A stretch of 53,638 nt of DNA, from NCBI GenBank assembly GCA_045603925.1, contig JAZUNB010000086.1, positions 1-53,638 on the forward strand, given 5' to 3'. Below are positions 1 through 53,638 of this stretch, in pieces; within the stretch, counting starts at the first letter, position 1; every line of letters starts with the position of its first letter. The notes below the pieces were generated by a model. That model searched no databases. It saw nothing but the letters and a program-made list of their open reading frames with translations, and was not told the origin of the DNA. The translations under genes were made by a program, and so were the position numbers. The stretch is from Eubacteriales bacterium. Its GTDB lineage: Bacteria; Bacillota; Clostridia; Oscillospirales; QAKW01.

Positions 1-56
1 AAGGTATATCGAATCCCAATGGGATATATCGAAAATTCCGAAGGAATTTATCTCGC
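1..56. repeat. Partial mosaic repeat array, truncated by the window start: TATATCGAA units alternating with mini-hairpins
   Basis: TATATCGAA at 5-13 and 25-33, and a degenerate TTTATCTCG at 47-55. The gaps are self-complementary: tccc-aat-ggga (14-24) and ttcc-gaa-ggaa (36-46). The architecture matches 8166-8338 and 9034-9196. Confidence 0.6.
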
Positions 57-84
57 TGCAAAGTGTCCTCAAGGACACTTTGCA
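57..84. terminator. Strong stem-loop downstream of the HD-domain gene (candidate terminator)
   Basis: tgcaaagtgtcc-tcaa-ggacactttgca forms a 12 bp perfect stem. It lies just past the minus-strand stop at 101-103. The T-tract is weak on the minus strand; a T7 run follows about 10 nt later on the plus strand. Confidence 0.45.
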
Positions 85-100
85 AAGGGCAGGTCTTTTT

Positions 101-685
101 TTATCTTTTTTCTTCCAAGTAGAGGGAGGCCTCCATATCAGCTGTGGCCAATGCAAAGGCGAGAGGATACATTTCAAAGGCTTTAGAGCAATTGCGGATA
201 TCCTTTTCTTCGGAGAAGCCCATATGATACCGAATGGCAAAGGCCTCTTCACGGGTCAGCCGCATAAAGCCGCCGATGATGTAAACGCTTTTTTCACCAT
301 GTCCATAAGGGAGATTATCATCGAATTCATAATAAGGAACCTTCTCCCAAACCCCTGCATCGTTTTTTACATTCCGCATGGAGGTTTTATAAACATTCAC
401 CTTGCAAAGATCGTGCAGTAAGGAAACGATCGCAATAGACTCCTCGCTGTATTCATTGGCAAAGAGCTTCTTGGTATAGGGTCTTGCGAGATATTCCTTC
501 AAATTGGTATAGACATTCAGGCTATGCTCGCAAAGACCGCCGGGATAATTCCCGTGAAAACGGGTGCTTGCAGGAGCGGTAAAAAAATCCGAGCCGCTTC
601 CGCAAAGGTACTCCAATAATTCTTCCGCACCTTCGCGCTTGATCTTCTCGCGATACAACGCGCAAAACTTTTCTTTCATATCCAT
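101..685 (-). CDS. HD-domain phosphohydrolase
   Basis: 194 aa ORF with HD-superfamily pattern: RFHGNYPGGLCEHS, LLHDLCK and GHGEKS. Confidence 0.75.
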   Translation of the reverse strand: MDMKEKFCALYREKIKREGAEELLEYLCGSGSDFFTAPASTRFHGNYPGGLCEHSLNVYTNLKEYLARPYTKKLFANEYSEESIAIVSLLHDLCKVNVYKTSMRNVKNDAGVWEKVPYYEFDDNLPYGHGEKSVYIIGGFMRLTREEAFAIRYHMGFSEEKDIRNCSKAFEMYPLAFALATADMEASLYLEEKR

Positions 686-704
686 AGTTGCTTTATTCCT
701 TTAC

Positions 705-1793
705 TCAATTCTCAGGTATTTTCCAGATGTGGATCTTGCCCTCTTCGTGGAGATTTTTCAAGATCACAACCGTAATGGGAAGTAAAAACATACCGCCAAA
801 GCCAAAGAGCTTCAAACCGACCCAAATGCAGAACAGGGTCACAATAGGGAGCATACCGGTATTATCCCCGATGATCTTGGGCTCCAGAATCTGCCGCACA
901 ACAGTTACAACGATATACATCGAGATCAGAATCAGCGCCTGCCATGGTTCACCGGTCAGCAGACTGAATACCGACCAAGGAATCAAAACAGTACCGACGC
1001 CGAGGACCGGCAGAATATCCACAATAGCGATCAAGAAAGCAAGGGGAATCGCCGGCTTGAACCGAAAGATCAGGAAAAAGACGGAAAGCTCAATGAAGGT
1101 AGCCAGCATCAGCAGGGAATAGGAGCGCAAATATTTCCATACAGTAGAAAACAAATTGTTTTTGATATCGATGATCAGTTCCTGATGCTTGGCCCCAAAC
1201 TGCGCTAAAACAAAACGCTTCACAACAGGGAAGGAAACCGACATAAATACGCTGGATACAATGGTCACAATAACAAAGATCAAAATATTGGGGATATAGG
1301 TAACCACATTTCCCGCATAGCCCAAAACCAAGCTTCCCAAGGAGCCGGTCAATAGTGAACTGTAATCGTAATTGGTCAAATAGGTAACAGCGTTATCGAG
1401 GATGTTATCGGGCAAAAAGGCCAGAAGTCCGTTGCTGCCGTCTAAAGCCCCCTTTAAATAGAGGATCATTTCTTTGAGATAGCCCGGAATCTTCGAAAGA
1501 AGAACCTTGCCCTCCGACCAGATGGTGGTGGATAAGAATACACCGACGACAACCAGCAACGCAATAATGGATAAAACACACAGCGTGCTGGCAATTCCAC
1601 GGGGAAAACGAGCCTTTTGAACCAGGAAAGCCACTAAAGGCTCTGCCAGAGAGGCAACAATGAATGCGATGATAAAGGGGGCGATGGCGCCGAAAACATA
1701 TCTTACCGCAAGATAAGCAAGAAAGATAAACACCGCAATAAAGGCAATTTGTATCAGGTAATGTACCCTTTTATAGTCTCGATTTGAAAGCAT
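705..1793 (-). CDS. ytvI: Sporulation integral membrane protein YtvI / AI-2E family transporter
   Basis: 362 aa polytopic membrane protein. The C-terminal VDILPVLGVGTVLIPW and LKLFGFGGMFLLPI segments are typical of the AI-2E/YtvI family. Confidence 0.7.
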   Translation of the reverse strand: MLSNRDYKRVHYLIQIAFIAVFIFLAYLAVRYVFGAIAPFIIAFIVASLAEPLVAFLVQKARFPRGIASTLCVLSIIALLVVVGVFLSTTIWSEGKVLLSKIPGYLKEMILYLKGALDGSNGLLAFLPDNILDNAVTYLTNYDYSSLLTGSLGSLVLGYAGNVVTYIPNILIFVIVTIVSSVFMSVSFPVVKRFVLAQFGAKHQELIIDIKNNLFSTVWKYLRSYSLLMLATFIELSVFFLIFRFKPAIPLAFLIAIVDILPVLGVGTVLIPWSVFSLLTGEPWQALILISMYIVVTVVRQILEPKIIGDNTGMLPIVTLFCIWVGLKLFGFGGMFLLPITVVILKNLHEEGKIHIWKIPEN

Positions 1794-1823
1794 AGAAAAC
1801 TTTTACTCCGTTATTTTTTTATT

Positions 1824-1852
1824 ATTATAGCATAGATGAAAATAAAAAATAA
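1824..1852 (-). promoter_or_regulatory. Extended -10 promoter for ytvI
   Basis: The minus strand reads TGCTATAAT (1824-1832). The -35 is weak (TTATTT, 1847-1852) at 17 nt spacing. Confidence 0.5.
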
Positions 1853-1879
1853 AGAGTATTTTGAAATTTCATAAATTCC

Positions 1880-1908
1880 TTGAAAAAATCACCGAATTGT
1901 GTTATATT
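1880..1908 (+). promoter_or_regulatory. Sigma-A type promoter for the ACT-protein/aspartokinase pair
   Basis: TTGAAA (1880-1885), a 17 nt spacer, then TATATT (1903-1908) preceded by TGT (extended -10). Confidence 0.55.
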
Positions 1909-1952
1909 TGTATTTGTATTAGCAACAAATGTCTCTATAGAAAGGACAAGCA

Positions 1953-2396
1953 ATGAACCAAGAGTATTATTTGATCGATAAAAGCGTTTTGCCCGAAATC
2001 TTCTCCAAGGTGATCGAAGCCAAACGGATCCTGCAAACCGGAGAGTGCAAAACAGTACATGAGGCCGCCAAGAAGGTGGGGATCTCCCGCAGTGTGTTTT
2101 ATAAATATAAAGACAGTGTTCATGTTTTTGTGGAGAAGGATAAACAAAATATCATCACCCTGATCCTTTATCTTTCGGATGAGATCGGCGCCCTATCCCG
2201 CGTTTTGGGCTTGATCTCTTCGGTCGGCGCAAGCATTCTGACCATTAATCAGAATGTTCCGATGAATGGGATTGCGCCCGTATCCATTTCCTTCAATACT
2301 CTGAAAATGGATATTCCGTTGGAGGAGTTATTGGATCAGATGAAAAAGCTCAGCGGTGTTTTAAGTGTAAAGCCGGTGGCAAAAGAGCGTGGATAG
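1953..2396 (+). CDS. UPF0735 (PheB-like) ACT-domain protein with N-terminal HTH-like segment
   Basis: 147 aa. The N-terminus YLIDKSVLPEIFSKVIEAKRIL...KKVGISRSVFYKYKD and a C-terminal ACT-like domain match the pattern of the UPF0735 family. Confidence 0.7.
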   Translation: MNQEYYLIDKSVLPEIFSKVIEAKRILQTGECKTVHEAAKKVGISRSVFYKYKDSVHVFVEKDKQNIITLILYLSDEIGALSRVLGLISSVGASILTINQNVPMNGIAPVSISFNTLKMDIPLEELLDQMKKLSGVLSVKPVAKERG

Positions 2397-2457
2397 AATA
2401 TAATGAAACTGAGTTAAAAAAGATCTTTTACCTCAATTCTTTCAGAGGGGGATACCA

Positions 2458-3189
2458 ATGGGACTGATTGTCCAAAAATTCGGCGGAACTTCGGTTGCAG
2501 ACCGCACCTGTCTGCATAATGTTGCCAATATCATTGCCCGCAGGATCAATGAGGGAAACCAAGTGGTTACGGTTGTTTCCGCCCAAGGGGATGCCACTGA
2601 TCGGCTTTTAGCCACCGCGCGTGAGATCACCGAAAATCCTGCGCCGAGAGAGTTGGACGCCTTACTATCCACCGGAGAGCAGGCCTCTGCCGCATTACTT
2701 GCCATCACATTGATGGATAGCGGTGTTCCCGCAGTTTCTCTGACGGGAGCCCAGGCGGGAATCTGTACGGATTCCGAATATGGAAACGCAGAGATTCTTT
2801 CCATCGATATAAAAGCAATTAAAAAGTATCTTGATCAAGGTATCGCTGTGATCGTTACCGGTTTTCAAGGGATCACTGAAAGCGGGAATGTAACCACTCT
2901 GGGGCGCGGCGGCTCCGATGCATCCGCGGTTGCTCTGGCGGCGGCATTAAATGCAGACAGCTGTCGTATCTATAAAGATGTAGACGGTATTTATACCGCC
3001 GATCCGCGAGAGGATATCACTGCTAAAAAGCTGGATCATCTCACCTATGAAGAGATGCTTGCTTTATCAGATAAAGGCTCCGGTGTGCTTCAGCGAAAAA
3101 GTATTGAATTGGCGCAGCAGCATCAGATCGAGCTTCACATCCTCTCCAGCTTTCAATTAACCAGCGGCACAATTATCAGCGAAAAATAA
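2458..3189 (+). CDS. Aspartate kinase, catalytic amino-acid-kinase domain only (no ACT domains)
   Basis: IVQKFGGTSV, VVVSAQGDATD, GFQG...TTLGRGGSDASAV and IYKDVDGIYTADPR are present. The ORF stops at 243 aa and a terminator follows directly. Typical aspartokinases are about 400 aa and carry two C-terminal ACT domains. Confidence 0.8.
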   Translation: MGLIVQKFGGTSVADRTCLHNVANIIARRINEGNQVVTVVSAQGDATDRLLATAREITENPAPRELDALLSTGEQASAALLAITLMDSGVPAVSLTGAQAGICTDSEYGNAEILSIDIKAIKKYLDQGIAVIVTGFQGITESGNVTTLGRGGSDASAVALAAALNADSCRIYKDVDGIYTADPREDITAKKLDHLTYEEMLALSDKGSGVLQRKSIELAQQHQIELHILSSFQLTSGTIISEK

Positions 3190-3205
3190 CCCTTAAGGAC
3201 AAGTT

Positions 3206-3239
3206 CGGCGGTTTTCTCTGCAGAAAACCGCCGTTTTTT
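3206..3239 (+). terminator. Intrinsic terminator after the aspartokinase gene
   Basis: cggcggttttc-tctgca-gaaaaccgccg followed by TTTTTT. Confidence 0.8.
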
Positions 3240-3915
3240 ACTGATAATAGGATCGCATTTTTGAGATTGCTTTGGTTTCGATTCTGGAAACATAGCTACG
3301 GGAGATCCCCAGTTTTTTCGCGACCTGCTTTTGGGTATGGGGAAGCGTATTGTAGAGGCCGTATCGCATAATGAGAATGCGTTTTTCCCGTGGCTCTAAC
3401 CGCTCGATATATTGATAAAGCTTCTTGCTGTTGATCTTCAGATCCAGATCCTCGGCAAAGTTTTCTTCTTCGCAAACAATATCTAAAAAGGTCAGCGCAT
3501 TTCCATCGCCATCGGTTTCGATCGGGTCGTTGATATTAACATCGTTTTGCCGCTTTTTCTGGTTGCGGAAATACATCAAGATCTCATTTTCAATGCATCT
3601 GGCTGCATAGGTTGCAAGTCTTGCGCCTTTCTGTTGATCAAAGGTGGAAACACCCTTGATCAAGCCGATGGTGCCGATAGAGATCAGATCGTCCTGATCC
3701 TTGCTGGTTGCATAGTATTTTTTAATGATATGTGCGACCAATCGGAGATTTCGCTCAATCAGGATATTCCTGGCCTCAATGTCACCCTTTTTAAACTGTT
3801 CCAGATAATACCGCTCTTCCGCCAGAGTCAATGGCTTGGGAAAGGTTGCGCCGCCGGATAGATAAAGCATCAGGAAGATGGTTTGATCCAGAAAGCTTTG
3901 CAGCGGAATAAACAT
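3238..3915 (-). CDS. sigK: RNA polymerase sporulation sigma factor SigK (pro-sigma-K), uninterrupted
   Basis: LVAHIIKKY, DLISIGTIGLIKGV, ATYAARCIENEILMY and GISRSYVSRIETKAI match SigK rather than SigE. The pro-sequence MFIPLQ...YLSGGATFPKPL is present. The ATG at 3915 has a GAGGTG RBS. The 299 aa version in the ORF track is an upstream over-extension. Confidence 0.85.
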   Translation of the reverse strand: MFIPLQSFLDQTIFLMLYLSGGATFPKPLTLAEERYYLEQFKKGDIEARNILIERNLRLVAHIIKKYYATSKDQDDLISIGTIGLIKGVSTFDQQKGARLATYAARCIENEILMYFRNQKKRQNDVNINDPIETDGDGNALTFLDIVCEEENFAEDLDLKINSKKLYQYIERLEPREKRILIMRYGLYNTLPHTQKQVAKKLGISRSYVSRIETKAISKMRSYYQ

Positions 3916-3933
3916 ATAGATCACCTCAGAAAC

Positions 3934-3941
3934 AGTGTATG
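3934..3941 (-). promoter_or_regulatory. Candidate mother-cell (sigma-E/K type) -10 element upstream of sigK
   Basis: The minus strand reads CATACACT 18 nt upstream of the sigK ATG, matching the CATACAnT -10 consensus. I found no convincing -35. Confidence 0.3.
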
Positions 3942-3959
3942 AAAAAAGTCGCTTGTCAC

Positions 3960-3988
3960 TTGCAAAAAGTTCATTGATATGATATGAT
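3960..3988 (+). promoter_or_regulatory. Candidate sigma-A promoter for the 126 aa ORF
   Basis: TTGCAA (3960-3965), a 17 nt spacer, then TATGAT (3983-3988). It overlaps a TGATA x3 micro-repeat. Confidence 0.35.
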
Positions 3989-4014
3989 ATTAAAAATGTT
4001 GAAAGGGCTATAAA

Positions 4015-4395
4015 ATGATAGAGATTAAAAAGGTGACCGACCCCTTGATCTTGGATCGGATCAGTAAAGACCACCAAATAGAAATTGAATGCAGTGATCA
4101 TGTGATTGCTACCATTGAAAGAGAAAAAATCCTCCATTGCGCAGTGTTCTCTTACGAGGATGAAATCGGAAAAATCAAGGCAATAAGCGGCTTTGAGGGC
4201 AATATAGATCTCTTGGATGGCCTTTGCCGCGCAATTTTAAACATCATGGACATCAATGGTGTAAAGCAAGTTTACTTGTCAAATAAATATGCAAAATTAG
4301 CGGAATTTGTCGGTTTTTCAAAGGCCGAAGGCAGTGATTATATTCTGCAGTTGGAAGGATTTTTCCAATGCGGATGCTGTAGATCAAAAAAATAG
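4015..4395 (+). CDS. Hypothetical small protein with C-terminal CGCC motif
   Basis: 126 aa with a GAAAGGG RBS. I recognise no family. It ends FFQCGCCRSKK. It is divergent from sigK and immediately upstream of the HAD gene. Confidence 0.5.
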   Translation: MIEIKKVTDPLILDRISKDHQIEIECSDHVIATIEREKILHCAVFSYEDEIGKIKAISGFEGNIDLLDGLCRAILNIMDINGVKQVYLSNKYAKLAEFVGFSKAEGSDYILQLEGFFQCGCCRSKK

Positions 4396-4407
4396 GGGAG
4401 AGCAACA

Positions 4408-5199
4408 ATGGAATTAAAGGATAAGCGTTTATTTTTGCTGGATATGGACGGTACCATCTATCTGGATCAGGAATTATTTGACGGTACATTAGACTTTTTG
4501 GAGCATGTAAAAAAAATCGGCGGCAGAGCCATGTATCTGACCAATAATAGCTCCAAAAGTGTTCAAAAATATATTGAAAAGCTTGGCTCTATGGGCATTA
4601 AAGCCGGCAAAGAGGATTTTACAACCTCGGCTCAGGCAACCGCATTATATCTGCAGAAAACCCATAAAGACGACTTATTATATGTATTCGGCACTCAAGC
4701 CTTGAAGGATGAGTTGATCGAATATGGCCTCAAAATTACTGACACGATTTGTGATGAAATCGCCTGTTTGGTAATGGGCTTTGACACCGAGCTTTGCTTT
4801 CAGAAATTAGAAGATGCATGTATTTTGTTAAACCGTGGCGTGGATTACATTGCAACCAATCCCGATTGGGTTTGTCCCACATGGTACGGATCGGTTCCTG
4901 ATTGCGGTTCCATTGCGCAGATTCTGCAAACAGCAACAGGAAGACTACCGAAATTCATCGGAAAGCCGGAGCCCACTATGATCGATCTTGCAATAGAGTA
5001 TACAGGCTTTAAAAAGGAGCAGGCCATCATATTGGGAGACCGTTTATATACCGATATCGCAAGCGGAAGCAATGCAGGAATCGATACAGCGTTAATGCTG
5101 AGCGGTGAATCCACTATGGAAGATGTTGAGGTATTTGATGGGAAGAAACCGACTTATATATTTGATAATATCAGATGCTTCCTGAATGCAATTCAATAG
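4408..5199 (+). CDS. HAD-IIA family hydrolase (NagD-like sugar phosphatase)
   Basis: FLLDMDGTIY (DxDGT), YLTNNSSKS, GKPEP and LGDRLYTDI motifs. Confidence 0.8.
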   Translation: MELKDKRLFLLDMDGTIYLDQELFDGTLDFLEHVKKIGGRAMYLTNNSSKSVQKYIEKLGSMGIKAGKEDFTTSAQATALYLQKTHKDDLLYVFGTQALKDELIEYGLKITDTICDEIACLVMGFDTELCFQKLEDACILLNRGVDYIATNPDWVCPTWYGSVPDCGSIAQILQTATGRLPKFIGKPEPTMIDLAIEYTGFKKEQAIILGDRLYTDIASGSNAGIDTALMLSGESTMEDVEVFDGKKPTYIFDNIRCFLNAIQ

Positions 5200-5289
5200 A
5201 ATCCCCATAAATGTACCTATAATTAAATTAATATGATTTTGAGCCGGAAAAGGATAAAATCTTCTCCGGCTCAACTAATTACTCCCCCT

Positions 5290-5319
5290 AACTGCACAAA
5301 ATATCCATTTTGTGCAGTT
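5290..5319. promoter_or_regulatory. Perfect 13 bp inverted repeat abutting the -35 of the recombinase promoter (operator or hairpin)
   Basis: AACTGCACAAAAT-atcc-ATTTTGTGCAGTT. Its last two bases are the first two bases of the TTGACA -35 box. Confidence 0.55.
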
Positions 5320-5346
5320 GACATTGTATATATTTCGTGATATAAT
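5318..5346 (+). promoter_or_regulatory. Consensus sigma-A promoter
   Basis: TTGACA (5318-5323), a 17 nt spacer, then TGaTATAAT (-10 at 5341-5346). Confidence 0.75.
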
Positions 5347-5378
5347 ATTTTCATCCCCCGTTCAAAGGAGTGAGAATT

Positions 5379-6350
5379 TTGATCGATTATGACCGCCTTC
5401 CGCAAACTTTAAAGGATTTTATTTTCTATTTAGAGGTTGTTTTGGGAAAATCCAAGTCAACTACCTATGAATATATTCTCGATCTTGAGAACTTTTTCCG
5501 TTATACCCGAATCAAAAAAGAAAAGCTCCCATCCGATACGAAGCTGCATGATGTTGCGATCCATGATCTTGATATTCCCTTTGTGGCATCCATTACCTTG
5601 CAGGATATCTACGATTATTTTTATTACTGCCGTGAGGTTCGTAAAAACGGTTCCCGCAGTATTTCCAGAAAAATGTCTTCCCTTCGTACTTATTTTAAGT
5701 ATATGACCCAGAAGATGCACCTTTTGAAGAATAACCCCATGGAGGGCGTTTCCACCCCTTCCCTGCCTAAAACCCTTCCCAAGCATCTGACTCTGGAGGA
5801 AAGCACAGAATTGCTGTCTGCTGTCAAAAAAAGTCGCAGAGATTATGCAATCCTTACGCTGTTTTTAAACTGCGGAATGCGCCTTGCAGAACTGGTTTCT
5901 CTGAATGTGAGCGATATTAAGAATGAGTACGCGGTGATCACCGGCAAAGGCAATAAACAGCGTACCATTCATTTAAATCAAGCCTGCCGCGATGCGGTAG
6001 ACGATTATCTGAACCACGAACGCCCCAAGGAAGGCTTGAAAGACCCGGAGGCACTGTTTATCAGCCGAAATAAGAGCCGTATTTCCCGTCGCGCGGTGCA
6101 GAATCTGGTTGAAAAATACCTGCATATTGCCGGTTTGGGCGACAAACACCTATCAACCCATAAGCTGCGGCATACAGCGGCAACCTTAATGCATCGCCAT
6201 GGCCATGTGGACATCCGCGTGCTTCAGGAAATTTTAGGCCATGAAAACCTCGGGACCACCCAGATTTATACCCATGTAGACAGCGAATCCATCAAAGAAG
6301 CATCCATCAGCAATCCCCTTTCTAAAATGAAACGAAAAAATATAGAATAA
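5379..6350 (+). CDS. Tyrosine site-specific recombinase, XerC/XerD family
   Basis: Catalytic pattern: GMRLAEL (R), HKLRHTAAT (HxxR), LGHENLGTTQIYTHV (H...Y). The GTG at 5370 overlaps the AAGGAG Shine-Dalgarno, so the TTG at 5379 is the more likely start. Confidence 0.8.
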   Translation: MIDYDRLPQTLKDFIFYLEVVLGKSKSTTYEYILDLENFFRYTRIKKEKLPSDTKLHDVAIHDLDIPFVASITLQDIYDYFYYCREVRKNGSRSISRKMSSLRTYFKYMTQKMHLLKNNPMEGVSTPSLPKTLPKHLTLEESTELLSAVKKSRRDYAILTLFLNCGMRLAELVSLNVSDIKNEYAVITGKGNKQRTIHLNQACRDAVDDYLNHERPKEGLKDPEALFISRNKSRISRRAVQNLVEKYLHIAGLGDKHLSTHKLRHTAATLMHRHGHVDIRVLQEILGHENLGTTQIYTHVDSESIKEASISNPLSKMKRKNIE

Positions 6351-6376
6351 GGCGCCGAAATCGGCGCCTTATTTTT
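6349..6376. terminator. Bidirectional terminator between convergent genes
   Basis: aaggcgccga-aa-tcggcgcctt followed by a T-rich run. The stem is flanked by A on one side and T on the other. Confidence 0.8.
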
Positions 6377-7433
6377 ATAGTATGATCAATTCTTTATTGG
6401 ATTTTGTCAGATTTTCATACCCATTTTCGGTAATATAAACCATATCCTCGATGCGAACCCCGAACTGATCCGAAAGATAGATCCCCGGCTCAACGGTGAT
6501 GACCATTCCCGGGGCGAGAACAGTCTCATCCGAGGTGTTAAAGCAAGGCTCTTCGTGGATCTCAATGCCAACGCTATGCCCCAAACCGTGGCCGAAACAG
6601 CCCTCATAGCCCTTGGAATTTATATAATTCCGCGCAGCCCCATCGATATCCTTACAGATCTTCCCCGGCGCAATAGCATCCAGCGCCTTTTGCTGCGCCG
6701 CCAGCACCGTCTCATATACTTCTCTTTGTTTGCTGCTCACCGGCCCGACCGCAACCGTTCGGGTCATATCGGAGCGATATCCCTTTACAACCGCTCCGAA
6801 ATCCATGGTAATGAAATCTCCCTTTTCGATCTTCTTATCGGTAGGAACTCCATGGGGCAACGAAGAGTTCTTACCGGAGACCACAATGAAGTCAAAGGAT
6901 ACCCCCTCGCTCCCCTGCTTTCGCAAAAAGAATTCCATGTCAAGCATAATTTCACGCTCGGTTTTTCCAGCGGAAATTTGCCCTAAAATGTATCCAAAGG
7001 TATCATCGGTAATCTTTTGCGCTTTTTTGATAAAACCAAGTTCTGCAGGCGTTTTAATGCTTCTCATGGCAAGGATCTTGCGATCAAGGCGAGGATCTTC
7101 CAAAATGCAACCGAAAATATCCTGATATCGGCTCTTTTCCGATACCGTCATACAGGAGGTCTCAATATAAACTGTTCGAACCGCATATTTCTTTGCCAAT
7201 TCCTTCAACTGATCCGAGGCTTTCTTGAGTAGCAAAACATTGCATACCGACACCGTCTTTACAGCCTTTTCATAATAGCGAAAATCAATCAAAAAATCCG
7301 CCGAGTTTTTAGTAACAAAAAGCACACCGGCAGAGGATTTGAAGTCGGTTAAATAAAGACGGTTGGCTCCGCTTGTTATAAGGACCCCTTCCCCGCTGTT
7401 TAAGTTTTTCTGCAATTTTTCGATTTTTGTCAT
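6375..7433 (-). CDS. Xaa-Pro aminopeptidase (M24 family)
   Basis: 352 aa with M24B metal ligand context: DFGAVVKGYRSDMTRT, GHGLGHSVGIEIHE and VITVEPGIY. Confidence 0.85.
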   Translation of the reverse strand: MTKIEKLQKNLNSGEGVLITSGANRLYLTDFKSSAGVLFVTKNSADFLIDFRYYEKAVKTVSVCNVLLLKKASDQLKELAKKYAVRTVYIETSCMTVSEKSRYQDIFGCILEDPRLDRKILAMRSIKTPAELGFIKKAQKITDDTFGYILGQISAGKTEREIMLDMEFFLRKQGSEGVSFDFIVVSGKNSSLPHGVPTDKKIEKGDFITMDFGAVVKGYRSDMTRTVAVGPVSSKQREVYETVLAAQQKALDAIAPGKICKDIDGAARNYINSKGYEGCFGHGLGHSVGIEIHEEPCFNTSDETVLAPGMVITVEPGIYLSDQFGVRIEDMVYITENGYENLTKSNKELIIL

Positions 7434-7436
7434 GGC

Positions 7437-8024
7437 TTAACTTTCCTTTGCTTTGCTCATTTTCAAATGTCTTTTATGCCAAATCTGCCGCATAATAACC
7501 ACAGATATGAGATATGCAATGCAAATAGTCATAGTATTGATCAAAAACAACCCCAAAATTTTTGGTAATAAAATGTAAGAAAAGATTTTCATGTTCAGCA
7601 ATAAGATTCCCGTAAAGGGAAACATTGCAAAGCCAAGGAATGACTGCACAGGCTCCGGGGCATTTATAAGCAGCAGTACGATATGTAAAAAATAATAGAG
7701 GGCTGTTGTAAGAATTATTGCAAGAATGTTACGCCGTTGTGTTAAATAAACATTTATGAGATCCTTAAAAAAGCCCGGCTTATTTGCTTTATATAAATTA
7801 AGGGATGCGATTCTATATGGTGAGTTGCGAAAGTGAATCATACACGCAAATACAATGGCAAATATAACCCAGATCACGATGTATGCCTCAAAATGAAACG
7901 ATATTCTTCCGGTATAGTCCGGAAAACTTGAAATGAAATAAAACCATATTGCAAACGGGAGCCCCAAAATCATATAGATTATTAAAGTGATGATTGAAGA
8001 AAACAACAGCCAGACGCAGATCAT
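7437..8024 (-). CDS. Hypothetical polytopic membrane protein (AT-rich gene)
   Basis: 195 aa with at least 5 hydrophobic spans and a GAGGGGAG RBS. I recognise no family. The stop lies 3 nt before the aminopeptidase start. Confidence 0.55.
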   Translation of the reverse strand: MICVWLLFSSIITLIIYMILGLPFAIWFYFISSFPDYTGRISFHFEAYIVIWVIFAIVFACMIHFRNSPYRIASLNLYKANKPGFFKDLINVYLTQRRNILAIILTTALYYFLHIVLLLINAPEPVQSFLGFAMFPFTGILLLNMKIFSYILLPKILGLFLINTMTICIAYLISVVIMRQIWHKRHLKMSKAKES

Positions 8025-8130
8025 CTTAAATCCACACTCCCCTCTCGTGCAATTAGATATAATGCAAGCAAATAATTAGGTAAAAGAATTAAGTTTTCGA
8101 AGCCAGGGCATCAAAACGCCGTTTTAAAGA

Positions 8131-8159
8131 ATTATAGCATAAAAGCGGTGGAGTGGCAA
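8131..8159 (-). promoter_or_regulatory. Sigma-A promoter with extended -10 for the membrane-protein gene
   Basis: The minus strand reads TTGCCA (8154-8159), a 17 nt spacer, then TGCTATAAT (-10 at 8131-8136). Confidence 0.65.
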
Positions 8160-8165
8160 GTTATT

Positions 8166-8338
8166 AGTGATATTCTGTGCTTCGCACAGAGTGATATTTT
8201 CACTTCGTGAAAGTGATATTAAAACCTACGGTTTTAGTGATATTATATTCGCCTTTTAACTGCCCGAAGGGCAATATCACTCGGCGTTAGCCGAATATCA
8301 CTGCGAAGCAATATCACTCGCCGAAGGCGAATATAACT
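8166..8338. repeat. Mosaic array: 4 direct AGTGATATT followed by 4 inverted AATATCACT, every gap a different mini-hairpin
   Basis: AGTGATATT at 8166, 8190, 8212 and 8236. AATATCACT at 8273, 8294 and 8310, and AATATAACT at 8330. Gap hairpins: ctgtgc-ttc-gcacag, ttcac-ttc-gtgaa, aaaacc-tac-ggtttt, tgccc-gaa-gggca, cggc-gtta-gccg, gc-gaa-gc, cgcc-gaa-ggcg. Confidence 0.9.
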
Positions 8339-8340
8339 AA

Positions 8341-8373
8341 AAAACTCTTGTTCTTTCGAACAAGAGTTTTTTT
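8341..8373 (-). terminator. Intrinsic terminator of the lipoprotein gene
   Basis: aaaactcttgttc-tttc-gaacaagagtttt, flanked by A and T runs on both sides. Confidence 0.8.
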
Positions 8374-8433
8374 GGGAGTTTTGAACTTAATGACACGAAT
8401 AAAAAGCGCCTGAAAACCGAGGATTTTCTTTAT

Positions 8434-8994
8434 TTATTCGAATTTGTTTTCAATTGGCTCGCTAAATTCGAATCTTATAATTTTTATTCCAAAATATTTT
8501 CCAAGTTGCTCATAACTCAATTCTGTAAATTCAACCTTTGAAGTGTTATCAGATACTTTATAAGTTTCAGAATAATTTATATACGGATGCTTATCTTTGT
8601 AATTGGGGTCACCAAGATAATATCCACCGTGACCATAATATAGAATTACTCTTGATTCCGTATTGATTCTTCCTTTAACAAGCATAGATTCCGTATTGGG
8701 TTCAAACTCAATAAATAATCTTTTGGATTCATCGCCACTTTCTAAAGATGCATCCCAAGAACGTGAATATGGAAACCCAAATATCGCAAAATTATTTGAC
8801 ATATCATATCCGTCATAAGTACAAACTACTGTATCTTCGATTAAATATCTTTCACCATTCATTTCATATTCTAAAATAAATGGAAATTTGCCTTCTGTTA
8901 TTTTAGGTGCAGGCTCATATCTTTCCTTGCAACCAGAAAAACAAAATATCATTAAAACAACAATACCTATTGAAAGCAATTTCTTCATAATCAT
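8434..8994 (-). CDS. Hypothetical lipoprotein (AT-rich gene)
   Basis: Signal peptide with lipobox: MIMKKLLSIGIVVLMIFCFSGC. The mature part matches no family I recognise. The 225 aa ORF in the track over-extends into the upstream repeat array. The start could instead be 8988. Confidence 0.6.
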   Translation of the reverse strand: MIMKKLLSIGIVVLMIFCFSGCKERYEPAPKITEGKFPFILEYEMNGERYLIEDTVVCTYDGYDMSNNFAIFGFPYSRSWDASLESGDESKRLFIEFEPNTESMLVKGRINTESRVILYYGHGGYYLGDPNYKDKHPYINYSETYKVSDNTSKVEFTELSYEQLGKYFGIKIIRFEFSEPIENKFE

Positions 8995-9009
8995 CACCGC
9001 CTTGGATTT

Positions 9010-9018
9010 ATTATAGCA
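9010..9018 (-). promoter_or_regulatory. Extended -10 element for the lipoprotein gene
   Basis: The minus strand reads TGCTATAAT, 15 nt upstream of the ATG at 8994. The -35 is poor. Confidence 0.45.
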
Positions 9019-9033
9019 TAAAAACGGTAATTT

Positions 9034-9196
9034 GTATGTAATCCGCAACTTGTTGCGGAATGTAATCCACCGTAGGTGGTATGTAATCAATCCGAAGGAA
9101 GAAACATACAAAGCTCACGCTTTGATAACATACAGTTCGCAAGGCGAACTGACTACATACGCCTATCGGCGATTACATACCAATCCTTCGGATTGG
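9034..9196. repeat. Mosaic array: GTATGTAATC-type direct units followed by GATTACATAC-type inverted units with unique mini-hairpins
   Basis: ATGTAATC at 9036, 9060 and 9081. ACATAC at 9104, 9128, 9155 and 9175, with the full GATTACATAC at 9171-9180. Hairpins: cgcaac-tt-gttgcg, cacc-gtag-gtgg, tcc-gaa-gga, aagc-tcac-gctt, agttcgc-aag-gcgaact, gcc-tatc-ggc, ccaatcc-ttc-ggattgg. Confidence 0.85.
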
Positions 9197-9200
9197 ATAA

Positions 9201-9233
9201 AAAATAAGACAGTCTTCGGACTGTCTTATTTTT
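9201..9233 (-). terminator. Terminator of the tRNA operon (bidirectional shape)
   Basis: taagacagtc-ttcg-gactgtctta, flanked by AAAA and TTTTTT. Confidence 0.8.
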
Positions 9234-9308
9234 TGGAGGTGCCAATCGGATTTGAACCGATGAATAAAGGTTTTGCAGACCTTGGCCTTACCACTTGGCT
9301 ATGGCACC
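9234..9308 (-). tRNA. tRNA-Cys (GCA)
   Basis: The minus strand reads GGTGCCATAGCCAAGTGGTAAGGC...CTGCAAA...GGTTCAAATCC...TGGCACCTCCA. The cloverleaf was checked by hand and the CCA is encoded. Confidence 0.9.
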
Positions 9309-9313
9309 GTATG

Positions 9314-9346
9314 AGAAAAGGTATATGAGTTCCATATACCTTTTCT
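9314..9346 (-). other. Inter-tRNA stem-loop (possible processing signal)
   Basis: A 13-14 bp perfect stem, gaaaaggtatatg / catataccttttc, with a 5 nt loop, lying between tRNA-Phe and tRNA-Cys. Confidence 0.5.
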
Positions 9347-9353
9347 TTATGAA

Positions 9354-9429
9354 TGGTGCCTCCGGGCGGAATCGAACCACCGACACGGGGATTTTCAGTC
9401 CCCTGCTCTACCAACTGAGCTACAGAGGC
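9354..9429 (-). tRNA. tRNA-Phe (GAA)
   Basis: The minus strand reads GCCTCTGTAGCTCAGTTGGTAGAGC...ACTGAAAAT...GGTTCGATTCC...GGAGGCACCA. Confidence 0.9.
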
Positions 9430-9435
9430 AACAAG

Positions 9436-9512
9436 TGGCGACCCGGATGGGGCTCGAACCCACGACCTCTAGCGTGACAGGCTAGCGTTCTAACCAACTG
9501 AACTACCGGGCC
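9436..9512 (-). tRNA. tRNA-Asp (GTC)
   Basis: The minus strand reads GGCCCGGTAGTTCAGTTGGTTAGAAC, then anticodon stem CTAGC, loop CTGTCAC and stem GCTAG, then GGTTCGAGCCC...CCGGGTCGCCA. Confidence 0.9.
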
Positions 9513-9544
9513 ACATCGCCGCAATTCTTGTTGCAACGATAGAT

Positions 9545-9573
9545 ATTTTACAACATACTCTATTAAAAGTCAA
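9545..9573 (-). promoter_or_regulatory. Sigma-A promoter of the tRNA operon
   Basis: The minus strand reads TTGACT (9568-9573), a 17 nt spacer, then TAAAAT (9545-9550). Confidence 0.65.
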
Positions 9574-9596
9574 GTGTTTTTCTTGAAAAATATCAA

Positions 9597-10478
9597 TTAT
9601 TTTTTCAGCCCGCTGATCAAGAGATTTTCCATCTCTTTCGGAGTGAAGGAATATGCCTGATCGCAGAAGTTACAGCAGATCTCAACATCATTTCCTTCCC
9701 CAATGAGAGAGGCCAATTCTTTTCTTCCCAGGCTGAGCAGGATCTTCTCGGTTTTAGCTCTGGAGCAATTGCAATAATAAGCCGCATCCCATTCTTCGGT
9801 CACATGAAAGGGGATCTGATCCATTAATATGCTTGCGATGGCTTCATTAGAAGTGTGCTCAAACATTGCCGATACATTGGTAACCTTCTGCAGGTTTTCC
9901 TCCAGCCTGGAGATCACCTCATCATCGGCGCCGGGCAAAAGCTGTAAAAGAAAGCCGCCTGCCGATTTCACCGTATAATCCCGATCTACTAAAACACCAA
10001 GACCGCAAACGGTGGGCGTTTGCTCGCTGATGGCATAATAATTGGTAATATCCTCGGCGATCTCGCCGCTGACCAATTCGGTGCGGCTGACATAAGGCTC
10101 CCCTTCCCCGTTGTCTCTCAAAACGGTCAAGTAACCGTAGCCAAGCGCGCCGCTCACATCCAATTTACCGTTGGCCTTCAAGGGTAGATCCACCATTGAA
10201 ACGCCCGGATATCCCTTGACGCGCCCTTTTCGGTCAGCCGTTGCCAATAGAGTTTTCACCGGTCCGTCGCCCTCGATCTGAAGGGTCAAGAGATCGGAAT
10301 CGTTTTTCAGGGTCTTCCCCATCATGGCGGCTGCAGTCAGCAACCGACCCAATGCCGCAGTAACAACGGGGGCTGTTTTATGGAAATCAAAGGCTTGCTG
10401 CGCTAATTCCTTGGAATTCAAAAAATAGCCTCGCACCATACCGTTATCGGAAAGAATGGTCAAGCCGGGGTTCTTCAT
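9597..10478 (-). CDS. hslO: Redox-regulated chaperone Hsp33
   Basis: 293 aa with the C-terminal zinc centre CNCSRAK...CNFCDQAY. Confidence 0.85.
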   Translation of the reverse strand: MKNPGLTILSDNGMVRGYFLNSKELAQQAFDFHKTAPVVTAALGRLLTAAAMMGKTLKNDSDLLTLQIEGDGPVKTLLATADRKGRVKGYPGVSMVDLPLKANGKLDVSGALGYGYLTVLRDNGEGEPYVSRTELVSGEIAEDITNYYAISEQTPTVCGLGVLVDRDYTVKSAGGFLLQLLPGADDEVISRLEENLQKVTNVSAMFEHTSNEAIASILMDQIPFHVTEEWDAAYYCNCSRAKTEKILLSLGRKELASLIGEGNDVEICCNFCDQAYSFTPKEMENLLISGLKK

Positions 10479-11224
10479 TTGTTGCTCCTTTTTCTTGCAA
10501 TATAAGTAATCCTCTGGGTTTCAGCATTTGTTGCTTGATCCGAGTAGTCATCCAAAATCTCCAGCAATTCGAATCCGTACTGATTCAAAAGCGCTTCAAT
10601 TGTTGACGATGAGAAATAACGCTGCAACTGCTCTTCATCCCGCCGCCGGTAAGTATTACCATCCTTTTCAAAAAAGGTCAATTGATGGCTGCAAAACTGC
10701 CCGTCAAAGCCGCTTCGCCAGGACAAAAAGATCTCATCGTTATCATAGATCTCGCAATGATTATTCAGCAAAGTTTGATACTTATAATAAGAATTAATGT
10801 CAAAGATCAACAGACCTTCGGGATTCAAATAGTTTTGAAACCAATAAAACAGACGGTCCAGATCTTCCTCATTGGAAATATAATTTAATGTATCCAGGGT
10901 AGAAATGATTGCGTCAACAGTGCCGTAAAGCTCAAATTCCGGCAACTGCTGCAGCAACAGCAATACTCCATCTCCGTTTGTATGATCAGCGCGTTTATTC
11001 ATCGCCTCGGTCAGCATATCCATACTACCGTCGATCCCGATCATATCATAGCCTTTTTCGGAAAGACCAAAGGTTACCGTTCCGCTTCCGCATCCAACAT
11101 CGCAAACTAAAGATGCTTCGGGAAAATAGGCTTTGATCTTACGGTCGATAAAGGAGATGATCTTATCATAATCCGCGCCGACAAAGCGGTCATAGTATTG
11201 AGCTAATGCTTCAAAACCATTCAT
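10475..11224 (-). CDS. Class I SAM-dependent methyltransferase
   Basis: Motif I: VCDVGCGSGTVTFGL. Its stop overlaps the hslO start. Confidence 0.75.
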   Translation of the reverse strand: MNGFEALAQYYDRFVGADYDKIISFIDRKIKAYFPEASLVCDVGCGSGTVTFGLSEKGYDMIGIDGSMDMLTEAMNKRADHTNGDGVLLLLQQLPEFELYGTVDAIISTLDTLNYISNEEDLDRLFYWFQNYLNPEGLLIFDINSYYKYQTLLNNHCEIYDNDEIFLSWRSGFDGQFCSHQLTFFEKDGNTYRRRDEEQLQRYFSSSTIEALLNQYGFELLEILDDYSDQATNAETQRITYIARKRSNK

Positions 11225-11227
11225 GAT

Positions 11228-11515
11228 TTATTTGCCCATACGCTCAAAAACGCGATTATACCCGTCGGAACCGTAATTGAGACTACGCTTCACACGGCTG
11301 ATGGTAGCGGTAGATGCGCCGGTTTGATCCACAATATCCTGGTAAGATCTCCCCTGCGCCAAAAGATATGCCACCTCAAAGCGTTGAGACATCGCTTTAA
11401 ACTCCGCAATACTGCAAAGATCCTCAAAGAAATCATAGCATTCTTCTATATTTTTCAGATGAAGAATTGCTTCAAAAAGATGATCACTGCTCGCGTCCTT
11501 TAATTTCATATTCAT
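11228..11515 (-). CDS. YerC/YecD family TrpR-related DNA-binding protein
   Basis: 95 aa: LFEAILHLKNIEECYDFFEDLCSIAEFKAMSQRFEVA...GASTATISRVKRSL. Confidence 0.8.
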   Translation of the reverse strand: MNMKLKDASSDHLFEAILHLKNIEECYDFFEDLCSIAEFKAMSQRFEVAYLLAQGRSYQDIVDQTGASTATISRVKRSLNYGSDGYNRVFERMGK

Positions 11516-11536
11516 TGGTAGGTCTCCTTAAACACA

Positions 11537-11565
11537 TAATAGTAACATTTTAACATATTAAATTA
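11537..11565 (-). promoter_or_regulatory. Sigma-A promoter for the yerC-like/methyltransferase/hslO unit
   Basis: The minus strand reads TTGATT (11560-11565), a 17 nt spacer, then TGtTAAAAT (-10 at 11537-11542). Confidence 0.55.
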
Positions 11566-11585
11566 TAAAAATCAATGGTAAAAAT

Positions 11586-11613
11586 AAAAAGGCATCGTTA
11601 AAGATGCCTTTTT
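11586..11613 (-). terminator. Terminator after obg
   Basis: aaaaaggcatc-gttaaa-gatgccttttt. On the minus strand it is followed by ATTTTT. Confidence 0.8.
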
Positions 11614-11617
11614 GATA

Positions 11618-12886
11618 TTAGCGGATATAATCAAACTCCAGATCGCCGATCCGGACCGGATCGCCTTCCTGAATACCCATTTCTTCCAATTTATCGATAA
11701 TACCGTTGGTCTGAAGCACTCTTTGGAAGAAGTTCATGGATTCATAATCATCAAAACGAATGGTTTCCATGATCTTAAAGAGCCATTCACCCTCCACAAC
11801 ATACGTTCCGTTGTCTTTGATAACTGTAAAGGTTTTATCCTTTTCAGTTTGTACGGGTGTTTTAACATATTCACTCTCAAAAACCTTGGTTTTCGGCAGA
11901 GTATCAAGCAATTCCGCCACCTTGCCCAGCAAGGGGTCGAGGCCGTTTTTGGTTGCAGCAGAGATGCAAAAGACCGGATAGCCGAGTTTTTCAACATGCT
12001 TGATGAACTTTTCCTTGATCTCCTCATCATAAATCGCATCGCATTTATTTGCAACAACGATTTGCGGTAAGGAAGCTAAAACAGGAGAATAATTCTGCAG
12101 CTCATTATTAATGATCTCAAAATCTTCAATGGGATCTCTCCCCTCGGTACCTGCCACATCGATCACATGAAGCAGCATTCTGCAACGCTCCACATGGCGC
12201 AAAAAGGCGGTTCCGAGCCCTGCGCCATCGGCGGCGCCTTCAATGATGCCGGGAATATCGGCAACAACAAATCCGCCGCCAAAGCGATCAACTACACCGA
12301 GGTTCGGCGTCATAGTAGTAAAATGATAATTGGCGATCTTAGGTCTTGCAGAGGAAACCACCGATAAAAAGGTTGACTTCCCGACATTGGGAAAACCAAT
12401 CAAACCAACATCGGCAATAAGCTTCAATTCCAACTGAATGTGAAACTCTTCCCCGGGCTGACCGGGTTTTGCAAAACGGGGAATCTGGCGGGTAGGCGTT
12501 GCAAAATGCTGGTTTCCCCATCCCCCATTGCCGCCTTTGGCCGCAATAAAGGGCGTCTCATCCGAAAGATCCTTGATCAGAAGGCCGGTTTCGGCATCCT
12601 TGATCAGCGTTCCGACCGGAACCTTAATAACCAAAGGAGGCGCACCTGCGCCGGTACAGTTTTTGGTACCGCCGTCTTTGCCGTTTTCGGCAACATATTT
12701 TCTTTTATAACGGAAATCCATCAATGTGTTCAGGTTGCGGTCGGCTTGAAAGATAATATCTCCGCCTTTCCCGCCATCGCCACCGTCGGGACCGCCGGCG
12801 TTTACATACTTTTCCCGATGAAAAGCAACGGCACCGTCTCCGCCTTTACCGGCTTTGATCCAAATCTTAGCCACATCAACAAACAT
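11618..12886 (-). CDS. obg: GTPase ObgE/CgtA
   Basis: Glycine-rich Obg fold (KAGKGGDGAVAFHREKY, GGDGGKGGDI), G1 GFPNVGKST, and a C-terminal OCT-like domain. Confidence 0.95.
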   Translation of the reverse strand: MFVDVAKIWIKAGKGGDGAVAFHREKYVNAGGPDGGDGGKGGDIIFQADRNLNTLMDFRYKRKYVAENGKDGGTKNCTGAGAPPLVIKVPVGTLIKDAETGLLIKDLSDETPFIAAKGGNGGWGNQHFATPTRQIPRFAKPGQPGEEFHIQLELKLIADVGLIGFPNVGKSTFLSVVSSARPKIANYHFTTMTPNLGVVDRFGGGFVVADIPGIIEGAADGAGLGTAFLRHVERCRMLLHVIDVAGTEGRDPIEDFEIINNELQNYSPVLASLPQIVVANKCDAIYDEEIKEKFIKHVEKLGYPVFCISAATKNGLDPLLGKVAELLDTLPKTKVFESEYVKTPVQTEKDKTFTVIKDNGTYVVEGEWLFKIMETIRFDDYESMNFFQRVLQTNGIIDKLEEMGIQEGDPVRIGDLEFDYIR

Positions 12887-12913
12887 AATACTTCGCCTCC
12901 TGTCTTTTTACAT

Positions 12914-12944
12914 AAAAAAATCCCGGAAAAAGATCCGGGATTTT
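12914..12944 (-). terminator. Terminator or attenuator after rpmA
   Basis: aaaatcccgga-aaaaga-tccgggatttt, with a T-run on the minus strand. It lies between rpmA and obg. Confidence 0.7.
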
Positions 12945-12952
12945 CCAATAGC

Positions 12953-13231
12953 TTACTCTTCAGCGTAAACAGAAACTTTCTTTCTGTCGCGGCCAACACG
13001 CTCAAACTTGACTTTACCGTCAATCAAAGCAAAAAGAGTATCGTTAGAGCCACGACCGACATTGTTGCCGGGATGGATCTTGGTACCTCTCTGGGTAACC
13101 AGGACATTGCCGGCCAAAACAAACTGACCGTCAGCTCTCTTTACGCCCAGACGCTTGGATTCGGAATCTCTGCCGTTCTTGGTAGAGCCCATACCTTTTT
13201 TATGAGCAAAAAACTGAATATTAAACAACAT
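12953..13231 (-). CDS. rpmA: 50S ribosomal protein L27 with N-terminal propeptide
   Basis: [23 protein letters not shown]. This is the Firmicute-type extension that is removed by Prp. Confidence 0.95.
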
Positions 13232-13234
13232 TTG

Positions 13235-13555
13235 TTACACCTCCAATATTTCAAGGTTAAAATACATTGCATAATCCTTCGCAATGCTTTGTCCCAACTC
13301 CAAAAGGATCTCAATATGCTTGGAAAACGATTCATTGGGATCTTTACTGATGCAACGAACCAATGCCTGCTCCTCATCAACCTTAAGATCAATGGGAACC
13401 CGATCGATTTTCTCGGCGCAGTTTACGCAAAACTGAACAGCGGTTGAAATTGCCGCACAGACAATATCACTGCCTTCATCCGCATATCCGCTATGACCGA
13501 TGCATTCAAATCCGATAAAAAGCGTTTTCTTTCGATAGACCCGAAGGACTGTCAT
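13235..13555 (-). CDS. prp: Ribosomal-processing cysteine protease Prp
   Basis: 106 aa located between rplU and rpmA, with GHSGYADEGSDIVCAAIS (catalytic His/Cys context). Confidence 0.9.
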   Translation of the reverse strand: MTVLRVYRKKTLFIGFECIGHSGYADEGSDIVCAAISTAVQFCVNCAEKIDRVPIDLKVDEEQALVRCISKDPNESFSKHIEILLELGQSIAKDYAMYFNLEILEV

Positions 13556-13559
13556 ACAA

Positions 13560-13892
13560 TTAAGCTTCTTCCTTAGCAGCAGTGGGATTGATCGCAGAAA
13601 TCTGGATCTTGGTATAGGGCTGTCTGTGGCCCTGCTTTCTGCGGTAATTCTTCTTAGGCTTCATCTTATAAACGATGATCTTCTTTTCCTTACCGCTCTT
13701 GATGACGGTGGCTTCAACGGTAGCACCCTTCACATAGGGCTTGCCAACCTTCAGCTTCTTGCCTTCGCCAACGCTTACAACCTTGTCAAAGGTAACAACA
13801 CTGTCGTTTTCGGCGTCCAACTTTTCGATGAAAAGAGTATCGCCTTCCTGCACTTTGTATTGCTTACCGCCGGTCTCAATGATTGCGTACAT
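13560..13892 (-). CDS. rplU: 50S ribosomal protein L21
   Basis: [18 protein letters not shown] with a GAGGTG RBS. The upstream MRCFV extension in the ORF track is unlikely. Confidence 0.95.
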
Positions 13893-13968
13893 TACAAAGC
13901 ACCTCACTTTCTTATAGAAAACTCGCTACGGCAGGCAGGTTTCCCTTTCAGCCTGACATACGCGGCTA
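13893..13968 (-). promoter_or_regulatory. Candidate rplU 5' leader (L21-leader-like element)
   Basis: An approximately 75 nt leader lies between a consensus promoter and rplU. It has GC-rich pairing segments (CAGGC...GCCUG) followed by UUUUC. The structure was not resolved by eye. Confidence 0.35.
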
Positions 13969-13974
13969 ACGATG

Positions 13975-14003
13975 ATTATATCATAGGAATTTTGCAATGT
14001 CAA
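13975..14003 (-). promoter_or_regulatory. Consensus sigma-A promoter of the rplU-prp-rpmA operon
   Basis: The minus strand reads TTGACA (13998-14003), a 17 nt spacer, then TATAAT (13975-13980). Confidence 0.8.
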
Positions 14004-14006
14004 TAA

Positions 14007-15686
14007 TTATTTTTTATTATTTATAAGCATTTCTTCTGCGCTCTTCAAAAGGGCTTCGGTCAGCTCTTCTCCGCCCATAATACGGGCAACCTCGCGTACC
14101 CGCTCCGCTTGATCCAAAAGTCTTACAGAGGAGCAAACGCGCCCACCGCACTCTTCCTTGAGCACTTTATAATGACGGTCTGCCTTAGCAGCGATCTGCG
14201 CTAAATGGGTAATGCAAAAGACCTGCTGGGTCTCGGCGCTGGTCTGCAGTTTTTTGCCGATCTTCTCCGCGGTGCCGCCGGAAACGCCGGTATCAATCTC
14301 ATCATAGATCACAGCATCATAGCCTTGGTTCAAAACACTCTTCATAGAGAGCATAATCCGGGACAGCTCGCCGCCGGAGGCAATTTTGGCCATAGGACGA
14401 AGAGTTTCCCCTTTATTGGCGGAAATAAAAAACTCTACATCATCTTTTCCGTCTGCCCGATAGCGGATACCGCCGCGCTCATTCAAACGATCCAAGACCC
14501 GAACCTCAAAGGAAATGTTAGGCATATCCAGATATGCCAGTTCTTCCCGCAGGCGTTTTTCCATAGTTCTGGCGCTCTTTTTTCGCTCTGCCGTTAATTT
14601 CTCGGCGCAAGCATTCAAACGCTCTCTTGCGGCAATAAACGCCGCCTCCGCTTCCTTCAGCAGCTCCTCCCCATTTTCCAACGCCTGTAATTCGGCGCGA
14701 TAGGAGGCTTGAGCGTTTAAAACATCCTGATCGGCGGGCCCGAATTTCTTCTTGATACCTTCCAATTGATCCAAACGGGATTCGATCTCTTCCGGCTCCA
14801 TCTGCTCCCGCGCATAAGCATCAAAGAGCTTTCCCAACTCTGCGCCAAGATCGTCGAGATCCAGAGATACCTGCCGCAGACGCGATGCCAGAGCCTTTCC
14901 TTCCGGCAAAATCTTTTCAATAGAGATCAAGGCATCCAGCGCCTCTTTAGCCAAGCGCGCAGCCGGGAGCTCTCCGTCATATACAGCGGTAGCGGCGGTA
15001 TGCAACGCTTCGGTGATCTCACTGTTTGCAAGCATATTCTTTCGCTTATTCAGCAAATTTTCATGCTCGCCCGCCTTCAGATCGCAGGCATCCAGTTCTT
15101 CCAGCCAAGCGGTTAATTGCAGTAAGCGCTGTTCTTTTTCCGCCTCTTGTTTTTGAAGAGCCGCAAGTTTGGTCTGAGCGCTCTTAACTGCATCAAAAGC
15201 TTTCTTGTATTGCTCCTTTTGCGAAGTAAGTACAGCAAATTCATCAAGATAACCCAAATGCCGCTTACTGTCCAGCAGCAAAACACCGTCGTGCTGACCG
15301 TGAACACTGATCAAATGAGCACCAAGCTCCTTCAGCAACGAAACGGTAACGCTGATTCCATTGATACGAGCGGCATTCTTTCCGTCTGCGCCGATCTTTC
15401 GAAAAACGGTAAGGTTCCCCTCTTCATCGGGCGCAAGACCGTTCTCAGAAAGTATTTCTAAGGCTTCAGCCGATAGATCCGAAAAAGAGGCGCTCACAAT
15501 CCCCGCCTCCTCCCCGGAGCGGATCAGATCCTTTGACGCTTTATTTCCCAATAAGAGCATGATCGAATCGATGATGATGCTCTTACCCGCACCGGTCTCG
15601 CCGGTCAAGACATGAAATCCGTTGCCGAACTCCACATCCAATCGGTCGATGATGGCTATATTTTCAATATGCAATGCATTCAGCAT
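14007..15686 (-). CDS. recN: DNA repair protein RecN
   Basis: 559 aa with Walker A GETGAGKS, a long coiled coil, and C-terminal GGELSRIMLS and YDEIDTGVSG. Confidence 0.95.
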   Translation of the reverse strand: MLNALHIENIAIIDRLDVEFGNGFHVLTGETGAGKSIIIDSIMLLLGNKASKDLIRSGEEAGIVSASFSDLSAEALEILSENGLAPDEEGNLTVFRKIGADGKNAARINGISVTVSLLKELGAHLISVHGQHDGVLLLDSKRHLGYLDEFAVLTSQKEQYKKAFDAVKSAQTKLAALQKQEAEKEQRLLQLTAWLEELDACDLKAGEHENLLNKRKNMLANSEITEALHTAATAVYDGELPAARLAKEALDALISIEKILPEGKALASRLRQVSLDLDDLGAELGKLFDAYAREQMEPEEIESRLDQLEGIKKKFGPADQDVLNAQASYRAELQALENGEELLKEAEAAFIAARERLNACAEKLTAERKKSARTMEKRLREELAYLDMPNISFEVRVLDRLNERGGIRYRADGKDDVEFFISANKGETLRPMAKIASGGELSRIMLSMKSVLNQGYDAVIYDEIDTGVSGGTAEKIGKKLQTSAETQQVFCITHLAQIAAKADRHYKVLKEECGGRVCSSVRLLDQAERVREVARIMGGEELTEALLKSAEEMLINNKK

Positions 15687-15695
15687 CAGCTACAA

Positions 15696-16148
15696 CTACT
15701 CCTTCAAGGCAGACAAAATCTCTTTCACACTTTCGGCGAAAGAATTATTCAGCGTACAGATAAAAATGGTATCATCACCGGCAATGGAGCCTGCAACACC
15801 CTGGAGATGCATATTATCGATGGAAGCACATACCGCATTAGCCATCCCCGCATAACACTTTACAATCACAAAATTCTGCGCAGGGATCACATCAATAATA
15901 CCGCTGGTCAGAATGGTATTGGCGTGGATGGCAGTAGGCTGAGGTGCCGCGCCGCCGGAGGGTTTTACATAGCGGGTCCCGCGGCCATCCGACACCTTCC
16001 GAAGACCCAACGCTTTAATATCGCGCGAAACAGTAGCCTGTGTAACATTCCATCCCTGCTCCTGCAGAACGGAAACAAGCATTTCCTGGGTAAAGACTGC
16101 CTGCTCATCGATAATTTTTAAGATCGCTTCCTGTCTTAAATTTTTCAT
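15696..16148 (-). CDS. argR: Arginine repressor
   Basis: 150 aa with a winged helix (QATVSRDIKALGL) and C-terminal GTIAGDDTIF-like GSIAGDDTIFI. Confidence 0.9.
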   Translation of the reverse strand: MKNLRQEAILKIIDEQAVFTQEMLVSVLQEQGWNVTQATVSRDIKALGLRKVSDGRGTRYVKPSGGAAPQPTAIHANTILTSGIIDVIPAQNFVIVKCYAGMANAVCASIDNMHLQGVAGSIAGDDTIFICTLNNSFAESVKEILSALKE

Positions 16149-16999
16149 AATTTCCTCCGGCTGATCTTATCGTTTAAAACCTTATAAAAGCTCTTTTTAT
16201 GAATACCGATCAATTGCAACGGCTCAGAATGACGGCAGAGCCGCACAACATCCCCGTCGCATAAAGCCCCCCAATCATTACCGTCATACTCCAAATGAGC
16301 GCAGATCTGATCGGCATTGGTTACCCGCATAAACAGTTCTTTCTGATCGGCGCCAAAAACCACTGAGCGGGAACCGAGAGTATGGGGGCAAATGGGAGTC
16401 ACCACAATGTTTTTGGAAGAAGGCTCCAAAATAGGGCCGCCCGCGCTCATGGAATAGGCGGTAGAACCCGTCGGTGTTGCAACAATGAAACCGTCGCAAA
16501 AATAATCCAGGAGATCGTTATCCCGATCGGCGATCACAATATCAGCAGGCTTACCGATGCGACTGCGAAGAACCGCATCATTCAGCGCAACCATTTCTGC
16601 GATAATATTCCCTTGGCGCAGGACCTGAATTTTCAGCATCATCCGTTCGGAATAAGTAAAATCATTATGCAATAATGTACTCAAAACAGGAATCTCATTC
16701 TCTTCCAACTCTGCTAAAAAACCAAGATGTCCCAAATTGATTCCAAGTAAAGGAACATTATACTTTACCGCATAAGAAGCGGCCTTCAGCAATGTTCCGT
16801 CTCCGCCCAAGGTAAGTACCAAGGAAGCGCCGTCAAAGCACTGATCCATCGAACAGAAGGGAAAGCTTTCCTTCGGTGCAACATTGCACCAAGACACACT
16901 GTATTCACATTGAATCGATTCGATCTGCTCGATCACTCGCTTTAAATGGTAAAGACCAGGGTCCTTTTCGGGGTTTACAACAACTCCGATCTTACGCAT
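16145..16999 (-). CDS. nadK: NAD+ kinase
   Basis: GGDGTLL motif and TPTGSTAYSMSAGGPI. The ATG at 16999 has a GAGGAGGG RBS, so the upstream extension in the ORF track is unlikely. Confidence 0.9.
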   Translation of the reverse strand: MRKIGVVVNPEKDPGLYHLKRVIEQIESIQCEYSVSWCNVAPKESFPFCSMDQCFDGASLVLTLGGDGTLLKAASYAVKYNVPLLGINLGHLGFLAELEENEIPVLSTLLHNDFTYSERMMLKIQVLRQGNIIAEMVALNDAVLRSRIGKPADIVIADRDNDLLDYFCDGFIVATPTGSTAYSMSAGGPILEPSSKNIVVTPICPHTLGSRSVVFGADQKELFMRVTNADQICAHLEYDGNDWGALCDGDVVRLCRHSEPLQLIGIHKKSFYKVLNDKISRRKL

Positions 17000-17783
17000 G
17001 CTCTCCCTCCTCATACACTGCTTTTTTTGCGGCGGACTCAATAGAGAACGAGTCACCGCCGTTCTTCAAAAGATACATCAAATATTCCCGATTTCCGCTC
17101 TCTCCCGTAAGGCCGCTGAACGCGATCCCGCCAACAGAGAATCCGAGAGAAACTGCAAAGGAGGCAATATCGCCTATCACCTGCAGATGGATCTTTCGAT
17201 CCGCAACAACACCGCTCTTGCTCAAATGAGCGGGCCCTGCCTCAAATTGGGGCTTGATCAGCACAACCGCTTCCCCACCCTTGATCAAAATATTATAAAC
17301 GGCAGGCAAAACCATCTTCAATGAAATAAAAGACAGGTCGGCGGTAATCCCCTCGATGGGGGCATCAAAATCCGCGGCAGTCAGATTACGAGCATTGGTA
17401 TGCTCCATATTAACAATGCGCGGATCCATCTTAACAGCGGGGTGCAATTGAGCGGTTCCGATATCTACCGCATAGATCTTTCGCACCTCATTTTCCAAAA
17501 GGACCTGACAAAATCCACCGGTGGAAGCACCAAGATCGGCAATTACCTTTCCGCGCCAATTCAAAGAAAATTGACGGTAGGCATTTAACAGCTTATGCGC
17601 CGAACGCGCAACATAAACCTTCTCCTTCTTGATGGCGCAAACATCATCGCCATAAGAAACCTCGAAAGATGGCTTAAATACTTGCTTTTTGTTGACTGTA
17701 AAGTTTCCTTCCTTTACAGCGTTTGCAGCTTTATTCCGACTTTCAAAATATTGATGTTCTACCAGATATACATCTAATCTCAT
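16992..17783 (-). CDS. tlyA: TlyA family rRNA (cytidine-2'-O)-methyltransferase
   Basis: S4-like N-terminus MRLDVYLVE and methyltransferase motif DLGASTGGF. The start overlaps the dxs stop (ATGA). Confidence 0.9.
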   Translation of the reverse strand: MRLDVYLVEHQYFESRNKAANAVKEGNFTVNKKQVFKPSFEVSYGDDVCAIKKEKVYVARSAHKLLNAYRQFSLNWRGKVIADLGASTGGFCQVLLENEVRKIYAVDIGTAQLHPAVKMDPRIVNMEHTNARNLTAADFDAPIEGITADLSFISLKMVLPAVYNILIKGGEAVVLIKPQFEAGPAHLSKSGVVADRKIHLQVIGDIASFAVSLGFSVGGIAFSGLTGESGNREYLMYLLKNGGDSFSIESAAKKAVYEEGEHA

Positions 17784-19648
17784 AAGTCCTGCGCTCCAAA
17801 GCGGCAGATCCATTCAGCAATATGATCCGCATCCAGATTCAGTTCCTTCAGCAACGCATCGGGCTTTGCAGGCTTCACAAACTGATTTTTAATACCGATA
17901 TTACGATATTGACCGCGATAGCGACTGTTTATCAGCAGATTTCCCAAATATGCTCCGATAGAATTAACCTGATAACCCTCTTCAACAAACAAGATCTTTT
18001 TAAATCCCTTTAAACGCTCCACCACTTCTTGATCCAAGGGGTAAATACGGTTAAGCTTTAAGAAGGAAACCGATACTTTGGCCTTTTTAATGGCGTGAAG
18101 GCAGGCAACAGCTTGTCTGCCATAGGATACAATGCAAAAATCAGTTGAATTCCCGCACCATTCCACATCGGCATCGGGCTCTCTAAAGGGCAAAACCGTA
18201 TCAACCTCTACCCCGCGCGGGTAACGAATTGCGGTAATTCCGGCATTCACCGCCGGAACGCACTTTTTTAATACCGCCTTCAAATCGGCATAAGTGGTAG
18301 GCGAATAGATGGAGATCCCGGGGATCGGCATCAACATAGGAATATCAAATAACCCTTGATGCGTTTCTCCGTCTTCCCCGACAATGCCTGCGCGGTCCAC
18401 ACAGATGGTTGCATGAACCCCTTGCAAGGCGAGATCATGGATCAATTGGTCAAATCCGCGTTGCAGGAACGATGAATAGACCGCAAAAACAGGATTCATC
18501 CCGTTTTTCGCCAAACCGCCCGCAAAGGTAAGAGCATGCTGCTCGGCAATACCGACATCAAAAAAGCGATCGGGGTAACGCTTGGAAAATTCTGTCAGAC
18601 CGCATCCGGGGCACATTGCCGCTGTAATTGCGCAGATATCTCTATGCTCTTCGGCCAACTCACAAAGAGCGGAGCCAAAGACTTCGGAATAATCCGGTTT
18701 CCCTTTGACGCCGTGAGCACCCGTTTCCACATCAAAGGAGCTGAGACCGTGAAAATCGGTGGGCTGATTTTCCGCATAGGAATAACCCTTCCCCTTGATG
18801 GTCTGTACATGGATCAAGCAGGGGCGTTTTAACTCCTTGGCGCGCTGCATAACGCGCTCTAAAGCCTGCTGATTATGCCCGTCAATGGGTCCGAGATAGG
18901 TAAAGCCCAGATCCTCAAAAATATTTCCTTTATAAAAGAAGGATTTTAATGCGATCTTGCTCTTTTGAAAGAGTTTATAAAACCAATTACCCACCAGAGG
19001 GATCCCCTTGGTAAAGCGGGTCAGTTGATCCTTGAAACGGAAATACCACTGTTTGGAACGGATTTTGGAAAGATACGAAGCAATGGAGCCCACATTGGCA
19101 GAAATGCTCATATCATTATCGTTCAGGATCACAATAAGGTTTCCGCTCATCCGACCGCCGTTGTTCAGCCCTTCGTAAGAAAGGCCCCCGGTCATGGCGC
19201 CGTCGCCGACCACCGCGATCACATAGCGATCCTCTTCACCCTTCAACTGAAATGCCTTCAAAAGGCCGACCGCCGAGGAAATAGCGGTAGAGCTGTGACC
19301 TGTTTTCAAAACATCGTGTTCACTTTCTTCAGGGCACGGAAATCCCGATAATCCATCTTCTTGACGCAACAGATGAAAGGCTTCATAGCGCCCCGTCAGC
19401 AATTTATGGACATAGCATTGGTGACCCACATCAAAAACGATCTGATCACGCGGGGAATCAAACACGCGATGAAGGGCCATCGTTAACTCAACCACACCCA
19501 GATTACTGGCCAGATGACCGCCGGTATTGGAAACATTTTGAATCAAACAGTCCCGAAGCTCGTCTCCCAACACTTCAAGCTCTTCAACAGTCAGTGCTTT
19601 CACATCTGCGGGACTTTTAATATCACGCAACAGCTTGTCCTTCAGCAT
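17780..19648 (-). CDS. dxs: 1-deoxy-D-xylulose-5-phosphate synthase
   Basis: GGHLASNLG, GHSSTAIS and GDGAMTGG (ThDP binding). The start is MLKDKLL, preceded by AGAGGAGGGG. Confidence 0.95.
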   Translation of the reverse strand: MLKDKLLRDIKSPADVKALTVEELEVLGDELRDCLIQNVSNTGGHLASNLGVVELTMALHRVFDSPRDQIVFDVGHQCYVHKLLTGRYEAFHLLRQEDGLSGFPCPEESEHDVLKTGHSSTAISSAVGLLKAFQLKGEEDRYVIAVVGDGAMTGGLSYEGLNNGGRMSGNLIVILNDNDMSISANVGSIASYLSKIRSKQWYFRFKDQLTRFTKGIPLVGNWFYKLFQKSKIALKSFFYKGNIFEDLGFTYLGPIDGHNQQALERVMQRAKELKRPCLIHVQTIKGKGYSYAENQPTDFHGLSSFDVETGAHGVKGKPDYSEVFGSALCELAEEHRDICAITAAMCPGCGLTEFSKRYPDRFFDVGIAEQHALTFAGGLAKNGMNPVFAVYSSFLQRGFDQLIHDLALQGVHATICVDRAGIVGEDGETHQGLFDIPMLMPIPGISIYSPTTYADLKAVLKKCVPAVNAGITAIRYPRGVEVDTVLPFREPDADVEWCGNSTDFCIVSYGRQAVACLHAIKKAKVSVSFLKLNRIYPLDQEVVERLKGFKKILFVEEGYQVNSIGAYLGNLLINSRYRGQYRNIGIKNQFVKPAKPDALLKELNLDADHIAEWICRFGAQDL

Positions 19649-19668
19649 TTCGATCCCCTCCTCTCGTC

Positions 19669-20526
19669 TTATTTTTCGCGTTTGGAAACATATTCGGCAA
19701 GCCAAAGAAGAAAAGTATCCTCCTGCGCCGCTTTCTTAGCCGCCTCAATTTCGGCTATTAAGGCACTTCGTGTTTGCTCGGCACCCAAAACCGTAATGAA
19801 GGTCGATTTATGCTCCTCAAGATCCTTTCCGATCTCTTTTCCCAAAACCTCTGCAGAGCCCTCCAGATCCAGAAGATCATCCTTGATCTGAAATGCAAGG
19901 CCAATATGCTTGCAATAGTTTTCAAAGTTTTCATTTTTAATACCGGAAAGACTCTCAGCAATAAGGATCGGGGCCAATAGTAACTGACCGGTTTTATGGC
20001 GGTGAAGCTCCAAAAGCTCTTCTTTGGAAAGCAGGCGCTCTTCTCCGTTTTTATCCAGCATCTGCCCCAAAAGCATCCCGCGGGAGCCCGCCGCGCGGAA
20101 TAATTGAGTCATTGCGTCCAAAAAACGCTCAGCATCGTATTTTCCCCGTTGATCCAGCAAGAGCTCCATGGAAAGATTTAAAATGGCATCTCCCGCCAAT
20201 AAAGCAGTATCAACGCCGAATTTCTTATGGCAGGTAAGCATTCCCCGCCGATAATCATCATTATCCATCTCCGGCATATCGTCATGAACCAAAGAATAGG
20301 CGTGGATCAATTCCAATGCCATTGCAAAGGGCAACGCCTGCTCGGGAGGAACCCCCATCCGCCGGCAAAACACCATCGTCAAAACACCACGGATCCGTTT
20401 TCCCGGTGCCGCGACGGCATAATGCATCGGCTGATACAAAGGATTATTGCTGTCGATCCGCCGAGGGATCAGTTGCTCCAGCTGCTGATCCAAGATTTCT
20501 TTTTGTTCAAGAAATTCCTTATTCAT
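19669..20526 (-). CDS. ispA: Polyprenyl (farnesyl/geranylgeranyl) diphosphate synthase
   Basis: LVHDDMPEMDNDDYRRG and FQIKDDLLD aspartate-rich motifs. Confidence 0.9.
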   Translation of the reverse strand: MNKEFLEQKEILDQQLEQLIPRRIDSNNPLYQPMHYAVAAPGKRIRGVLTMVFCRRMGVPPEQALPFAMALELIHAYSLVHDDMPEMDNDDYRRGMLTCHKKFGVDTALLAGDAILNLSMELLLDQRGKYDAERFLDAMTQLFRAAGSRGMLLGQMLDKNGEERLLSKEELLELHRHKTGQLLLAPILIAESLSGIKNENFENYCKHIGLAFQIKDDLLDLEGSAEVLGKEIGKDLEEHKSTFITVLGAEQTRSALIAEIEAAKKAAQEDTFLLWLAEYVSKREK

Positions 20527-20731
20527 CCGTTTCGCTCTCCGCTTGCTGTTCTTGCAGAAAACGCACCTTCTGCTCCGCTTTTTCTAAAATCTCAGCGCAT
20601 TTTTTGCTGAGTTGCATTCCTTTTTCATAAAGAGCGATGGACTCATCCAAGGGAACCTCGCCGCTCTCCAATGCTTTCACGATCTCACTCAATTGAAGGA
20701 TCGCTTCCTCAAACTTCATTTCAGTACTCAT
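20519..20731 (-). CDS. xseB: Exodeoxyribonuclease VII small subunit
   Basis: FEEAILQLSEIVKALESGEVPLDESIALYEKG. Confidence 0.9.
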   Translation of the reverse strand: MSTEMKFEEAILQLSEIVKALESGEVPLDESIALYEKGMQLSKKCAEILEKAEQKVRFLQEQQAESETDE

Positions 20732-20735
20732 GATT

Positions 20736-21941
20736 TTATTCCTTTGAAATATTCTCAACCGTACAATTTGCTTTACCGTCGCTCAACCGAAGGCAGATCT
20801 CATTTCCAACCTTCAATTGCTCAACGCTCTTTAAAACCGTACCGTCGGCATCCTGAGCAACGCCGAATCCGCGCTGCAAAACCTTCAGCGGGCTCAAAGC
20901 ATCCAGCTTTTCCATCAGCCCCACCGCCTTGGTACGATGCTTACTGCACTTTAACGAAATGCTCTGGCTCATTTTTTGAACCAGATGATCCAACACCATA
21001 AAAGGCTTATCGGTAAAGGCGCCGGGATCATTTAAGATCCGGGCCGAAGCATAGCGTTGCAACTGCTCTCTGCATTGCTCCAAACGGCGCTCCAGAGCCA
21101 AATTCAACCGTTTTTGATCTTGATGGATCCGATGGACCAGATCCGCCACATCGGGCACCACCAATTCTGCCGCCCCCGAAGGAGTCGGCGCCCGCAGATC
21201 GGCGGCAAAATCACAAATGGTGAAATCCGTTTCATGCCCCACCGCTGAAACAATGGGGGTCTCGCAATTATAAACGGCCAAGGCAAGATCAGGACTGTTA
21301 AAGCCCCAAAGGTCTTCAATGGAGCCACCGCCGCGCCCGATAATGATAACATCCACTTTTTCTTCGGTCTCAAAATAATCGATACCGCCGATCAAGGATG
21401 CCGGCGCAAGATCGCCCTGAACAATAGCGGGATAAACCACCACTTCGGCAATCGGACACCGCCGCCCGAGAATTTGAATGATATCGCGCACTGCCGCGCC
21501 GGTGGGCGATGTGATCACGCCGATCTTCTGAGGCAATTTCGGGATCGGCTTTTTATGGCTTTCGGCAAAGATGCCTGCCGCCGCCAACTGCTTTTTCAAT
21601 TGCTCAAAGGCGACAAAGAGATCTCCGGCGCCCTCCTGCCGCATTTCGGTCAGATACAGCTGATATACGCCTGTTTTTTCAAAAACCGAAACACTGCCCC
21701 TGGCTAATACCTTCATGCCGTTTTCGGGGCGAAAACGCAGCTTTGCCGCATTAGAGCGAAACATCACCGCGCTCACAATTCCGTTTTCATCCTTCAACCG
21801 CAGATAAATATGCCCGCTGCCATGCATAGTCAGGTTGGAGATCTCCCCCACTACCCATACATTCCGAAGGCTTAGATCCGATTCCAGAAGTCCTTTTAAA
21901 TATTGATTCAGTTGTGTTACGGTGATGGCCGCTTTTTCCAT
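20736..21941 (-). CDS. xseA: Exodeoxyribonuclease VII large subunit
   Basis: 401 aa with the N-terminal OB fold VWVVGEISN and GRGGGSIEDLWGFN. Confidence 0.95.
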   Translation of the reverse strand: MEKAAITVTQLNQYLKGLLESDLSLRNVWVVGEISNLTMHGSGHIYLRLKDENGIVSAVMFRSNAAKLRFRPENGMKVLARGSVSVFEKTGVYQLYLTEMRQEGAGDLFVAFEQLKKQLAAAGIFAESHKKPIPKLPQKIGVITSPTGAAVRDIIQILGRRCPIAEVVVYPAIVQGDLAPASLIGGIDYFETEEKVDVIIIGRGGGSIEDLWGFNSPDLALAVYNCETPIVSAVGHETDFTICDFAADLRAPTPSGAAELVVPDVADLVHRIHQDQKRLNLALERRLEQCREQLQRYASARILNDPGAFTDKPFMVLDHLVQKMSQSISLKCSKHRTKAVGLMEKLDALSPLKVLQRGFGVAQDADGTVLKSVEQLKVGNEICLRLSDGKANCTVENISKE

Positions 21942-22334
21942 TTATTTTGCAATACTGCTCAAAACACCGTGCACAAAACTGCCGGAATCTTCCTCGCCGA
22001 ATTCCTTAGCCAACTCGATAGCTTCATTTACGGCGACCCGATCGGGAATATCGGGATTGAATTTAATTTCATAAACCGCAACCCGCAGGATCGCAAGGCA
22101 AACAGCACTAACCCGTTTCATTGACCATTTAGTAAGGCAGGGCTCGATCATCTGATTGATCTCCTCCCAATGGGCAACAATTCCGTCTACAGTCTCATTA
22201 ATGTAAGGCAGGCTTTCACCGTCTTCTCTTTGGCGAAAAAACTCTTCCAATACCGCTTCCTTTTGTTCCAAACCCTGATAATTCAGCGAATAGACCAATT
22301 GGAAGACTACTTTTCTTTGCTTTTGACGAGTCAT
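21942..22334 (-). CDS. nusB: Transcription antitermination factor NusB
   Basis: 130 aa with AILRVAVYEI and VINEAIELAKEFG-like VAVNEAIELAKEFG. Confidence 0.9.
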   Translation of the reverse strand: MTRQKQRKVVFQLVYSLNYQGLEQKEAVLEEFFRQREDGESLPYINETVDGIVAHWEEINQMIEPCLTKWSMKRVSAVCLAILRVAVYEIKFNPDIPDRVAVNEAIELAKEFGEEDSGSFVHGVLSSIAK

Positions 22335-22951
22335 AATTCCTCCTGAATATGTTCAATACAAATACATAAAACCCCGCCGCTGTGAACAACCAGGGTCGGA
22401 TGCTCACCCGCAGGTTCATTGCTGGTACCGATGGTTTTTCCTTTTAAAAGGCGATACTCTTCCAAAGGATACTTCATATCTTTCAAGGATATAACCGCCT
22501 CTTCTCCCCATGGAAAAAAGGAAAGATAGCGCAGTTCTCTTGAAAAGGTATAGGTTCCTTTTCCAACCAGCTGAATTTCATTCTCACCGTCATAAAGAAT
22601 CAGCGAAACACCGTTCTTTCGCGCTTCTTCCAAAAGATGAAGGTTCGCAACCGTATGATCCATTCGCCCGCCAAAGGGCGCGATCATCCAGATCTCGGTA
22701 TATCCATCCTGAATGGCAAACCGAAGAGCAAGCTCACTATCGGTTTCATCCTTTTCCGCAGGAAACACCGCAAGATGCGGTGCATCCGGCTGTTCCATAG
22801 AGTCAAAATCACCCAGCACCCGCTTCAGCGGAAGCCCAAGCTCCTTGGCATAGTGATATCCCGCATCAGCGGCATAATAATCAAAACTTTTAGTTTGAAT
22901 ACGGCGCAGAAGGTTGTCCTTACTTCGAAGATCCCCTGCGAGAAAGATCAT
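22331..22951 (-). CDS. thiN: Thiamine diphosphokinase
   Basis: GDFDS motif and a C-terminal thiamine-binding domain. The ATG at 22951 overlaps the rsgA stop (TAATG). An alternative TTG start lies at 22975. Confidence 0.8.
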   Translation of the reverse strand: MIFLAGDLRSKDNLLRRIQTKSFDYYAADAGYHYAKELGLPLKRVLGDFDSMEQPDAPHLAVFPAEKDETDSELALRFAIQDGYTEIWMIAPFGGRMDHTVANLHLLEEARKNGVSLILYDGENEIQLVGKGTYTFSRELRYLSFFPWGEEAVISLKDMKYPLEEYRLLKGKTIGTSNEPAGEHPTLVVHSGGVLCICIEHIQEEL

Positions 22952-23844
22952 TAGTTTTTGATTTTTTTGTTCCAAGGAGTTTCATCCTCCTTCAGGTATT
23001 GATAGATCTGGCAGTAACTCTCATGGCGCCCATTATCGATCTTCCCTTGGCAAACTGCGTTTAAAATACCGCATTGCCGCTCGGTGATATGGGAGCAATC
23101 AAGAAACTCACACTCCTCCAGATAAGGCTCAAACTCCGGAAAATAGCCCGCAAGCTCTGTGCGCTTGACCGTATAGCCCTCTAATTCCAACGCACCGAAG
23201 CCGGGAGTATCGCCAACCAGCGCACCGTTTACAGGAAACAGTTCAATATGGCGGGTGGTATGGCGCCCGCGCCCTAATTTTTCAGAGATTTCACCGGTTT
23301 GAAGTGTCAGCGAAGGATAAAGGATATTCAAAATACTGCTTTTTCCAACACCGGTATTTCCTGCAAAAATCACCGTTTTGTCCGAAAGGGCGGCGCGCAA
23401 TTCATTCATCCCCTCCCCCGCCTCGGCGGATACGCAATAAACCGCATAACCAAGGCCGCGATACAATTCGATAAGATCATAAACCTGCTCGGTATCGGGC
23501 AGATCGCACTTATTAAACACCAGAATAGGGGTGATCCCTTGATTTTGGGCGATCACAAGCATCTTATCGATGGTATAAGGAAAAGGCGACGGGTTTGAAA
23601 ATGCCGATACATAACATAATACATCAACATTGGCCACATTGGGACGGATCAAATAATTCCTGCGGGGCAGGATCTCATCGATCCGACCGGTATGATCCGG
23701 CAGAGCAAGAATCTCCACATCATCGCCGGGAACGGGAGAAACGCCGCTCTTGCGAAAGCTTCCCCGCGCCCGACATTGATATAGACCGTCTTCCGTTGAG
23801 ACGGTATAGATACCGGATAATAATTTGATAATTTTACCTTGCAT
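22951..23844 (-). CDS. rsgA: Ribosome small-subunit-dependent GTPase A
   Basis: Circularly permuted GTPase with NKCDL, GNTGVGKSS and a C-terminal zinc cluster (CEFLDCSHITERQC). Confidence 0.95.
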   Translation of the reverse strand: MQGKIIKLLSGIYTVSTEDGLYQCRARGSFRKSGVSPVPGDDVEILALPDHTGRIDEILPRRNYLIRPNVANVDVLCYVSAFSNPSPFPYTIDKMLVIAQNQGITPILVFNKCDLPDTEQVYDLIELYRGLGYAVYCVSAEAGEGMNELRAALSDKTVIFAGNTGVGKSSILNILYPSLTLQTGEISEKLGRGRHTTRHIELFPVNGALVGDTPGFGALELEGYTVKRTELAGYFPEFEPYLEECEFLDCSHITERQCGILNAVCQGKIDNGRHESYCQIYQYLKEDETPWNKKIKN

Positions 23845-23849
23845 AAAGC

Positions 23850-25835
23850 TTAGTTGGTATTTCCGGAAGAAGTATTTTCGTTGCTTCCTTCCGTTGCATT
23901 GTCGCCATTATCGGAGCCATTGCTTTCCCCGTTTCCGTTGGATTCTTCGGTTTCATCACCGTTTTCACCGCTGTTAGGCTGATCTTCAGGTTTTGTATTG
24001 GTTTCACTGTCCGGTTCGGTGGAAGGATCCTTATCGGGATCCTCACCGGGCTCGTCGGAAGGCTCTTTCTCTTCCTTAGGGCCAAGACTGATAACAAGAT
24101 TAATGGTCGCACCCTCTTCTACCTCATTATCCTTCAAAACGCTTTGAGAGCAAACCAAGCCTTTTTCGATCTTATCATCGTGCTTTTCGGAAACGGTACC
24201 CAATTCCAGCTTATTGTTCTTCAGGGTCGTCTTGGCAACCTCCAAAGACAAACCGGTAAGATCGGGCATGGTGATCATTTCCGCTTCGGGCTCCTTCACC
24301 TCTTCGGGACCCTTGCTGATATAAATGATAACGGTAGTATCGTTGGTGATCTCTTTCCCAGGAGTGGGATAGGTATTGATGACATAGCCTTCTTCGATCT
24401 CCTCATCAAATTTGGTTTCGATCTTATAAGAGATCTCCTGGCGCTTGAACTCGGCGATGGCATCTGCTCTGGAGAATTTCAAAACATCGGGCACATAATT
24501 ATCGCCGGTCACCTCGGTGGGATTCTTATTGATACTTGCGGGACCGTTGCTGACAACAACGGTGATGGTACTGTTTTTCTCGATCTGTGTGTTACCAACA
24601 GGGCTCTGAGAAATAATGGCACCATCAGGATATTCATCACTGGAAATATAGGAATTTACAATAAACTCGAAGTTATACTGAGATTTTGCGGCCTCCAGAT
24701 CCATACCGACAACCTGCGGGCACACAACGGTATCCTCCGTAAACAATTCCTTTTGAAAGATAATCCCAAGGCCAACCAAAAGCAACAGCAAGAAAGCAGT
24801 ACCGATGCCGGCAATAATGGGAAGCCAGGTATTCTTAAAGGTCTTTTCTTCCGGCTCGGTCACCATCTCTTCTTCCTCCTCATCAGCCTCCTCTTCCCCT
24901 GTTCCGTCGTCTTTAAGCAGGTCGGAAGCAAAAAGAGTGGGTGAATTATCGGTGTTTTCGTCTACCTCCTCATAAGCAGGAGCGGCAGAATAAGAAAATG
25001 TAACGGTGGGATCCGCTTCAAACAAAGCAATATCCGCAAGGAAGGCACCGCCGGACTGATAGCGAATGGCGGGATCCTTCATGATCGCCTTCAAAACAAT
25101 ATCCTCCAGGCCCTGGGGAATCTCAGAATTCAGCTCGGTGGGAAGCTCAGGCTGGGCCTGAACCTGCTTCAAAGCAACCGCAACTGCAGTATCCGCCTCA
25201 AAGGGCAGCTGGCCGGTCAACATTTCATAAAGAATGATACCGACCGAATAAATGTCACTACGGGCATCGGTGCGGTCACCGCTGGCCTGCTCGGGGCTGA
25301 TATAATGAACGGAGCCAATGGCCATATCGCTGATGGTCTGGGTATCAAACTTGGTCAGACGAGCAATGCCGAAATCGGTAATTTTGATGGTGCCATCCTT
25401 CAGTAAAACGATATTATGGGGCTTTACATCCCGATGAACGATTCCGCGCTCATGGGCATGGGAGAGGCCTTTCAGAATCTGCTTCACAAAATGAAGAGCC
25501 TCTACCGACGATAAAACCCCCTTGCGCTCCATATATTCCTTCAGGTTGATGCCGTCGATGTATTCCATCACAATATAAAGAGAATCACCCTCCAGGGAAA
25601 CATCAAACACATCCACAATATTATTATGGGAGAGCATGGTAATGGCTTTGGATTCATTGGTAAAGCGACGGCGGAATTGCGCGTCGGACATAAACTCATC
25701 CTTCAGGATCTTAACGGCAACAACACGGTTGCAAATTTTGTCGAATGCTTTATAAACATAAGCCATACCGCCGACACCGACCACTTCGGTGATCATATAA
25801 CGGTCATTCAAAACTTTTCCGATGTATTTTTCCAT
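23850..25835 (-). CDS. prkC: Ser/Thr protein kinase with PASTA repeats (PrkC/PknB type)
   Basis: HRDVKPHN and DFGIA, one TM segment, about 3 PASTA-like repeats, and an acidic low-complexity tail rich in P/E/D/N/G/S. Confidence 0.95.
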   Translation of the reverse strand: MEKYIGKVLNDRYMITEVVGVGGMAYVYKAFDKICNRVVAVKILKDEFMSDAQFRRRFTNESKAITMLSHNNIVDVFDVSLEGDSLYIVMEYIDGINLKEYMERKGVLSSVEALHFVKQILKGLSHAHERGIVHRDVKPHNIVLLKDGTIKITDFGIARLTKFDTQTISDMAIGSVHYISPEQASGDRTDARSDIYSVGIILYEMLTGQLPFEADTAVAVALKQVQAQPELPTELNSEIPQGLEDIVLKAIMKDPAIRYQSGGAFLADIALFEADPTVTFSYSAAPAYEEVDENTDNSPTLFASDLLKDDGTGEEEADEEEEEMVTEPEEKTFKNTWLPIIAGIGTAFLLLLLVGLGIIFQKELFTEDTVVCPQVVGMDLEAAKSQYNFEFIVNSYISSDEYPDGAIISQSPVGNTQIEKNSTITVVVSNGPASINKNPTEVTGDNYVPDVLKFSRADAIAEFKRQEISYKIETKFDEEIEEGYVINTYPTPGKEITNDTTVIIYISKGPEEVKEPEAEMITMPDLTGLSLEVAKTTLKNNKLELGTVSEKHDDKIEKGLVCSQSVLKDNEVEEGATINLVISLGPKEEKEPSDEPGEDPDKDPSTEPDSETNTKPEDQPNSGENGDETEESNGNGESNGSDNGDNATEGSNENTSSGNTN

Positions 25836-25848
25836 CTTTCAATCCTCC

Positions 25849-26565
25849 TTATATCTGAATGGCAACAACGGTGATATTATCCGTGCCGCCTCTGCTGTTT
25901 GCCAGGTCGATCAGGCGTCGGGGAAGATCCTCAAATTCGCCGCCGGAAACCTCAAATTGGATTTCATTCTCATCTACCAGATTGGACAGACCGTCGGAAC
26001 ACAAAAGGATCACATCTCCTTGTGCAACCTCCAAGTCAAAAATATCCACATCTACCTCAGAATCGATGCCGAGAGCGCGGGTAATGATGTTTTTATTGGG
26101 ATGGATCCGCGCTTGACGCTCGGTGATCCTTCCGTTATCCACCAGCTCCTGCACAGCGGAGTGATCCTTGGTCACCTGCTGAATATTCCCGTTTGTGATA
26201 TGATAGCCGCGGCTGTCGCCGATGTTGGCAATGGAAACCGAATGCTCATTTACCATTGAAAGCACCATGGTCGTACCCATGCCGATGTATTCAGAGTTGT
26301 CTTTTGCTCCGTCAACAACTGCCTTATTGCAGTCCTGCATAAAATGAGTCAGTTTCTTTTTGGAGACCGAAGCGACAGAGTGGTTGGAAAACCATTCGGA
26401 AATGCGATCAACCGCAATTCTGCTGGCTTCCTGACCGCCCTTCACACCGCCCATACCGTCGCAAACAACGGCAACACCGGTATGATCTGTTGGACTGGAA
26501 AACCAAAAGGCATCTTGGTTTTCCTTACGCACCCTGCCAATATCACTATTGCCAACGATTTTCAT
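25849..26565 (-). CDS. stp: PP2C-family Ser/Thr phosphatase (Stp/PrpC)
   Basis: RKENQDAF, VCDGMGG and GGTDNITVV. Confidence 0.95.
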   Translation of the reverse strand: MKIVGNSDIGRVRKENQDAFWFSSPTDHTGVAVVCDGMGGVKGGQEASRIAVDRISEWFSNHSVASVSKKKLTHFMQDCNKAVVDGAKDNSEYIGMGTTMVLSMVNEHSVSIANIGDSRGYHITNGNIQQVTKDHSAVQELVDNGRITERQARIHPNKNIITRALGIDSEVDVDIFDLEVAQGDVILLCSDGLSNLVDENEIQFEVSGGEFEDLPRRLIDLANSRGGTDNITVVAIQI

Positions 26566-27602
26566 GACAATTCCTCCTTTTTGAGATTTTTATGCCGCAA
26601 TTGCCCGCAGGAAGCGGAGATATCGCTTCCCAGAGTACGGCGAATGGTTGTATTTAATCCTAAATTTATCAGATGCTCCTGAAAGAGCAGAATATTCTTT
26701 TTGGAAGGCGGTCGATAGGTTCCCGCCTCAATGGGATTTACCGGAATTAAATTGATATGGCATAAGATTCCCTTCAGCAATCGGCTCAATTGCTCCGCAT
26801 CCTCCCGACGGTCATTTACTCCGTCGATAACCGCATACTCAAAGGAGATCCGCCGCCCTGTTACCTTCTGATATTCCCTGCAAGCCTTCAGCAGAGCATC
26901 CAGTGAATATTTTCGATTTACCGGCATAATGGCGGACCGTTTTTCATCCGTGGATGCATGAAGGGAAATGGATAAGGTAATGGGAATATCCAGCTTGGCA
27001 AGTTCTGCAATACCGGGCACCAGACCGCAGGTGGAAAGGGAAATATGCCGATAACCGATATTGATCCCCTCGGGATCGTTCACGATCTTTAAAAACTTCA
27101 TAACCTGCGTGAGATTATCCAGCGGCTCGCCGATCCCCATCATCACAACATTGCTGATGCGGATCCCCAGATCCTTTTGGGCTTTTAAGATCTGATCCAG
27201 GATCTCACCGGCGGTTAAGGAACGAACCAACCCGTTTTTGGTCGATTGGCAAAAGGAACAGCCCATTCGGCACCCAACCTGCGATGAGATACAAATGGAA
27301 TAACCGTGATGGTATTTCATCACCACCGATTCGATCAAATGATCATCCTCCAGAAGGAAAAGATACTTTACCGTATCGTCCAATTCGGAATCAAACCGCT
27401 TATAGATCCGCAAGGTCGTAATGGTAGCCTTATCTTCCAAAGTTGCCTGCAAACTCTTAGGCAGATTCGTCATCTCCTCAAAGCGCTCTGCGCCCCGATG
27501 GAGCCATTGAAAGATCTGCTTGCCGCGAAAGGCCGGTTGACCAAGTTCTTTTATGTATGCAGTCAACTCTTCAATTGTCAAAGATTTTAAATCTTGTTTC
27601 AA
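26562..27602 (-). CDS. rlmN: 23S rRNA (adenine2503-C2)-methyltransferase RlmN
   Basis: Radical SAM motif CRMGCSFC and the C-terminal DISASCGQL. Confidence 0.95.
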   Translation of the reverse strand: MKQDLKSLTIEELTAYIKELGQPAFRGKQIFQWLHRGAERFEEMTNLPKSLQATLEDKATITTLRIYKRFDSELDDTVKYLFLLEDDHLIESVVMKYHHGYSICISSQVGCRMGCSFCQSTKNGLVRSLTAGEILDQILKAQKDLGIRISNVVMMGIGEPLDNLTQVMKFLKIVNDPEGINIGYRHISLSTCGLVPGIAELAKLDIPITLSISLHASTDEKRSAIMPVNRKYSLDALLKACREYQKVTGRRISFEYAVIDGVNDRREDAEQLSRLLKGILCHINLIPVNPIEAGTYRPPSKKNILLFQEHLINLGLNTTIRRTLGSDISASCGQLRHKNLKKEELS

Positions 27603-27606
27603 TAAC

Positions 27607-28875
27607 TTAATCCTTTTTTAAAACCGCAATATAGAATCCATCGCCGCCTTGCCCGGGCAAATAAAGCTTTTCACCTTTGTGCAATACAGAGGCGTCTTTG
27701 GAAAAATGCGGGTTTTCTTTTAAAAACCGTTCAATGAGCAGTTCATTCTCGCGGCGGTCAACGGTGCAGGTGGAATAAACCAACCGCCCACCGCTCTTCA
27801 AATAAGAAGCACCGTTTTGCAGAATGGAATACTGAACGGTAGTGAAATCATCACTTTGATAGGTCTTATATTTGATATCCGGCTTTTTGGACATCATTCC
27901 AAGCCCGCTGCAAGGCACATCGCACAATACAAAATCTGTCGATCCAATGCGCTCCGCAATTTGAATTGTGCCATCATTCTGCTGCGGTACCACATTGGTA
28001 TGACCCAACCGCGCCGCCTCTTTTTTCAGCAATTGAACCTTATGGGCATGCAGATCAAAAGAATGTATAATTCCATCGCTCAGCGCCGCCAGAATAAAGG
28101 TTTTTCCGCCGGGCGCGGCGCAGAGGTCCAAAATACTCTCCGCACCCTTGGGCATCAGCAAGGCCGCCTCCGCTGAATGGGGGCCAACAATATGATACCA
28201 GCCCTCCCGATAACTCGGGGAGTTTTCCGGGGAAAAACCGCGCTCGCATTTATAAAGGTGAGGCAATTCGGTTCCGGTAATCAAAAGCCCTTCCTCAGCC
28301 ATTTTGCTCAAAAACGCCTCTGCACTTCCCCGCTTCGGGTTATGAAACAGATACATTGCCGTATCCGGTGTTCGGATCCCTTCCATCATCTCAATAAAAG
28401 TTTGCTTTCCATACTGTTCTAAGAGCAGATCCACTAATTGGGGATCGATGGAATAGCGAACCGAAAAATCCGCTTTTTTCAAAGCAAGAAGCGTTTCCCG
28501 TTCCCGATCGCAACACCGTAAGACCGCATTAACCAAACCACTAAAAGAAGCAAGGCCTCTTTTTTTGATCAGTTCCACCGAAGTGTTGCAGGCGGCGGAG
28601 GCGGGGATGTCCATATAAAACATCTGATAAAGGCCCATCCGCAAAAGGCATCGCACCGAAGGCTTGATCTTCGGCTGATCCAGACATTGATTCAAAAAGT
28701 GATCCAGCGTGATCCTGCGTTCCACAACTCCGTAGACCAACGCGGTGATAAACCGACGATCCCGTTCATCGAAAACCTCACGCAAAGCTTTTTTTAGCGC
28801 CAGATTGGGAAAGGTTTGATTGGTTTCCCAGTCCTCCAGCAATTGATATGCAATTTTTCTTGCATCTACATTCAT
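27607..28875 (-). CDS. rsmB: 16S rRNA (cytosine967-C5)-methyltransferase RsmB
   Basis: NusB-like N-terminus, DLCAAPGGKT, DVPCSGLG and YSTCT. The start MNVDARK overlaps the upstream stop (ATGA). Confidence 0.9.
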   Translation of the reverse strand: MNVDARKIAYQLLEDWETNQTFPNLALKKALREVFDERDRRFITALVYGVVERRITLDHFLNQCLDQPKIKPSVRCLLRMGLYQMFYMDIPASAACNTSVELIKKRGLASFSGLVNAVLRCCDRERETLLALKKADFSVRYSIDPQLVDLLLEQYGKQTFIEMMEGIRTPDTAMYLFHNPKRGSAEAFLSKMAEEGLLITGTELPHLYKCERGFSPENSPSYREGWYHIVGPHSAEAALLMPKGAESILDLCAAPGGKTFILAALSDGIIHSFDLHAHKVQLLKKEAARLGHTNVVPQQNDGTIQIAERIGSTDFVLCDVPCSGLGMMSKKPDIKYKTYQSDDFTTVQYSILQNGASYLKSGGRLVYSTCTVDRRENELLIERFLKENPHFSKDASVLHKGEKLYLPGQGGDGFYIAVLKKD

Positions 28876-29561
28876 CGGTTTCTCCGACGGCTGATCATAA
28901 TGATCAGTTGCCATAAGGCGGTAATCGCCGCAGCCACATAAGTCATCGCCGCCGCACTCAAAACCTTTTTCACTCCGCGTACATCCTCAAAATCATAACC
29001 TGCGCCCTCGATCTGAGCAACAGCGCGGGCTGAAGCATTGAATTCCACCGGCAGAGTGATCAATTGAAAGAAGAACAGTACTGCATAGCACAGGATGGCA
29101 ACATTAAACAACGCGGTACTCATCGGCCCCGAAAAAATGAAGCTGAGAAGCACGATCACATATAAAAGCTTAGAACTGAAATTGGTGATTCCGACCACCG
29201 CACTGCGCACTCGGATCGGGAAATAGCCAACCTGATGCTGAATGGCATGGCCGCATTCATGGGCGGCGATACCGATCGATGCAATGCTGGTTCCGTTGTA
29301 TACCGCCGAAGAAAGGCTGACCACCTTTTTAGCGGGATTATAATGATCCGAAAGATTTCCGCCGATGCAAACAACGCTCACATCATGGATCCCCGCGCCC
29401 CGCAGAATCATCTCTGCCATCTGTGCGCCGGTCATTCGGCGTCCGTTTTCAATTTTTGAATACTTTGAATAGGTTGATTGCAGGCGCGTTTGAACAAACA
29501 AACTGATCAAAAGCACCGGAAGCATCGCATAGATGCCGATATAATAACTGTTAAAGAGCAT
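28872..29561 (-). CDS. Membrane zinc metallopeptidase (putative neutral zinc metallopeptidase family)
   Basis: HECGHAIQH (HExxH) between TM segments. Confidence 0.8.
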   Translation of the reverse strand: MLFNSYYIGIYAMLPVLLISLFVQTRLQSTYSKYSKIENGRRMTGAQMAEMILRGAGIHDVSVVCIGGNLSDHYNPAKKVVSLSSAVYNGTSIASIGIAAHECGHAIQHQVGYFPIRVRSAVVGITNFSSKLLYVIVLLSFIFSGPMSTALFNVAILCYAVLFFFQLITLPVEFNASARAVAQIEGAGYDFEDVRGVKKVLSAAAMTYVAAAITALWQLIIMISRRRNR

Positions 29562-29573
29562 CCATAACTCTCC

Positions 29574-30509
29574 TTATTTTAAAAATTCTCCTACCGCAAG
29601 TTTAGCACCGCAGGCATAAGAATATGCGTCCGTTTTGTTTTTACCTTGTTTTTGCACCGTTGTCAAAATCAAGGTATTTCCGTCGCCGCAGGCAATTCCG
29701 ATCCCTTCGGCGGAAACACAAACAATACTGCCAACCGCTCCATTGGTCTTTCCGCCCAAAACCGCCTCATGGATCTTGATCCGATAATCATCGATCTCCA
29801 CAAAAGCACCGGGAGCGGGATTCAAGCCCATAATCAAATTCTTCAATTCGTGAGCGGGTCTATTGAAATCAAGAGCACCTTCCGATTTTTCGATCATCGG
29901 CGCATGGGTGGCAAGAGCATCGTCTTGAGGGGTATAGACCGCCGTACCCGCAACGATCTTATTGATCGCATCGATCAATGCTTCGGCGCCGATCAAAGCC
30001 AGGCGATCAAATAAAGTTCCGGCCGTATCCTTTTCGGAAATAGGAGTGGATCTGCAAAGGATCATATCGCCTGTATCCATCCCTTCGGCCATCCTCATAA
30101 TGGTAACGCCTGTCTCCTTTTCTCCGTTGATCACCGCACGCTGAATGGGCGCGGCACCGCGGTATTTAGGTAGCAAGGAGCCATGCACATTGATACAACC
30201 GTAGCGGGGATAATTGAGAATATAGGTGGGTAAGATCCGCCCGTATGCCGCCACAACAATGATATCCGGCTTCGCCTCGTCAAGAACTGTCTGAAAACTG
30301 CCGTCCTTCAAAACAGTCGGTTGCCAGCATGGAATATTATGCCCTAAAGCAAATTCCTTTACGGGAGGCGCCGCCATCTTTCCGCCGCGGCCCTTGGGGC
30401 GGTCCGGCTGGGTAACAACGCCCGCCAAATCAAAATGCTCATAGACCGCCTTGCAGGAGACCAAAGCAAAATCAGGCGTCCCCATAAATAGAACACGAAG
30501 ATCACTCAT
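29574..30509 (-). CDS. fmt: Methionyl-tRNA formyltransferase
   Basis: VLFMGTPDFA and NVHGSLLPKYRGAAPIQ. The ATG at 30509 overlaps the def stop. Confidence 0.95.
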   Translation of the reverse strand: MSDLRVLFMGTPDFALVSCKAVYEHFDLAGVVTQPDRPKGRGGKMAAPPVKEFALGHNIPCWQPTVLKDGSFQTVLDEAKPDIIVVAAYGRILPTYILNYPRYGCINVHGSLLPKYRGAAPIQRAVINGEKETGVTIMRMAEGMDTGDMILCRSTPISEKDTAGTLFDRLALIGAEALIDAINKIVAGTAVYTPQDDALATHAPMIEKSEGALDFNRPAHELKNLIMGLNPAPGAFVEIDDYRIKIHEAVLGGKTNGAVGSIVCVSAEGIGIACGDGNTLILTTVQKQGKNKTDAYSYACGAKLAVGEFLK

Positions 30510-30969
30510 CGCCAAAGACCTCTTCTCCGATCAGCGGGATGGTAATTCCCTCAAGGTGATCATATTCATGAAGCAGGCAACGGGCGAGAAAATCGTCCGC
30601 AGAAAACTCAAAGGTCTCCCCCTTCACATTCTGCGCCCGCACCTTTACTTTATTGGCGCGCACAATACGGAAGGTTCTTCCCGGAAAGGATAGGCATCCT
30701 TCATAATAACGATCATTCTTTCCGGTCGCGGAAAGGATCTCAGGATTAATAAACTCTTTATACTCCGAACCGTCGCCGTGAATATCAGCGATAAACAGGC
30801 GGCGTAAAACCCCAACCTGCGGAGCGGCAAGGCCTGCTCCCGCTTCCTTGCGAAGGGTCTCTCTCATATCCTCCACCAAGGTTGCAAGCTTTTCATCAAA
30901 GTTTGTTACCGGTCGGGATTTTTTTCCTAAAAACTCCATGTCGTTTTTCACAACATTTCTAAGTGCCAT
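30502..30969 (-). CDS. def: Peptide deformylase
   Basis: GAGLAAPQVG, EGCLSFPG and HEYDHLEG. Confidence 0.95.
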   Translation of the reverse strand: MALRNVVKNDMEFLGKKSRPVTNFDEKLATLVEDMRETLRKEAGAGLAAPQVGVLRRLFIADIHGDGSEYKEFINPEILSATGKNDRYYEGCLSFPGRTFRIVRANKVKVRAQNVKGETFEFSADDFLARCLLHEYDHLEGITIPLIGEEVFGDE

Positions 30970-30978
30970 TTGTTCACC

Positions 30979-33402
30979 TCAAAAATACTGAATGGGATTT
31001 ATGTTATAAAGCATCTGCACCCCTGCGGGCAGTTCCAATGCGCGGCATTCCCGAATCAGCGCGCGCAGGCGGGCAGAGTTTTTGCATTTTACCATCATCT
31101 GCATCCGATGGCGCCCGCGGATCATCCCGATACGGGGGATCACCGGCGTCAGCAAACGCAGAGGAATATCATTATAATCGCCAAGGCTTGCTCGCTGAAT
31201 GTATTGGTAGATCCCGAAGATCCCATCATAGACCGCCTTGGAGGAAAAGCCCTCGGCAGAAACCATCAGAATATCGCAGAAGGGCGGATACCCCGCCAAT
31301 TTACGGAAAGCAATTTCCTGTTTATAAAATTGCAGGTAATTCTGCTCCTTCGATAGGGCGATCACTTGATGATCGGGGCAATAGGTCTGAATAATGGCCC
31401 GCCCTGCCTTTCCGCTTCTGCCTGAACGCCCGCAAACCTGCGTCAGCAGATTAAAGGTACGCTCATTGGCGCGAAAATCGTCGATATAAAGGGACATATC
31501 CGCCTGCAGAACGCCAACCAAGGTCACATTTGGAAAATCCAACCCCTTAGCAACCATCTGGGTTCCCAAAACGATATCGTATTCACCCTTGCGAAAGGCG
31601 TCCAGCCGCTCCCCGTAAGAAAGATAGGAATCAATGGTATCCATATCCATCCGCAAAACGCGAGCATCGGGAAACAGTTGGTTCAACTCGTCTTCCACAT
31701 ATTGGGTACCGAGACCAAGCATTTTGATCTGCTTTCCTTTGCATTCGGGGCATTCATAGAATCGCTTGATATTATAGCCGCAATAGTGGCACATCAGCCG
31801 ATTATTGGCCTTATGATAGGTCAAGGATATCTGGCAGGAGGGGCATTTCGCGATGGCGCCGCAGGAAGAGCAGCCTACCACCGAATGCATTCCCCGCCGA
31901 TTTAAAAACAGAATTGCCTGTTCTTTATGCTCTAAAGTGCCCTTCAGCGCCTCAACCAAGGTTTCGCTGAACAGCTTGGTCCCTTCCGCCATCATCTGCT
32001 CCCGCATATCCACCAGGGTCACTTCCGGCAAAGCGGCATTATTATACCGTTTTTCCATAGTGTGAAGGGAATAATTTCCTCGCTCGGCTTGGTAATAGCT
32101 TTCTAAGGAAGGCGTTGCCGAAGCCAGAAGCAGGGGAATCTGATGGTGATAGGATAAAAAGCGGGCAATATCACGGGCATGAAATCGGGGCGAGGTTTCC
32201 GACTTATAAGTGGACTCATGCTCCTCATCCATAATGATCAGCCCAAGGTTTTTCATAGGCGCAAAGATCGCACTCCGGGTACCGACAACCACGGTGGCAT
32301 CCCCACGGTGGATCTTTTTCCATTCATCTGCCTTCTCGCCGATGGATAGGCCGCTATGCAAAACCGAAACGCAATTGCCGTATCGCAGATAAAAGCGGCT
32401 GAGCATTTGCGGAGTCAGCGCAATTTCCGGAACCAGCATTAAAACCGATTTTCCGCGGGCAGTCAGATCGTCCATCAGCTTCATAAAAACATGTGTCTTT
32501 CCGCTTCCGGTCACCCCGTAAAGAAGATGGGTTCCTTCCTGATCAAAGGAAGAGGAAACCGCCGCATACGCCTCTTGCTGTTCTTCTTGCAGATGAAGTT
32601 CCTGCCTTTGAAGATCACGCTCCATATGCTCATAAGGGGTACGCTCCCGCCCTTCATTGTAAACCTCGATCAAGCCTTTCTTGGTCAAGGTCTTCACCGT
32701 TGAAGGTCCGCAACCGGAATAATACAGAGCATCCTTGGCAGATAAAACCGTTTCTTCCAAAAAAAGCGCCAAGAGATCCCGTTGCTTTTCAAAGCGATGA
32801 TCCAGTTCCGAAAGGTATTGCTCCAATTCCTCTGCCGAGAGAGTGCATCGGATCATTTTTTCTTTCAGATCCCCGATGTTTCGCACCGAGGTTACTTCCT
32901 CTACCAAAACACCGTCCCGATAGGCCGCCAGACAAAGGGGCTTCAGCGAAGAGGGGAAATCACTGCGGCGGATCGGCTTCCCGACAGCGCGCATATGAAG
33001 GATCAGCTTTTCGTATTCCGGAGGATATTCCGAAAGTGCAGGGTGAAGAGCGAAGATCTCATTCACCTTATAGTCCAAGCCGCGAGGGATCATACAACGG
33101 ATCGCCTGATAGCGGGTCACAAAATACTGCTTCGACATCCAGTCGGCAAGCTTTAAGCGGACCGTATCCAGCATCGGTGCGCGGTCCAGCAAACGGATCA
33201 CCTCTTTAAGAGTACCGTCTACCTCTCCGTCAAACACCTCTAAAACCATAGCCTTCTTCATCATATTGGCTTTGCCGAACGGTACCAACACCCGCATCCC
33301 GGGCTGAACCGCTTCCGCAAGAGCGCCGCTGAGAAGATAGTCATAGTCCCGATCTATTTTTTCAACGATCTGATCGATCGCGACCCGACAAATACGAGCC
33401 AT
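30979..33402 (-). CDS. priA: Primosomal replication protein N' (PriA helicase)
   Basis: GVTGSGKT, DEEH, Cys-rich zinc fingers (CSSCGAIAKCPSCQ...CHYCGY...CPECK) and GRSGR. Confidence 0.95.
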   Translation of the reverse strand: MARICRVAIDQIVEKIDRDYDYLLSGALAEAVQPGMRVLVPFGKANMMKKAMVLEVFDGEVDGTLKEVIRLLDRAPMLDTVRLKLADWMSKQYFVTRYQAIRCMIPRGLDYKVNEIFALHPALSEYPPEYEKLILHMRAVGKPIRRSDFPSSLKPLCLAAYRDGVLVEEVTSVRNIGDLKEKMIRCTLSAEELEQYLSELDHRFEKQRDLLALFLEETVLSAKDALYYSGCGPSTVKTLTKKGLIEVYNEGRERTPYEHMERDLQRQELHLQEEQQEAYAAVSSSFDQEGTHLLYGVTGSGKTHVFMKLMDDLTARGKSVLMLVPEIALTPQMLSRFYLRYGNCVSVLHSGLSIGEKADEWKKIHRGDATVVVGTRSAIFAPMKNLGLIIMDEEHESTYKSETSPRFHARDIARFLSYHHQIPLLLASATPSLESYYQAERGNYSLHTMEKRYNNAALPEVTLVDMREQMMAEGTKLFSETLVEALKGTLEHKEQAILFLNRRGMHSVVGCSSCGAIAKCPSCQISLTYHKANNRLMCHYCGYNIKRFYECPECKGKQIKMLGLGTQYVEDELNQLFPDARVLRMDMDTIDSYLSYGERLDAFRKGEYDIVLGTQMVAKGLDFPNVTLVGVLQADMSLYIDDFRANERTFNLLTQVCGRSGRSGKAGRAIIQTYCPDHQVIALSKEQNYLQFYKQEIAFRKLAGYPPFCDILMVSAEGFSSKAVYDGIFGIYQYIQRASLGDYNDIPLRLLTPVIPRIGMIRGRHRMQMMVKCKNSARLRALIRECRALELPAGVQMLYNINPIQYF

Positions 33403-33404
33403 AA

Positions 33405-33620
33405 TTATTCTTCAACAGCCTCGGTTTCTTTTGCTTCCTTCACCGTTACCTTGCCGGCGGCGATGTCCATGATGGCCATCTTCACAGGCTTATGGGGCAG
33501 ATCGATCTCCTGGGCGTTGGCCTGCTCGGAAATCTGGCGGGCGCGCTTTGCGGTCATAATGACCAGTGCATAGCGGCTGCTGGATTTGTTTTCAAGTTCA
33601 GATACTGCGGGATAAAGCAT
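33405..33620 (-). CDS. rpoZ: DNA-directed RNA polymerase subunit omega
   Basis: 71 aa: SRYALVIMTAKRARQI. Confidence 0.9.
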   Translation of the reverse strand: MLYPAVSELENKSSSRYALVIMTAKRARQISEQANAQEIDLPHKPVKMAIMDIAAGKVTVKEAKETEAVEE

Positions 33621-33634
33621 AATAAATTCTCCTT

Positions 33635-34186
33635 TTATTTTCTGATAATTTGGTCTATTTTCAAAGCAGCGGTCTCCACATCATCATTGATGACCTGAAA
33701 TTGATACCGATCTGCTTTTTCAATCTCATCTTTGGCTTTGGCAATGCGGGCGGCGATCACATCGGGCTCCTCGGTTCCGCGCCCCGAAAGGCGCCGTTCC
33801 AATTCCTCGATGCTGGGCGGCAGAATGAACACCGATACTGCATCGGGGCATCTGCCCATCACCTGCTCCGCGCCGCAGGGCTCGATCTCCAAAACAACAT
33901 CCTTGCCCTGCATTCGCTGTTCTTCCACAAAATCCATGGGCGTGCCGTAGTAGTTATCGCAATAAACGGCATATTCCAGCATCTCTCCGTTATGGATCTT
34001 ATGCTCAAACATTTCTTTGGTAACAAAAAAGTATTCCACACCGTTCTGCTCACCGGGCCTCGGCTGACGGGTGGTGGCAGAAACCGAATAGATCAGGTTG
34101 GAATTGCGGCGGAACACCTCAGCAAGAACTGTTCCCTTTCCTGCGCCGCTGGGGCCGGAGATGATGATCAGTTTTCCTTTACTCAT
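33635..34186 (-). CDS. gmk: Guanylate kinase
   Basis: [26 protein letters not shown]. The start overlaps the remA stop. Confidence 0.95.
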
Positions 34187-34445
34187 CGTCTTCTCCTTCC
34201 TCCTCATCGTAGCTATCGGTCAGGCGGTTGGCAACCGTTTCCGGCTGCAGCGGAGAGAGGATCACATGATCACTGTCGGTAATGATCACCGCGCGGGTGC
34301 GACGCCCGTATGTAGCATCCACCAAAACGCTGGCCTCCTTGGCCTCTAAAATGATTCGTTTGATCGGTGCGCTGTCGGGGCTCACAATGGAAATAATACG
34401 GGAAGAATTCACCATATTACCGAATCCGATATTGATAAGTTTCAT
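34179..34445 (-). CDS. remA: RemA (DUF370) extracellular-matrix regulator
   Basis: [32 protein letters not shown]. Confidence 0.9.
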
Positions 34446-34454
34446 AAGCCCTCC

Positions 34455-35336
34455 TTACTCCAGGTTCTGGATCTGCTCACGGATCTTCTCGATGCAGGAT
34501 TTAACATCCACAACGATCTTGGTAATTTCAATGCTGTTGCACTTAGAACCGGTGGTATTGATCTCGCGGTTCATCTCCTGTACAAGAAAGTCCAATTTCT
34601 TGCCGACAGGGCCGCCCTGCTCCAGCAGAGATTTAAACTGTGATAAATGGCTTCTTAACCGAACGGTTTCTTCGTCCACCGCAACTTTATCGGCAAAGAT
34701 GGCCACTTCGGTCAAAAGGCGGCTTTCATCTACATTCCGATCGCCCAGCGTTTCGCGGATCTTTTCTTCCAGCCGCGAGCGATAAGCGTCCACCGATTCA
34801 GGAGCCAGCCGCTCCACCTTCTCCACCGCATCAGCGATAAAATCCAAATTATTTAAAAGATCTTTCTTCAGCTTCTCGCCCTCGATCTCCCGCATCTCAA
34901 CAAAAGCCTTCAAGGCATCGTCTACTGCGGAAAGAACAGCGGCGGTGATCTCTTCATCGGAGACCTCCGGCTGGCGGATGGTTAAAACATCCGGCAGAGT
35001 CAAAAGTCGCGAAGCGCCGAGATCATTCTGAACCCCCAAGGCAGACAGCTGCTCGGCAGCGTCCAGATAAGCCTTCACTAAGGACTGATCCACCGAAGCG
35101 GTCAGCTCGGCGCTCTCCAAGGATTTCTCGGTATGGAAATAAACATCCACCTTACCGCGGGTCACCGATTCGGCGATCCGCTTTTTGATAGGCTCCTCCA
35201 AAAAGGCATAGTCTTTATAGATCCTTGCCGAAAAATCAAAGAACCGATGGTTCACCGATTTGATATCAATTGTAAAATCCAGACCGCCGAAGGTACCACT
35301 TCCGCGCCCGAAACCGGTCATACTTTTCACGGACAT
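34455..35336 (-). CDS. yicC: YicC family stress-induced protein
   Basis: SMTGFGRG, SVNHRF and the C-terminal EMNREINTTGSK. Confidence 0.9.
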   Translation of the reverse strand: MSVKSMTGFGRGSGTFGGLDFTIDIKSVNHRFFDFSARIYKDYAFLEEPIKKRIAESVTRGKVDVYFHTEKSLESAELTASVDQSLVKAYLDAAEQLSALGVQNDLGASRLLTLPDVLTIRQPEVSDEEITAAVLSAVDDALKAFVEMREIEGEKLKKDLLNNLDFIADAVEKVERLAPESVDAYRSRLEEKIRETLGDRNVDESRLLTEVAIFADKVAVDEETVRLRSHLSQFKSLLEQGGPVGKKLDFLVQEMNREINTTGSKCNSIEITKIVVDVKSCIEKIREQIQNLE

Positions 35337-35372
35337 TTCATACTACTCCATTATATAGATATTTATTATATA

Positions 35373-35400
35373 ATAATAACATAAATACGGTTTTTGTCAA
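35373..35400 (-). promoter_or_regulatory. Sigma-A promoter upstream of yicC
   Basis: The minus strand reads TTGACA (35395-35400), a 16 nt spacer, then TGtTATTAT (-10 at 35373-35378). Confidence 0.5.
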
Positions 35401-35463
35401 TATTTTCGCCCCATTTTTAAAAGTCGGAAACATAAAAAAATGCCTCCGACTTTTTTCTTGCAG

Positions 35464-36045
35464 TTATTTTGTTAAAAGACTGTAGGCATCAGGCCCCGAT
35501 AACCGCTCTCCCCATTCCCTCAAAACAGACTCATTCACATAATGGAAACAGCACCGCTCCCCATATTCGGAAAGATGCGCAAGAGCATCTGAAAAACCAT
35601 TGGAATCAACGGTATGCGGAGAAAAGGACAACGCTGCATAATACCTATTTCGGTAATAATACAATTCGCTTCTCTCGGGCGGATGCTCCTTCAGCTGTTG
35701 AAAGAATTTCAAAACATCCTTTCCATGCTCCAATCGAAAAAGATACATTTCCAATTCTGCGCGATCCGCCTTATCAAATGCCACTTTTTCCGTCCCATCG
35801 CTTTTCATTCGGGTCAGCAAAACATAGTAACTGCGGGAAACGCCGGGAATCACCTCGATCATCAGGCAACTGTCCATAAAATTCACACCGGTCTGATCAT
35901 AGGTTTTTTGGATCAGATCATACAGAAATGCTTTGGATATCGGATCATCATAATCCAGTTTTTCAAAGGGAAGATCATAAAAATCAACATCCTGATCCTC
36001 CATCAGTATTTTCACACGATCCCGATCCAAAACCTTCAGCAACAT
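35464..36045 (-). CDS. mecA: MecA-family adaptor protein
   Basis: The N-terminal pattern LKVLDRDRVKILMEDQDV and the C-terminal LYYYRNRYYAALSF...LSEYGE resemble B. subtilis MecA (LYSFENRYYLYVDF...LLEYA). RBS is GGGAGG. Confidence 0.65.
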   Translation of the reverse strand: MLLKVLDRDRVKILMEDQDVDFYDLPFEKLDYDDPISKAFLYDLIQKTYDQTGVNFMDSCLMIEVIPGVSRSYYVLLTRMKSDGTEKVAFDKADRAELEMYLFRLEHGKDVLKFFQQLKEHPPERSELYYYRNRYYAALSFSPHTVDSNGFSDALAHLSEYGERCCFHYVNESVLREWGERLSGPDAYSLLTK

Positions 36046-36108
36046 GATAACGCCTCCCATAATGCGGGCTTCCCGCTCTTTACAATTTATGAGAATTCCG
36101 AAAGACGG

Positions 36109-36876
36109 TTACAACTGACTCTTGATCCGCTCGATAGCACCCTTCTCCAGGCGGGAAACCTGCGCCTGGGAGATCCCCACCTCCTCGGCTACCTCCATTT
36201 GCGTTTTTCCCTCTAAGAAACGAAGTTCAATGATATTCTTTTCCCGCTCGGGAAGCTTTCGGATGGTATCTTTAATGAGAAGCTCATCGATCCAGTCATC
36301 CCCGCCTCGGTTATCGCTGACCTGATCCATAACATAGATAGCATCATTCCCATCGGAATACACCGGTTCAAACAGCGAAATGGGATCCACAATGGCATCC
36401 AAAGCCATCACGATCTCTTCCTTGCGTACCCCGACCTCCTTAGCAATTTCATCAACCGTCGGCTCTCTGTTTTTTTGATTGGCAAGACGCTCCTTGGCAG
36501 AAAGCGCCCTATAAGCCAGATCCCTTGTTGCGCGGGAGACGCGCACCATATTATTATCCCTTAAATAGCGTCGGATCTCTCCCAAAATCATCGGCACTCC
36601 ATAGGTGCTGAACCGAAGCCCCAGGCTCAGATCAAAATTATCAATACTTTTGATCAAACCGATGCAACCGACCTGAAAGAGATCGTCCATACATTCATCC
36701 CGCCCCGCAAAGCGTTGCACAATGGAAAGCACCAACCGAAGATTTCCTTCCACAAATTTTTCCTTTGCCGCCTTATCACCCGCCTTGATTCTTCTCAATA
36801 ATTCATTCTTCTCATCATTCGATAGAATCGGCAATTTTGAGGTATCTACCCCGCTGATCACAACCCGATTTTGCAT
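36109..36876 (-). CDS. sigG: RNA polymerase sporulation sigma factor SigG
   Basis: ISGVDTSKLPIL, GNLRLVLSIVQRF, DLFQVGCIGLIKSIDNFD, STYGVPMILGEIRRYLRDN, QMEVAEEVGISQAQVSRLEK. The match to B. subtilis SigG is near collinear. Confidence 0.9.
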   Translation of the reverse strand: MQNRVVISGVDTSKLPILSNDEKNELLRRIKAGDKAAKEKFVEGNLRLVLSIVQRFAGRDECMDDLFQVGCIGLIKSIDNFDLSLGLRFSTYGVPMILGEIRRYLRDNNMVRVSRATRDLAYRALSAKERLANQKNREPTVDEIAKEVGVRKEEIVMALDAIVDPISLFEPVYSDGNDAIYVMDQVSDNRGGDDWIDELLIKDTIRKLPEREKNIIELRFLEGKTQMEVAEEVGISQAQVSRLEKGAIERIKSQL

Positions 36877-36905
36877 AAGGACCTCCTACATCATATTTCA
36901 CTCCC

Positions 36906-36934
36906 ATTATCTCCATAATTTTCTTATCTTATGC
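36906..36934 (-). promoter_or_regulatory. Forespore (sigma-F/G type) promoter of sigG
   Basis: The minus strand reads GCATA (36930-36934), a 15 nt spacer, then GGAGATAAT (36906-36914). This fits the GCATR-N15-GGnRAnAnT consensus. Confidence 0.6.
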
Positions 36935-36978
36935 GAACCAAACCGCAGAAAAAACATAAGATAATCCGAGGTGATTTT

Positions 36979-38043
36979 ATGCAATTCAAGACCTTTTGCG
37001 CTGCCAACAGCGGTGATGGATTTATTTCATTTTTTGATACTCTGACCGATGAAAAAAATAAACGGATCTATTACATAAAAGGCGGCCCCGGGAGCGGTAA
37101 AAGTACCCTTCTCAAACGAATCGCGTCCAAGGCAAAAAATTCTGAATTGATCTACTGTTCCGGTGACCCTGCAAGCTTAGATGCGGTAGTATTGCCCGAT
37201 CAAAATGCCGTTATATTTGATGCTACCGCCCCTCATAGCTTCGAACCGAAATTCGCCGGAATCGGCGGCAATATTATTGATCTCGGTGAAGGCTGGGAAC
37301 CATCAAAAATGAACAAAAAAACAATCATTGAGTTGTGCGAGAAAAAAGCAGAAATCTATAAAAGCTGTTATTCCTTGTTGCACGGAGTCAAAAGTATTTA
37401 TAACAGCACCTTTCGGCCGCTTATGTATCATCTCAACCAAGATAAGCTATCTGCCGCCGGAGAACGGATATTAAAACAGTTTGCTCTTTGGGAAAAGAGA
37501 CCCCAAAAAGCCAATATTACCCACCGTTTTCTTTCCGCCATATCGCCCGACGGACGAATCACCCTAACCGATACCATATATCAATTGGGAGATCGTATTA
37601 TTCTATTGGAAGACCGATGGATGTGCGGCCATGTACTGTTGGTCTATCTGCACCGAAAGCTTACGGAAAACGGCGTGGATCATATGATCGGTGCGCATCC
37701 GCTCCTGGGAAAAGAGATCCTGCACCATCTCATTATTCCTGAGGCTCATTTATCCATCGTTACCAAAGACGGTCTGTTCCCCGTTGATTTAACCGAGGAG
37801 CAGATCACCCGAAAAATCACTCTTCAGAGCTATTTTTCAAAAGAATATATCGAGGAGAATAAGAATAAGCTTTCCTTCATCAAACGCCTGATGAAGGAGC
37901 TTCTGGATCTTGCCTGTGAAAGCCTCAATGCTGCCCGAGAACTTCATATGCAGGTCGAGCGGGAATATGCCAATGGCACAGACTTCGGCGCCACCGAACA
38001 TCTTAAAGAAAAATTAATCAACGATCTCTTCGGGAAATCTTGA
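36979..38043 (+). CDS. Hypothetical P-loop ATPase (recalls the PRK06851-type family of Bacilli/Clostridia)
   Basis: FCAANSGDGFISFFDTL then YIKGGPGSGKST (Walker A). The ATG at 36979 has a GAGGTGA RBS. The family assignment is from memory only. Confidence 0.55.
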   Translation: MQFKTFCAANSGDGFISFFDTLTDEKNKRIYYIKGGPGSGKSTLLKRIASKAKNSELIYCSGDPASLDAVVLPDQNAVIFDATAPHSFEPKFAGIGGNIIDLGEGWEPSKMNKKTIIELCEKKAEIYKSCYSLLHGVKSIYNSTFRPLMYHLNQDKLSAAGERILKQFALWEKRPQKANITHRFLSAISPDGRITLTDTIYQLGDRIILLEDRWMCGHVLLVYLHRKLTENGVDHMIGAHPLLGKEILHHLIIPEAHLSIVTKDGLFPVDLTEEQITRKITLQSYFSKEYIEENKNKLSFIKRLMKELLDLACESLNAARELHMQVEREYANGTDFGATEHLKEKLINDLFGKS

Positions 38044-38108
38044 TTTTATAACCGAATTATGATAAGATAACAAAAGCATATGAAGTCTATTTTATAAGGA
38101 GAATTTGT

Positions 38109-39128
38109 ATGAAACTGATTTCATTCGCTGTTCCTTGTTACAACAGCGAGAGTTATATGCACCGCTGTGTGGATTCCCTTCTGACCGGCGGTAATAAGGT
38201 GGAGATCATACTGATCAACGACGGCTCTACCGATCAAACCGGCGCCATTGCCGATGAATATAAGGCAAAGTATCCCGATATCATCAAAGTGGTACATAAG
38301 GAAAACGGCGGGCATGGCTCCGGTATTATGGCAGGCCTCAAGGAAGCGGAAGGGCTTTATTATAAAGTAGTGGATTCCGACGACTGGGCGGATCCCGATG
38401 CCCTGCAAAAGATCCTTGAGATCATCGAAGGATTTCAGCAAAATAACGACCTTCTGGATCTAATCGTCTGCAACTATGTATACGAGCACGAGCAGAGAAG
38501 CAATCATACCGTCCATTATCGCGGCATCCTTCCCCGCCATAAAAAATTCACTTGGTCGGAATGCGGCCCCTTTGATATTACCCGCTATATGATCATGCAC
38601 GCAGTGTTTTACCGCACCGAAATTGTTCGCCGATCGGATCTTCAGATCCCGTTGCATACCTTCTATGTCGATAATGTCTTTCTCTATTCCCCGTTGCCCT
38701 TGGTAAAAAGCATCTACTATTCGGATGTTGATTTTTACCGCTATTTCATCGGCCGCGCCGATCAGTCAGTCAATGAAGCCAATATGATCAAGCGGGTGGA
38801 TCAGCAGATTTTGGTCTCCAAACTCCTCTTGAGAAAGCATGACCTTGAAGCGATCCGCGAAAAAGAACCCAAACTTTACCGCTATATGATCAATTACGCC
38901 AGCATTATGGTATTGATCGCCGCCTCCCTGCTGACACTGGACGGTTCCGATGCCGCCATTGAAAAGCTGATGAACTATTGGCGGGAGCTGAAGGAAGAGT
39001 TTCCTCAGCATTATGCGCATCTGCGCTACCGTTCCCTGGCCGGTTTGTTTGCTTATAAAAATAAAGTGATCCGCAAGATAACAGTGGCCGGTTATCGCGT
39101 AATCCAAAAAATCTATAAGTTTAATTAA
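38109..39128 (+). CDS. Family 2 glycosyltransferase
   Basis: SFAVPCYNSESYM, ILINDGSTD and VVDSDDW (DxD). Confidence 0.85.
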   Translation: MKLISFAVPCYNSESYMHRCVDSLLTGGNKVEIILINDGSTDQTGAIADEYKAKYPDIIKVVHKENGGHGSGIMAGLKEAEGLYYKVVDSDDWADPDALQKILEIIEGFQQNNDLLDLIVCNYVYEHEQRSNHTVHYRGILPRHKKFTWSECGPFDITRYMIMHAVFYRTEIVRRSDLQIPLHTFYVDNVFLYSPLPLVKSIYYSDVDFYRYFIGRADQSVNEANMIKRVDQQILVSKLLLRKHDLEAIREKEPKLYRYMINYASIMVLIAASLLTLDGSDAAIEKLMNYWRELKEEFPQHYAHLRYRSLAGLFAYKNKVIRKITVAGYRVIQKIYKFN

Positions 39129-39136
39129 GGTGATTT

Positions 39137-39814
39137 ATGTTAAAACTGTTGCGAAAACTAAAAACAGATTACCCCCATGCGATCCTGGTGATTTATTTCG
39201 CCTTTTATCTTCCTTGGTTTTTATGGCTCAATGAATACACCCCAACGCGCCCCAATATCACCGAGATCTATTGCGGGCTGGATGATCTGATCCCCTTCAA
39301 CGAGCTGTTTGTCATCCCCTATTTCCTGTGGTTTGCTTATATTGCTCTCGGCTATGTTTTCCTTCTCTTTAATAATCGGGAGGATTTCATTCGTATGTGT
39401 ACGTTTCTCTATACAGGAATGACCATCTGCCTGATCATCTATACGGTTTTTCCAAATTACCAGACCTTACGGGTGGATTATGAAACCCTTGGCCGAAATA
39501 ATTTTCTCATTGAAGCCATTCGGTATCTCCAGGCGGGCGATACTCCCCATGATGTTTTCCCGAGCATTCATTGCTTTAATTCCATTGGTATGAATATCGC
39601 TCTATGGAAGAATAAATGGTGCAAAAAGCATCCTTGGATCATCGTATTTGTAACCGTACTGACGGTATCCATTTGTTTATCCACGGTATTCGTGAAGCAA
39701 CACTCCATTCTGGATCTTTTCGGTGCTATAGGGCTTGCGATCCCCATGTACCTGATCGCTTATGTAGTACCTTGGAAAAAGCTCTTTAAAAACAGCAAAA
39801 AAGCGGAGTCTTAA
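39137..39814 (+). CDS. PAP2-superfamily-like integral membrane protein
   Basis: About 6 TM segments. FPSIHC and KQHSILDLFG resemble PAP2 C2/C3 motifs (PSGH, HxxxD). It lies 8 nt after the GT2 gene. Confidence 0.5.
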   Translation: MLKLLRKLKTDYPHAILVIYFAFYLPWFLWLNEYTPTRPNITEIYCGLDDLIPFNELFVIPYFLWFAYIALGYVFLLFNNREDFIRMCTFLYTGMTICLIIYTVFPNYQTLRVDYETLGRNNFLIEAIRYLQAGDTPHDVFPSIHCFNSIGMNIALWKNKWCKKHPWIIVFVTVLTVSICLSTVFVKQHSILDLFGAIGLAIPMYLIAYVVPWKKLFKNSKKAES

Positions 39815-39830
39815 GACTCCGCCTTTTCTA
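39795..39830. terminator. Bidirectional terminator between convergent genes
   Basis: gcggagtc-ttaa-gactccgc, flanked by an A-run and a T-rich run. It overlaps the last codons of the PAP2-like gene. Confidence 0.75.
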
Positions 39831-39835
39831 TTTCA

Positions 39836-41011
39836 TTAAGCAGCGCCAAGCTGGGCCATGGCCGCCTGCAGCTGGGGATCATCCGCATAGCTCAATTCAT
39901 AAAAACGGTCCTGCTGATCAGCGGTCAGCAATACCTCAAGATCGGGGGCAACACCAACCCCATCAAAATTGATGGCATTGGGCGGATAATAGAGATGGGT
40001 AGAAAGATAAACGGCAGTTTCATCCCCCAGAGGGATTACATCCTGCGCCATCCCCTTGCCAAAGGTGGTAGAACCGATCAGGGTTCCGTATTCATAATCA
40101 CGGATGGCCGCTGCAAACAACTCACCGCCGCTATAGGTTTCCCCATTGATCAAAACAACAAAATCAGCGGTCTTGCATTCGGCGTTGGAGGAATAGACTT
40201 CCTCATCCCCGTTTTTATCCCGAACGGTACACAAGGTTCCTTCGGGCAACAAATAATCCAGAACTCCTGTTACCGCAGTGAGCGCACCGCCGGTATTATT
40301 CCGAACATCAAAAATATACCTGGTAACACCCTTGCTTGCAAGTTCTTCATATGCGGCAATAAAATCATCTACTGTATTGGTATCAAAGGCGCTGATAGCA
40401 ATATAGCCCACATTGGAGACCATCAGGCGGTAGGTCACCGTTGCCTCGGTATATTGCTGAACCGATACCGAAACAGGCAACGACTGGTCCCCGCGCAAAA
40501 CAGTTAACTTCAACTCGGTGCCGATGTTGGCCTTCAAGCGATTGGTGGCATCAGTATAGCTCATCTGGGAAACATCGTTTCCGTCGATCTTACTGATAAC
40601 ATCTCCCGCCAAAAGACCTGCGGATTCCGCAGGCGAAGCGGCGCGAACGCGGGTCACCTTCAGATAACCGGTTGAAGCCACATATTTAACTGCAATGCCG
40701 ATGCCAGAGGTCTTTCCGTCCAGGGAGTTTTTAAACTCCATATAAGAAGACTTATTGAGATAAACACCGTATTTATCCACACCGTCGATATATCCGGTCA
40801 GCAAGGTATCCATAGCGGCATCCTCATCATAGTTGCCCACATATCGGTTATTGACGACCTGATAAACACGGGTCAGTTTTTCAAACATCTCGCTTTTACC
40901 GGTTGTACGCTCAACCATATGAGCCATATACATATAGGTCGCAATACAGCTGACCAGAACGGTTGCAACAATAAAGAACAGAACCGTACCAAGTTCAACC
41001 TTTCTCTTCAT
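39836..41011 (-). CDS. S41 family C-terminal processing peptidase
   Basis: N-terminal TM segment, PDZ domain (SPAESAGLLAGDVISKIDG), and FDVRNNTGGAL (catalytic Ser context). Confidence 0.85.
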   Translation of the reverse strand: MKRKVELGTVLFFIVATVLVSCIATYMYMAHMVERTTGKSEMFEKLTRVYQVVNNRYVGNYDEDAAMDTLLTGYIDGVDKYGVYLNKSSYMEFKNSLDGKTSGIGIAVKYVASTGYLKVTRVRAASPAESAGLLAGDVISKIDGNDVSQMSYTDATNRLKANIGTELKLTVLRGDQSLPVSVSVQQYTEATVTYRLMVSNVGYIAISAFDTNTVDDFIAAYEELASKGVTRYIFDVRNNTGGALTAVTGVLDYLLPEGTLCTVRDKNGDEEVYSSNAECKTADFVVLINGETYSGGELFAAAIRDYEYGTLIGSTTFGKGMAQDVIPLGDETAVYLSTHLYYPPNAINFDGVGVAPDLEVLLTADQQDRFYELSYADDPQLQAAMAQLGAA

Positions 41012-41026
41012 ACAAACACCTGCCTG

Positions 41027-42211
41027 TTAAGCAAAATTAAAGTTGATATCGAAAAATGACAACGGATCCTTATATTCACCGTTTTCGATGATCTCGAAAT
41101 GAAGATGATAGCCGGTGGAATAACCGGTTGTACCAACATAAGCGATAGTATCTCCGCGGGAGATGGACTGACCGGCCGAAACCGCCAGCTTGCTGGCGTG
41201 GCCGTAAAGGGTGCTGTATCCACCGCCGTGATCGATCACAACATAGTTGCCGTAGCCGCGGTTATACCCCGCCTTGATCACAGTTCCGCTATTGGCCGCA
41301 AGGATGGGCTTACCGCTGATCTTACTGCCTGCAATATCTACACCGGTATGCAGTTTATAAACGCCGGTAGTAGGATGAGTCCGATAGCCAAAGGGACTGG
41401 TAATGGTATAGTATCCCTGCACAGGCCAAAGGAACTGACCGCCCACAAAGGTCTCATTGGAGCTATTGGCAAGAGCCCTTCGGATCTCCTCCTGCAACTC
41501 AGCCTCTGCTGCCTCTGCCGCTTGAATAGCCTTGATATTCTCGGCTGTTTTTTGATCGAAGGAATCGATCAACGCTTCGCTTTGGGATTGCTTTTTCTTC
41601 AGGGTCGATACATTGTTTTCCAAGGTCTCCAAAGCGTTTTCCTGAGCAATTTTCTTCTCTTCAATGGCCTTGGTTTCTTGCTCGATGGTGGCTTTGGTGG
41701 TCTTGAGATCCTCAATGACCGACTGATCATATGCCGCCATCTGCTTTACCAATTCAAAACGGGTAATAAAATCGTGCAAAGAACCGGAGCCGAGAAGAAT
41801 ATTCAGATAAGAGGTACTGCCCAATTCATACATAGCGCGAATACGGGCTTTTGCAAGCTCGGTATTCTCATCCAAAACATCCTCTGCTGCCTCCAGGGCC
41901 GCTTCGCTTTCTTCCAATTCCCCGGATAAGGTATCCACCATATCTTCCAAAAGCTCCGCCTCGGTATTGAGATCCATGATCTGCTGATCAATGATCTCTT
42001 TTTGCTCCAGAGCGGCATCTTTTTTATTGGAAATGGTTGCTAATTCTTTTTCCAGTTTTTCGCGCTTCTCAATTAGCGCATCTAATTCACCCTGCATATC
42101 GGAAACATCCGATGCACCGTAGGTCTTAAAACCGAAAACAATGGTGGTGAGCATACCGAGAATCAGCAGGGCCACAATTAATAAGGCAATAATTGATCGC
42201 CATCTTCTCAT
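41027..42211 (-). CDS. Coiled-coil M23 peptidase (EnvC/PcsB-like, FtsEX-associated)
   Basis: Signal anchor, about 230 aa of coiled coil, then an M23 domain with HTGVDIAG, GNYVVIDHGGGYSTLYGH and GYHLHFE. Confidence 0.85.
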   Translation of the reverse strand: MRRWRSIIALLIVALLILGMLTTIVFGFKTYGASDVSDMQGELDALIEKREKLEKELATISNKKDAALEQKEIIDQQIMDLNTEAELLEDMVDTLSGELEESEAALEAAEDVLDENTELAKARIRAMYELGSTSYLNILLGSGSLHDFITRFELVKQMAAYDQSVIEDLKTTKATIEQETKAIEEKKIAQENALETLENNVSTLKKKQSQSEALIDSFDQKTAENIKAIQAAEAAEAELQEEIRRALANSSNETFVGGQFLWPVQGYYTITSPFGYRTHPTTGVYKLHTGVDIAGSKISGKPILAANSGTVIKAGYNRGYGNYVVIDHGGGYSTLYGHASKLAVSAGQSISRGDTIAYVGTTGYSTGYHLHFEIIENGEYKDPLSFFDINFNFA

Positions 42212-42219
42212 AAATTCAC

Positions 42220-43098
42220 CTATACCTTTAAATACTTATTAATGGAGAATGCACTGCCGATCAATCCAACCAAAAGACCGATCCCACCGAAATAAGCGAT
42301 GATCACCGGAGAAAGGGCGGCAAAAGGCAATGTATTGATAAACTGAAGATCTGCAACCAGGGGCTGCAGCAAATAAACATAAATGATCCATTGCAAGGCA
42401 AAGGAAACTGCCGCCGCACAAAGACCGATTATGATGCCTTCCAGAATAAAGGGGGTGCGGATAAAGCCATTAGTTGCACCGACATATTTCATAATATTGA
42501 TCTCATGGCGACGGTTATACATCGCAAGCTTAATGGTATTATATACAATAAACCAAGAAACCAACGCCAGAATCAGCATGATCCAAAATCCCAGAATGTC
42601 CATCACCTTCTGTAAAGAAAGTAACATATTCACAACATCCTGAGAATCGGAAATATTGGCGATCCCTTCAATAGAGGAAACTTCTTGGGAGATGGCTTCA
42701 AACTCGCTGAGATGCCGCTCTTCCACATGGATCCGGAATTCATCCCGCAAAGGATTTTCATCCCCATAAAACCAAGAGAGATAGGAACCTTCTTCACCAA
42801 ACTGCTCCTGATATTCCTCCAAAGCCTTGTCTTTGCCGATAAACTCAACAGAATCTACATACTGAATCGACTCCAGCTGATCCTGAAGCTCCGAAAGAAG
42901 GCTCTCATCCAATTTCTCATCCACATAGGCGACGATCTCGTTATTCTCACCAAGATCGTCCATCAAAGCACCGATATTGGCGGAGCAAAGATAGGCCGAG
43001 CCGATGATCAGCATACAGGCCACCAAAACAAAGATGGAAGCAAAGGTCATTAAATAGTTTTTTCGAATACTTTTAAAAGCAGATTGCAAAAAATACAT
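42220..43098 (-). CDS. ftsX: Cell division permease FtsX
   Basis: 4 TM topology with a large first extracellular loop and an FtsX C-terminal domain. The ATG at 43098 has a GGGAGGGGG RBS. Confidence 0.9.
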   Translation of the reverse strand: MYFLQSAFKSIRKNYLMTFASIFVLVACMLIIGSAYLCSANIGALMDDLGENNEIVAYVDEKLDESLLSELQDQLESIQYVDSVEFIGKDKALEEYQEQFGEEGSYLSWFYGDENPLRDEFRIHVEERHLSEFEAISQEVSSIEGIANISDSQDVVNMLLSLQKVMDILGFWIMLILALVSWFIVYNTIKLAMYNRRHEINIMKYVGATNGFIRTPFILEGIIIGLCAAAVSFALQWIIYVYLLQPLVADLQFINTLPFAALSPVIIAYFGGIGLLVGLIGSAFSINKYLKV

Positions 43099-43111
43099 AA
43101 TAACCCCCTCC

Positions 43112-43798
43112 CTATTTGCTCTCGGCGTAATATCCGCCCACCTGATCGCTGACAACGCGCCCTTTTTCAATATGGATCACGCGTTTATTGAATTCATTTA
43201 CAAGGGTATTATCATGGGTAACAACAATAACAGTTGTACCGGTTTGGTTGATCTGGTTTAAAAGCTCCATGATCTCCCGCGCCATATTGGGGTCCACATT
43301 TCCGGTAGGCTCATCGGCAATGATCAGCTTGGGATTATTCACCAAAGCGCGCGCCATGGCCACTCTCTGCTGTTCGCCGCCCGAGAGTTCATTGGGATAA
43401 TTCTTGGCCTTATGCCCCAATCCTACAACACCTAAAACATAAGGAACTCTCCGACGGATGGTACGCTGGGAACAACCGATTGCGCGCATCGCGAAGGCAA
43501 CATTATCAAATACCGTAAGATTATCGATGAGGCGAAAATCCTGAAATACAACGCCCATACTGCGCCGAAGCATCGGCACCTTGGATTGGCGCATTTTTTT
43601 AATATCATAATCACCGACCAAAACGGTACCGCCGCTGGGCACTTCTTCATGCATCAAAAGTTTGATGACGGTGCTTTTTCCGGCACCGCTGGGACCGATA
43701 ATAAAGGCAAATTCGCCGTCTTCGATCTTAAAAGATACTCCGTTTAAGGCATTGGTGCCGTTGGAATAGCTCTTATAAACATCATCAAATAAAATCAT
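43112..43798 (-). CDS. ftsE: Cell division ATP-binding protein FtsE
   Basis: GPSGAGKST, LSGGEQQRVAMARAL and IADEPTGNVD. Confidence 0.95.
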   Translation of the reverse strand: MILFDDVYKSYSNGTNALNGVSFKIEDGEFAFIIGPSGAGKSTVIKLLMHEEVPSGGTVLVGDYDIKKMRQSKVPMLRRSMGVVFQDFRLIDNLTVFDNVAFAMRAIGCSQRTIRRRVPYVLGVVGLGHKAKNYPNELSGGEQQRVAMARALVNNPKLIIADEPTGNVDPNMAREIMELLNQINQTGTTVIVVTHDNTLVNEFNKRVIHIEKGRVVSDQVGGYYAESK

Positions 43799-43811
43799 AA
43801 AAGTCCTTTCA

Positions 43812-44897
43812 TTAGAACTTGGTCGGATTTGCAGTCAGATACTTCTTGACCATCAAGGCCACTTTAAACACGATTGCGTGATCAAATCTACGCAGATCCA
43901 GACCGGTCAATTTACGAATTTTTTCCAAACGATATACAAGGGTATTCCGATGAACAAACAATTTACGGGAGGTTTCCGATACATTCAGATTATTCTCAAA
44001 GAACTTTTGAATGGTAAAGAGGGTCTCATAGTCCAAAGACTCAATTGATCCCTTCTTGAAGACCTCGGAAAGGAACATCTCGCAAAGAGTGGTAGGCAGC
44101 TGATAGATCAAGCGGCCGATCCCGAGATTATCATAGGTCATAATAAACTTCTCCGTATCAAAGACCTTGCCAACCTCCAGAGCGATCTGCGCCTCATTAA
44201 AGGAGCGCGGCAGATCCTTCAGGTTATCCACAATGGTACCGATGCCGACATAGGATTTGATATAAAGATCACTGCTAACAATATCAATAATGCTCTTGGC
44301 CAGCTTCTCCAGATCCTTGTTATCATTAAAGTTCTTTACTTCCTTCACCAAGACCAGATCGGTCTCGTTGATGTTGATAATAAAATCCTTCTGGCGATCG
44401 GGAAACAGATTCTGCAAAATATCATAAGCAGAAACATCGCTCTTATCGGAAAGGCGAATCAGGATCACAACACGATAAGCCTCCACCTCAAAGCGAAGTT
44501 CCTTGGCCTTAATATAGATATCACCGGGCAGAATGTTATCCAGGATCACATTCTTCACAAAGTTGTTCTTATCGAATTTCTCATCATAGTATTGCTTAAT
44601 ATTGGTCAAAGTAATGGTAATCAGATTAATATAGCGGGCCGCCATCTCATCGGTACCTTCCACAAAAGCAACATACTCCAAACCGGAGCGGGAGTTCAAA
44701 GGTTTATAAGTATAACCGCCTTCAACAATACTTTCCATCGTTGCGGAAATAGACGAGATCACATTTTCATGCACCTCGCCGATCTTGATCAGATCACTGC
44801 AGGAAATCACGGTACCATTCTCATCAATAACACCGACTGTTCGGTCAATGCTATCCTTCAACTGATAAACAATGCTTTGAAAAAAACGATTGGACAT
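43812..44897 (-). CDS. PucR/CdaR family transcriptional regulator
   Basis: C-terminal HTH: NLNVSETSRKLFVHRNTLVYRLEKIRKLTGLD. It lies 13 nt upstream of ftsE. Confidence 0.8.
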   Translation of the reverse strand: MSNRFFQSIVYQLKDSIDRTVGVIDENGTVISCSDLIKIGEVHENVISSISATMESIVEGGYTYKPLNSRSGLEYVAFVEGTDEMAARYINLITITLTNIKQYYDEKFDKNNFVKNVILDNILPGDIYIKAKELRFEVEAYRVVILIRLSDKSDVSAYDILQNLFPDRQKDFIININETDLVLVKEVKNFNDNKDLEKLAKSIIDIVSSDLYIKSYVGIGTIVDNLKDLPRSFNEAQIALEVGKVFDTEKFIMTYDNLGIGRLIYQLPTTLCEMFLSEVFKKGSIESLDYETLFTIQKFFENNLNVSETSRKLFVHRNTLVYRLEKIRKLTGLDLRRFDHAIVFKVALMVKKYLTANPTKF

Positions 44898-44941
44898 ACC
44901 CAATTTTCCTCCTATACATTTTGACTATAATGCCAATTATG

Positions 44942-44970
44942 ATTTTACAACATTTCCGTATCTTTTTCAA
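44942..44970 (-). promoter_or_regulatory. Sigma-A promoter of the PucR-ftsEX operon
   Basis: The minus strand reads TTGAAA (44965-44970), a 17 nt spacer, then TAAAAT (44942-44947). Confidence 0.55.
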
Positions 44971-44989
44971 CAGTTTTTTGTAAAAAAAT

Positions 44990-45006
44990 TTGTTAACTTT
45001 GCACAA
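44990..45006. promoter_or_regulatory. 17 bp motif TTGTTAACTTTGCACAA (copy 1)
   Basis: It lies about 20 nt upstream of the -35. It matches 46339-46355 at 16 of 17 positions. Confidence 0.5.
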
Positions 45007-45081
45007 GTATTTTCGAAATGTACCCAAAATCGGGTATTTTACTTAAAAAACGCCCGAAAATCCTTTGTTCAAAATAGATAA

Positions 45082-45112
45082 AGAAAAAGCGCCCCGCATC
45101 AGCGGGGCGCTT
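45082..45112 (-). terminator. Terminator after the ABC ATPase gene
   Basis: agcgccccgc-atca-gcggggcgct, with a T-run on the minus strand. Confidence 0.85.
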
Positions 45113-45123
45113 AAATACAATAA

Positions 45124-46233
45124 TCAGTTCACCAAGGTACGCTCGGTTTCAGAGTCAAAGAGGTGGCAATACTCCAGATCCAGAGCCACTTTGATGATAT
45201 CATCAGCAACAGCGGTGGACTTGGGAGATACACGGGCAGTAAACTTGCTGCCTTCCACATCCAGATACAGATAGGTTTCGGAACCCATCTTCTCTGCAAC
45301 TTCAACAGTGGAGGTGATCACATACTGGGGAATTCTTGCCAGATGCTCAGCCTCATCATGAACATGCTCGGGACGAATGCCGAGGATCAAGGTCTCGCCA
45401 ACCTTCTCCTTCACAGCATCGTTTACCTTCTCGGCAGGCAGCTTCAAGGAGTTCTCAGCGAACTCAACATAGTAGCCGTCGCTCTTCTCGACCAGCTGAA
45501 CCTTAACAAAGTTCATCTGGGGAGAACCGATAAAGCCTGCAACAAACATATTGCAGGGATAGAGATACAGATTCTGAGGAGTATCTACCTGCTGAATCAG
45601 ACCGTCTTTCATAACTACGATACGGGTAGCCATGGTCATAGCCTCGGTCTGGTCATGGGTAACGTAGATAAAGGTGGTCTTCAGGTTGTGATGGATCTTA
45701 GAAAGCTCGGTTCTCATCTGAGCACGCAGCTTAGCATCCAGGTTGGAGAGAGGCTCGTCGAGCAGGAATACCTTAGGCACACGAACGATCGCACGACCCA
45801 AAGCAACACGCTGACGCTGACCACCGGACAAAGCCTTGGGCTTTCTGTCCAGCAGGTGGCTGATGTCCAGAATCTTAGCGGCCTCTTCAACGCGTCTCTT
45901 GATCTCTTCCTTGGGGGTTTTTCTCAGCTTCAGACCAAAAGCCATGTTGTCGAAACAGGTCATATGGGGATACAGAGCATAGTTCTGGAATACCATTGCG
46001 ATGTCTCTGTCCTTAGGAGCAACATCATTGACAAGTTTGTCGCCGATGAACAGTTCACCCTCAGTGATTTCTTCCAGACCGGCAATCATTCTCAGAGTCG
46101 TGGACTTACCGCAACCGGAAGGACCAACGAGTACGAGAAACTCCTTGTCTTCGATCTCAAGGTTGAAATCGGAAACTGCAACAACACCGCCGGGATATCT
46201 TTTGTAAATGCCTTTTAATGACAAGCTTGCCAT
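45124..46233 (-). CDS. Orphan carbohydrate ABC transporter ATP-binding protein (MsmK/MalK/UgpC type)
   Basis: GPSGCGKST, LSGGQRQRVALGRA, LLDEPLSNLD, and a C-terminal TOBE-like domain. There are no adjacent permease genes. Confidence 0.9.
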   Translation of the reverse strand: MASLSLKGIYKRYPGGVVAVSDFNLEIEDKEFLVLVGPSGCGKSTTLRMIAGLEEITEGELFIGDKLVNDVAPKDRDIAMVFQNYALYPHMTCFDNMAFGLKLRKTPKEEIKRRVEEAAKILDISHLLDRKPKALSGGQRQRVALGRAIVRVPKVFLLDEPLSNLDAKLRAQMRTELSKIHHNLKTTFIYVTHDQTEAMTMATRIVVMKDGLIQQVDTPQNLYLYPCNMFVAGFIGSPQMNFVKVQLVEKSDGYYVEFAENSLKLPAEKVNDAVKEKVGETLILGIRPEHVHDEAEHLARIPQYVITSTVEVAEKMGSETYLYLDVEGSKFTARVSPKSTAVADDIIKVALDLEYCHLFDSETERTLVN

Positions 46234-46277
46234 GTCGTTAAACCTCCTGAAATTAAAGCATTATTTTACTTATGATT

Positions 46278-46286
46278 ACTATACCA
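46278..46286 (-). promoter_or_regulatory. Extended -10 element for the ABC ATPase gene
   Basis: The minus strand reads TGgTATAGT, about 45 nt upstream of the ATG. Confidence 0.45.
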
Positions 46287-46338
46287 TAATTTAGTTTAAA
46301 TTTAAATACTTTTTTTAAACAAATTTACCGTTTACATT

Positions 46339-46355
46339 TTGTTTACTTTGCACAA
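46339..46355. promoter_or_regulatory. 17 bp motif TTGTTTACTTTGCACAA (copy 2)
   Basis: It lies about 55-70 nt upstream of the -10. It matches 44990-45006 at 16 of 17 positions. Confidence 0.5.
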
Positions 46356-46407
46356 ACAAGGTGGTATTCAAATAATTTTGAGGCAATTTTTAGTCGATAT
46401 GCCCATA

Positions 46408-47106
46408 TTACTCTACCGCCTCCAGGCCCCGAACCTCTTCATCCGTCAGGTATCGACAGCTGCCGCACTCTAAATTCTCGTCCAAGGTCAAGCCGTGAAT
46501 TCCGGAACGATGGAGACGGATGACCTCATTTCCAAGCGCTCCGAACATCCGCTTGATCTGATGATATTTCCCCTCGGAAATACGAATAATGCCCTGCCTC
46601 TCCCCTGTCGGTTCAAAATACGCAGGCTTGCAATGGAGACCGTCGCGAAGAGTGATTCCATTCTTCAGCGCCTCAATATCTTCTGCCGATACCGCATCCC
46701 GCAAACCAACAACATATTCCTTAAAAATCTCCTTTTTGGGCGCAAGCAAGCGATGAGCCAAAGGGCCGTTATTGGTGATCAACACAAGGCCGGTCGTATC
46801 CTTATCCAGCCGCCCGCATACGAAGAGATCCTTCTTTTGGTACTCCTTGGGCAGCAGATCAAATACCGTCTTATTGGAACTGTCGCGGTTGGCGCAGATA
46901 TACCCTTGCGGTTTATGCAACATAATGTAAAAATATTGCTGATATACCACCGACGCACCATCCAGCAAGACCTCATCCCCATCCACATGAAGGCTTCCGG
47001 TTCGAACCACCTTGCCGTTGACCGCAACGCGGCCGGAGCCGATCATCTTTTTTACCTCGCTGCGGGTATAGTTTAAGGTATCCGAAAGAAACTTATCCAA
47101 ACGCAT
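46408..47106 (-). CDS. rsuA: 16S rRNA pseudouridine synthase (RsuA/RluB family)
   Basis: S4 domain MRLDKFLSD and the catalytic GRLDKDTTGL. The ATG at 47106 lies downstream of the promoter at 47138-47167. Confidence 0.85.
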   Translation of the reverse strand: MRLDKFLSDTLNYTRSEVKKMIGSGRVAVNGKVVRTGSLHVDGDEVLLDGASVVYQQYFYIMLHKPQGYICANRDSSNKTVFDLLPKEYQKKDLFVCGRLDKDTTGLVLITNNGPLAHRLLAPKKEIFKEYVVGLRDAVSAEDIEALKNGITLRDGLHCKPAYFEPTGERQGIIRISEGKYHQIKRMFGALGNEVIRLHRSGIHGLTLDENLECGSCRYLTDEEVRGLEAVE

Positions 47107-47137
47107 AAAACGGCTCCCTTCCCAAAAATTCAATGCT

Positions 47138-47167
47138 ATTATAAGCAAAGACAGATCCATTTGTCAA
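47138..47167 (-). promoter_or_regulatory. Sigma-A promoter of rsuA
   Basis: The minus strand reads TTGACA (47162-47167), an 18 nt spacer, then TATAAT (47138-47143). Confidence 0.6.
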
Positions 47168-47168
47168 G

Positions 47169-47200
47169 TAAAAGCGGCGCCTGCAAAAGCAGACGCCGCT
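47169..47200 (-). terminator. Terminator after the DUF4830-like gene
   Basis: agcggcgcctgc-aaaa-gcagacgccgct (one mismatch), with TTTTA on the minus strand. Confidence 0.7.
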
Positions 47201-47204
47201 CCTC

Positions 47205-47669
47205 TTATTCCTTTACAAATCCGTGGACAAACCCATTTATAGCAGTAGAGGAAATATCTCCTCCGATAGCCTTTCCGTTATATACCAAAAGATTTGCAAC
47301 AACACCTTGAGGCTGATCCGGATAGTTTATCACTTTATAAGTATACTTTTTGGCCCTTGTACCCTTATATTTGGATAGATCAAAACCACTTATCTGCTGA
47401 TAGTTATTATAGGTTTCATAGTTTGCATCGAATTCTGCAGGAATGATGACCTCTTCGATCAGCATCGGCTGCGGCTCAACATCATATCCAAAGGATTGGA
47501 GCAATGTCACCTGCTGCTCGGTGGTTTTTGCCGCTGTATCGACAGAGTTTTTTAAAACATCTGTGGAAGCCTTCGGCGAAAAAACCGCAACTGCGCCGAT
47601 GGACAGGCAGATCAAAGCGCAAAAACCCCAGATCAAATTTCGGTTTAACTTCACGGACCATACAAACAT
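47205..47669 (-). CDS. DUF4830-like secreted or anchored protein
   Basis: 154 aa with an N-terminal TM/signal segment. LLQSFGYDV...IPAEFDANYETYNNYQ...GFDLSKYKG matches my memory of the DUF4830 pattern. Confidence 0.55.
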   Translation of the reverse strand: MFVWSVKLNRNLIWGFCALICLSIGAVAVFSPKASTDVLKNSVDTAAKTTEQQVTLLQSFGYDVEPQPMLIEEVIIPAEFDANYETYNNYQQISGFDLSKYKGTRAKKYTYKVINYPDQPQGVVANLLVYNGKAIGGDISSTAINGFVHGFVKE

Positions 47670-47725
47670 AGCATAACCTCTTTTAATCAGATTTACACTA
47701 CATTTATATGGGGATCAAGCTTTGA

Positions 47726-49777
47726 TTATTCGGCTTTTTCGGCAATTACCTTTTGGGTAATATTACCGGGAGCCTCGCGATACTCCAAGAAGGAGAATTC
47801 AAAGGAAGCGCGGGCATGGGTCATACTTCTGAGATCCATGGCATAAGAATTCATCTCGCTCATAGGAACGATAGCGGAAACGATCTTATACCCTCTGGTC
47901 TCTGCGGCATCCATAGAAAGGATCTGTCCGCGGCGCTTATTGATATCACCGATAATATCGCCCATCAAAGCATCGGAAACCAATACCTTCAAAGTACCGA
48001 CAGGCTCCAGCAAAACAGGATTTGCCTGCTTCATACCCTCCTTGAAGGCAATGGAAGCCGCCATCTTAAAGGCCATTTCCGAAGAATCAACGGGATGGTA
48101 GGAACCGTCCAGCAAAGTAGCCTTCAGGCCTGTAACGGGATAGCCCGCCAAAACGCCCTTTGTAATAGACTCACGCAAGCCTTTTTCGACAGCAGGGAAA
48201 AAGTTCTTCGGTACCGCGCCGCCGAAAACAGACTCGGCAAACTCAAACTCACCCTCAAAGAGCGGTTCGAACTCGATCCAGACATGGCCATACTGACCGT
48301 GACCGCCGGACTGCTTCTTATGCTTACCCTCCACCTTAACCTTTTTGCGGATGGCTTCGCGGTAAGGAACCTTCACATCTTCCAGATCAACCTTTACGCC
48401 GAACTTAGAGGCCAGCTTGGAAACAACAACATCCAGCTGCAGATCGCCAAAACCGGAAAGCACCATCTGCTTGGTTTCGGGGTTTACTTCAAACTTCAAA
48501 GAGGGATCCTCTTCGATCATACGGTTAATACCCTGGGCGATCTTTTCCTCATCACCCTTAGCCTGAGAAACAACAGCCTTGCTGTAGTTTGCCTGCGGGA
48601 AGCGAATGGCAGGGAATTCAACACGGCAATCCTTATCGCAGAGAGCATCGGAAGTCGCAGTAACAGCCAACTTGGTAAACACACCGATATCGCCGGCCTG
48701 CAGATCGGAAACCTCCACCTGCTTTTTACCGAAAGGAGTATATACATGAGCGATCTTCTCAAACTCATCTTTTCTGGCATTCAGATAGCTGGCATCCTTC
48801 TTCACCGTACCGGAATATACCTTGAAGAACGACATTTTGCCGACAAAGGGATCCGCCACTGTCTTGAATACGCGCAGAACCATAGGGCCGGCGGGATCGC
48901 AATCCAACTGAACCTCTTCTCCGTTCTTCTGAACGGTAACAGCGCCCTTACAAAGAGGATTGGGGAAATAATCAACAATAGCGCGAAGCAGCTGATAAAT
49001 ACCCAGAACTTCGGTAGGAACGCCGCAGAACACCGGATACAGCAAACGCAAGGCGATGGCATTCTTCATGCCCTCCTGCAGTTCTTCGGGAGTAAACTCC
49101 TCTTCAGCGAAGAATTTATCCATCAAGGCATCATCGGTCTCGGCGATCGCCTCCAAAGCCTCGTGATAATAAGTATTGACCTTATCCTGCATATTGGCAG
49201 GAACAGGGCATTCACCCACTCCGAAACGGTAACCGTCATTTTTGATGACATTTACGGTACCGACCATCTTTCCGTCTTCAATGATCGGCAAGGTAATGGG
49301 CAGGATCTGGGAGCCGCCGAATTTAGCGTGCAGCTGCTCCACAATGCTGTAAAAGTCAGCGTTTTCATCATCCAGACCGCCGACAAAGAATGCACGGGGC
49401 ATCATCCGTTCCTCGGCTTTTTTCCACGCCTTCTCGGTACCGACCGAAACCGTATTCTTCGCGGTAAGAACCATCAAAGCAAGATCCGAAACCTCAAGTG
49501 CCGAGATCTGGTCGCCTTCATAGTCATAGTTTCCCGGTACATCAATCAGATTGATCTTGGTATCCTTATATTCAAACGATGCCATAGACAAAGAGATCGA
49601 AAACTTACGCTTGATCTCTTCCGCATCAAAATCAAGTACAGTATTTCCCTGCTCGACCTTACCCAAACGATCCGTATTCTTGGAAAAATACAGCATCGCC
49701 TCTGCCAGGCTGGTCTTACCGTTGCCCTTATGGCCGATCAAGCAGATGTTACGAATGTTTTTTGCAGGTGTGCTCAT
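47726..49777 (-). CDS. Elongation factor G family GTPase (stand-alone paralog)
   Basis: 683 aa collinear with EF-G domains I-V. G1 is GHKGNGKTS (canonical AHIDAGKTT) and G3 is DVPG. It is not in an rpsL-rpsG-fusA-tuf context. Confidence 0.85.
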   Translation of the reverse strand: MSTPAKNIRNICLIGHKGNGKTSLAEAMLYFSKNTDRLGKVEQGNTVLDFDAEEIKRKFSISLSMASFEYKDTKINLIDVPGNYDYEGDQISALEVSDLALMVLTAKNTVSVGTEKAWKKAEERMMPRAFFVGGLDDENADFYSIVEQLHAKFGGSQILPITLPIIEDGKMVGTVNVIKNDGYRFGVGECPVPANMQDKVNTYYHEALEAIAETDDALMDKFFAEEEFTPEELQEGMKNAIALRLLYPVFCGVPTEVLGIYQLLRAIVDYFPNPLCKGAVTVQKNGEEVQLDCDPAGPMVLRVFKTVADPFVGKMSFFKVYSGTVKKDASYLNARKDEFEKIAHVYTPFGKKQVEVSDLQAGDIGVFTKLAVTATSDALCDKDCRVEFPAIRFPQANYSKAVVSQAKGDEEKIAQGINRMIEEDPSLKFEVNPETKQMVLSGFGDLQLDVVVSKLASKFGVKVDLEDVKVPYREAIRKKVKVEGKHKKQSGGHGQYGHVWIEFEPLFEGEFEFAESVFGGAVPKNFFPAVEKGLRESITKGVLAGYPVTGLKATLLDGSYHPVDSSEMAFKMAASIAFKEGMKQANPVLLEPVGTLKVLVSDALMGDIIGDINKRRGQILSMDAAETRGYKIVSAIVPMSEMNSYAMDLRSMTHARASFEFSFLEYREAPGNITQKVIAEKAE

Positions 49778-49830
49778 AAAAATATCTCCTTTCGCGAAAC
49801 CTTTTGGCTTCGAGTAAATACTATGGAAAC

Positions 49831-49859
49831 ATTATACATTATGAACAAACAAAATGCAA
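49831..49859 (-). promoter_or_regulatory. Sigma-A promoter of the EF-G paralog
   Basis: The minus strand reads TTGCAT (49854-49859), a 17 nt spacer, then TATAAT (49831-49836). Confidence 0.6.
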
Positions 49860-49871
49860 GTGTTTGATGAA

Positions 49872-51896
49872 TTATTTGCAAAAAGTACAAACAAGCCAGA
49901 CCACCGCGGTCCAGATCCACTGAAAAACAAGGATCTGCATAGCTGTATCATCGGAATATCCCGCCAGAGCAATGAAGAAAATAAGCCCGATGCTTAAGAG
50001 CATATAAAGCAGACGGATAATACGGTTAATCTTTATGGCTGTCAGTAATTTACTGCAGCCGTAAAGACAGGCCGCCAGACCCTGCAGACCCGTTCGCGAT
50101 GCGATAAGATCCGGGGATTTCTCCTTCTTTTCCAGATAGCTGCGACAAGCCTCGCCGGTATTATAAGAGATAAAGTGGAACAAGCTCATATCGATCATGG
50201 GATAAAGGGACCTCAAGAGCGTCTCATCAAACAAATAATTATTGGAAACCAAGCCGACACTCAGCTGTTCATCAATAGCAAATTCAATAGCCTGCTTGGT
50301 TTGAAGATTACTCTCAAAGCTCGCAATAAAAATACCTGCAGGCTCATGATTATAAGCCACATAAACGGGGAAATGGCAGGGCTTTAACTGCATATTGGAA
50401 AACTGCTTAGGGAACTCAACCTTCAGTTCCCGCATATATTCAGCGCTTCCAACTGCAAATTCACGGCTGTTGATCATGCAGGAGTATCCATACCCCTTTT
50501 GGTAAGATGGATTCAAAACACCGGGAAGCACCACCGATTTAGCATCGATCATCTTCAAAAAAAGCGGCTTCAAGGGTGTACCGACGCAAGAATAAAGGGC
50601 GGCAATATAGGTGATCAGATCATCGATCTGCAACGCGCCGAGAGCCTTAACTCCCTGAAGTAAAACAGCGTTTTCGCCCAAAAAATCCTCTTCACTGATC
50701 ATTAAAAGATCAGAATCCTCCAATTCCTTTGCCGATGCAACTGAAGTCAAAACTCCGCCGTTTTTACGGATCTTCTGTCCGTTTTTATAAATCGAAGATG
50801 CGTAATAATAGCGTGAAAAAAACGGAATGCTCAAAGCAAGGGCGGCCGCAGGAAAGTATACAGCCTCCCGCCATCCGGTCAACTGCCAGACCGCAACCGT
50901 CCCCGCAAGGATCAAAACAACAGAGAGAAAATGAATGCGGTAAAACCTATGATCGCACTCATAATCGCTGTAACTGTGGTCAATAAATTTTGAGACCAGC
51001 TCTGTTCCGTGGGCAAACAAAACATCCCCGCCCTCACCGGTCTCCAAAATCAATTCGTTTTTCACTTCGAGATCCGGTTGCATGGTGGCGGTCAACTTAT
51101 GCCCCGATGCCGCAAGGATCCGGAAATTCTTTTTAATGTTGGAGGCGATCTTCTTCTTGGCAAGAACATTGAAATACAGTCCGATGGCAAGCATCGGCTC
51201 CAAATAAAGCGGATAGCTGCGGAGAGAGGGAATCATCACAGATAAAATGCGCACAGCGGTTAATGCAATAAAGAGCATGGCCAACAAGGTATCGGTATCG
51301 GCGCGGAGCCGCAACAGACGCGCCAAGCCCTGGCTGAAAATACCAAACGATAAAAAAACGCAAGCAAGATCCACCGCCAGCAAAATCAGATGAAACCAAA
51401 TGGACTCTCCGGTAAGCCCAAAGACCCCGCCCCGAAGTCCGATCAGGAAGGCAATTACCGCCACAAGGCTCAGCAAAAAGAAGGCAATGGATTTCACTGC
51501 CATTTTACTGACGGTATTCTTCAGATCACGATAGATCTCATCACGCTCATCTTCCGATTCAAAATCCTCGATATCCTCTTGATCCATATCATCATAGATC
51601 GGCATCCGAACAGGGGGCTCCTCCCCCTCTTCATTATCGTCTTCCTCCTCATCCCAAAGTCGGCGAAGAGCCGATTTATTCTCTTCTGCGGGAGGTGCAC
51701 CGTTTTTACCGTATTTCAGCTCATCAAAAATCGCCTCATCCACAACGCCGGATCCAGTGGGCTCTTTTTGAAGATTTGTATGATCATCAATGGCCTTCTT
51801 GGAATCGGAGATCACTGCATCAATGCTTTTAAAGGTGTCGATCTGCGCGATCAGATCTTCAATTTCCGATTTTTGATCCTTCGGTTCAAAACTCAT
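49872..51896 (-). CDS. Degenerate P-type (P1B-like) ATPase homolog lacking catalytic motifs, with acidic N-terminal region
   Basis: 674 aa. By eye it is collinear with CopA-type pumps: RADTDTLLAM (cf. MDvLVA), LETGEGG (cf. TGES), IPF where CPC is expected, ISEEDF where DKTGT is expected, SNN where TGD is expected, and two final TM helices. This was not verified by any search. Confidence 0.45.
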   Translation of the reverse strand: MSFEPKDQKSEIEDLIAQIDTFKSIDAVISDSKKAIDDHTNLQKEPTGSGVVDEAIFDELKYGKNGAPPAEENKSALRRLWDEEEDDNEEGEEPPVRMPIYDDMDQEDIEDFESEDERDEIYRDLKNTVSKMAVKSIAFFLLSLVAVIAFLIGLRGGVFGLTGESIWFHLILLAVDLACVFLSFGIFSQGLARLLRLRADTDTLLAMLFIALTAVRILSVMIPSLRSYPLYLEPMLAIGLYFNVLAKKKIASNIKKNFRILAASGHKLTATMQPDLEVKNELILETGEGGDVLFAHGTELVSKFIDHSYSDYECDHRFYRIHFLSVVLILAGTVAVWQLTGWREAVYFPAAALALSIPFFSRYYYASSIYKNGQKIRKNGGVLTSVASAKELEDSDLLMISEEDFLGENAVLLQGVKALGALQIDDLITYIAALYSCVGTPLKPLFLKMIDAKSVVLPGVLNPSYQKGYGYSCMINSREFAVGSAEYMRELKVEFPKQFSNMQLKPCHFPVYVAYNHEPAGIFIASFESNLQTKQAIEFAIDEQLSVGLVSNNYLFDETLLRSLYPMIDMSLFHFISYNTGEACRSYLEKKEKSPDLIASRTGLQGLAACLYGCSKLLTAIKINRIIRLLYMLLSIGLIFFIALAGYSDDTAMQILVFQWIWTAVVWLVCTFCK

Positions 51897-51903
51897 TACT
51901 TTT

Positions 51904-52653
51904 TTAACGACCTTTCGAAATTTCTTGCATAATAACCGATGCGGCAACCGATGCATTAAGGCAGGAGATCTTCCCCTTCATGGGAATGCGAACAAAAAAG
52001 TCGCATTTCTCGCGCAAGAGACGGGAAATCCCCGTTTCCTCACTACCGACGATCAGAGCAACCCCGCCGCTGTAATCCTGTTCATAATAGACCTTCTCGC
52101 CGGCCATATCACAGCCATAGACCCAAATATTCTTCTCTTTAAGTTCTTCTACTGTTTGAGCAAGATTTGCCACTCTCGCAACAGGAACATAGTGGATGGC
52201 GCCGCCGCTGGCTTTGGCCACAGAAGGAGTCAGCCCGGCGGCTCTTCTCTTTGAAATAATGATGCCATGAACACCGAAGGCATCGGCAGAACGCAAGATC
52301 GCGCCCAGATTATGGGGATCGGCGATCTCGTCTGCAATGATGATGAAGGGGGCCTCACCCCTATCTTCAGCTACCTTCAAAATATCCTCCACCGAAACAT
52401 ATTCCTTCTGCCCGCAGATGGCCAAAACCCCTTGATGATTCACATTGGGAAGCTTGCGATGAAGGGCGCTCATTTCGGTATGAATGATCGGCACACCATT
52501 GCTTTTGCAAAGAGCGACGATCTTCTTATAATTTGCATTCTGGGGATCCCCCGCCAAATAAACCCGTTCCACAGGCAACCCAGACTGCAACACCTCGGTT
52601 ACATTATTTTTCCCAAATACATGGTCAGCTTGATTTTTTTCTTCAAAAGACAT
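51904..52653 (-). CDS. rlmB: 23S rRNA (guanosine-2'-O)-methyltransferase RlmB (TrmH/SpoU family)
   Basis: GKNNVTEVL, HQGVLA, ADEIADPHNLGAILRSA, ALIVGSEETGIS, IPMKGKISCLNASVA. The ATG at 52653 has a GAGGTG RBS. The 341 aa ORF in the track over-extends. Confidence 0.9.
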   Translation of the reverse strand: MSFEEKNQADHVFGKNNVTEVLQSGLPVERVYLAGDPQNANYKKIVALCKSNGVPIIHTEMSALHRKLPNVNHQGVLAICGQKEYVSVEDILKVAEDRGEAPFIIIADEIADPHNLGAILRSADAFGVHGIIISKRRAAGLTPSVAKASGGAIHYVPVARVANLAQTVEELKEKNIWVYGCDMAGEKVYYEQDYSGGVALIVGSEETGISRLLREKCDFFVRIPMKGKISCLNASVAASVIMQEISKGR

Positions 52654-52661
52654 ATTACACC

Positions 52662-53516
52662 TCAATAAAACAGATCCAGAATAAACGCAGACAGCGGAGC
52701 AAACAAAGCGATCAGAACCATCGCCGTCCAGTTTCCGCCCATAAAGAACCATGGGAGTAATACGGTAAATAAAACCACTCCAAGGAGGATCGCTACTGCT
52801 TTTGATCCTTTCAGATAGGCTCGATTGACCACCCATAGATAAACCGACAAAAATACCGCAGAGACCTGCATAATCAGCAATGCCATGTCCATCTTCAATA
52901 TAGCCGCAAAAAGACCGGACACGCCGCAAAACAAGCCTAATATAAGGCTTCGCTTAAACTGATTACAATTTCGCGCGCTCTCGATCAGAAAATAAGCAGG
53001 AACCGCCAGCAAAAACCGCATCAGCAACAGCGGAATAACAACCGTACCTGCCGAAAGGCCGGAGAGAAGCATGGCAAAGATCGAAGGGACCATAAAAGCG
53101 GCGAATACCGCCGAAAAGCATAAAGCCCGCTTCAAACCGCAGAACATACATTTGGCTTGGTAGACCGCTTTGGTATAAGAACCGAAATCCCGATAGATCA
53201 GATTTGCTTTATCTTTGTTAACAGGAAGAGCATCGGACGAAACAGCCATTTCATTGATGGGCGCATTTGCCAAAGCATCATCCATATCATACAGTCCCGC
53301 AATGCAATTTCCAAAGTGATCGGTATAAGAATGAATCAAATGAGCCTTCGCACCGGCGCGATGGAGCTGATGAGTCATCTCCACGGTTTTATGATCAATT
53401 GCAACATCAAAGATCAATAACCCAAACGCCTTGAAACCGCTGTTAGGAAAATCAAAGGAAGTCGGAGGCCAAGCGGTCTTTGGAAGACAACACTTAGCTA
53501 CAACTCCTTGGCTCAC
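52662..53516 (-). pseudogene. C-terminal part of a second P-type-ATPase-like membrane protein; the 5' end is disrupted or unresolved by the terminal direct repeat
   Basis: GLLIFDVAIDHKTVEMTHQLHRAGAKAHLIHSYTD and YDMDDALANAP resemble the P-domain hinge of P-type ATPases, followed by TM helices. There is no credible RBS or start: the GTG at 53516 lacks a Shine-Dalgarno. An in-frame stop lies at 53529-53531, and the duplicated upstream copy is in another frame. Confidence 0.4.
53362..53457. repeat. Direct repeat copy A (96 nt)
   Basis: Matches 53543-53638 at 95 of 96 positions. The single mismatch is 53379 c versus 53560 a. Confidence 0.95.
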
Positions 53517-53542
53517 AGAACGACATGGCTACGATCCGACTT

Positions 53543-53638
53543 TGGAGCTGATGAGTCATATCCACGGTTTTATGATCAATTGCAACATCAAAGATCAATA
53601 ACCCAAACGCCTTGAAACCGCTGTTAGGAAAATCAAAG
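53543..53638. repeat. Direct repeat copy B (96 nt, ends exactly at the window end)
   Basis: The offset is 181 nt from copy A. The last 78 nt are identical to 53380-53457. Confidence 0.95.

Follow-up and report, generated by a model that had tools for sequence, protein, structure and literature searches.

Within a window of 53.6 kb (the whole stretch of DNA that was analyzed), three noncoding arrays alternate short AT-rich units with small palindromes, which raises the questions of whether such a layout could arise by chance, whether the three arrays are related to one another, and whether they act as DNA or as RNA. The arrays had been predicted from the letters alone, and their presence is borne out: We located units and hairpin spacers in each of them (Table 1). 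Outside these arrays, the window has no cluster in which an 8-mer, counted together with its reverse complement, occurs at least four times. A grammar detector found 79 arrays in 795 kb of related loci versus 0 in shuffled sequence, the folding z-scores of the arrays range from -8.4 to -11.6, and a covariance model run over positions 1-12000 yielded nothing comparable outside the arrays. The arrays are far above chance expectation.

Architecture of the arrays

The hairpin sequences differ both within and between arrays, the only constant part being the 7- to 9-nt unit. The two halves of an array are not equivalent: One is conserved in sequence and the other is variable. The original prediction had called the units of the three arrays unrelated, which does not hold, since TATATCGAA and AATATCACT have ATATC in common and all families found fit one degenerate core (roughly ATWTCRC / GYGAWAT); the array units are related variants of this core. 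Every spacer had also been held to be self-complementary. This is the case for the inter-unit spacers, which are hairpins, but not for the central segments, which are no simple hairpins and include one strand of a long-range helix, P1.

In array 2, all six of the six inter-unit spacers are hairpins, and so is gccc-gaa-gggc at the center. The proximal-half hairpins (cgcc/ggcg; gc/gc, which reads GCGAAGC on the + strand; cggc/gccg; and gccc/gggc) are short and conserved; those of the distal half (H5-H7) are longer and variable, with GNA loops and a C-G closing pair. P1 of this array is the inverted repeat I3 (13 nt, 100% complementary), and the promoter that abuts the array has 11 out of 12 consensus matches with the TG present. 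In array 3, the proximal units decay toward the center, and the last unit occupies the expected -35 place of the promoter of gene 8434-8988, whose promoter-leader module recurs in relatives. The layout of its proximal half is shared with L334, L265, and L273; the evidence for the distal half includes orthologues and relatives.

Table 1. Arrays, units, hairpins, and adjoining signals, with window coordinates
Feature	Position	Strand	Description
Array 1	1-56	-	Terminator-proximal part only; truncated by contig start
Unit TATATCGAA	5-13, 25-33	-	Array 1
Degenerate unit	49-56	-	Array 1
Hairpins	14-24, 34-48	-	Array 1; spacers tccc-aat-ggga and aattcc-gaa-ggaatt
Large T-like hairpin tgcaaagtgtcct-caa-aggacactttgca	57-84	-	Inverted repeat I1, 13 bp, 100% complementary
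Remnant of resident bidirectional terminator	85-110	-	One arm and A/T run; terminator of HD-domain gene
Promoter, outward-facing	8131-8159	-	TTGCCA 8159-8154, 17-nt spacer, TGcTATAAT with -10 at 8136-8131
Array 2	8161-8338	-	Complete; Rfam Gut-1 member in one half
Distal half	8161-8244	-	Array 2; AATATCACT x4 on - strand, hairpins H5-H7 between
Units AGTGATATT	8166, 8190, 8212, 8236	+ strand reading	Array 2
Center	8243-8256	-	Array 2; 3' strand of P1, GGCGAATATAA on - strand; partner 8324-8336
Proximal half (Rfam Gut-1 motif proper)	8257-8338	-	Array 2; GTTATATT, then GTGATATT x3
Units AATATCACT	8273, 8294, 8310	+ strand reading	Array 2
Unit AATATAACT	8330	+ strand reading	Array 2
Bidirectional intrinsic terminator T	8339-8372	.	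15-bp stem, A run and T run
Extended -10 TGcTATAAT	9010-9018	-	Promoter of gene 8434-8988; read from sequence
Array 3	9033-9197	-	Distal half 9033-9099 and proximal half 9100-9197
Distal half	9033-9099	-	Array 3; GATTACAT(A/T)C x3 on - strand; direct repeat D1, inverted repeats I7, I13
Units of (G)TATGTAATC type	9034, 9058, 9079	+ strand reading	Array 3
Hairpins, distal half	9042-9059, 9068-9079	-	Array 3
Center	9088-9099	-	Array 3; complementary to 9184-9195
Proximal half	9100-9197	-	Array 3; h0 first, then GTATGTAATC, GTATGTAGTC, GTATGTTATC, GTATGTTTC
Units GATAACATAC, GACTACATAC, GATTACATAC	9124, 9151, 9171	+ strand reading	Array 3; spacers are hairpins
Hairpins, proximal half	9161-9170, 9133-9151, 9109-9124	-	Array 3
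Hairpin h0 ccaatcc-gaa-ggattgg	9181-9197	-	Array 3
Bidirectional terminator T	9199-9234	.	16-bp stem; ends tRNA-Asp/Phe/Cys operon (9234-9512, - strand)

A widespread element that includes Gut-1

Array 2 matches the Rfam family Gut-1 (RF01706) at 8269-8339 on the - strand with 62.5 bits (gathering score 50), and on the + strand at 8165-8248 with 48.6 bits. An RF01706 search of arrays 1 and 3 gave no match at E up to 10, and among the three arrays membership in Gut-1 is confined to array 2; a 175-nt covariance model made here gave array 3 only 14.4 bits and was not significant for array 1. Gut-1 has been an orphan "RNA" in Rfam since 2010, known from human-gut metagenomes only, and we know of no function or strand of action for it. 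It was described from the gut habitat as three hairpins separated by GUGAWAU and was judged to be certainly RNA ("RNA: Y") (Weinberg et al. 2010, PMC2864571). When array 2 is aligned to RF01706, the same three hairpins split by the GUGAWAU repeat are seen, and the seed sequences are near-identical. The Rfam motif (77 nt) corresponds to one half of the element found here, which is ~175 nt plus a terminator, mirror-symmetric, and has the helix P1; in the RF01706 seed, the flanks already hold both the terminator that lies upstream and the other half in inverted form.

The full layout opens with a large hairpin or a terminator, in many cases the intrinsic terminator that closes the preceding gene or tRNA operon. 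There follow three to five short GC-rich hairpins with the constant AT-rich unit between them (typically four units), a central segment whose pairing with the first unit and hairpin arm forms P1, and a second set of three to five hairpins in which the unit appears as its reverse complement (again typically four). A pattern scan of Clostridia, with one genome per species, found at least 120 species-level loci, a lower bound, in cultured and uncultured gut and rumen Clostridia, so that the grammar is not restricted to the three loci of this window. Among the scanned loci the dominant unit pattern is ++++----, and a divergent arrangement was never seen. The full-length covariance model has 63 matches, which score 139-198 bits.

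Sister families with the same layout and an analogue of P1 have TCGATAT, TGAAATA, GCGATAT, AGTGATG, GCTAAAT, or ATGTAAT units. The conserved architecture with changing units that had been proposed recurs in at least seven families, with reverse-complement units in the second half of each. Arrays 1 and 3 are members of two of the sister families; a complete TCGATAT(A)-family array like array 1 is seen in L022 (3899-4074). The three arrays are copies of a widespread, mirror-symmetric noncoding element of gut Clostridia, the Gut-1 superfamily, which includes Rfam Gut-1. Besides having sister families, the element is tied to intrinsic terminators and to the ends of tRNA operons.

Compensatory change in hairpins and P1

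Pairing had been proposed to reflect selection or a templated mechanism that generates palindromes. For the stems of the spacers, selection or templated maintenance stands: 96.5% of stem cells are paired versus 73.5% in shuffles, double changes occupy 455 cells versus 126 expected, and 30 of the 37 stem pairs show compensatory change. P1 covaries at one column (A-T 31, T-A 19, and C-G 19; in a second count AU 28, UA 16, and CG 14). Compensatory change thus maintains the hairpins and, on the evidence of that column, P1. For the left and right units the proposal fails, since within the Gut-1 family 89.3% are paired versus 89.1% when shuffled, with no covariation; changes in the terminator-proximal units of this family are uncompensated. 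The complementarity of left and right units holds between families only.

G.U pairs make up about 1% of stem cells, and among elements at 85%-93% identity there are 86 double Watson-Crick-to-Watson-Crick changes versus 45 single changes and 25 G.T changes. Loops take the form c(GNA)g or c(GNRA)g. In 58 of 69 elements, h2 matches GCGNAGC exactly when read on the strand that opposes the Rfam orientation. Loop polarity reverses between the two halves and also between the Gut-1 and ATGTAAT families.

Position, gain, and loss

The elements sit just past the terminator that ends an upstream gene or tRNA, and their polarity behind the 3' ends of transcription units is fixed. Upstream ORFs are co-oriented with the element (51 vs. 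17), 14 of 75 elements lie 12-39 nt behind a co-oriented tRNA gene, and divergent genes flank only five of 62; many arrays are found between convergent genes, where there is no promoter. The flanking genes are diverse and of housekeeping kind, and inspection of about 4 kb of flanks revealed no transposase or HUH-type gene next to the copies, nor did any RAYT-like gene stand out.

Elements are gained and lost, as presence/absence polymorphism among close relatives shows. Array 1 is missing in L332 (98.5% identical over 3.6 kb), L336, and L337, in all of which the terminator is intact, and homology to these array-free relatives stops at position 85, the loop of their intact terminator. Array 1 is a recent insertion that entered the loop of a terminator already resident there, and it shows that the element is still being gained. 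One junction lies in that loop and the other beyond the contig start, so that neither terminal inverted repeats nor a target-site duplication could be shown for array 1; other copies revealed no clear duplication. The large hairpin that adjoins array 1 belongs to a class also found ahead of Gut-1 arrays in L002, L085, and L106, and, as in array 1, an A run stands 9-14 nt upstream in 12 elements that have T-like hairpins.

Array 2 is absent at the corresponding site in three related species (L333, L334, and L335). Its terminator ends the lipoprotein-like gene 8434-8988, and the stem is identical in L012, where it stands behind a tRNA-Thr gene. The homology block 8131-8378, which comprises terminator, array, and promoter, recurs in L012 at 93% identity but in other surroundings; the terminator adjoining array 2 is part of the homology module. 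Copies within one genome are mostly 58%-73% identical, and their nearest relatives are orthologues in other species; the elements look like old, vertically inherited sequences rather than the products of recent bursts.

Folded DNA or RNA

The question can now be put in testable form: The element may be a Gram-positive counterpart of REP/BIME that acts as single-stranded DNA, or it may be an RNA. We favor, at a probability of about 45%, a structured DNA element that resembles REP/BIME and is directed at terminators, and place a classical small RNA second. Such an element would be non-autonomous and would land in or beside terminator hairpins, bringing its own hairpin, a first unit rich in U, and in some cases an outward promoter, and would therefore do little harm to neighboring genes on insertion. 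It would act and persist as folded single-stranded DNA, on the lagging-strand template or extruded under supercoiling, with read-through RNA as a by-product or a secondary layer. The rarity of G.U, the excess of double Watson-Crick changes, the GNA/GNRA loops, the polarity flips, and the position after terminators favor DNA over RNA. The h2 sequence GCGNAGC is the consensus of "mini-hairpin DNA," whose DNA form is much more stable than the RNA form; r(GCGAAAGC) melts at 39 C (PMC13037366).

Some observations stand against the DNA reading. No transposase or HUH-type gene was found beside the copies, the sequence of array 1, whose far junction lies beyond the contig, reveals no terminal inverted repeats or target duplications, and the copies in a genome are divergent. 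The GNRA loops and the tandem G.A mismatches on one strand (G.A 33 vs. T.C 3) would also fit RNA.

A structured noncoding RNA (the Gut-1 RNA) is possible, though we consider it the less probable reading. It would be either a small RNA whose transcription runs from the center to the shared bidirectional terminator or a 3' trailer produced by read-through. The hairpins would serve as rigid spacers, exposing single-stranded units of 7 nt to a multimeric RNA-binding factor or to their complements in the other half. The Rfam match and the "RNA: Y" rating of its authors (PMC2864571) speak for it, as do the strong covariation of the stems, the GNRA loops (GCAA, GTAA, and GAAA), and the purine-rich mismatches, which besides G.A include G.T (18 vs. 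A.C 8 in the distal half) and occur on one strand only. The covariance-model score is 100-140 bits higher on one strand, and spacers of 7-17 nt hold their ends together as hairpins, which suits single-strand display. An extended -10 at the center (TGaTATTAT, often with TTGAAA as -35), on the opposite strand and directed toward the terminator, is present in 34 of 63 elements; however, this -10 is also dictated by the sequence of the unit and P1, no promoter is common to all copies, and the structured variable half would be reduced to DNA upstream of a promoter. When oriented as in Rfam, the motif comes after a strong terminator. The scarcity of G.U counts against RNA, and on either strand half of the hairpins have UNC loops rather than GNA/GNRA, with polarity inverted in the ATGTAAT family; c(GNA)g triloops are weak in RNA (PMC13037366).

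It is unlikely that the arrays are by-products of DNA copying with no selected function, in which template switching at quasi-palindromes and slippage at direct repeats would create or repair palindromes and homogenize units. The excess of double over single changes and the very few G.T intermediates are as this process would predict. Entire hairpins are swapped between close relatives, and the number of units shifts between species (three vs. five, in array 3 and in L013; array 3 is partly deleted in L335). However, families and orders of Clostridia have in common the 4+4 layout, the positional homology of the hairpins, the invariant AATATCACT units, and P1, so selection or a dedicated mechanism is needed, and palindromes that lie between direct repeats would be expected to be lost by deletion if they were not selected.

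Somewhat more doubtful still is a new kind of mobile structured DNA that would enter terminator hairpin loops as single strands, with stepwise insertion of mini-hairpins at staggered cuts. Each insertion would duplicate the 7- to 9-bp unit, much as CRISPR repeats and target-site duplications arise. Such a process would account for units that agree within an array yet vary from one array to the next while the hairpins all differ, and also for the changes in unit number between relatives.

Least probable are double-stranded binding sites (iterons) for sequence-specific proteins that regulate or insulate the abutting promoter, a reading that would account for the near-invariant distal units, the last unit 0-7 bp from or overlapping the -35 hexamer at many loci, and a 4+4 mirror layout that recalls multi-site protein complexes, but that leaves the hairpin covariation unexplained, puts the sites on different helix faces (start-to-start spacing 16-26 bp), and has to contend with at least seven coexisting unit families, which can lie 0.2-2 kb from one another within a genome and have no cognate regulator genes nearby, and with the many promoterless arrays between convergent genes. 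The original prediction had rated a single sequence-specific binding protein as less likely. The terminator-distal units AATATCACT are nearly invariant across orders of Clostridia, and sequence-specific recognition may therefore still play a part.

Comparison with known systems

The REP/BIME elements and REPINs of Proteobacteria share with the arrays an extragenic location clustered at gene 3' ends, a makeup of small palindromes that alternate or are inverted and are joined by short linkers, and several families per genome. REP/BIME are thought to act as folded single strands (PMC3333891, PMC3116915). The counts for co-oriented upstream ORFs, tRNA genes, and divergent genes given above agree with REP/BIME-like placement, and the presence/absence polymorphism of arrays 1 and 2 is as expected of a MITE. 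In REPs, however, the palindrome is conserved and the linkers vary, whereas here the linker (the unit) is conserved and the palindromes differ; REPs lie before the terminator and the arrays after it. Identical palindromes repeated in one genome, as in REPINs, are not seen among the divergent copies, and no gene like RAYT, the Y1 HUH transposase gene that the repeats flank in REP/BIME, stood out in the ~4-kb flanks inspected.

Mini-hairpin DNAs of the type d(GCGNAGC)/d(GCGNNAGC), ssi signals, and the hairpin promoters of phage N4 have the same repertoire of loops and closing pairs (PMC13037366), and h2 of array 2 is exactly GCGAAGC. Mini-hairpin function resides in single-stranded DNA. These hairpins are single, at phage or plasmid origins or promoters, and no array grammar or association with terminators is described for them.

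CRISPR arrays likewise alternate a short constant repeat with variable inserts and vary in unit number among relatives. We reject them as an identification: The units are 7-9 nt rather than 23-50, the "spacers" are 7- to 17-nt hairpins rather than unique non-palindromic sequences, there is mirror symmetry, no cas genes are present, and an Rfam search gave no CRISPR match above the gathering score. Plasmid or phage iterons were set aside too, given the irregular 16- to 26-bp spacing and no plasmid match; matches to viral contigs were simple tandem repeats, with one exception.

Since the elements carry terminators and promoters, they are relevant to annotation and gene expression in abundant gut anaerobes. 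They also break assemblies, and this contig begins inside one.

Integron attC sites resemble the arrays in that structure is conserved and sequence is not, in folding as single strands, and in lying at the 3' ends of genes. An attC site consists of one imperfect hairpin, has conserved R/L boxes, and requires an integron integrase; neither R''/L''...L'/R' boxes with a GTTRRRY core nor an integron integrase was seen, and the one tyrosine recombinase that is present (5370-6350) is syntenic in relatives without arrays. As a separate observation, the arrays in this window adjoin low-GC accessory genes, as attC sites do.

Hairpin arrays in the window

The three hairpin arrays described in the original prediction are present in the sequence, where their units (constant AT-rich linkers of 7-9 nt between hairpins), hairpin spacers, and coordinates can be read directly. 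They are also exceptional within the window, as had been proposed: comparable clusters occur at no other place in it. A grammar detector finds no arrays in shuffled sequence and 79 in 795 kb of related loci, an under-count since the strict detector misses 3-bp stems (in the window it saw the left half of array 2 only). Compared with shuffles, the arrays fold with z-scores of -8.4 to -11.6, whether as RNA or as DNA. The arrays are therefore beyond chance.

Features of the window, with units and stems where reported
Feature	Position	Strand	Description
Array 1	1-56	-	Cut by contig start; two copies of TATATCGAA, hairpin spacers
Hairpin after array 1	57-84		13-bp stem
Array 2	8161-8338	-	Four copies of AGTGATATT, centre, three of AATATCACT, and one of AATATAAC; small hairpin in every inter-unit spacer
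RF01706 match	8269-8339	-	
Terminator after array 2	8339-8372		Bidirectional, perfect, 15 bp
Array 3	9033-9197	-	Three GTATGTAATC-type units and 3-4 reverse-complement units, hairpin spacers
Terminator after array 3	9199-9234		16 bp; ends tRNA-Asp/Phe/Cys operon of the - strand
Block shared with L012	8131-8378		Terminator, array, -35, and -10
Low-GC genes	7437-8988		195-aa membrane protein and 184-aa lipoprotein-like protein; Pfam match in neither
Small hairpin	8412-8428		gaaaacc-ga-ggattttc; between stop codon of gene 8434-8988 and terminator
Extended -10	1824-1832, 8131-8139, 9010-9018	-	TGcTATAAT, preceded by ttta
Recombinase-pepP terminator	6307-6423		Bidirectional; aaggcgccgaaatcggcgcctt
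Repeated 8-mers	22200-26600		Several, each three times within 260 bp

Array 2 belongs to the Gut-1 family

Array 2 matches the model of Gut-1 (Rfam RF01706) on the - strand with 62.5 bits (gathering score 50), and its other half scores 48.6 bits on the + strand. The first description of Gut-1, in 2010, drew on 43 sequences from human-gut metagenomes and gave a consensus of GUGAAAU between three hairpins; it rated the family "certainly RNA" and assigned no function (PMC2864571). In the authors' seed alignment, the printed flanks already include a terminator upstream and, with its AUAUCAC units, a second half that as far as can be seen has never been described before. Our literature search found Gut-1 or RF01706 mentioned in the 2010 discovery paper only and in no later paper; a preprint of 2026 about the mining of non-coding elements does not include it. 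Array 2 alone was known before; what appears to be new is the full architecture, together with the sister families, the terminator association, and the mobility.

When one genome from each species was scanned for three spaced GTGATATT units, at least 120 matches were obtained. Among the matches listed, nearly all come from gut or rumen Clostridia (Oscillospiraceae, Acutalibacteraceae, Ruminococcus, Christensenellaceae, and Lachnospiraceae). The dominant pattern of unit orientation is ++++----, and the divergent order never occurs. With the large hairpin (T) read first, which in the window means the - strand, the canonical element runs from T and caGTTATATT through cgcc..ggcg and aGTGATATT, gc..gc and aGTGATATT, cggc..gccg and aGTGATATT, and gccc..gggc and agtt-N4-GGCGAATATAAT, to ATCACt with a hairpin, AATATCACt with a hairpin (twice), and a last AATATCACt. 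A covariance model of 175 positions, built from 37 canonical elements, detects 63 full-length copies at 139-198 bits. Since the opposite strand at these loci scores just 30-75 bits, the element is quasi-palindromic yet clearly polar.

Covariation within the element

In the 63-sequence alignment, the seven local hairpins are paired in 96.5% of cases, compared with 73.5% in shuffles and at most 45% with partners slid. They contain 455 double-change cells (126 expected), and compensatory changes are seen in 30 out of 37 pairs. In a long-range helix, P1, the centre (GGCGAATANAA) pairs with the first unit and the first hairpin's 5' arm (TTNTATTCGCC) across a distance of 84-87 nt; the single variable column of P1 has A-T 31 times, T-A and C-G 19 times each, and G.T once.

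The compensatory change predicted between left and right units is absent within the Gut-1 family, in which 89.3% are paired compared with 89.1% after shuffling, nothing above composition. T-proximal units drift without compensation (GTGATATT, GTTATATT, GTTCTATT, GTTTTATT, and GTGGTATT), and T-distal units are AATATCACT with nearly no exceptions. We likewise rejected cross-dyad "ladder" pairing as a conserved feature: it is predicted by energy minimisation, but covariation is absent within the family.

Sister families with other units

Families with other units share the Gut-1 architecture, including reverse-complement units in the second half and a P1 analogue in each case. Among the loci compared with the window (L-numbers), these are TCGATAT(A) in L022 and array 1; TGAAATA in L041, equivalent to GUGAAAU of the Rfam consensus; GCGATAT in L081; AGTGATG in L110; GCTAAAT in L117; and ATGTAATC in array 3, L013, L334, L335, and the metagenome loci L218, L249, L265, L273, L300, and L329. 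Because the Gut-1-family model gives array 3 as little as 14.4 bits and array 1 a score below significance, the kinship of arrays 1 and 3 with Gut-1 is architectural.

The units of the three arrays, held to be unrelated in the original prediction, turn out to be variants that lie 1-3 positions apart around a common core. The compensatory pattern proposed between arrays is real at the family level, but an inverted-duplication origin, or a reader common to both orientations, could explain it just as well. Readings of the units as anti-Shine-Dalgarno, DnaA-box, WalR, Spo0A, or dif-like sites were set aside, since such resemblances fit at most one family. Other-unit arrays lie 0.2-2 kb from Gut-1 arrays in L013, L022, L041, L081, and L110, and one half of a possible further family is seen in L110 (528-580), with TATGGAAT, CATGGCAT, and CATATCAT and cgcc-aaa-ggcg-type hairpins.

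Genomic context

Read T-first, elements have a co-oriented upstream ORF in 51 versus 17 cases. A co-oriented tRNA gene lies 12-39 nt before the element in 14 out of 75, with eight tRNA specificities represented, and no element precedes a tRNA gene. The downstream side has either an outward promoter (0-7 bp from the last unit, or overlapping it) or the terminator of a convergent gene. Adjoining genes are diverse and housekeeping, and we found no neighbour gene family common to all elements. The large hairpin is of two classes: a canonical bidirectional terminator, and an 11-12-bp "T-like" hairpin without a T run, after which the first unit is more U-rich.

Gain and loss

In L332, a relative 98.5% identical to the window over 3.6 kb, the interval from the HD-domain gene to radA holds only an intact bidirectional terminator (aaaaaaagacctgcc-cttc-ggcaggtctttttt). 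Homology ends at window position 85, inside the terminator loop, beyond which lie the T-like hairpin and array 1; two more relatives (radA 94% and 92% identical) have the terminator alone at this site. Since homology stops in the loop and the array-free relatives keep the terminator, array 1 is a derived insertion into the loop. As the window is the entire contig of 53,638 nt, the assembly breaks inside array 1, which may reflect polymorphism among close strains or repeat structure. As at array 1, an A run is seen 9-14 nt upstream in twelve other elements that have T-like hairpins, a hint that these arrived by the same mode. Targeting of terminator loops may be a general rule.

Array 2 is absent from the orthologous site in three related species, one of which has array 3 and another a half-deleted array 3. 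In L012 the block containing array 2 recurs at 93% identity behind a tRNA-Thr gene, with flanks that do not align. Within a genome, copies mostly share just 58-73% identity and are closest to orthologues in other species, which marks most of them as old and inherited. Two elements in L033 (2276-2449 and 4994-5160), 2.7 kb apart, are 93% identical through local duplication, and two in L040 (1020-1181 and 1433-1594) are 99% identical, with a tRNA gene and terminator duplicated along with them.

We rejected an origin from phages or plasmids: plasmids gave no match, and 90 out of 91 viral-contig pattern matches are plain tandem repeats. One IMG/VR contig of 4.2 kb carries a true Gut-1-type element (L125, 1355-1607), and half of array 2 has 81-86% identical counterparts in two unannotated human-faecal "Bacteriophage sp." records (MT835815.1 and MT835476.1). 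Such viral-record copies could be prophage flanks or mis-binned bacterial DNA.

DNA or RNA as the acting form

Our preferred reading, to which we assign a probability of roughly 45%, is a structured, non-autonomous DNA element resembling REP/BIME, which inserts into or next to intrinsic terminators and is maintained as a folded single strand. The element would carry its own hairpin and U-rich unit, in some cases along with a promoter, leaving the function of neighbouring genes intact; such harmlessness may be the reason for the built-in terminator.

The main rival, a structured RNA as Rfam files Gut-1, seems to us possible but rather unlikely. Besides the Rfam precedent, it is favored by the GNRA loops, by tandem G.A mismatches confined to one strand (G.A 33, T.C 3), and by an extended -10 at the centre, on the opposite strand and aimed at the terminator, in 34 out of 63 copies. 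This central motif is the only candidate for a conserved promoter of the element's own, which we rejected, since the unit and P1 sequence confound it. Against an RNA stand the placement of elements after strong terminators, the absence of a promoter common to all copies, and the rarity of G.U, just ~1% of stem cells. At 85-93% identity, double Watson-Crick changes (86) exceed G.T (25) and mismatches (20). Such an excess, like the rarity of G.U, is expected where pairing is required of both strands or where the arms are copied from one another.

Loops take the forms c(GNA)g and c(GNRA)g, and hairpin h2 is exactly GCGNAGC in 58 out of 69 copies. GCGNAGC is the consensus of mini-hairpin DNA, whose stability is far greater as DNA than as RNA and which is known at single-strand priming sites and in the hairpin promoters of phage N4 (PMC13037366). 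Since the two halves carry the good loops on opposite strands, and the ATGTAATC family shows the reverse polarity relative to the terminator, no single transcript would have good loops throughout. On our preferred reading, the acting form would be DNA, not RNA.

We consider it improbable that the pairing arose in a purely mechanistic way, through template switching and slippage. Double-stranded iterons are very improbable, as the variable start-to-start spacing of units (16-26 bp) together with the hairpin covariation argues against plain double-stranded binding sites.

Other features of the window

The two small genes flanked by arrays 2 and 3 have 31-37% GC, compared with 43-52% around them. 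Relatives have tandem small membrane or lipoprotein genes, each with the same promoter-leader module (ccgcttttaTGcTATAAT ... aaggcggtga ... ATG), found four times in L112 (3500-7950). Because the content between HSP33/tRNA-Cys and pepP is different in every species, this looks like a cassette-like accessory locus. The small hairpin before the terminator is conserved behind unrelated small genes in L013, L041, L112, and L028. Exact-protein look-ups for five window proteins gave no match.

Two of the three extended -10 copies adjoin arrays, and the third, at the AI-2E transporter gene, is without one. The repeated 8-mers form no hairpin arrays and are probably inside coding sequence. Sub-threshold Rfam matches (STnc40, sraL, and others) fall on the bidirectional terminator that separates the recombinase gene from pepP.

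Follow-up and report, generated by a model that had tools for sequence, protein, structure and literature searches.

What is the dense array of short repeated words that the window, the 53.6-kb stretch of Eubacteriales DNA analyzed here, carries between the terminator behind a lipoprotein gene and the promoter from which the next minus-strand gene is read? The word AGTGATATT occurs four times exactly on the plus strand, at 8166, 8190, 8212 and 8236 (spacing 24, 22 and 24 nt), and three times exactly on the minus strand, at 8273, 8294 and 8310, with the variant AGTTATATT at 8330; the repeat coordinates and sequences given in a first-pass annotation of this DNA are all as it had them. The words at the two ends of the array are inverted with respect to each other (AGTTATATT and AATATCACT). 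Seven of the nine exact copies of AGTGATATT in the window lie inside these 173 nt and, with up to one mismatch, the word is found 29 times in the window versus 14.0 ± 3.6 times in shuffled sequence, none of 100 shuffles getting to 29.

The gaps between the words hold seven distinct GC-rich mini-hairpins. Every gap had been described as a single self-complementary segment, which is right for the seven hairpins but not for the central gap (8245-8272), where a linker separates the hairpin GCCCGAAGGGC (8262-8272) from one strand of a long-range helix (8243-8255). The regularity noticed in the loops, TTC in one half and GAA in the other, is real, but it does not identify the strand. Folding the array against dinucleotide shuffles, as had been suggested, gave z = -7.6 and -7.5 for the two strands, and 0 of 200 shuffles were equally stable. 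A consensus scan confirmed the flanking terminator and promoter, and the array indeed fills the space between them.

We compared the array with Rfam. Gut-1 RNA (RF01706) matches minus-strand positions 8269-8339; the score is 62.5 bits against a cut-off of 50, and E is 4e-10 for the window as a whole. The mirror half (plus strand, 8165-8248) reaches 48.6 bits, just under the cut-off. In the model alignment, the linkers read GUGAUAU and their flanks UAUU and AGUG give U-A, U.G, A-U and U.G pairs across the hairpins. With a score above the gathering score, the layout of three hairpins and linkers, and covarying stems, the array is almost certainly a member of the Gut-1 family. The first-pass annotation had recognized no known family in this design and had named a database match among the findings that would speak against it; RF01706 is such a match, as it places the right half of the array in Gut-1 above a curated cut-off. 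What was called a mosaic is instead one element, a two-part Gut-1 member, whose layout is given below 5′ to 3′ on the minus strand of the window.

8339-8372, minus strand: T, terminator hairpin of 15 bp with an A-run and a T-run, AAAAAACTCTTGTTC-GAAA-GAACAAGAGTTTTTT
8330-8338, minus strand: R0, word AGUUAUAUU
8324-8336, minus strand: 5′ strand of the long-range helix P0, overlapping R0 and h1
8319-8329, minus strand: h1, hairpin CGCC-UUC-GGCG
8310-8318, minus strand: R1, linker word
8303-8309, minus strand: h2, hairpin GC-UUC-GC
8294-8302, minus strand: R2, linker word
8282-8293, minus strand: h3, hairpin CGGC-UAAC-GCCG
8273-8281, minus strand: R3, linker word
8262-8272, minus strand: h4, hairpin GCCC-UUC-GGGC, followed by AGUU (8258-8261)
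8243-8255, minus strand: centre, 3′ strand of P0, AAGGCGAAUAUAA, pairing with 8324-8336
8236-8244, minus strand: S1, tail linker
8221-8235, minus strand: h5, tail hairpin
8212-8220, minus strand: S2, tail linker
8199-8211, minus strand: h6, tail hairpin
8190-8198, minus strand: S3, tail linker
8175-8189, minus strand: h7, tail hairpin
8166-8174, minus strand: S4, tail linker
8131-8159, minus strand: sigma-70-type promoter of the next minus-strand gene (consensus scan)

T looks like a bidirectional intrinsic terminator. The stretch from R1 to R3 (8273-8318) is the core of the Rfam match, and there the half-words AGUG and UAUU can lengthen the adjacent stems through the same four pairs as in the model. 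The signature UGCC..GGCA-GUU of the h4 region is kept in every Gut-1 type. P0 pairs 8243-8255 with 8324-8336 over 13 perfect bp plus one G.U, and competes with h1. The tail (8166-8244) has linkers, AAUAUCACU, that are complementary to the R word, and its stems, of 5-7 bp, are longer than those of the first half. The promoter, TTGCCA (8159-8154), a 17-nt spacer, TG and TATAAT (8136-8131), begins 6 nt past S4.

Gut-1 was described from unassigned human-gut reads (Weinberg et al, 2010, Genome Biol 11:R31, PMC2864571), and in that paper, as in Rfam, it is classed as a likely non-coding RNA gene. Since 2010 the Rfam entry has consisted of a one-line description, human gut only, without organism or function, and a literature search for Gut-1 RNA, RF01706 and their co-mentions returned nothing beyond the 2010 paper. 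The array shares with the catalogued family the hairpin-linker-hairpin core, the GUGAWAU linkers with stem-closing AU and GU ends, the fourth hairpin with its UGCC..GGCA-GUU signature, and the gut habitat. The Rfam model, however, is 77 nt long and comprises three hairpins only, without the 5′ hairpin, P0 or the complementary-linker tail. Comparison with ~120 relatives shows a longer, predicted two-part form that is new with respect to the catalogue. Note that the flanked seed sequences of supplement 95 (PMC2864571) already hold the second half, unremarked, and that it is present, inverted, in two of the five flanked seed rows examined.

The relatives come from a genome scan, likewise proposed in the first-pass annotation, which found at least 119 related loci, nearly all in metagenome-assembled genomes (MAGs) of gut Clostridia (Acutalibacteraceae, Oscillospiraceae, Ruminococcus). 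Carriers of Gut-1 also include Christensenellaceae MAGs, and the sources are humans and ruminants; among the viral contigs scanned, there were no related elements. A pattern of three GTGAWAT words with gaps proved too general, with unrelated viral-contig repeats among the matches listed, and these (L001-L120) were left out. When relatives were re-scanned with Rfam, 18 out of 18 loci matched Gut-1. A single grammar is shared by 72 of 124 copies: the terminator hairpin, four hairpins joined by AGUGAUAUU, P0, and a tail in which the complementary word AAUAUCACU joins one to five hairpins. Copies are few: the 53.6 kb of the window contain a single Gut-1, and the assemblies in the scan mostly have one to four loci.

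The same layout, built on other words, recurs at 9034-9198, so that two different words occur ~700 nt apart in the window. This second element was found with a generic hairpin-array detector, which also picked up GUGAAAU-type copies and missed the target array because two of its stems measure only 2-3 bp without their flanks. Altogether we distinguish three word families: GUGAUAU/AUAUCAC, GUGAAAU/AUUUCAC (L149, L173) and UAUGUAAU/AUUACAUA (9034-9198 in the window, L296, L304). Within each of them the direct and inverted words remain complementary, for which the P0 fold alone does not account. The R words are identical to one another inside any single element, which hints at a shared binding partner or at concerted evolution. 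Reading the words as Shine-Dalgarno and anti-Shine-Dalgarno sequences (GGUGAU/AUCAC) or as a start-stop pair (AUGUAA) fails across the three families and amounts to numerology.

Covariation among the relatives indicates which pairings are kept. The stems h3, h5, h6 and h7 are 92-97% paired versus 56-67% when partners are shuffled between sequences, with 0 of 500 shuffles reaching the observed value (for h3, 96.8% versus 64%, again 0 of 500). The stems h1, h2 and h4 are invariant inside the subtype of the window element and covary between subtypes. P0 is 97.9% paired in 71 relatives, versus 34-48% for slid controls; at one of its positions U-A is found in 37 sequences, A-U in 30 and C-G in 2, and divergent copies supply six more covarying versions. 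The outermost word R0 thus pairs with the centre of the element and not with the last unit, the R0:S4 pairing reaching 82% in the same relatives.

This bears directly on the structure first proposed for the array, a rod in which the direct words pair with the inverted ones, forming 9-bp helices interrupted by four-way junctions that carry two mini-hairpins each. Such a rod could be the sole fold, the second state of a bistable RNA or a pairing between two molecules. Energy minimization gives a rod-like fold (-82.0 kcal/mol; z about -7.5 on both strands), direct and inverted words are exact complements in three independent word families, and R2 and R3 are ~95% complementary to any S word. However, formation of P0 makes the rod topologically impossible in the same molecule, and enforcing P0 gives -80.0 kcal/mol, within 2 kcal/mol of that minimum. 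Several further observations speak against the rod: the S variants AAUAACACU, AAUACCACU and AAUAUAACU are uncompensated in R2 or R3, an element may have anything from 1 to 5 S units, GUGAAAU-type copies are found without any S half, and RNAalifold on the hand-structured alignment yields shifting word-to-word registers. The rod-like minimum and the complementarity of the words therefore stand, whereas the outermost pairing, the uncompensated changes in the inverted words and their variable number do not agree with the proposal, and we consider the rod, in any of its three forms, unlikely.

Which strand and which nucleic acid carry the structure is less sharply marked. The variable stems are almost purely Watson-Crick (17 G.U and 10 A.C among ~2100 pairs); such stems carry no clear strand signature and would be compatible, too, with selection acting on DNA or on both strands. 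Folded locally, the two strands differ little in energy (-69.0 versus -67.1 kcal/mol). A hint comes from the stem lengths: the first-half stems, of 2-4 bp, need G.U-containing flank pairs present only on the minus strand, while the tail stems measure 5-6 bp. We infer that the active form is RNA and not single-stranded DNA, and that it is read from the minus strand; an RNA on this strand adopting the P0 fold is, on balance, probable.

The genomic positions follow a rule: the element lies behind genes, tRNAs or tmRNA and shares the orientation of the upstream gene. The upstream neighbor is on the same strand at 75 loci and on the opposite strand at 17, versus 53 and 38, respectively, for the downstream neighbor. 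For about 21 copies, the gene directly before the element encodes a tRNA or tmRNA and runs in the same direction, and many copies follow housekeeping genes. GUGAAAU-type copies begin at the stop codon of the gene and end in a true terminator, and thus lie in 3′ UTRs. This position and the shared orientation lend indirect support to expression of the element as RNA. In the window, the neighbors are the lipoprotein and a membrane protein without family match; here, with a strong terminator before the array and a promoter after it, only read-through RNA polymerase would transcribe the element.

These positions also bear on the possibility that the array is bound as duplex DNA, in the manner of iterons or operators, its 9-mers being spaced about two helical turns apart and controlling the adjacent promoter. 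Identical words at a spacing of 22-24 bp would suit such a protein, as would the 6 nt between the last word and the -35 box and, at loci followed by a four-helix-bundle protein gene, the overlap of the -35 box with the last word. On the other hand, a duplex-binding protein has no need for spacers that covary as hairpins, nor would it explain the covariation of the long-range helix. The GUGAAAU-type copies sit in 3′ UTRs before terminators with no promoter near, the neighboring element in the same genome uses another word, and no regulator or rep gene is linked. We therefore rejected an iteron or operator array as the identity of the element and regard duplex binding as highly improbable.

The four-helix-bundle gene is of interest for another reason. 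At ~17 of 119 loci, a gene for a 23S-rRNA-IVS/four-helix-bundle protein (PF05635) lies immediately downstream, in changing contexts; the only link that a literature search on this protein returned is to Avd of DGRs. This neighbor could be taken to favor a trans-acting product cut from the 3′ trailer, a small RNA, sponge or scaffold whose linkers bind protein or RNA. The classification of Gut-1 as a likely non-coding RNA gene in Rfam and in Weinberg et al (2010) points the same way, as do linkers identical within an element, a feature of multi-site sponges. We saw, however, no promoter belonging to the element itself, and terminators precede many copies. Moreover, the two elements of the window use different words, so that one protein cannot read both, and no partner gene is conserved at most loci. 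A trans-acting product is accordingly, in our view, very unlikely.

Loci orthologous for the downstream 195-aa gene (protein 69-77% identical) lack it, a presence/absence polymorphism, and the region past the tRNA cluster is variable. The T hairpin precedes Gut-1 behind different tRNAs in other genomes, and thus travels with the element, and the same promoter module follows Gut-1 there, before unrelated ORFs. Such observations are what a portable or selfish intergenic module of the BOX or Correia type would produce, with the terminator, array and promoter gained, lost and duplicated as a unit at gene 3′ ends and beside tRNA genes. The structure would then favor the spread or maintenance of the module itself and not the host, which is compatible with a role as RNA. 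Conservation of the terminator hairpin, promoter and RBS together with the array between unrelated tRNAs and ORFs fits this explanation, as do the tandem units of L173, each with a copy of the tRNA-Tyr 3′ end, the duplications in L130 and L149, a variable number of units (six identical ones in L156), and flanking genes that fall in 180 clusters among ~190 proteins. Against it stand the low copy number and the old, diverged copies with compensatory changes, which imply long purifying selection on structure; in addition, no target-site duplication was noticed at the ends of the array, tblastn with the integrase of the window gave no match at any other locus, and on inspection by eye the proteins encoded downstream resemble those of ordinary chromosomal genes. 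We consider a portable module distinctly unlikely as the main explanation.

That integrase is a tyrosine recombinase whose gene (5370-6350) lies 2 kb away, which raises the question of a structured single-stranded recombination site of the attC kind, or of an invertible segment between the 13-bp inverted repeat 8243-8255/8324-8336. Triloops of GAA closed by C-G are reminiscent of DNA mini-hairpins of very high stability. As in attC sites, structure is conserved over sequence, the element lies downstream of ORFs in fixed orientation, and short cores are inverted; the variable region past the tRNA cluster could be added to this. However, attC sites are one imperfect hairpin with RYYYAAC/GTTRRRY cores and extrahelical bases, recognized by IntI and organized in cassette arrays, all of which Gut-1 lacks, its words not fitting the cores. 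The recombinase is kept at orthologous loci without the element, and tblastn detects no homologue of it around the other 119 loci, which also removes the idea of an integrase attachment arm; many copies, moreover, follow housekeeping genes. As for inversion, the inner segment is flipped in 0 of 124 copies from different assemblies. A recombination site of either type is extremely unlikely.

The first-pass annotation had set the array apart from REP/BIME, BOX, ERIC, CRISPR, attC and iteron families, and the low copy number, differing stems, 9-nt repeats in two orientations, absence of attC cores and covarying spacers bear this out. BOX elements of Streptococcus pneumoniae (boxA-boxB(n)-boxC) are modular intergenic sequences with a variable number of units, pairing end modules and co-transcription. 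Gut-1 resembles them in its modular intergenic character, variable internal units and ends able to pair, but has no sequence similarity to them, is built of 22-24-nt word-plus-hairpin units as opposed to units of 45-60 nt, and occurs in one to a few diverged copies versus about a hundred near-identical ones per genome. REP/BIME sequences and REPINs of proteobacteria are palindromes at gene 3′ ends, often in inverted pairs and transcribed in 3′ UTRs, and REP/BIME can block exonucleases or terminate transcription. Palindromic units at gene 3′ ends are common to both, but REP has one conserved palindrome with a GTAG head, in hundreds of copies with a RAYT transposase, whereas in Gut-1 the stems all differ, only the linkers are conserved, copies are few and no RAYT was noticed; with one element in 53.6 kb and mostly one to four per assembly, this family was rejected. 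Correia elements (CREE) of Neisseria are short intergenic sequences with inverted repeats; they may have promoter and terminator activity, and the hairpin in their transcripts is an RNase III substrate. Gut-1 is likewise a short inverted-repeat intergenic element able to carry promoter and terminator; Correia elements are, however, MITEs present in high copy number, which have terminal repeats of 26 bp and a TA duplication but no internal covarying mini-hairpins of the Gut-1 type. Classification as a MITE of the BOX, Correia or ERIC type does not suit few, diverged copies, although presence/absence polymorphism exists. CRISPR and type III antitoxin RNA repeats are direct, at least 23-36 nt long and adjacent to cas or toxN-type genes, versus 9 nt in two orientations beside a lipoprotein and a membrane protein here.

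Our best guess is that the element acts in cis, as a structured RNA located at the 3′ ends of genes and in the spacers between them. We give about an even chance to the complete explanation, a two-part Gut-1 RNA on the minus strand serving as a cis-acting 3′-end or intergenic module, while an insulator or 3′-end function as such is a tentative proposal. On this explanation, transcripts of the upstream gene would carry the element as their trailer; in the window, polymerase coming from the lipoprotein gene would have to read through T. The T hairpin (8372-8339) would fold first and four short hairpins next, their bases lengthened by the half-words UAUU and AGUG, which would explain why the linker reads AGUGAUAUU each time. 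P0, of 13-14 bp (8336-8324 with 8255-8243), would then displace the first small hairpin and close the first half as a multi-branched domain, with three longer hairpins trailing, joined by exposed AAUAUCACU linkers. The product would be a compact block that separates the end of a transcription unit from the promoter after it, and it may cap or insulate the read-through RNA. A second, rod-like conformation would be open to it through the complementary R and S words.

To the catalogued Gut-1, this analysis adds its hosts, a genomic rule (co-oriented, right behind genes, tRNAs or tmRNA), a longer architecture and a sister family with other words. It turns an orphan motif into a testable object, with a strand to probe, a helix to mutate and constructs to compare. 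Should the two-state or self-pairing reading hold, the element would be a new kind of bacterial 3′-end RNA device; if the element is only a structured spacer, the gain is a better annotation of a known motif.

A broader reading, which we hold to be quite unlikely, takes Gut-1 as one member of a wider undescribed class of 3′-end RNA devices in gut Clostridia, defined by layout: a terminator hairpin, a segment X pairing near or far, a word-joined hairpin array and a complementary-word array, acting as a two-state switch or a self-zipping RNA. As P0 bars word-to-word pairing in the same fold of one molecule, the words would act either in such a switch or by zipping onto a second copy, giving assemblies. 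The word itself would be interchangeable, with three seen (GUGAUAU, GUGAAAU and UAUGUAAU), and in some lineages the class would form a portable terminator-array-promoter cassette marking variable small-gene slots past tRNA genes. A metagenome scan with the word of the second element returned mostly noise, together with two clear relatives, L296 and L304, and a more distant variant, L249.

An Rfam scan of the window identified positions 8269-8339 (minus strand) as Gut-1 RNA (RF01706; 62.5 bits, gathering score 50), and at relaxed thresholds the left half, 8165-8248 (plus strand), matched the same model at 48.6 bits. As both halves match on opposite strands, the array (8166-8338) consists of two Gut-1-like cores facing each other. 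It is an additional member of a known, functionally orphan family, and this database hit refutes, on its own terms, the first-pass annotation's claim of a design outside any described family. Gut-1 was rated a certain RNA ('Y') and not cis-regulatory, from 43 human-gut metagenome sequences and 0 known organisms, with nothing further stated (Weinberg et al, 2010; PMC2864571); no other paper on Gut-1 was found in the library searched. Its supplementary flanked alignment already contains the inverted second half, uncommented (e.g. seeds BAAZ01000095 and BAAZ01025322). Beyond what has been published, the present data add hosts, a position rule, an architecture in two parts that includes a long-range helix (P0) and a complementary tail, and a sister family with other words. 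The result upgrades an orphan motif, some of whose design features are puzzling.

The elements of the array were found as first described. The word AGTGATATT occurs exactly at 8166, 8190, 8212 and 8236 (plus strand) and at 8273, 8294 and 8310 (minus strand), with the minus-strand variant AGTTATATT at 8330. Of nine exact copies in the window, seven are packed into 173 nt, and one-mismatch matches number 29 versus 14.0 ± 3.6 in shuffles. All seven self-complementary gaps are present (CTGTGC-TTC-GCACAG, TTCAC-TTC-GTGAA, AAAACC-TAC-GGTTTT, GCCC-GAA-GGGC, CGGC-GTTA-GCCG, GC-GAA-GC and CGCC-GAA-GGCG), the central gap (8245-8272) being composite. Both strands fold far more stably than dinucleotide shuffles (z ~ -7.5), and a consensus scan bore out the flanking terminator (8339-8372) and minus-strand promoter (8159-8131). 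The same scan returned weak intrinsic-terminator-like sites at 8171-8193 (plus) and 8315-8333 (minus), one per strand, each a single word-hairpin-word unit from the half that shows AGTGATATT on that strand.

Using the pattern GTGAWAT, gap, GTGAWATTGCC, gap, GGCAGTT, which is the part conserved across all Gut-1 seeds examined from the PMC2864571 supplement, at least 119 loci matched with one genome per species; the same pattern gave 0 matches in viral contigs. Among the matches listed, almost all are gut Clostridia MAGs (Acutalibacteraceae, Oscillospiraceae, Ruminococcus, Ruminiclostridium, Christensenellaceae) from humans, goats, sheep, cattle and deer. An Rfam re-scan of 18 loci recovered Gut-1 in all 18 (52-88 bits). 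One grammar fits 72 of the 124 copies among the matches listed, the window included; R0-R3 are first-half words, S1-S4 complementary tail words and h1-h7 the mini-hairpins between words, and the top strand is the window's minus strand:

Position 1, top strand: 5' hairpin T, the terminator hairpin preceding the array
Position 2, top strand: R0 (AGUUAUAUU) and h1
Positions 3-4, top strand: R1 and h2, then R2 and h3
Position 5, top strand: R3 and h4, then AGUU
Position 6, top strand: short linker and centre (GGCGAAUAUA)
3' tail, top strand: S1 and h5, S2 and h6, S3 and h7, S4

The first-half word R is AGUGAUAUU and the tail word S is AAUAUCACU. A second Gut-1 type, mostly from high-GC MAGs, uses the word GUGAAAU and comprises four R units, h4, one more hairpin and a true terminator, without the S half. 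In some copies a single unit is expanded in tandem (L156 12-120 and L235 1214-1302; e.g. six nearly identical 'tgcctgacggca GTGATAT' units), indicating that arrays can grow by unit duplication.

The variable hairpins h3, h5, h6 and h7 covary strongly: with 40-51 distinct sequences each, they are 92-97% paired, against 56-67% when 3' arms are dealt among sequences, and none of 500 such shuffles reached the observed pairing. P0 forms between the centre and a segment made up of R0 and the h1 5' arm (8324-8336 with 8243-8255 in the window, 13 bp, perfect). Its pairing is 97.9% over 71 distinct copies versus 34-48% in slid controls, and one position is U-A in 37, A-U in 30 and C-G in 2. Divergent copies carry different yet complementary versions (UAAAUCCGUCU/AGACGGAUUUU, UAAAUAAAUCC/GGAUUUAUUUA, CUAAAUCCACCC/GGGUGGAUUUA, AUAUAAAUCCC/GGGAUUUAUAU and others), in which the h1 3' arm, as near partner, likewise remains complementary to the 5' segment. 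The 5' segment thus has two conserved, mutually exclusive partners.

The first-pass annotation had instead proposed a rod, a single strand (RNA or extruded DNA) with the four left words paired to the four right words and stem-loops at the junctions. In the window a rod-like minimum reaches -82.0 kcal/mol, compared with -80.0 with P0 enforced and -69.0 for local hairpins alone. Across copies, however, pairing of the outer rung R0:S4 reaches just 82%, R0 being matched to the centre instead; R2 and R3 are ~95% complementary to every S, but without covariation, and frequent S variants go uncompensated. The S unit count ranges from 1 to 5, and one copy (L149) is reduced to P0 and the S tail. Moreover, the R units lie inside P0 and the S units beyond it, so R:S pairing within one molecule would need an opened P0. 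In favour of some R:S relation, complementarity persists when the word changes: GUGAAAU with AUUUCAC in L149 and L173, and UAUGUAAU with AUUACAUA in the window's second element, L296 and L304. We therefore do not take the rod (self-pairing RNA) as the fold, and keep it as a rival that could be a second state or could form between molecules.

Genomic context favours the top strand. Among the matches listed, the upstream neighbour is co-oriented at 75 loci versus 17 and the downstream neighbour at 53 versus 38, and a tRNA or tmRNA gene (many identities) precedes ~21 copies, in each case with the same orientation. In the GUGAAAU type the start coincides with an ordinary gene's stop codon and a terminator comes after, which makes it a 3' UTR. 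The first-half stems (mean 4.0, 2.0, 4.3 and 3.3 bp) rely on U-A, U.G, A-U and U.G flank pairs possible on the top strand only; the tail stems are longer (5.6, 4.9 and 5.3 bp), with no extension possible on that strand. Neutral or contrary are the nearly exclusive Watson-Crick pairing of the variable stems (17 G.U and 10 A.C pairs), the about equal local folding of the two strands and, in the window's subtype, the strong terminator upstream of the array. A duplex array bound by protein is a rival reading. The best reading, we infer, is that the active form is RNA from the minus strand.

We favour a cis-acting module of structured RNA, placed in intergenic spacers and at 3' ends. Its support comes from the position and orientation bias, from the absence of a dedicated promoter, and from the arrangement of the parts (terminator-array-promoter or terminator-array-terminator). 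It would be produced as a trailer of the upstream unit and fold co-transcriptionally into T, a P0-closed domain and a hairpin tail, and might then serve as a cap or insulator between the end of one unit and the beginning of the following one. Among the rival readings is an RNA acting in trans, or a sponge.

The array's neighbourhood in the window is as follows:

First in minus-strand order: Hsp33, then three tRNAs (9512-9237)
9234-9199: bidirectional terminator after the third tRNA
9198-9034, minus strand: second array, laid out as the Gut-1 array, words UAUGUAAU/AUUACAUA
To 8434, minus strand: promoter and lipoprotein gene
Between lipoprotein gene and next promoter, minus strand: terminator T, then Gut-1 array
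Next, minus strand: promoter and 195-aa membrane protein gene (8024-7437), then M24 peptidase
5370-6350, plus strand: tyrosine recombinase, XerC/phage-integrase type (PF00589 and PF02899), convergent with the M24 peptidase gene

The second element opens with the hairpin ATCCAATCC-GAA-GGATTGG, followed by four UAUGUAAU-type linkers and then three AUUACAUA(C) linkers, all with distinct hairpins; the extended -10 promoter of the lipoprotein gene (TGCTATAAT, TATAAT 9015-9010) lies directly 3'. An Rfam scan of this element gave no match at the gathering score. Its relatives are L296 and L304, with L249 more distant and L240 a shortened ortholog.

Gut-1 is missing ahead of the 195-aa gene at three orthologous loci (69-77% identity). 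One of these, L240, carries the shortened second array after the same tRNA, then two other small ORFs; what occupies the space 3' of the tRNA cluster therefore varies. Different tRNAs in several genomes are followed by the same terminator hairpin and then the array, behind which lies the same conserved module of promoter, short leader and RBS (CTTGC..CTCC..CTTTTATGCTATAAT..AAGGCGGTGAT) (window 8131-8165 and 9001-9033; L125, L148, L161, L192, L193, L217). The ORFs that come next bear no relation to one another; most encode small proteins whose N-termini are hydrophobic. Given the shared hairpin and promoter module in unrelated surroundings, terminator, array and promoter behave as one unit. Otherwise the genes on either side are unrelated, ~190 proteins forming 180 clusters, and downstream proteins, judged by eye from their sequences, resemble ordinary chromosomal genes. 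A portable module of the BOX/Correia kind is among the rival readings.

At ~14% of Gut-1 loci among the matches listed, a same-strand gene for a four-helix-bundle/23S rRNA intervening-sequence protein (PF05635, TIGR02436; Avd family of diversity-generating retroelements) lies immediately 3' (L239, L220, L224, L172, L159, L155, L170, L225, L133, L124, L203, L171, L228, L229, L168; partial in L180 and L165). At many of them the last inverted word and the gene's -35 box overlap. The genes upstream are not the same from locus to locus, and those lying further downstream form several different sets, so Gut-1 and this gene seem to travel as a pair; the gene is absent from the window.

Another rival is a single-stranded DNA recombination or inversion site. 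The tyrosine recombinase lies 2 kb from the array; it is kept in the orthologous loci L240-L242, which are without a Gut-1 array, and tblastn with it found no homologue in the other Gut-1 loci listed.

Downstream of tRNA-Thr and tRNA-Tyr, L173 (5050-6100, minus strand) holds two tandem units of ~420 nt. Each begins with an inverted piece resembling a T-arm (GGTGGATTCGAACCAC); structured sequence (~100-130 nt), a tRNA-Tyr 3'-end copy (GAATCCACCCGCTCCCACCA), a terminator hairpin and finally a Gut-1 in two parts come after it. One Gut-1 has the words GUGAAAU/AUUUCAC and the other with GUGAUAU/AUAUCAC. These units look like repeated att-type duplication of a tRNA 3' end; ARAGORN and Rfam did not recognise their intervening pieces. 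L158, L160, L130 and L149 were grouped with this observation.

Separately, a THF riboswitch (RF01831, 89 bits), unrelated to the Gut-1 finding, lies at 1397-1492 of the Gut-1-bearing locus L181. The ~60 nt from the lipoprotein stop codon to T (8373-8433, minus strand; GAAAATCCTCGGTTTTC ... TTCGTGTCATTAAGTTCAAAACTCCCA) are conserved in L122, L148, L181 and L211, among which the upstream genes are unrelated, and the end of this segment looks like the T-arm and 3' end of a tRNA in degenerate form.

Follow-up and report, generated by a model that had tools for sequence, protein, structure and literature searches.

What is the array of short repeated units and perfect mini-hairpins that stands behind a tRNA operon in the 53.6-kb window (the whole stretch of DNA that was analysed, 53,638 nucleotides), and in which form, and by which molecule, might it be read? 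This array (array 2, window positions 9034-9198) holds 3+4 copies of GTATGTAATC/GATTACATAC with seven unique perfect mini-hairpins between them, and is located between the tRNA-Cys terminator on one side and an extended -10 on the other. It had been described in an earlier note, and when the positions of ATGTAATC, ACATAC and GATTACATAC were rechecked its coordinates proved correct to the base, as did the inventory of seven gap hairpins, all of which are present (Table 1). The 8-mer ATGTAATC occurs six times on the two strands of the window, against 1.87 +/- 1.3 expected and a count that none of 100 shuffles reached, and four of these six occurrences fall within one 145-nt stretch, that of array 2. 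Compared with shuffles, the array folds strongly both as RNA (z = -10.1 and -9.4, one value per strand) and as DNA (z = -8.5 and -6.3), the seven local hairpins appearing in the DNA structure.

Table 1. Positions of the two arrays, their parts and their flanks in the window
Feature	Position	Strand	Description
Array 1, sister element	8131-8372	minus	terminator, Gut-1 arm, centre, inverted arm, promoter
Array 1, promoter	8159-8131	minus	TTGCCA-17-TGCTATAAT
Array 1, inverted Gut-1 arm	8165-8248	minus	
Array 1, Gut-1 arm	8269-8339	minus	
Array 1, terminator	8339-8372	minus	
Gene downstream of array 2	8434-8991	minus	185 aa; lipoprotein-type signal peptide (MKKLLSIGIVVLMIFCFSGC)
Array 2, promoter remnant	9010-9028	minus	ACCGTTTTTATGCTATAAT, containing extended -10 TGCTATAAT
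Array 2, promoter-proximal arm	9034-9088	plus	three units and two hairpins
Units of this arm	9034-9043; 9058-9067; 9079-9088	plus	GTATGTAATC; GAATGTAATC; GTATGTAATC
Hairpins of this arm	9044-9057; 9068-9078	plus	loops CTTG; GTA
Array 2, centre	9088-9100		CAATCCGAAGGA (9088-9099), exact 12-nt complement of TCCTTCGGATTG in hp0 (9184-9195)
Array 2, terminator-proximal arm	9101-9180	minus	four units and three hairpins
Units of this arm	9171-9180; 9151-9160; 9124-9133; 9101-9109	minus	GTATGTAATC; GTATGTAGTC; GTATGTTATC; truncated GTATGTTTC
Hairpins of this arm	9161-9170; 9134-9150; 9110-9123	minus	loops GATA; CTT; GTGA
Array 2, outermost hairpin hp0	9180-9198	minus	ATCCAATCC-GAA-GGATTGG; conserved left end of element family
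Terminator of tRNA Asp-Phe-Cys operon	9199-9234	minus	perfect 16+16 palindrome; A-run before, T-run after
tRNA-Cys/Phe/Asp	9234-9512	minus	
ATGTAATC	9036, 9060, 9081		
ACATAC	9104, 9128, 9155, 9175		
GATTACATAC	9171-9180		
GTATGTAATC	starts 9034 and 9079		

Only the flanking hairpin has the make-up of an intrinsic terminator, a GC-rich hairpin followed by a U-tract, and the symmetry of its A-run and T-run suggests that it may work in either direction. A lax terminator scan also accepts two inner modules (9151-9133 and 9124-9109, minus strand), whose tails are of the TATGTT type and are no U-tracts. At the other end, the minus-strand reading of ATTATAGCA (9010-9018) is TGCTATAAT, and the 19-nt stretch around it shares 18 of 19 positions with its counterpart at array 1. 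The last unit of array 2 directly abuts AAATTACCGTTTTTATGCTATAAT, with no terminal hairpin and no TTGATT 17 nt from the -10, both of which, the final hairpin and TTGATT as -35 box, are present in the orthologue L002. The lipoprotein-type protein encoded next matches no Pfam or NCBIfam family, and an exact-sequence look-up found no protein on record identical to it, to the Hsp33 of the window or to its membrane protein.

Part of the answer comes from the neighbouring array 1 (8166-8338), with which the earlier note had compared array 2. Array 1 consists of two opposed copies of the Rfam motif Gut-1 (RF01706), scoring 62.5 bits (minus strand) and 48.6 bits (plus strand) against a gathering threshold of 50 bits; it has orthologues in L158 and L223, and its promoter matches at 11 of 12 positions, plus TG. 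The same cmscan of 8000-9300 returned no Gut-1 match for array 2, nor any Rfam family at all, even at E<=10, and in 12 loci related to the window only tRNAs passed the Rfam gathering threshold. Both arrays are nevertheless built on a common plan, in which a palindromic terminator is followed by about four units and hairpins, a centre that is the first hairpin inverted, about three to four inverted units and hairpins, and a promoter. The view of array 2 as a second array with a different unit in the same grammar is thus supported, and the parallel placement from terminator to extended -10 holds. The two are not superimposable, since the strands bearing G(N)NA loops converge on the centre in array 2 and diverge from it in array 1 and in Gut-1-type arrays.

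Gut-1 itself has a single-stranded GUGAWAU repeated four times, for which array 2 has GTATGTAATC/GATTACATAC instead (the unit GUAUGUAAUC replacing GUGAWAU); in both, a short conserved unit alternates with three variable, covarying hairpins, directly behind a stop codon or a tRNA plus terminator, in gut Clostridia. The Rfam model describes one arm only, whereas the elements considered here are two-armed, and the flanks of the published Gut-1 alignment already contain the inverted second arm (Weinberg et al. 2010, PMC2864571). A search of the literature on Gut-1 and on PF05635/TIGR02436, a protein family considered below, found no description of these arrays.

How widespread is this architecture? 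A single metagenome scan with a pattern requiring TT + ATCCA + hp0 + YATRT, a census biased towards this pattern and towards related organisms, from which many of the contigs come, gave together with related genomes at least 126 unique arrays, at least 87 of them complete, with two unit types (A and B). In the family plan, ATCCA-hp0 comes right after a T-run, three to four GTATRTMATC units alternate with perfect hairpins, and a centre complementary to hp0 precedes three to four inverted units; array 2 fits it with three full and one truncated forward units, three reverse units and the 12-nt centre complement, and its centre is an inverted partial copy of hp0. Among the 87 complete arrays listed, the unit type is identical in both arms in 86 and an exact hp0 complement of at least 10 nt lies at the centre of 65, varying in step with the hp0 variant. 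Forward units and reverse-complemented reverse units have equal position weights in the arrays listed, and the number of modules has grown by tandem duplication in L231, L133 and L167. The family of array 2 consists of widespread, previously undescribed relatives of the Gut-1 motif in uncultured gut Clostridia. Resemblance to a CRISPR array was considered and rejected, as the units are 10 nt long, the spacers are palindromes of 7-17 nt and the units invert at the centre, whereas CRISPR has direct repeats of 23-50 nt and non-palindromic spacers of about 30 nt.

The earlier note had considered that the region might turn out to be promoter-upstream DNA with no conservation in related strains, yet array 2 is kept at the same site in L002 and L015. 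Its hp0 is unchanged in the nine closest homologues, and its promoter-proximal hairpins (cgcaacaagttgcg, cacctacggtg) recur in L002, L015, L128 and L173. In the alignment of closest homologues, 98.2% of hairpin cells are paired, against at most 37% in slid controls, and five pairs and 15 cells have changed on both sides, which none of 500 shuffles equalled. The right-half units had been described as more decayed: they are indeed variant (GTATGTAGTC, GTATGTTATC and GTATGTTTC on the minus strand), but simple decay does not account for them, because homologous arrays of other genomes show the third variant, and likewise a truncated fourth unit, in the same places, as part of a largely conserved position-specific pattern; GTATGTAGTC is common only to array 2 and its L002 orthologue. 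Such variants (for example a third forward unit GTATGKYATC, or a reverse unit GATTACATTC) are not compensated in the other arm, and pairing between forward and reverse units was for this reason rejected as the main selected structure. Phased protein sites on duplex DNA were likewise discarded, since units of the forward arm are spaced anywhere between 17 and 37 nt and show no helical periodicity.

The hairpins of the arrays listed bear on whether RNA or DNA is the acting form. A perfect terminal stem of at least 4 bp is found in 75% of 198 unique spacers, against 3.4% of shuffles, and 97% of stem pairs are Watson-Crick, with G-T at 0.7% and A-C at 0.9%; as both are close to 1%, this asymmetry calls no transcribed strand. 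Among 180 hairpins, loops on the unit-sense strand are of the form G(N)NA in 85 cases and of the complementary form in one, the closing pair is 5'C-G3' in 133, and loop polarity inverts at the centre of the array.

Could the array nevertheless work as a structured non-coding RNA, a Gut-1-like sRNA? Read-through of the tRNA operon would produce it, or the downstream promoter would drive a divergent transcript as far as the bidirectional terminator, or both; its single-stranded units would bind a protein or pair with the other arm. We regard this as unlikely, if not lightly dismissed. The Gut-1 model matches array 1 on both strands, Gut-1 was scored as 'certainly' RNA, with covariation, by its authors (Weinberg et al. 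2010, PMC2864571), array 2 has a strong RNA fold with covarying hairpins, some loops in the arrays are GNRA or CUUG, and the symmetric A-/T-run terminator could stop a transcript coming through the array. However, the gene strand places the array behind a strong terminator and ahead of a promoter, and the other strand has no evident promoter. G-U pairs, at about 1%, do not exceed A-C, although this scarcity is also expected if RNAs of both strands must fold. The unit variants of the two arms are position-specific without compensation, and the flip of polarity at the centre means that one transcript has the favoured loops in one arm only.

The loops themselves speak against an RNA as well, because C-GNA-G triloops and non-GNRA GNNA loops dominate, and these are especially stable in DNA, not in RNA. 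GCGNAGC and GCGNNAGC are known as 'mini-hairpin DNA' motifs, with RNA versions that are much less stable, and proteins recognise such mini-hairpins at RSF1010 ssiA, at the phage G4 origin and at the early promoters of phage N4 (PMC13037366; PMC3201870). The C-G(N)NA-G mini-hairpin is common to these sites and the arrays, hp0 even containing the CCGAAGG of ssiA, and at ssiA, G4 and N4 the protein reads the hairpin together with adjoining single-stranded sequence (PMC13037366). By analogy, a protein may read an array hairpin with its adjacent single-stranded unit; these precedents are, however, single phage or plasmid origin or promoter sites, whereas the arrays occur in both orientations in chromosomal intergenic DNA. 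The perfect palindromes and the C-G(N)NA-G loops, which are strand-specific and change sides at the centre, are easier to reconcile with folded DNA than with an sRNA. Two points weaken this reading: for a cruciform to be extruded from a duplex, 4-7 bp is a short stem, and G(N)NA includes the RNA-stable GNRA class.

Which protein could be the reader? Among the ORFs downstream of the arrays listed, 22 of 60 belong to PF05635/TIGR02436, tblastn finding about 37 such genes, and about 40% of the arrays stand ahead of a gene for this four-helix-bundle (Avd-like) protein; most precede other genes. Type A arrays go with protein subfamily A in 6 of 6 listed cases and type B arrays with subfamily B in about 30 of about 30, the proteins being 80-84% identical within these subfamilies and 62% between them. 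Two further PF05635 subfamilies (45% identity) stand behind two further unit types, and four protein subfamilies thus correspond to four unit types. Because its subfamily changes with the unit type, the PF05635 protein is the most likely reader; the co-variation could also be simple co-inheritance of tightly linked DNA. No PF05635 gene is present in the 53.6-kb window, nor so far beside any Gut-1-type array, and orphan arrays are as well conserved as those linked to the protein gene.

Relatives of the PF05635 protein are found inside 23S rRNA intervening sequences. Within PF05635/TIGR02436, the sole protein to which a role has been assigned, to our knowledge, is the Avd of diversity-generating retroelements (DGRs). 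The predicted fold of an array-linked PF05635 protein matches 2RLD and 2GSC, and more weakly the DGR Avd 4DWL. The DGR target is a GC-rich DNA hairpin with a free stem sequence, for which a strand-specific GRNA loop is needed, and Avd is counted among the components that might contact this loop (Guo et al. 2011, PMC3240598). The arrays resemble it in their GC-rich hairpins with free stems, in a strand-specific loop G...A and in the association with a PF05635-like protein (PMC3240598). They differ in having seven to eight hairpins of 4-7 bp, mostly with triloops, that alternate with repeated units, whereas a DGR has a single 7-10-bp hairpin, with a GRNA loop of 4 nt, beside a variable repeat, plus a reverse transcriptase (PMC3240598). 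Neither a reverse transcriptase nor template or variable repeats were seen near the arrays.

The genomic surroundings add another kind of evidence. Among the 87 complete arrays listed, 62 have enough flank, and 39 of these lie behind a same-strand tRNA gene and a palindromic terminator, the preceding tRNAs being of 19 different species. One terminator and array combination is found behind different tRNAs: terminators homologous to that of the window move together with homologous arrays at other sites, an identical or similar terminator stands ahead of type A arrays behind other tRNAs, and the type A lineage of array 2 lies behind other tRNAs and beside other genes in many metagenome contigs. 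In L015 the terminator hairpin is that of the window with its loop inverted. At the distal end, 29 of the arrays listed, including those of L002 and L015, carry TTGATT-N17-TATAAT.

Since the element always adjoins an intrinsic terminator, with strong enrichment behind highly expressed tRNA operons, it might be a passive two-way transcription insulator, in which GC hairpins and A/U-rich units reinforce the main terminator and protect the tRNA operon from the following gene and vice versa. The two-armed layout would suit both directions, and several hairpin-plus-unit modules of both window arrays pass a simple terminator scan. We hold this to be improbable: the units are not U-tracts, and insulation leaves unexplained why units are identical within an array but differ between arrays, why loops are strand-specific, why the centre copies the first hairpin and why unit type tracks protein subfamily.

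The arrays also come and go. At tRNA-Cys/pepP, L004, L007 and L016 have an empty site, L015 has the array and nothing else, and L001, L006 and L019 have arrays that differ. In close relatives, unrelated small genes, from 0 to about 5 kb in all, fill the interval from tRNA-Cys to pepP, with arrays at the cassette boundaries. Three array-plus-gene cassettes follow one another in L036, with three copies in 2 kb, two arrays stand head to head in L181, and nearly identical arrays occur in the distant hosts L005 and L036 (Hsp33 about 44-79% identical to that of the window). All ten listed contigs with the gene for P0049, a type A PF05635 protein, begin 125-640 nt upstream of that gene, inside the array or its tRNA or shortly before them. 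The ends of the arrays, ATCCA plus a G(N)NA hairpin and the reverse-complement ATCA plus a GAA hairpin, are similar, short and themselves partial units; the T-runs that flank the element (TTTTT|ATCCA...TTGAT|TT) are indistinguishable from a terminator tail.

With its seemingly inverted ends, multiple copies (as in L036, L181 and at the P0049 contig starts), polymorphic presence at tRNA-Cys/pepP, near-identity between distant hosts and tandem expansion of modules, the array might be a selfish non-autonomous mobile element (MITE, REPIN or BIME-like), whose units would be binding sites of a transposase encoded elsewhere, the terminator and promoter being passengers or by-products. This we also consider unlikely, while granting it some weight. 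No element-specific transposase or recombinase and no clear target-site duplication was found beside the arrays, several unrelated unit types on one architecture would need several cognate transposases, the orphan arrays are conserved like the others, and, unlike in a typical MITE or REP, the hairpin sequences vary among copies while architecture and units are kept. The REP/BIME/REPIN elements of proteobacteria are extragenic palindromic repeats in which the palindrome sequence is conserved and recognised by the RAYT transposase. They resemble the arrays in their extragenic position 3' of genes or terminators, their many copies, and their mosaic of opposed palindromes and linker motifs with variable module number; the arrays, however, conserve the linkers (units) and leave the palindromes free in sequence, and no RAYT was seen beside them. 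Pneumococcal BOX and Neisseria Correia elements are likewise small, structured and intergenic, with variable internal modules, and can bring promoters or terminators to neighbours, but their copies are near-identical, without unit/hairpin alternation or strand-specific loops, and both sequences and hosts are unrelated. The plasmid and phage collections gave no blastn match to the array. Four viral matches to the hp0 pattern are tRNA-flank host DNA or chance, and 76 to the pattern of three GTGATATT units, many on giant-virus MAG contigs, look like ordinary tandem repeats and were set aside.

Do the arrays instead bound gene cassettes, as attC-like structure-specific recombination sites in a cassette hotspot beside tRNA genes? 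The unrelated small genes between tRNA-Cys and pepP, the three consecutive cassettes of L036, and a structure conserved over a variable sequence would agree with this. Integron attC sites are likewise structure-defined imperfect palindromes at cassette boundaries, read as one folded strand. We nonetheless think it very improbable. The sites of attC lack internal repeats of the array type, the arrays lack the R''/L''-L'/R' boxes and an integron integrase, and arrays also occur singly, without cassettes (L015). The sole nearby tyrosine recombinase (5370-6350) is Xer-like, with its best score to XerC/XerD and far under the integron-integrase cutoff; all nine related loci in which it occurs, array-less ones included, have it in synteny and with 72-88% identity, and it was rejected as an integron-like or array-specific enzyme.

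We favour, tentatively and short of even chances, an explanation in which array 2 is a type A copy in an exchangeable terminator-array-promoter module that acts as folded DNA rather than as a classical sRNA, and whose units are read by a PF05635 protein. The family, in which type A has the unit GTATGTAATC, is one of AT-rich units of 10-12 nt alternating with GC-rich perfect mini-hairpins, and Rfam Gut-1 represents one arm of a sister type. A palindromic terminator, array and outward promoter would travel together as a module, settle immediately downstream of intrinsic terminators, chiefly at tRNA operons, and be swapped, gained and lost between related genomes. Folded as single-stranded or extruded DNA, every module would have one defined strand on which a sequence-specific unit adjoins a C-G(N)NA-G mini-hairpin, and the two arms would use opposite strands for this. 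The probable reader would be the four-helix-bundle (Avd-like) protein of PF05635/TIGR02436 whose gene directly follows many arrays, and the element may have a regulatory or insulating role. The window copy is an orphan: no PF05635 gene lies within the 53 kb, and both its final hairpin and its -35 box have been deleted. What it visibly does there is to part the tRNA operon from the lipoprotein gene, to which it supplies the extended -10 promoter.

A broader proposal, which we put forward with still more reserve, is that unit-hairpin arrays, Rfam Gut-1 included, may be the cognate nucleic-acid platforms of stand-alone PF05635 proteins and not sRNAs. Each subfamily would read its own 10-nt unit beside C-G(N)NA-G DNA mini-hairpins, and gene plus array would form an exchangeable module, not recognised before, that settles in the 3' flank of tRNA operons, much as relatives of the protein occupy intervening sequences of 23S rRNA. 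Gut-1, an orphan 'gut-only' RNA of Rfam since 2010 with no role assigned, is half of a two-armed element and one of at least five unit types with a common architecture. The pairing of unit type with PF05635 subfamily provides a concrete, testable candidate ligand for the very large 'four helix bundle protein' family. Array modules also explain the assembly breaks at these sites, and a common terminator-array-promoter module would rewire what follows tRNA operons in abundant uncultured gut Clostridia.

Array 2, a repeat array at 9034-9198, lies where the earlier note had placed it: all coordinates claimed for it are correct, all seven of its gaps are hairpins, as proposed, and the tRNA operon, the terminator and the extended -10 flank it as described. 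Short conserved units alternate with GC-rich perfect mini-hairpins in two opposed arms around a centre, hp0 being the outermost hairpin on the terminator side. ATGTAATC occurs in six copies in the window (both strands) against 1.9 expected, four of them inside the array 2 stretch, and this region (172-208 nt) folds 6-10 SD more stably than shuffles on both strands, with RNA as well as DNA parameters. The lipoprotein-like gene that follows holds an exact 12-nt direct repeat (GATTCCGTATTG, two copies 33 nt apart, 8654-8698), probably a small in-frame duplication. The unit GTATGTAATC (9034-9043, and other type A units) resembles the XerD-binding arm of the Firmicutes dif site (TTATGTAAAC; 8/10 positions), and a Xer-type recombinase gene is found at 5370-6350; the likeness could be due to chance, as for any AT-rich 10-mer.

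Anatomy of array 2, read in gene orientation, and state of the tRNA-Cys/pepP site in related loci
Feature	Location	Strand	Description
tRNA Asp-Phe-Cys	upstream flank of array 2	minus	
Palindromic terminator	9199-9234		perfect, 16+16
Ahead of hp0		minus	tRNA-Cys, A-run, hairpin, T-run
hp0		minus	ATCCAATCC-GAA-GGATTGG, directly after T-run
Unit 1 after hp0		minus	GTATGTAATC, then hairpin with loop GATA
Unit 2 after hp0		minus	GTATGTAGTC, then hairpin with loop CTT
Unit 3 after hp0		minus	GTATGTTATC, then hairpin with loop GTGA
Unit 4 after hp0		minus	truncated, GTATGTTTC
Centre		minus	TCCTTCGGATTG, exact 12-nt complement of hp0
Inverted unit 1		minus	GATTACATAC, then hairpin with loop TAC
Inverted unit 2		minus	GATTACATTC, then hairpin with loop CAAG
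Inverted unit 3 and what follows		minus	GATTACATAC, ACCGTTTTTATGCTATAAT, ribosome-binding site, lipoprotein-like gene
TGCTATAAT (extended -10)	9018-9010	minus	
L004, L007, L016	tRNA-Cys/pepP site		terminator only
L015	tRNA-Cys/pepP site		terminator, type A array, promoter
L002	tRNA-Cys/pepP site		orthologue of array 2; loop changes GATA to GTTA, GTGA to GTAA
L001 (Hsp33 95% identical)	tRNA-Cys/pepP site		different terminator, different array, unit ATTCATTATTCATT
L006	tRNA-Cys/pepP site		GATGAAATC array
L019	tRNA-Cys/pepP site		type B array (type A array elsewhere)

Hsp33-anchored loci place the window in an uncultured Eubacteriales/Clostridia gut lineage. Between tRNA-Cys and pepP (Xaa-Pro aminopeptidase), the window (at 6375-9234) and loci L001-L019 share a hypervariable hotspot; among relatives whose Hsp33 is 75-95% identical, its unrelated genes occupy 0 to ~5 kb. 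In genomes that lack the array, just ~25 nt separate the tRNA terminator from the start codon of the aminopeptidase. That the array is a cassette recombination site is highly unlikely. Compared with L002, array 2 has lost its final hairpin and -35 box in the window. Behind a terminator, L002 also carries (at 7866-7895) a 'solo' ATCCAATCC-ACA-GGATTGG joined directly to ATTGATTT, i.e., both element ends with no units between, and ATTGATTT stands alone behind the tRNA-Cys terminator of L012. The terminator palindrome has the loop CGAA in the window (9199-9234) and TTCG in L015 (2473-2508); either this loop or the whole palindrome is inverted between these close relatives.

A single metagenome scan for the hp0 pattern, together with related loci, yielded at least 126 unique arrays from phylogenetically related contigs, at least 87 of them complete; the 87 complete arrays listed comprise 21 of type A (GTATGTAATC) and 66 of type B (GTATATCATC). 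As this pattern requires a T-run, hp0 and the first part of the unit, the census partly presupposes a neighbouring terminator, but neither the enrichment for tRNAs nor the genes downstream. A same-strand tRNA gene ends within 75 nt upstream of 39 of the 87 complete arrays listed (62 with enough flank), and the tRNAs preceding listed arrays are of 19 different species. One palindromic terminator and array combination is found behind different tRNAs, and in L181 two arrays lie head to head on one common terminator; the terminator is therefore part of the module. Arrays of different types occur in clusters: short arrays built from still other units (GTGAAGTT, AACATCATT, AATGAATAAT), at L239 860-970 and just past the L208 and L124 arrays, adjoin type A/B arrays or stand behind a four-helix-bundle gene. 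In L225 (17-200), a type A array ends after two units and is fused to a tRNA 3' end of 20 nt together with a terminator and an entire type B array; the join results either from recombination or from a chimeric metagenome assembly.

At the distal end of the array, a partial unit, TTGAT, supplies the -35 box: TTGATT-N17-TATAAT is present in at least 29 arrays, 22 of them with TG. The promoter of array 1, the sister array at 8166-8338, matches at 11 of 12 positions plus TG. A 19-nt 'leader' beside both arrays (8131-8149 and 9010-9028, 18/19 identical) corresponds to the spacer and extended -10 of the minus-strand promoter, and represents a promoter subtype that also lies behind arrays of other unit types (L001, L002, L006, L158, L223), which shows modular reshuffling.

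Array 1 carries the sole non-tRNA Rfam match in the window, Gut-1 (RF01706), on the minus strand (8269-8339, 62.5 bits) and, below threshold, on the plus strand (8165-8248, 48.6 bits), and thus consists of two opposed Gut-1 motifs. Gut-1 was published as 'human gut only', without function, and in the alignment first published in 2010 the flanks run from a stop codon or tRNA through a terminator, GUGAUAUU units and a centre to AUAUCAC units (PMC2864571); given this inverted arm and the matches on both strands, the Rfam family covers a single arm of a two-armed element. In its seed alignment, BAAZ01000130.1 has four matches at 240-nt steps (PMC2864571, supplementary file 95, part 8), so that tandem repetition of whole arrays is possible. 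Array 2 gave no match to the Gut-1 model at E<=10, and its relatives matched no Rfam family. Gut-1-type arrays show the same coupling of unit sense and loop sense as types A and B (ATATCAC-sense units bear G(N)NA loops, 7/7 in array 1), but their arms are in the opposite arrangement relative to terminator and promoter.

Among the 87 complete arrays listed, position weights are the same for forward units as for reverse units once the latter are reverse-complemented, and 86 use the same unit type in both arms. Arms contain 2-6 forward and 2-8 reverse modules, by tandem duplication, with units spaced at 17-37 nt without helical phasing (forward) and 21-26 nt (reverse). A perfect terminal stem of at least 4 bp is formed by 75% of the 198 unique spacers listed, versus 3.4% of shuffles, and stem pairs are 97% Watson-Crick (G-T 0.7%, A-C 0.9%). 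In the nine closest listed homologues of array 2, 98.2% of cells pair, and both sides have changed in 5 pairs (15 cells), matched by 0/500 shuffles. On the strand with GTAT... units, 85 of 180 listed loops are G(N)NA versus one complementary T(N)NC, and the loop-closing pair is 5'C-G3' in 133; as this bias holds in both arms, the favoured loop strand switches at the centre. An exact hp0 complement of at least 10 nt is found in the centre of 65 of the 87, and the centre changes along with the hp0 variant (GAA/TTC, GAAA/TTTC, GCA/TGC, GACA/TGTC); in L001- and L202-type arrays, which have no hp0, it complements the terminator arm instead.

Does the array act as DNA or as RNA? The covariation, the strong predicted folds, the Rfam precedent and a terminator that could work both ways would suit a Gut-1-like sRNA. 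However, the array is preceded by a terminator and followed by a promoter directed away from it, C-GNA-G triloops and non-GNRA GNNA tetraloops predominate, a single transcript would obtain favoured loops in one arm only, and wobble pairs are nearly nil, no more frequent than A-C, although the absence of G-U is also expected if both strands need to fold as RNA. Action at the DNA level seems somewhat more likely than action as RNA; a Gut-1-like sRNA is unlikely. The dominant triloops and tetraloops correspond to GCGNAGC and GCGNNAGC, known as 'mini-hairpin DNA' motifs and much more stable than their RNA counterparts; mini-hairpins of this kind are recognised, along with adjacent single-stranded sequence, by primases and by N4 RNA polymerase (PMC13037366; PMC3201870). 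A direct precedent comes from DGR targets, where a GC-rich DNA hairpin has an unconstrained stem sequence and a strand-specific GRNA loop needed for function, Avd being named among the components possibly contacting it (PMC3240598).

For the arrays listed, 22 of 60 recognisable downstream ORFs (about 37 genes by tblastn) encode a protein of ~115-120 aa belonging to PF05635 (23S rRNA intervening-sequence protein) and TIGR02436 (four helix bundle protein). It matches PDB 2RLD in sequence, and in fold a model of moderate confidence matches both 2RLD and 2GSC and, more weakly, the DGR Avd structures 4DWL/8UB7 (E about 0.08-0.15); PMC10053308 likewise describes PF05635 and Avd as homologous. Listed type A arrays go with protein subfamily A (6/6) and type B arrays with subfamily B (about 30/30), identity being 62% between and 80-84% within subfamilies; two more subfamilies (45% identity) lie behind a CT-rich-unit array (L202) and a AACATCGTTT-unit array (L132). 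This correlation may reflect linkage only. The ten listed contigs that carry one particular PF05635 protein all begin 125-640 nt ahead of its gene, inside the array or its tRNA or shortly before them, as expected of a repeat. The 53-kb window encodes no PF05635-type protein.

Tentatively, we regard the element as an exchangeable terminator-array-promoter module, in which a factor specific for the unit would recognise the oriented modules (each made of a unit and a C-G(N)NA-G mini-hairpin) in DNA that is folded or extruded. Units are uniform within an array and unrelated between array types, so such a reader must change with lineage; the sole candidate seen is the PF05635 protein, whose gene is the module's one conserved gene and does change in this way. 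A selfish MITE/REPIN-like element, its transposase unseen, would partly overlap with this module reading and seems rather improbable, while a passive insulator is quite unlikely. In the preferred reading, binding might serve autoregulation, provide insulation downstream of highly active tRNA operons, or help the module to spread.
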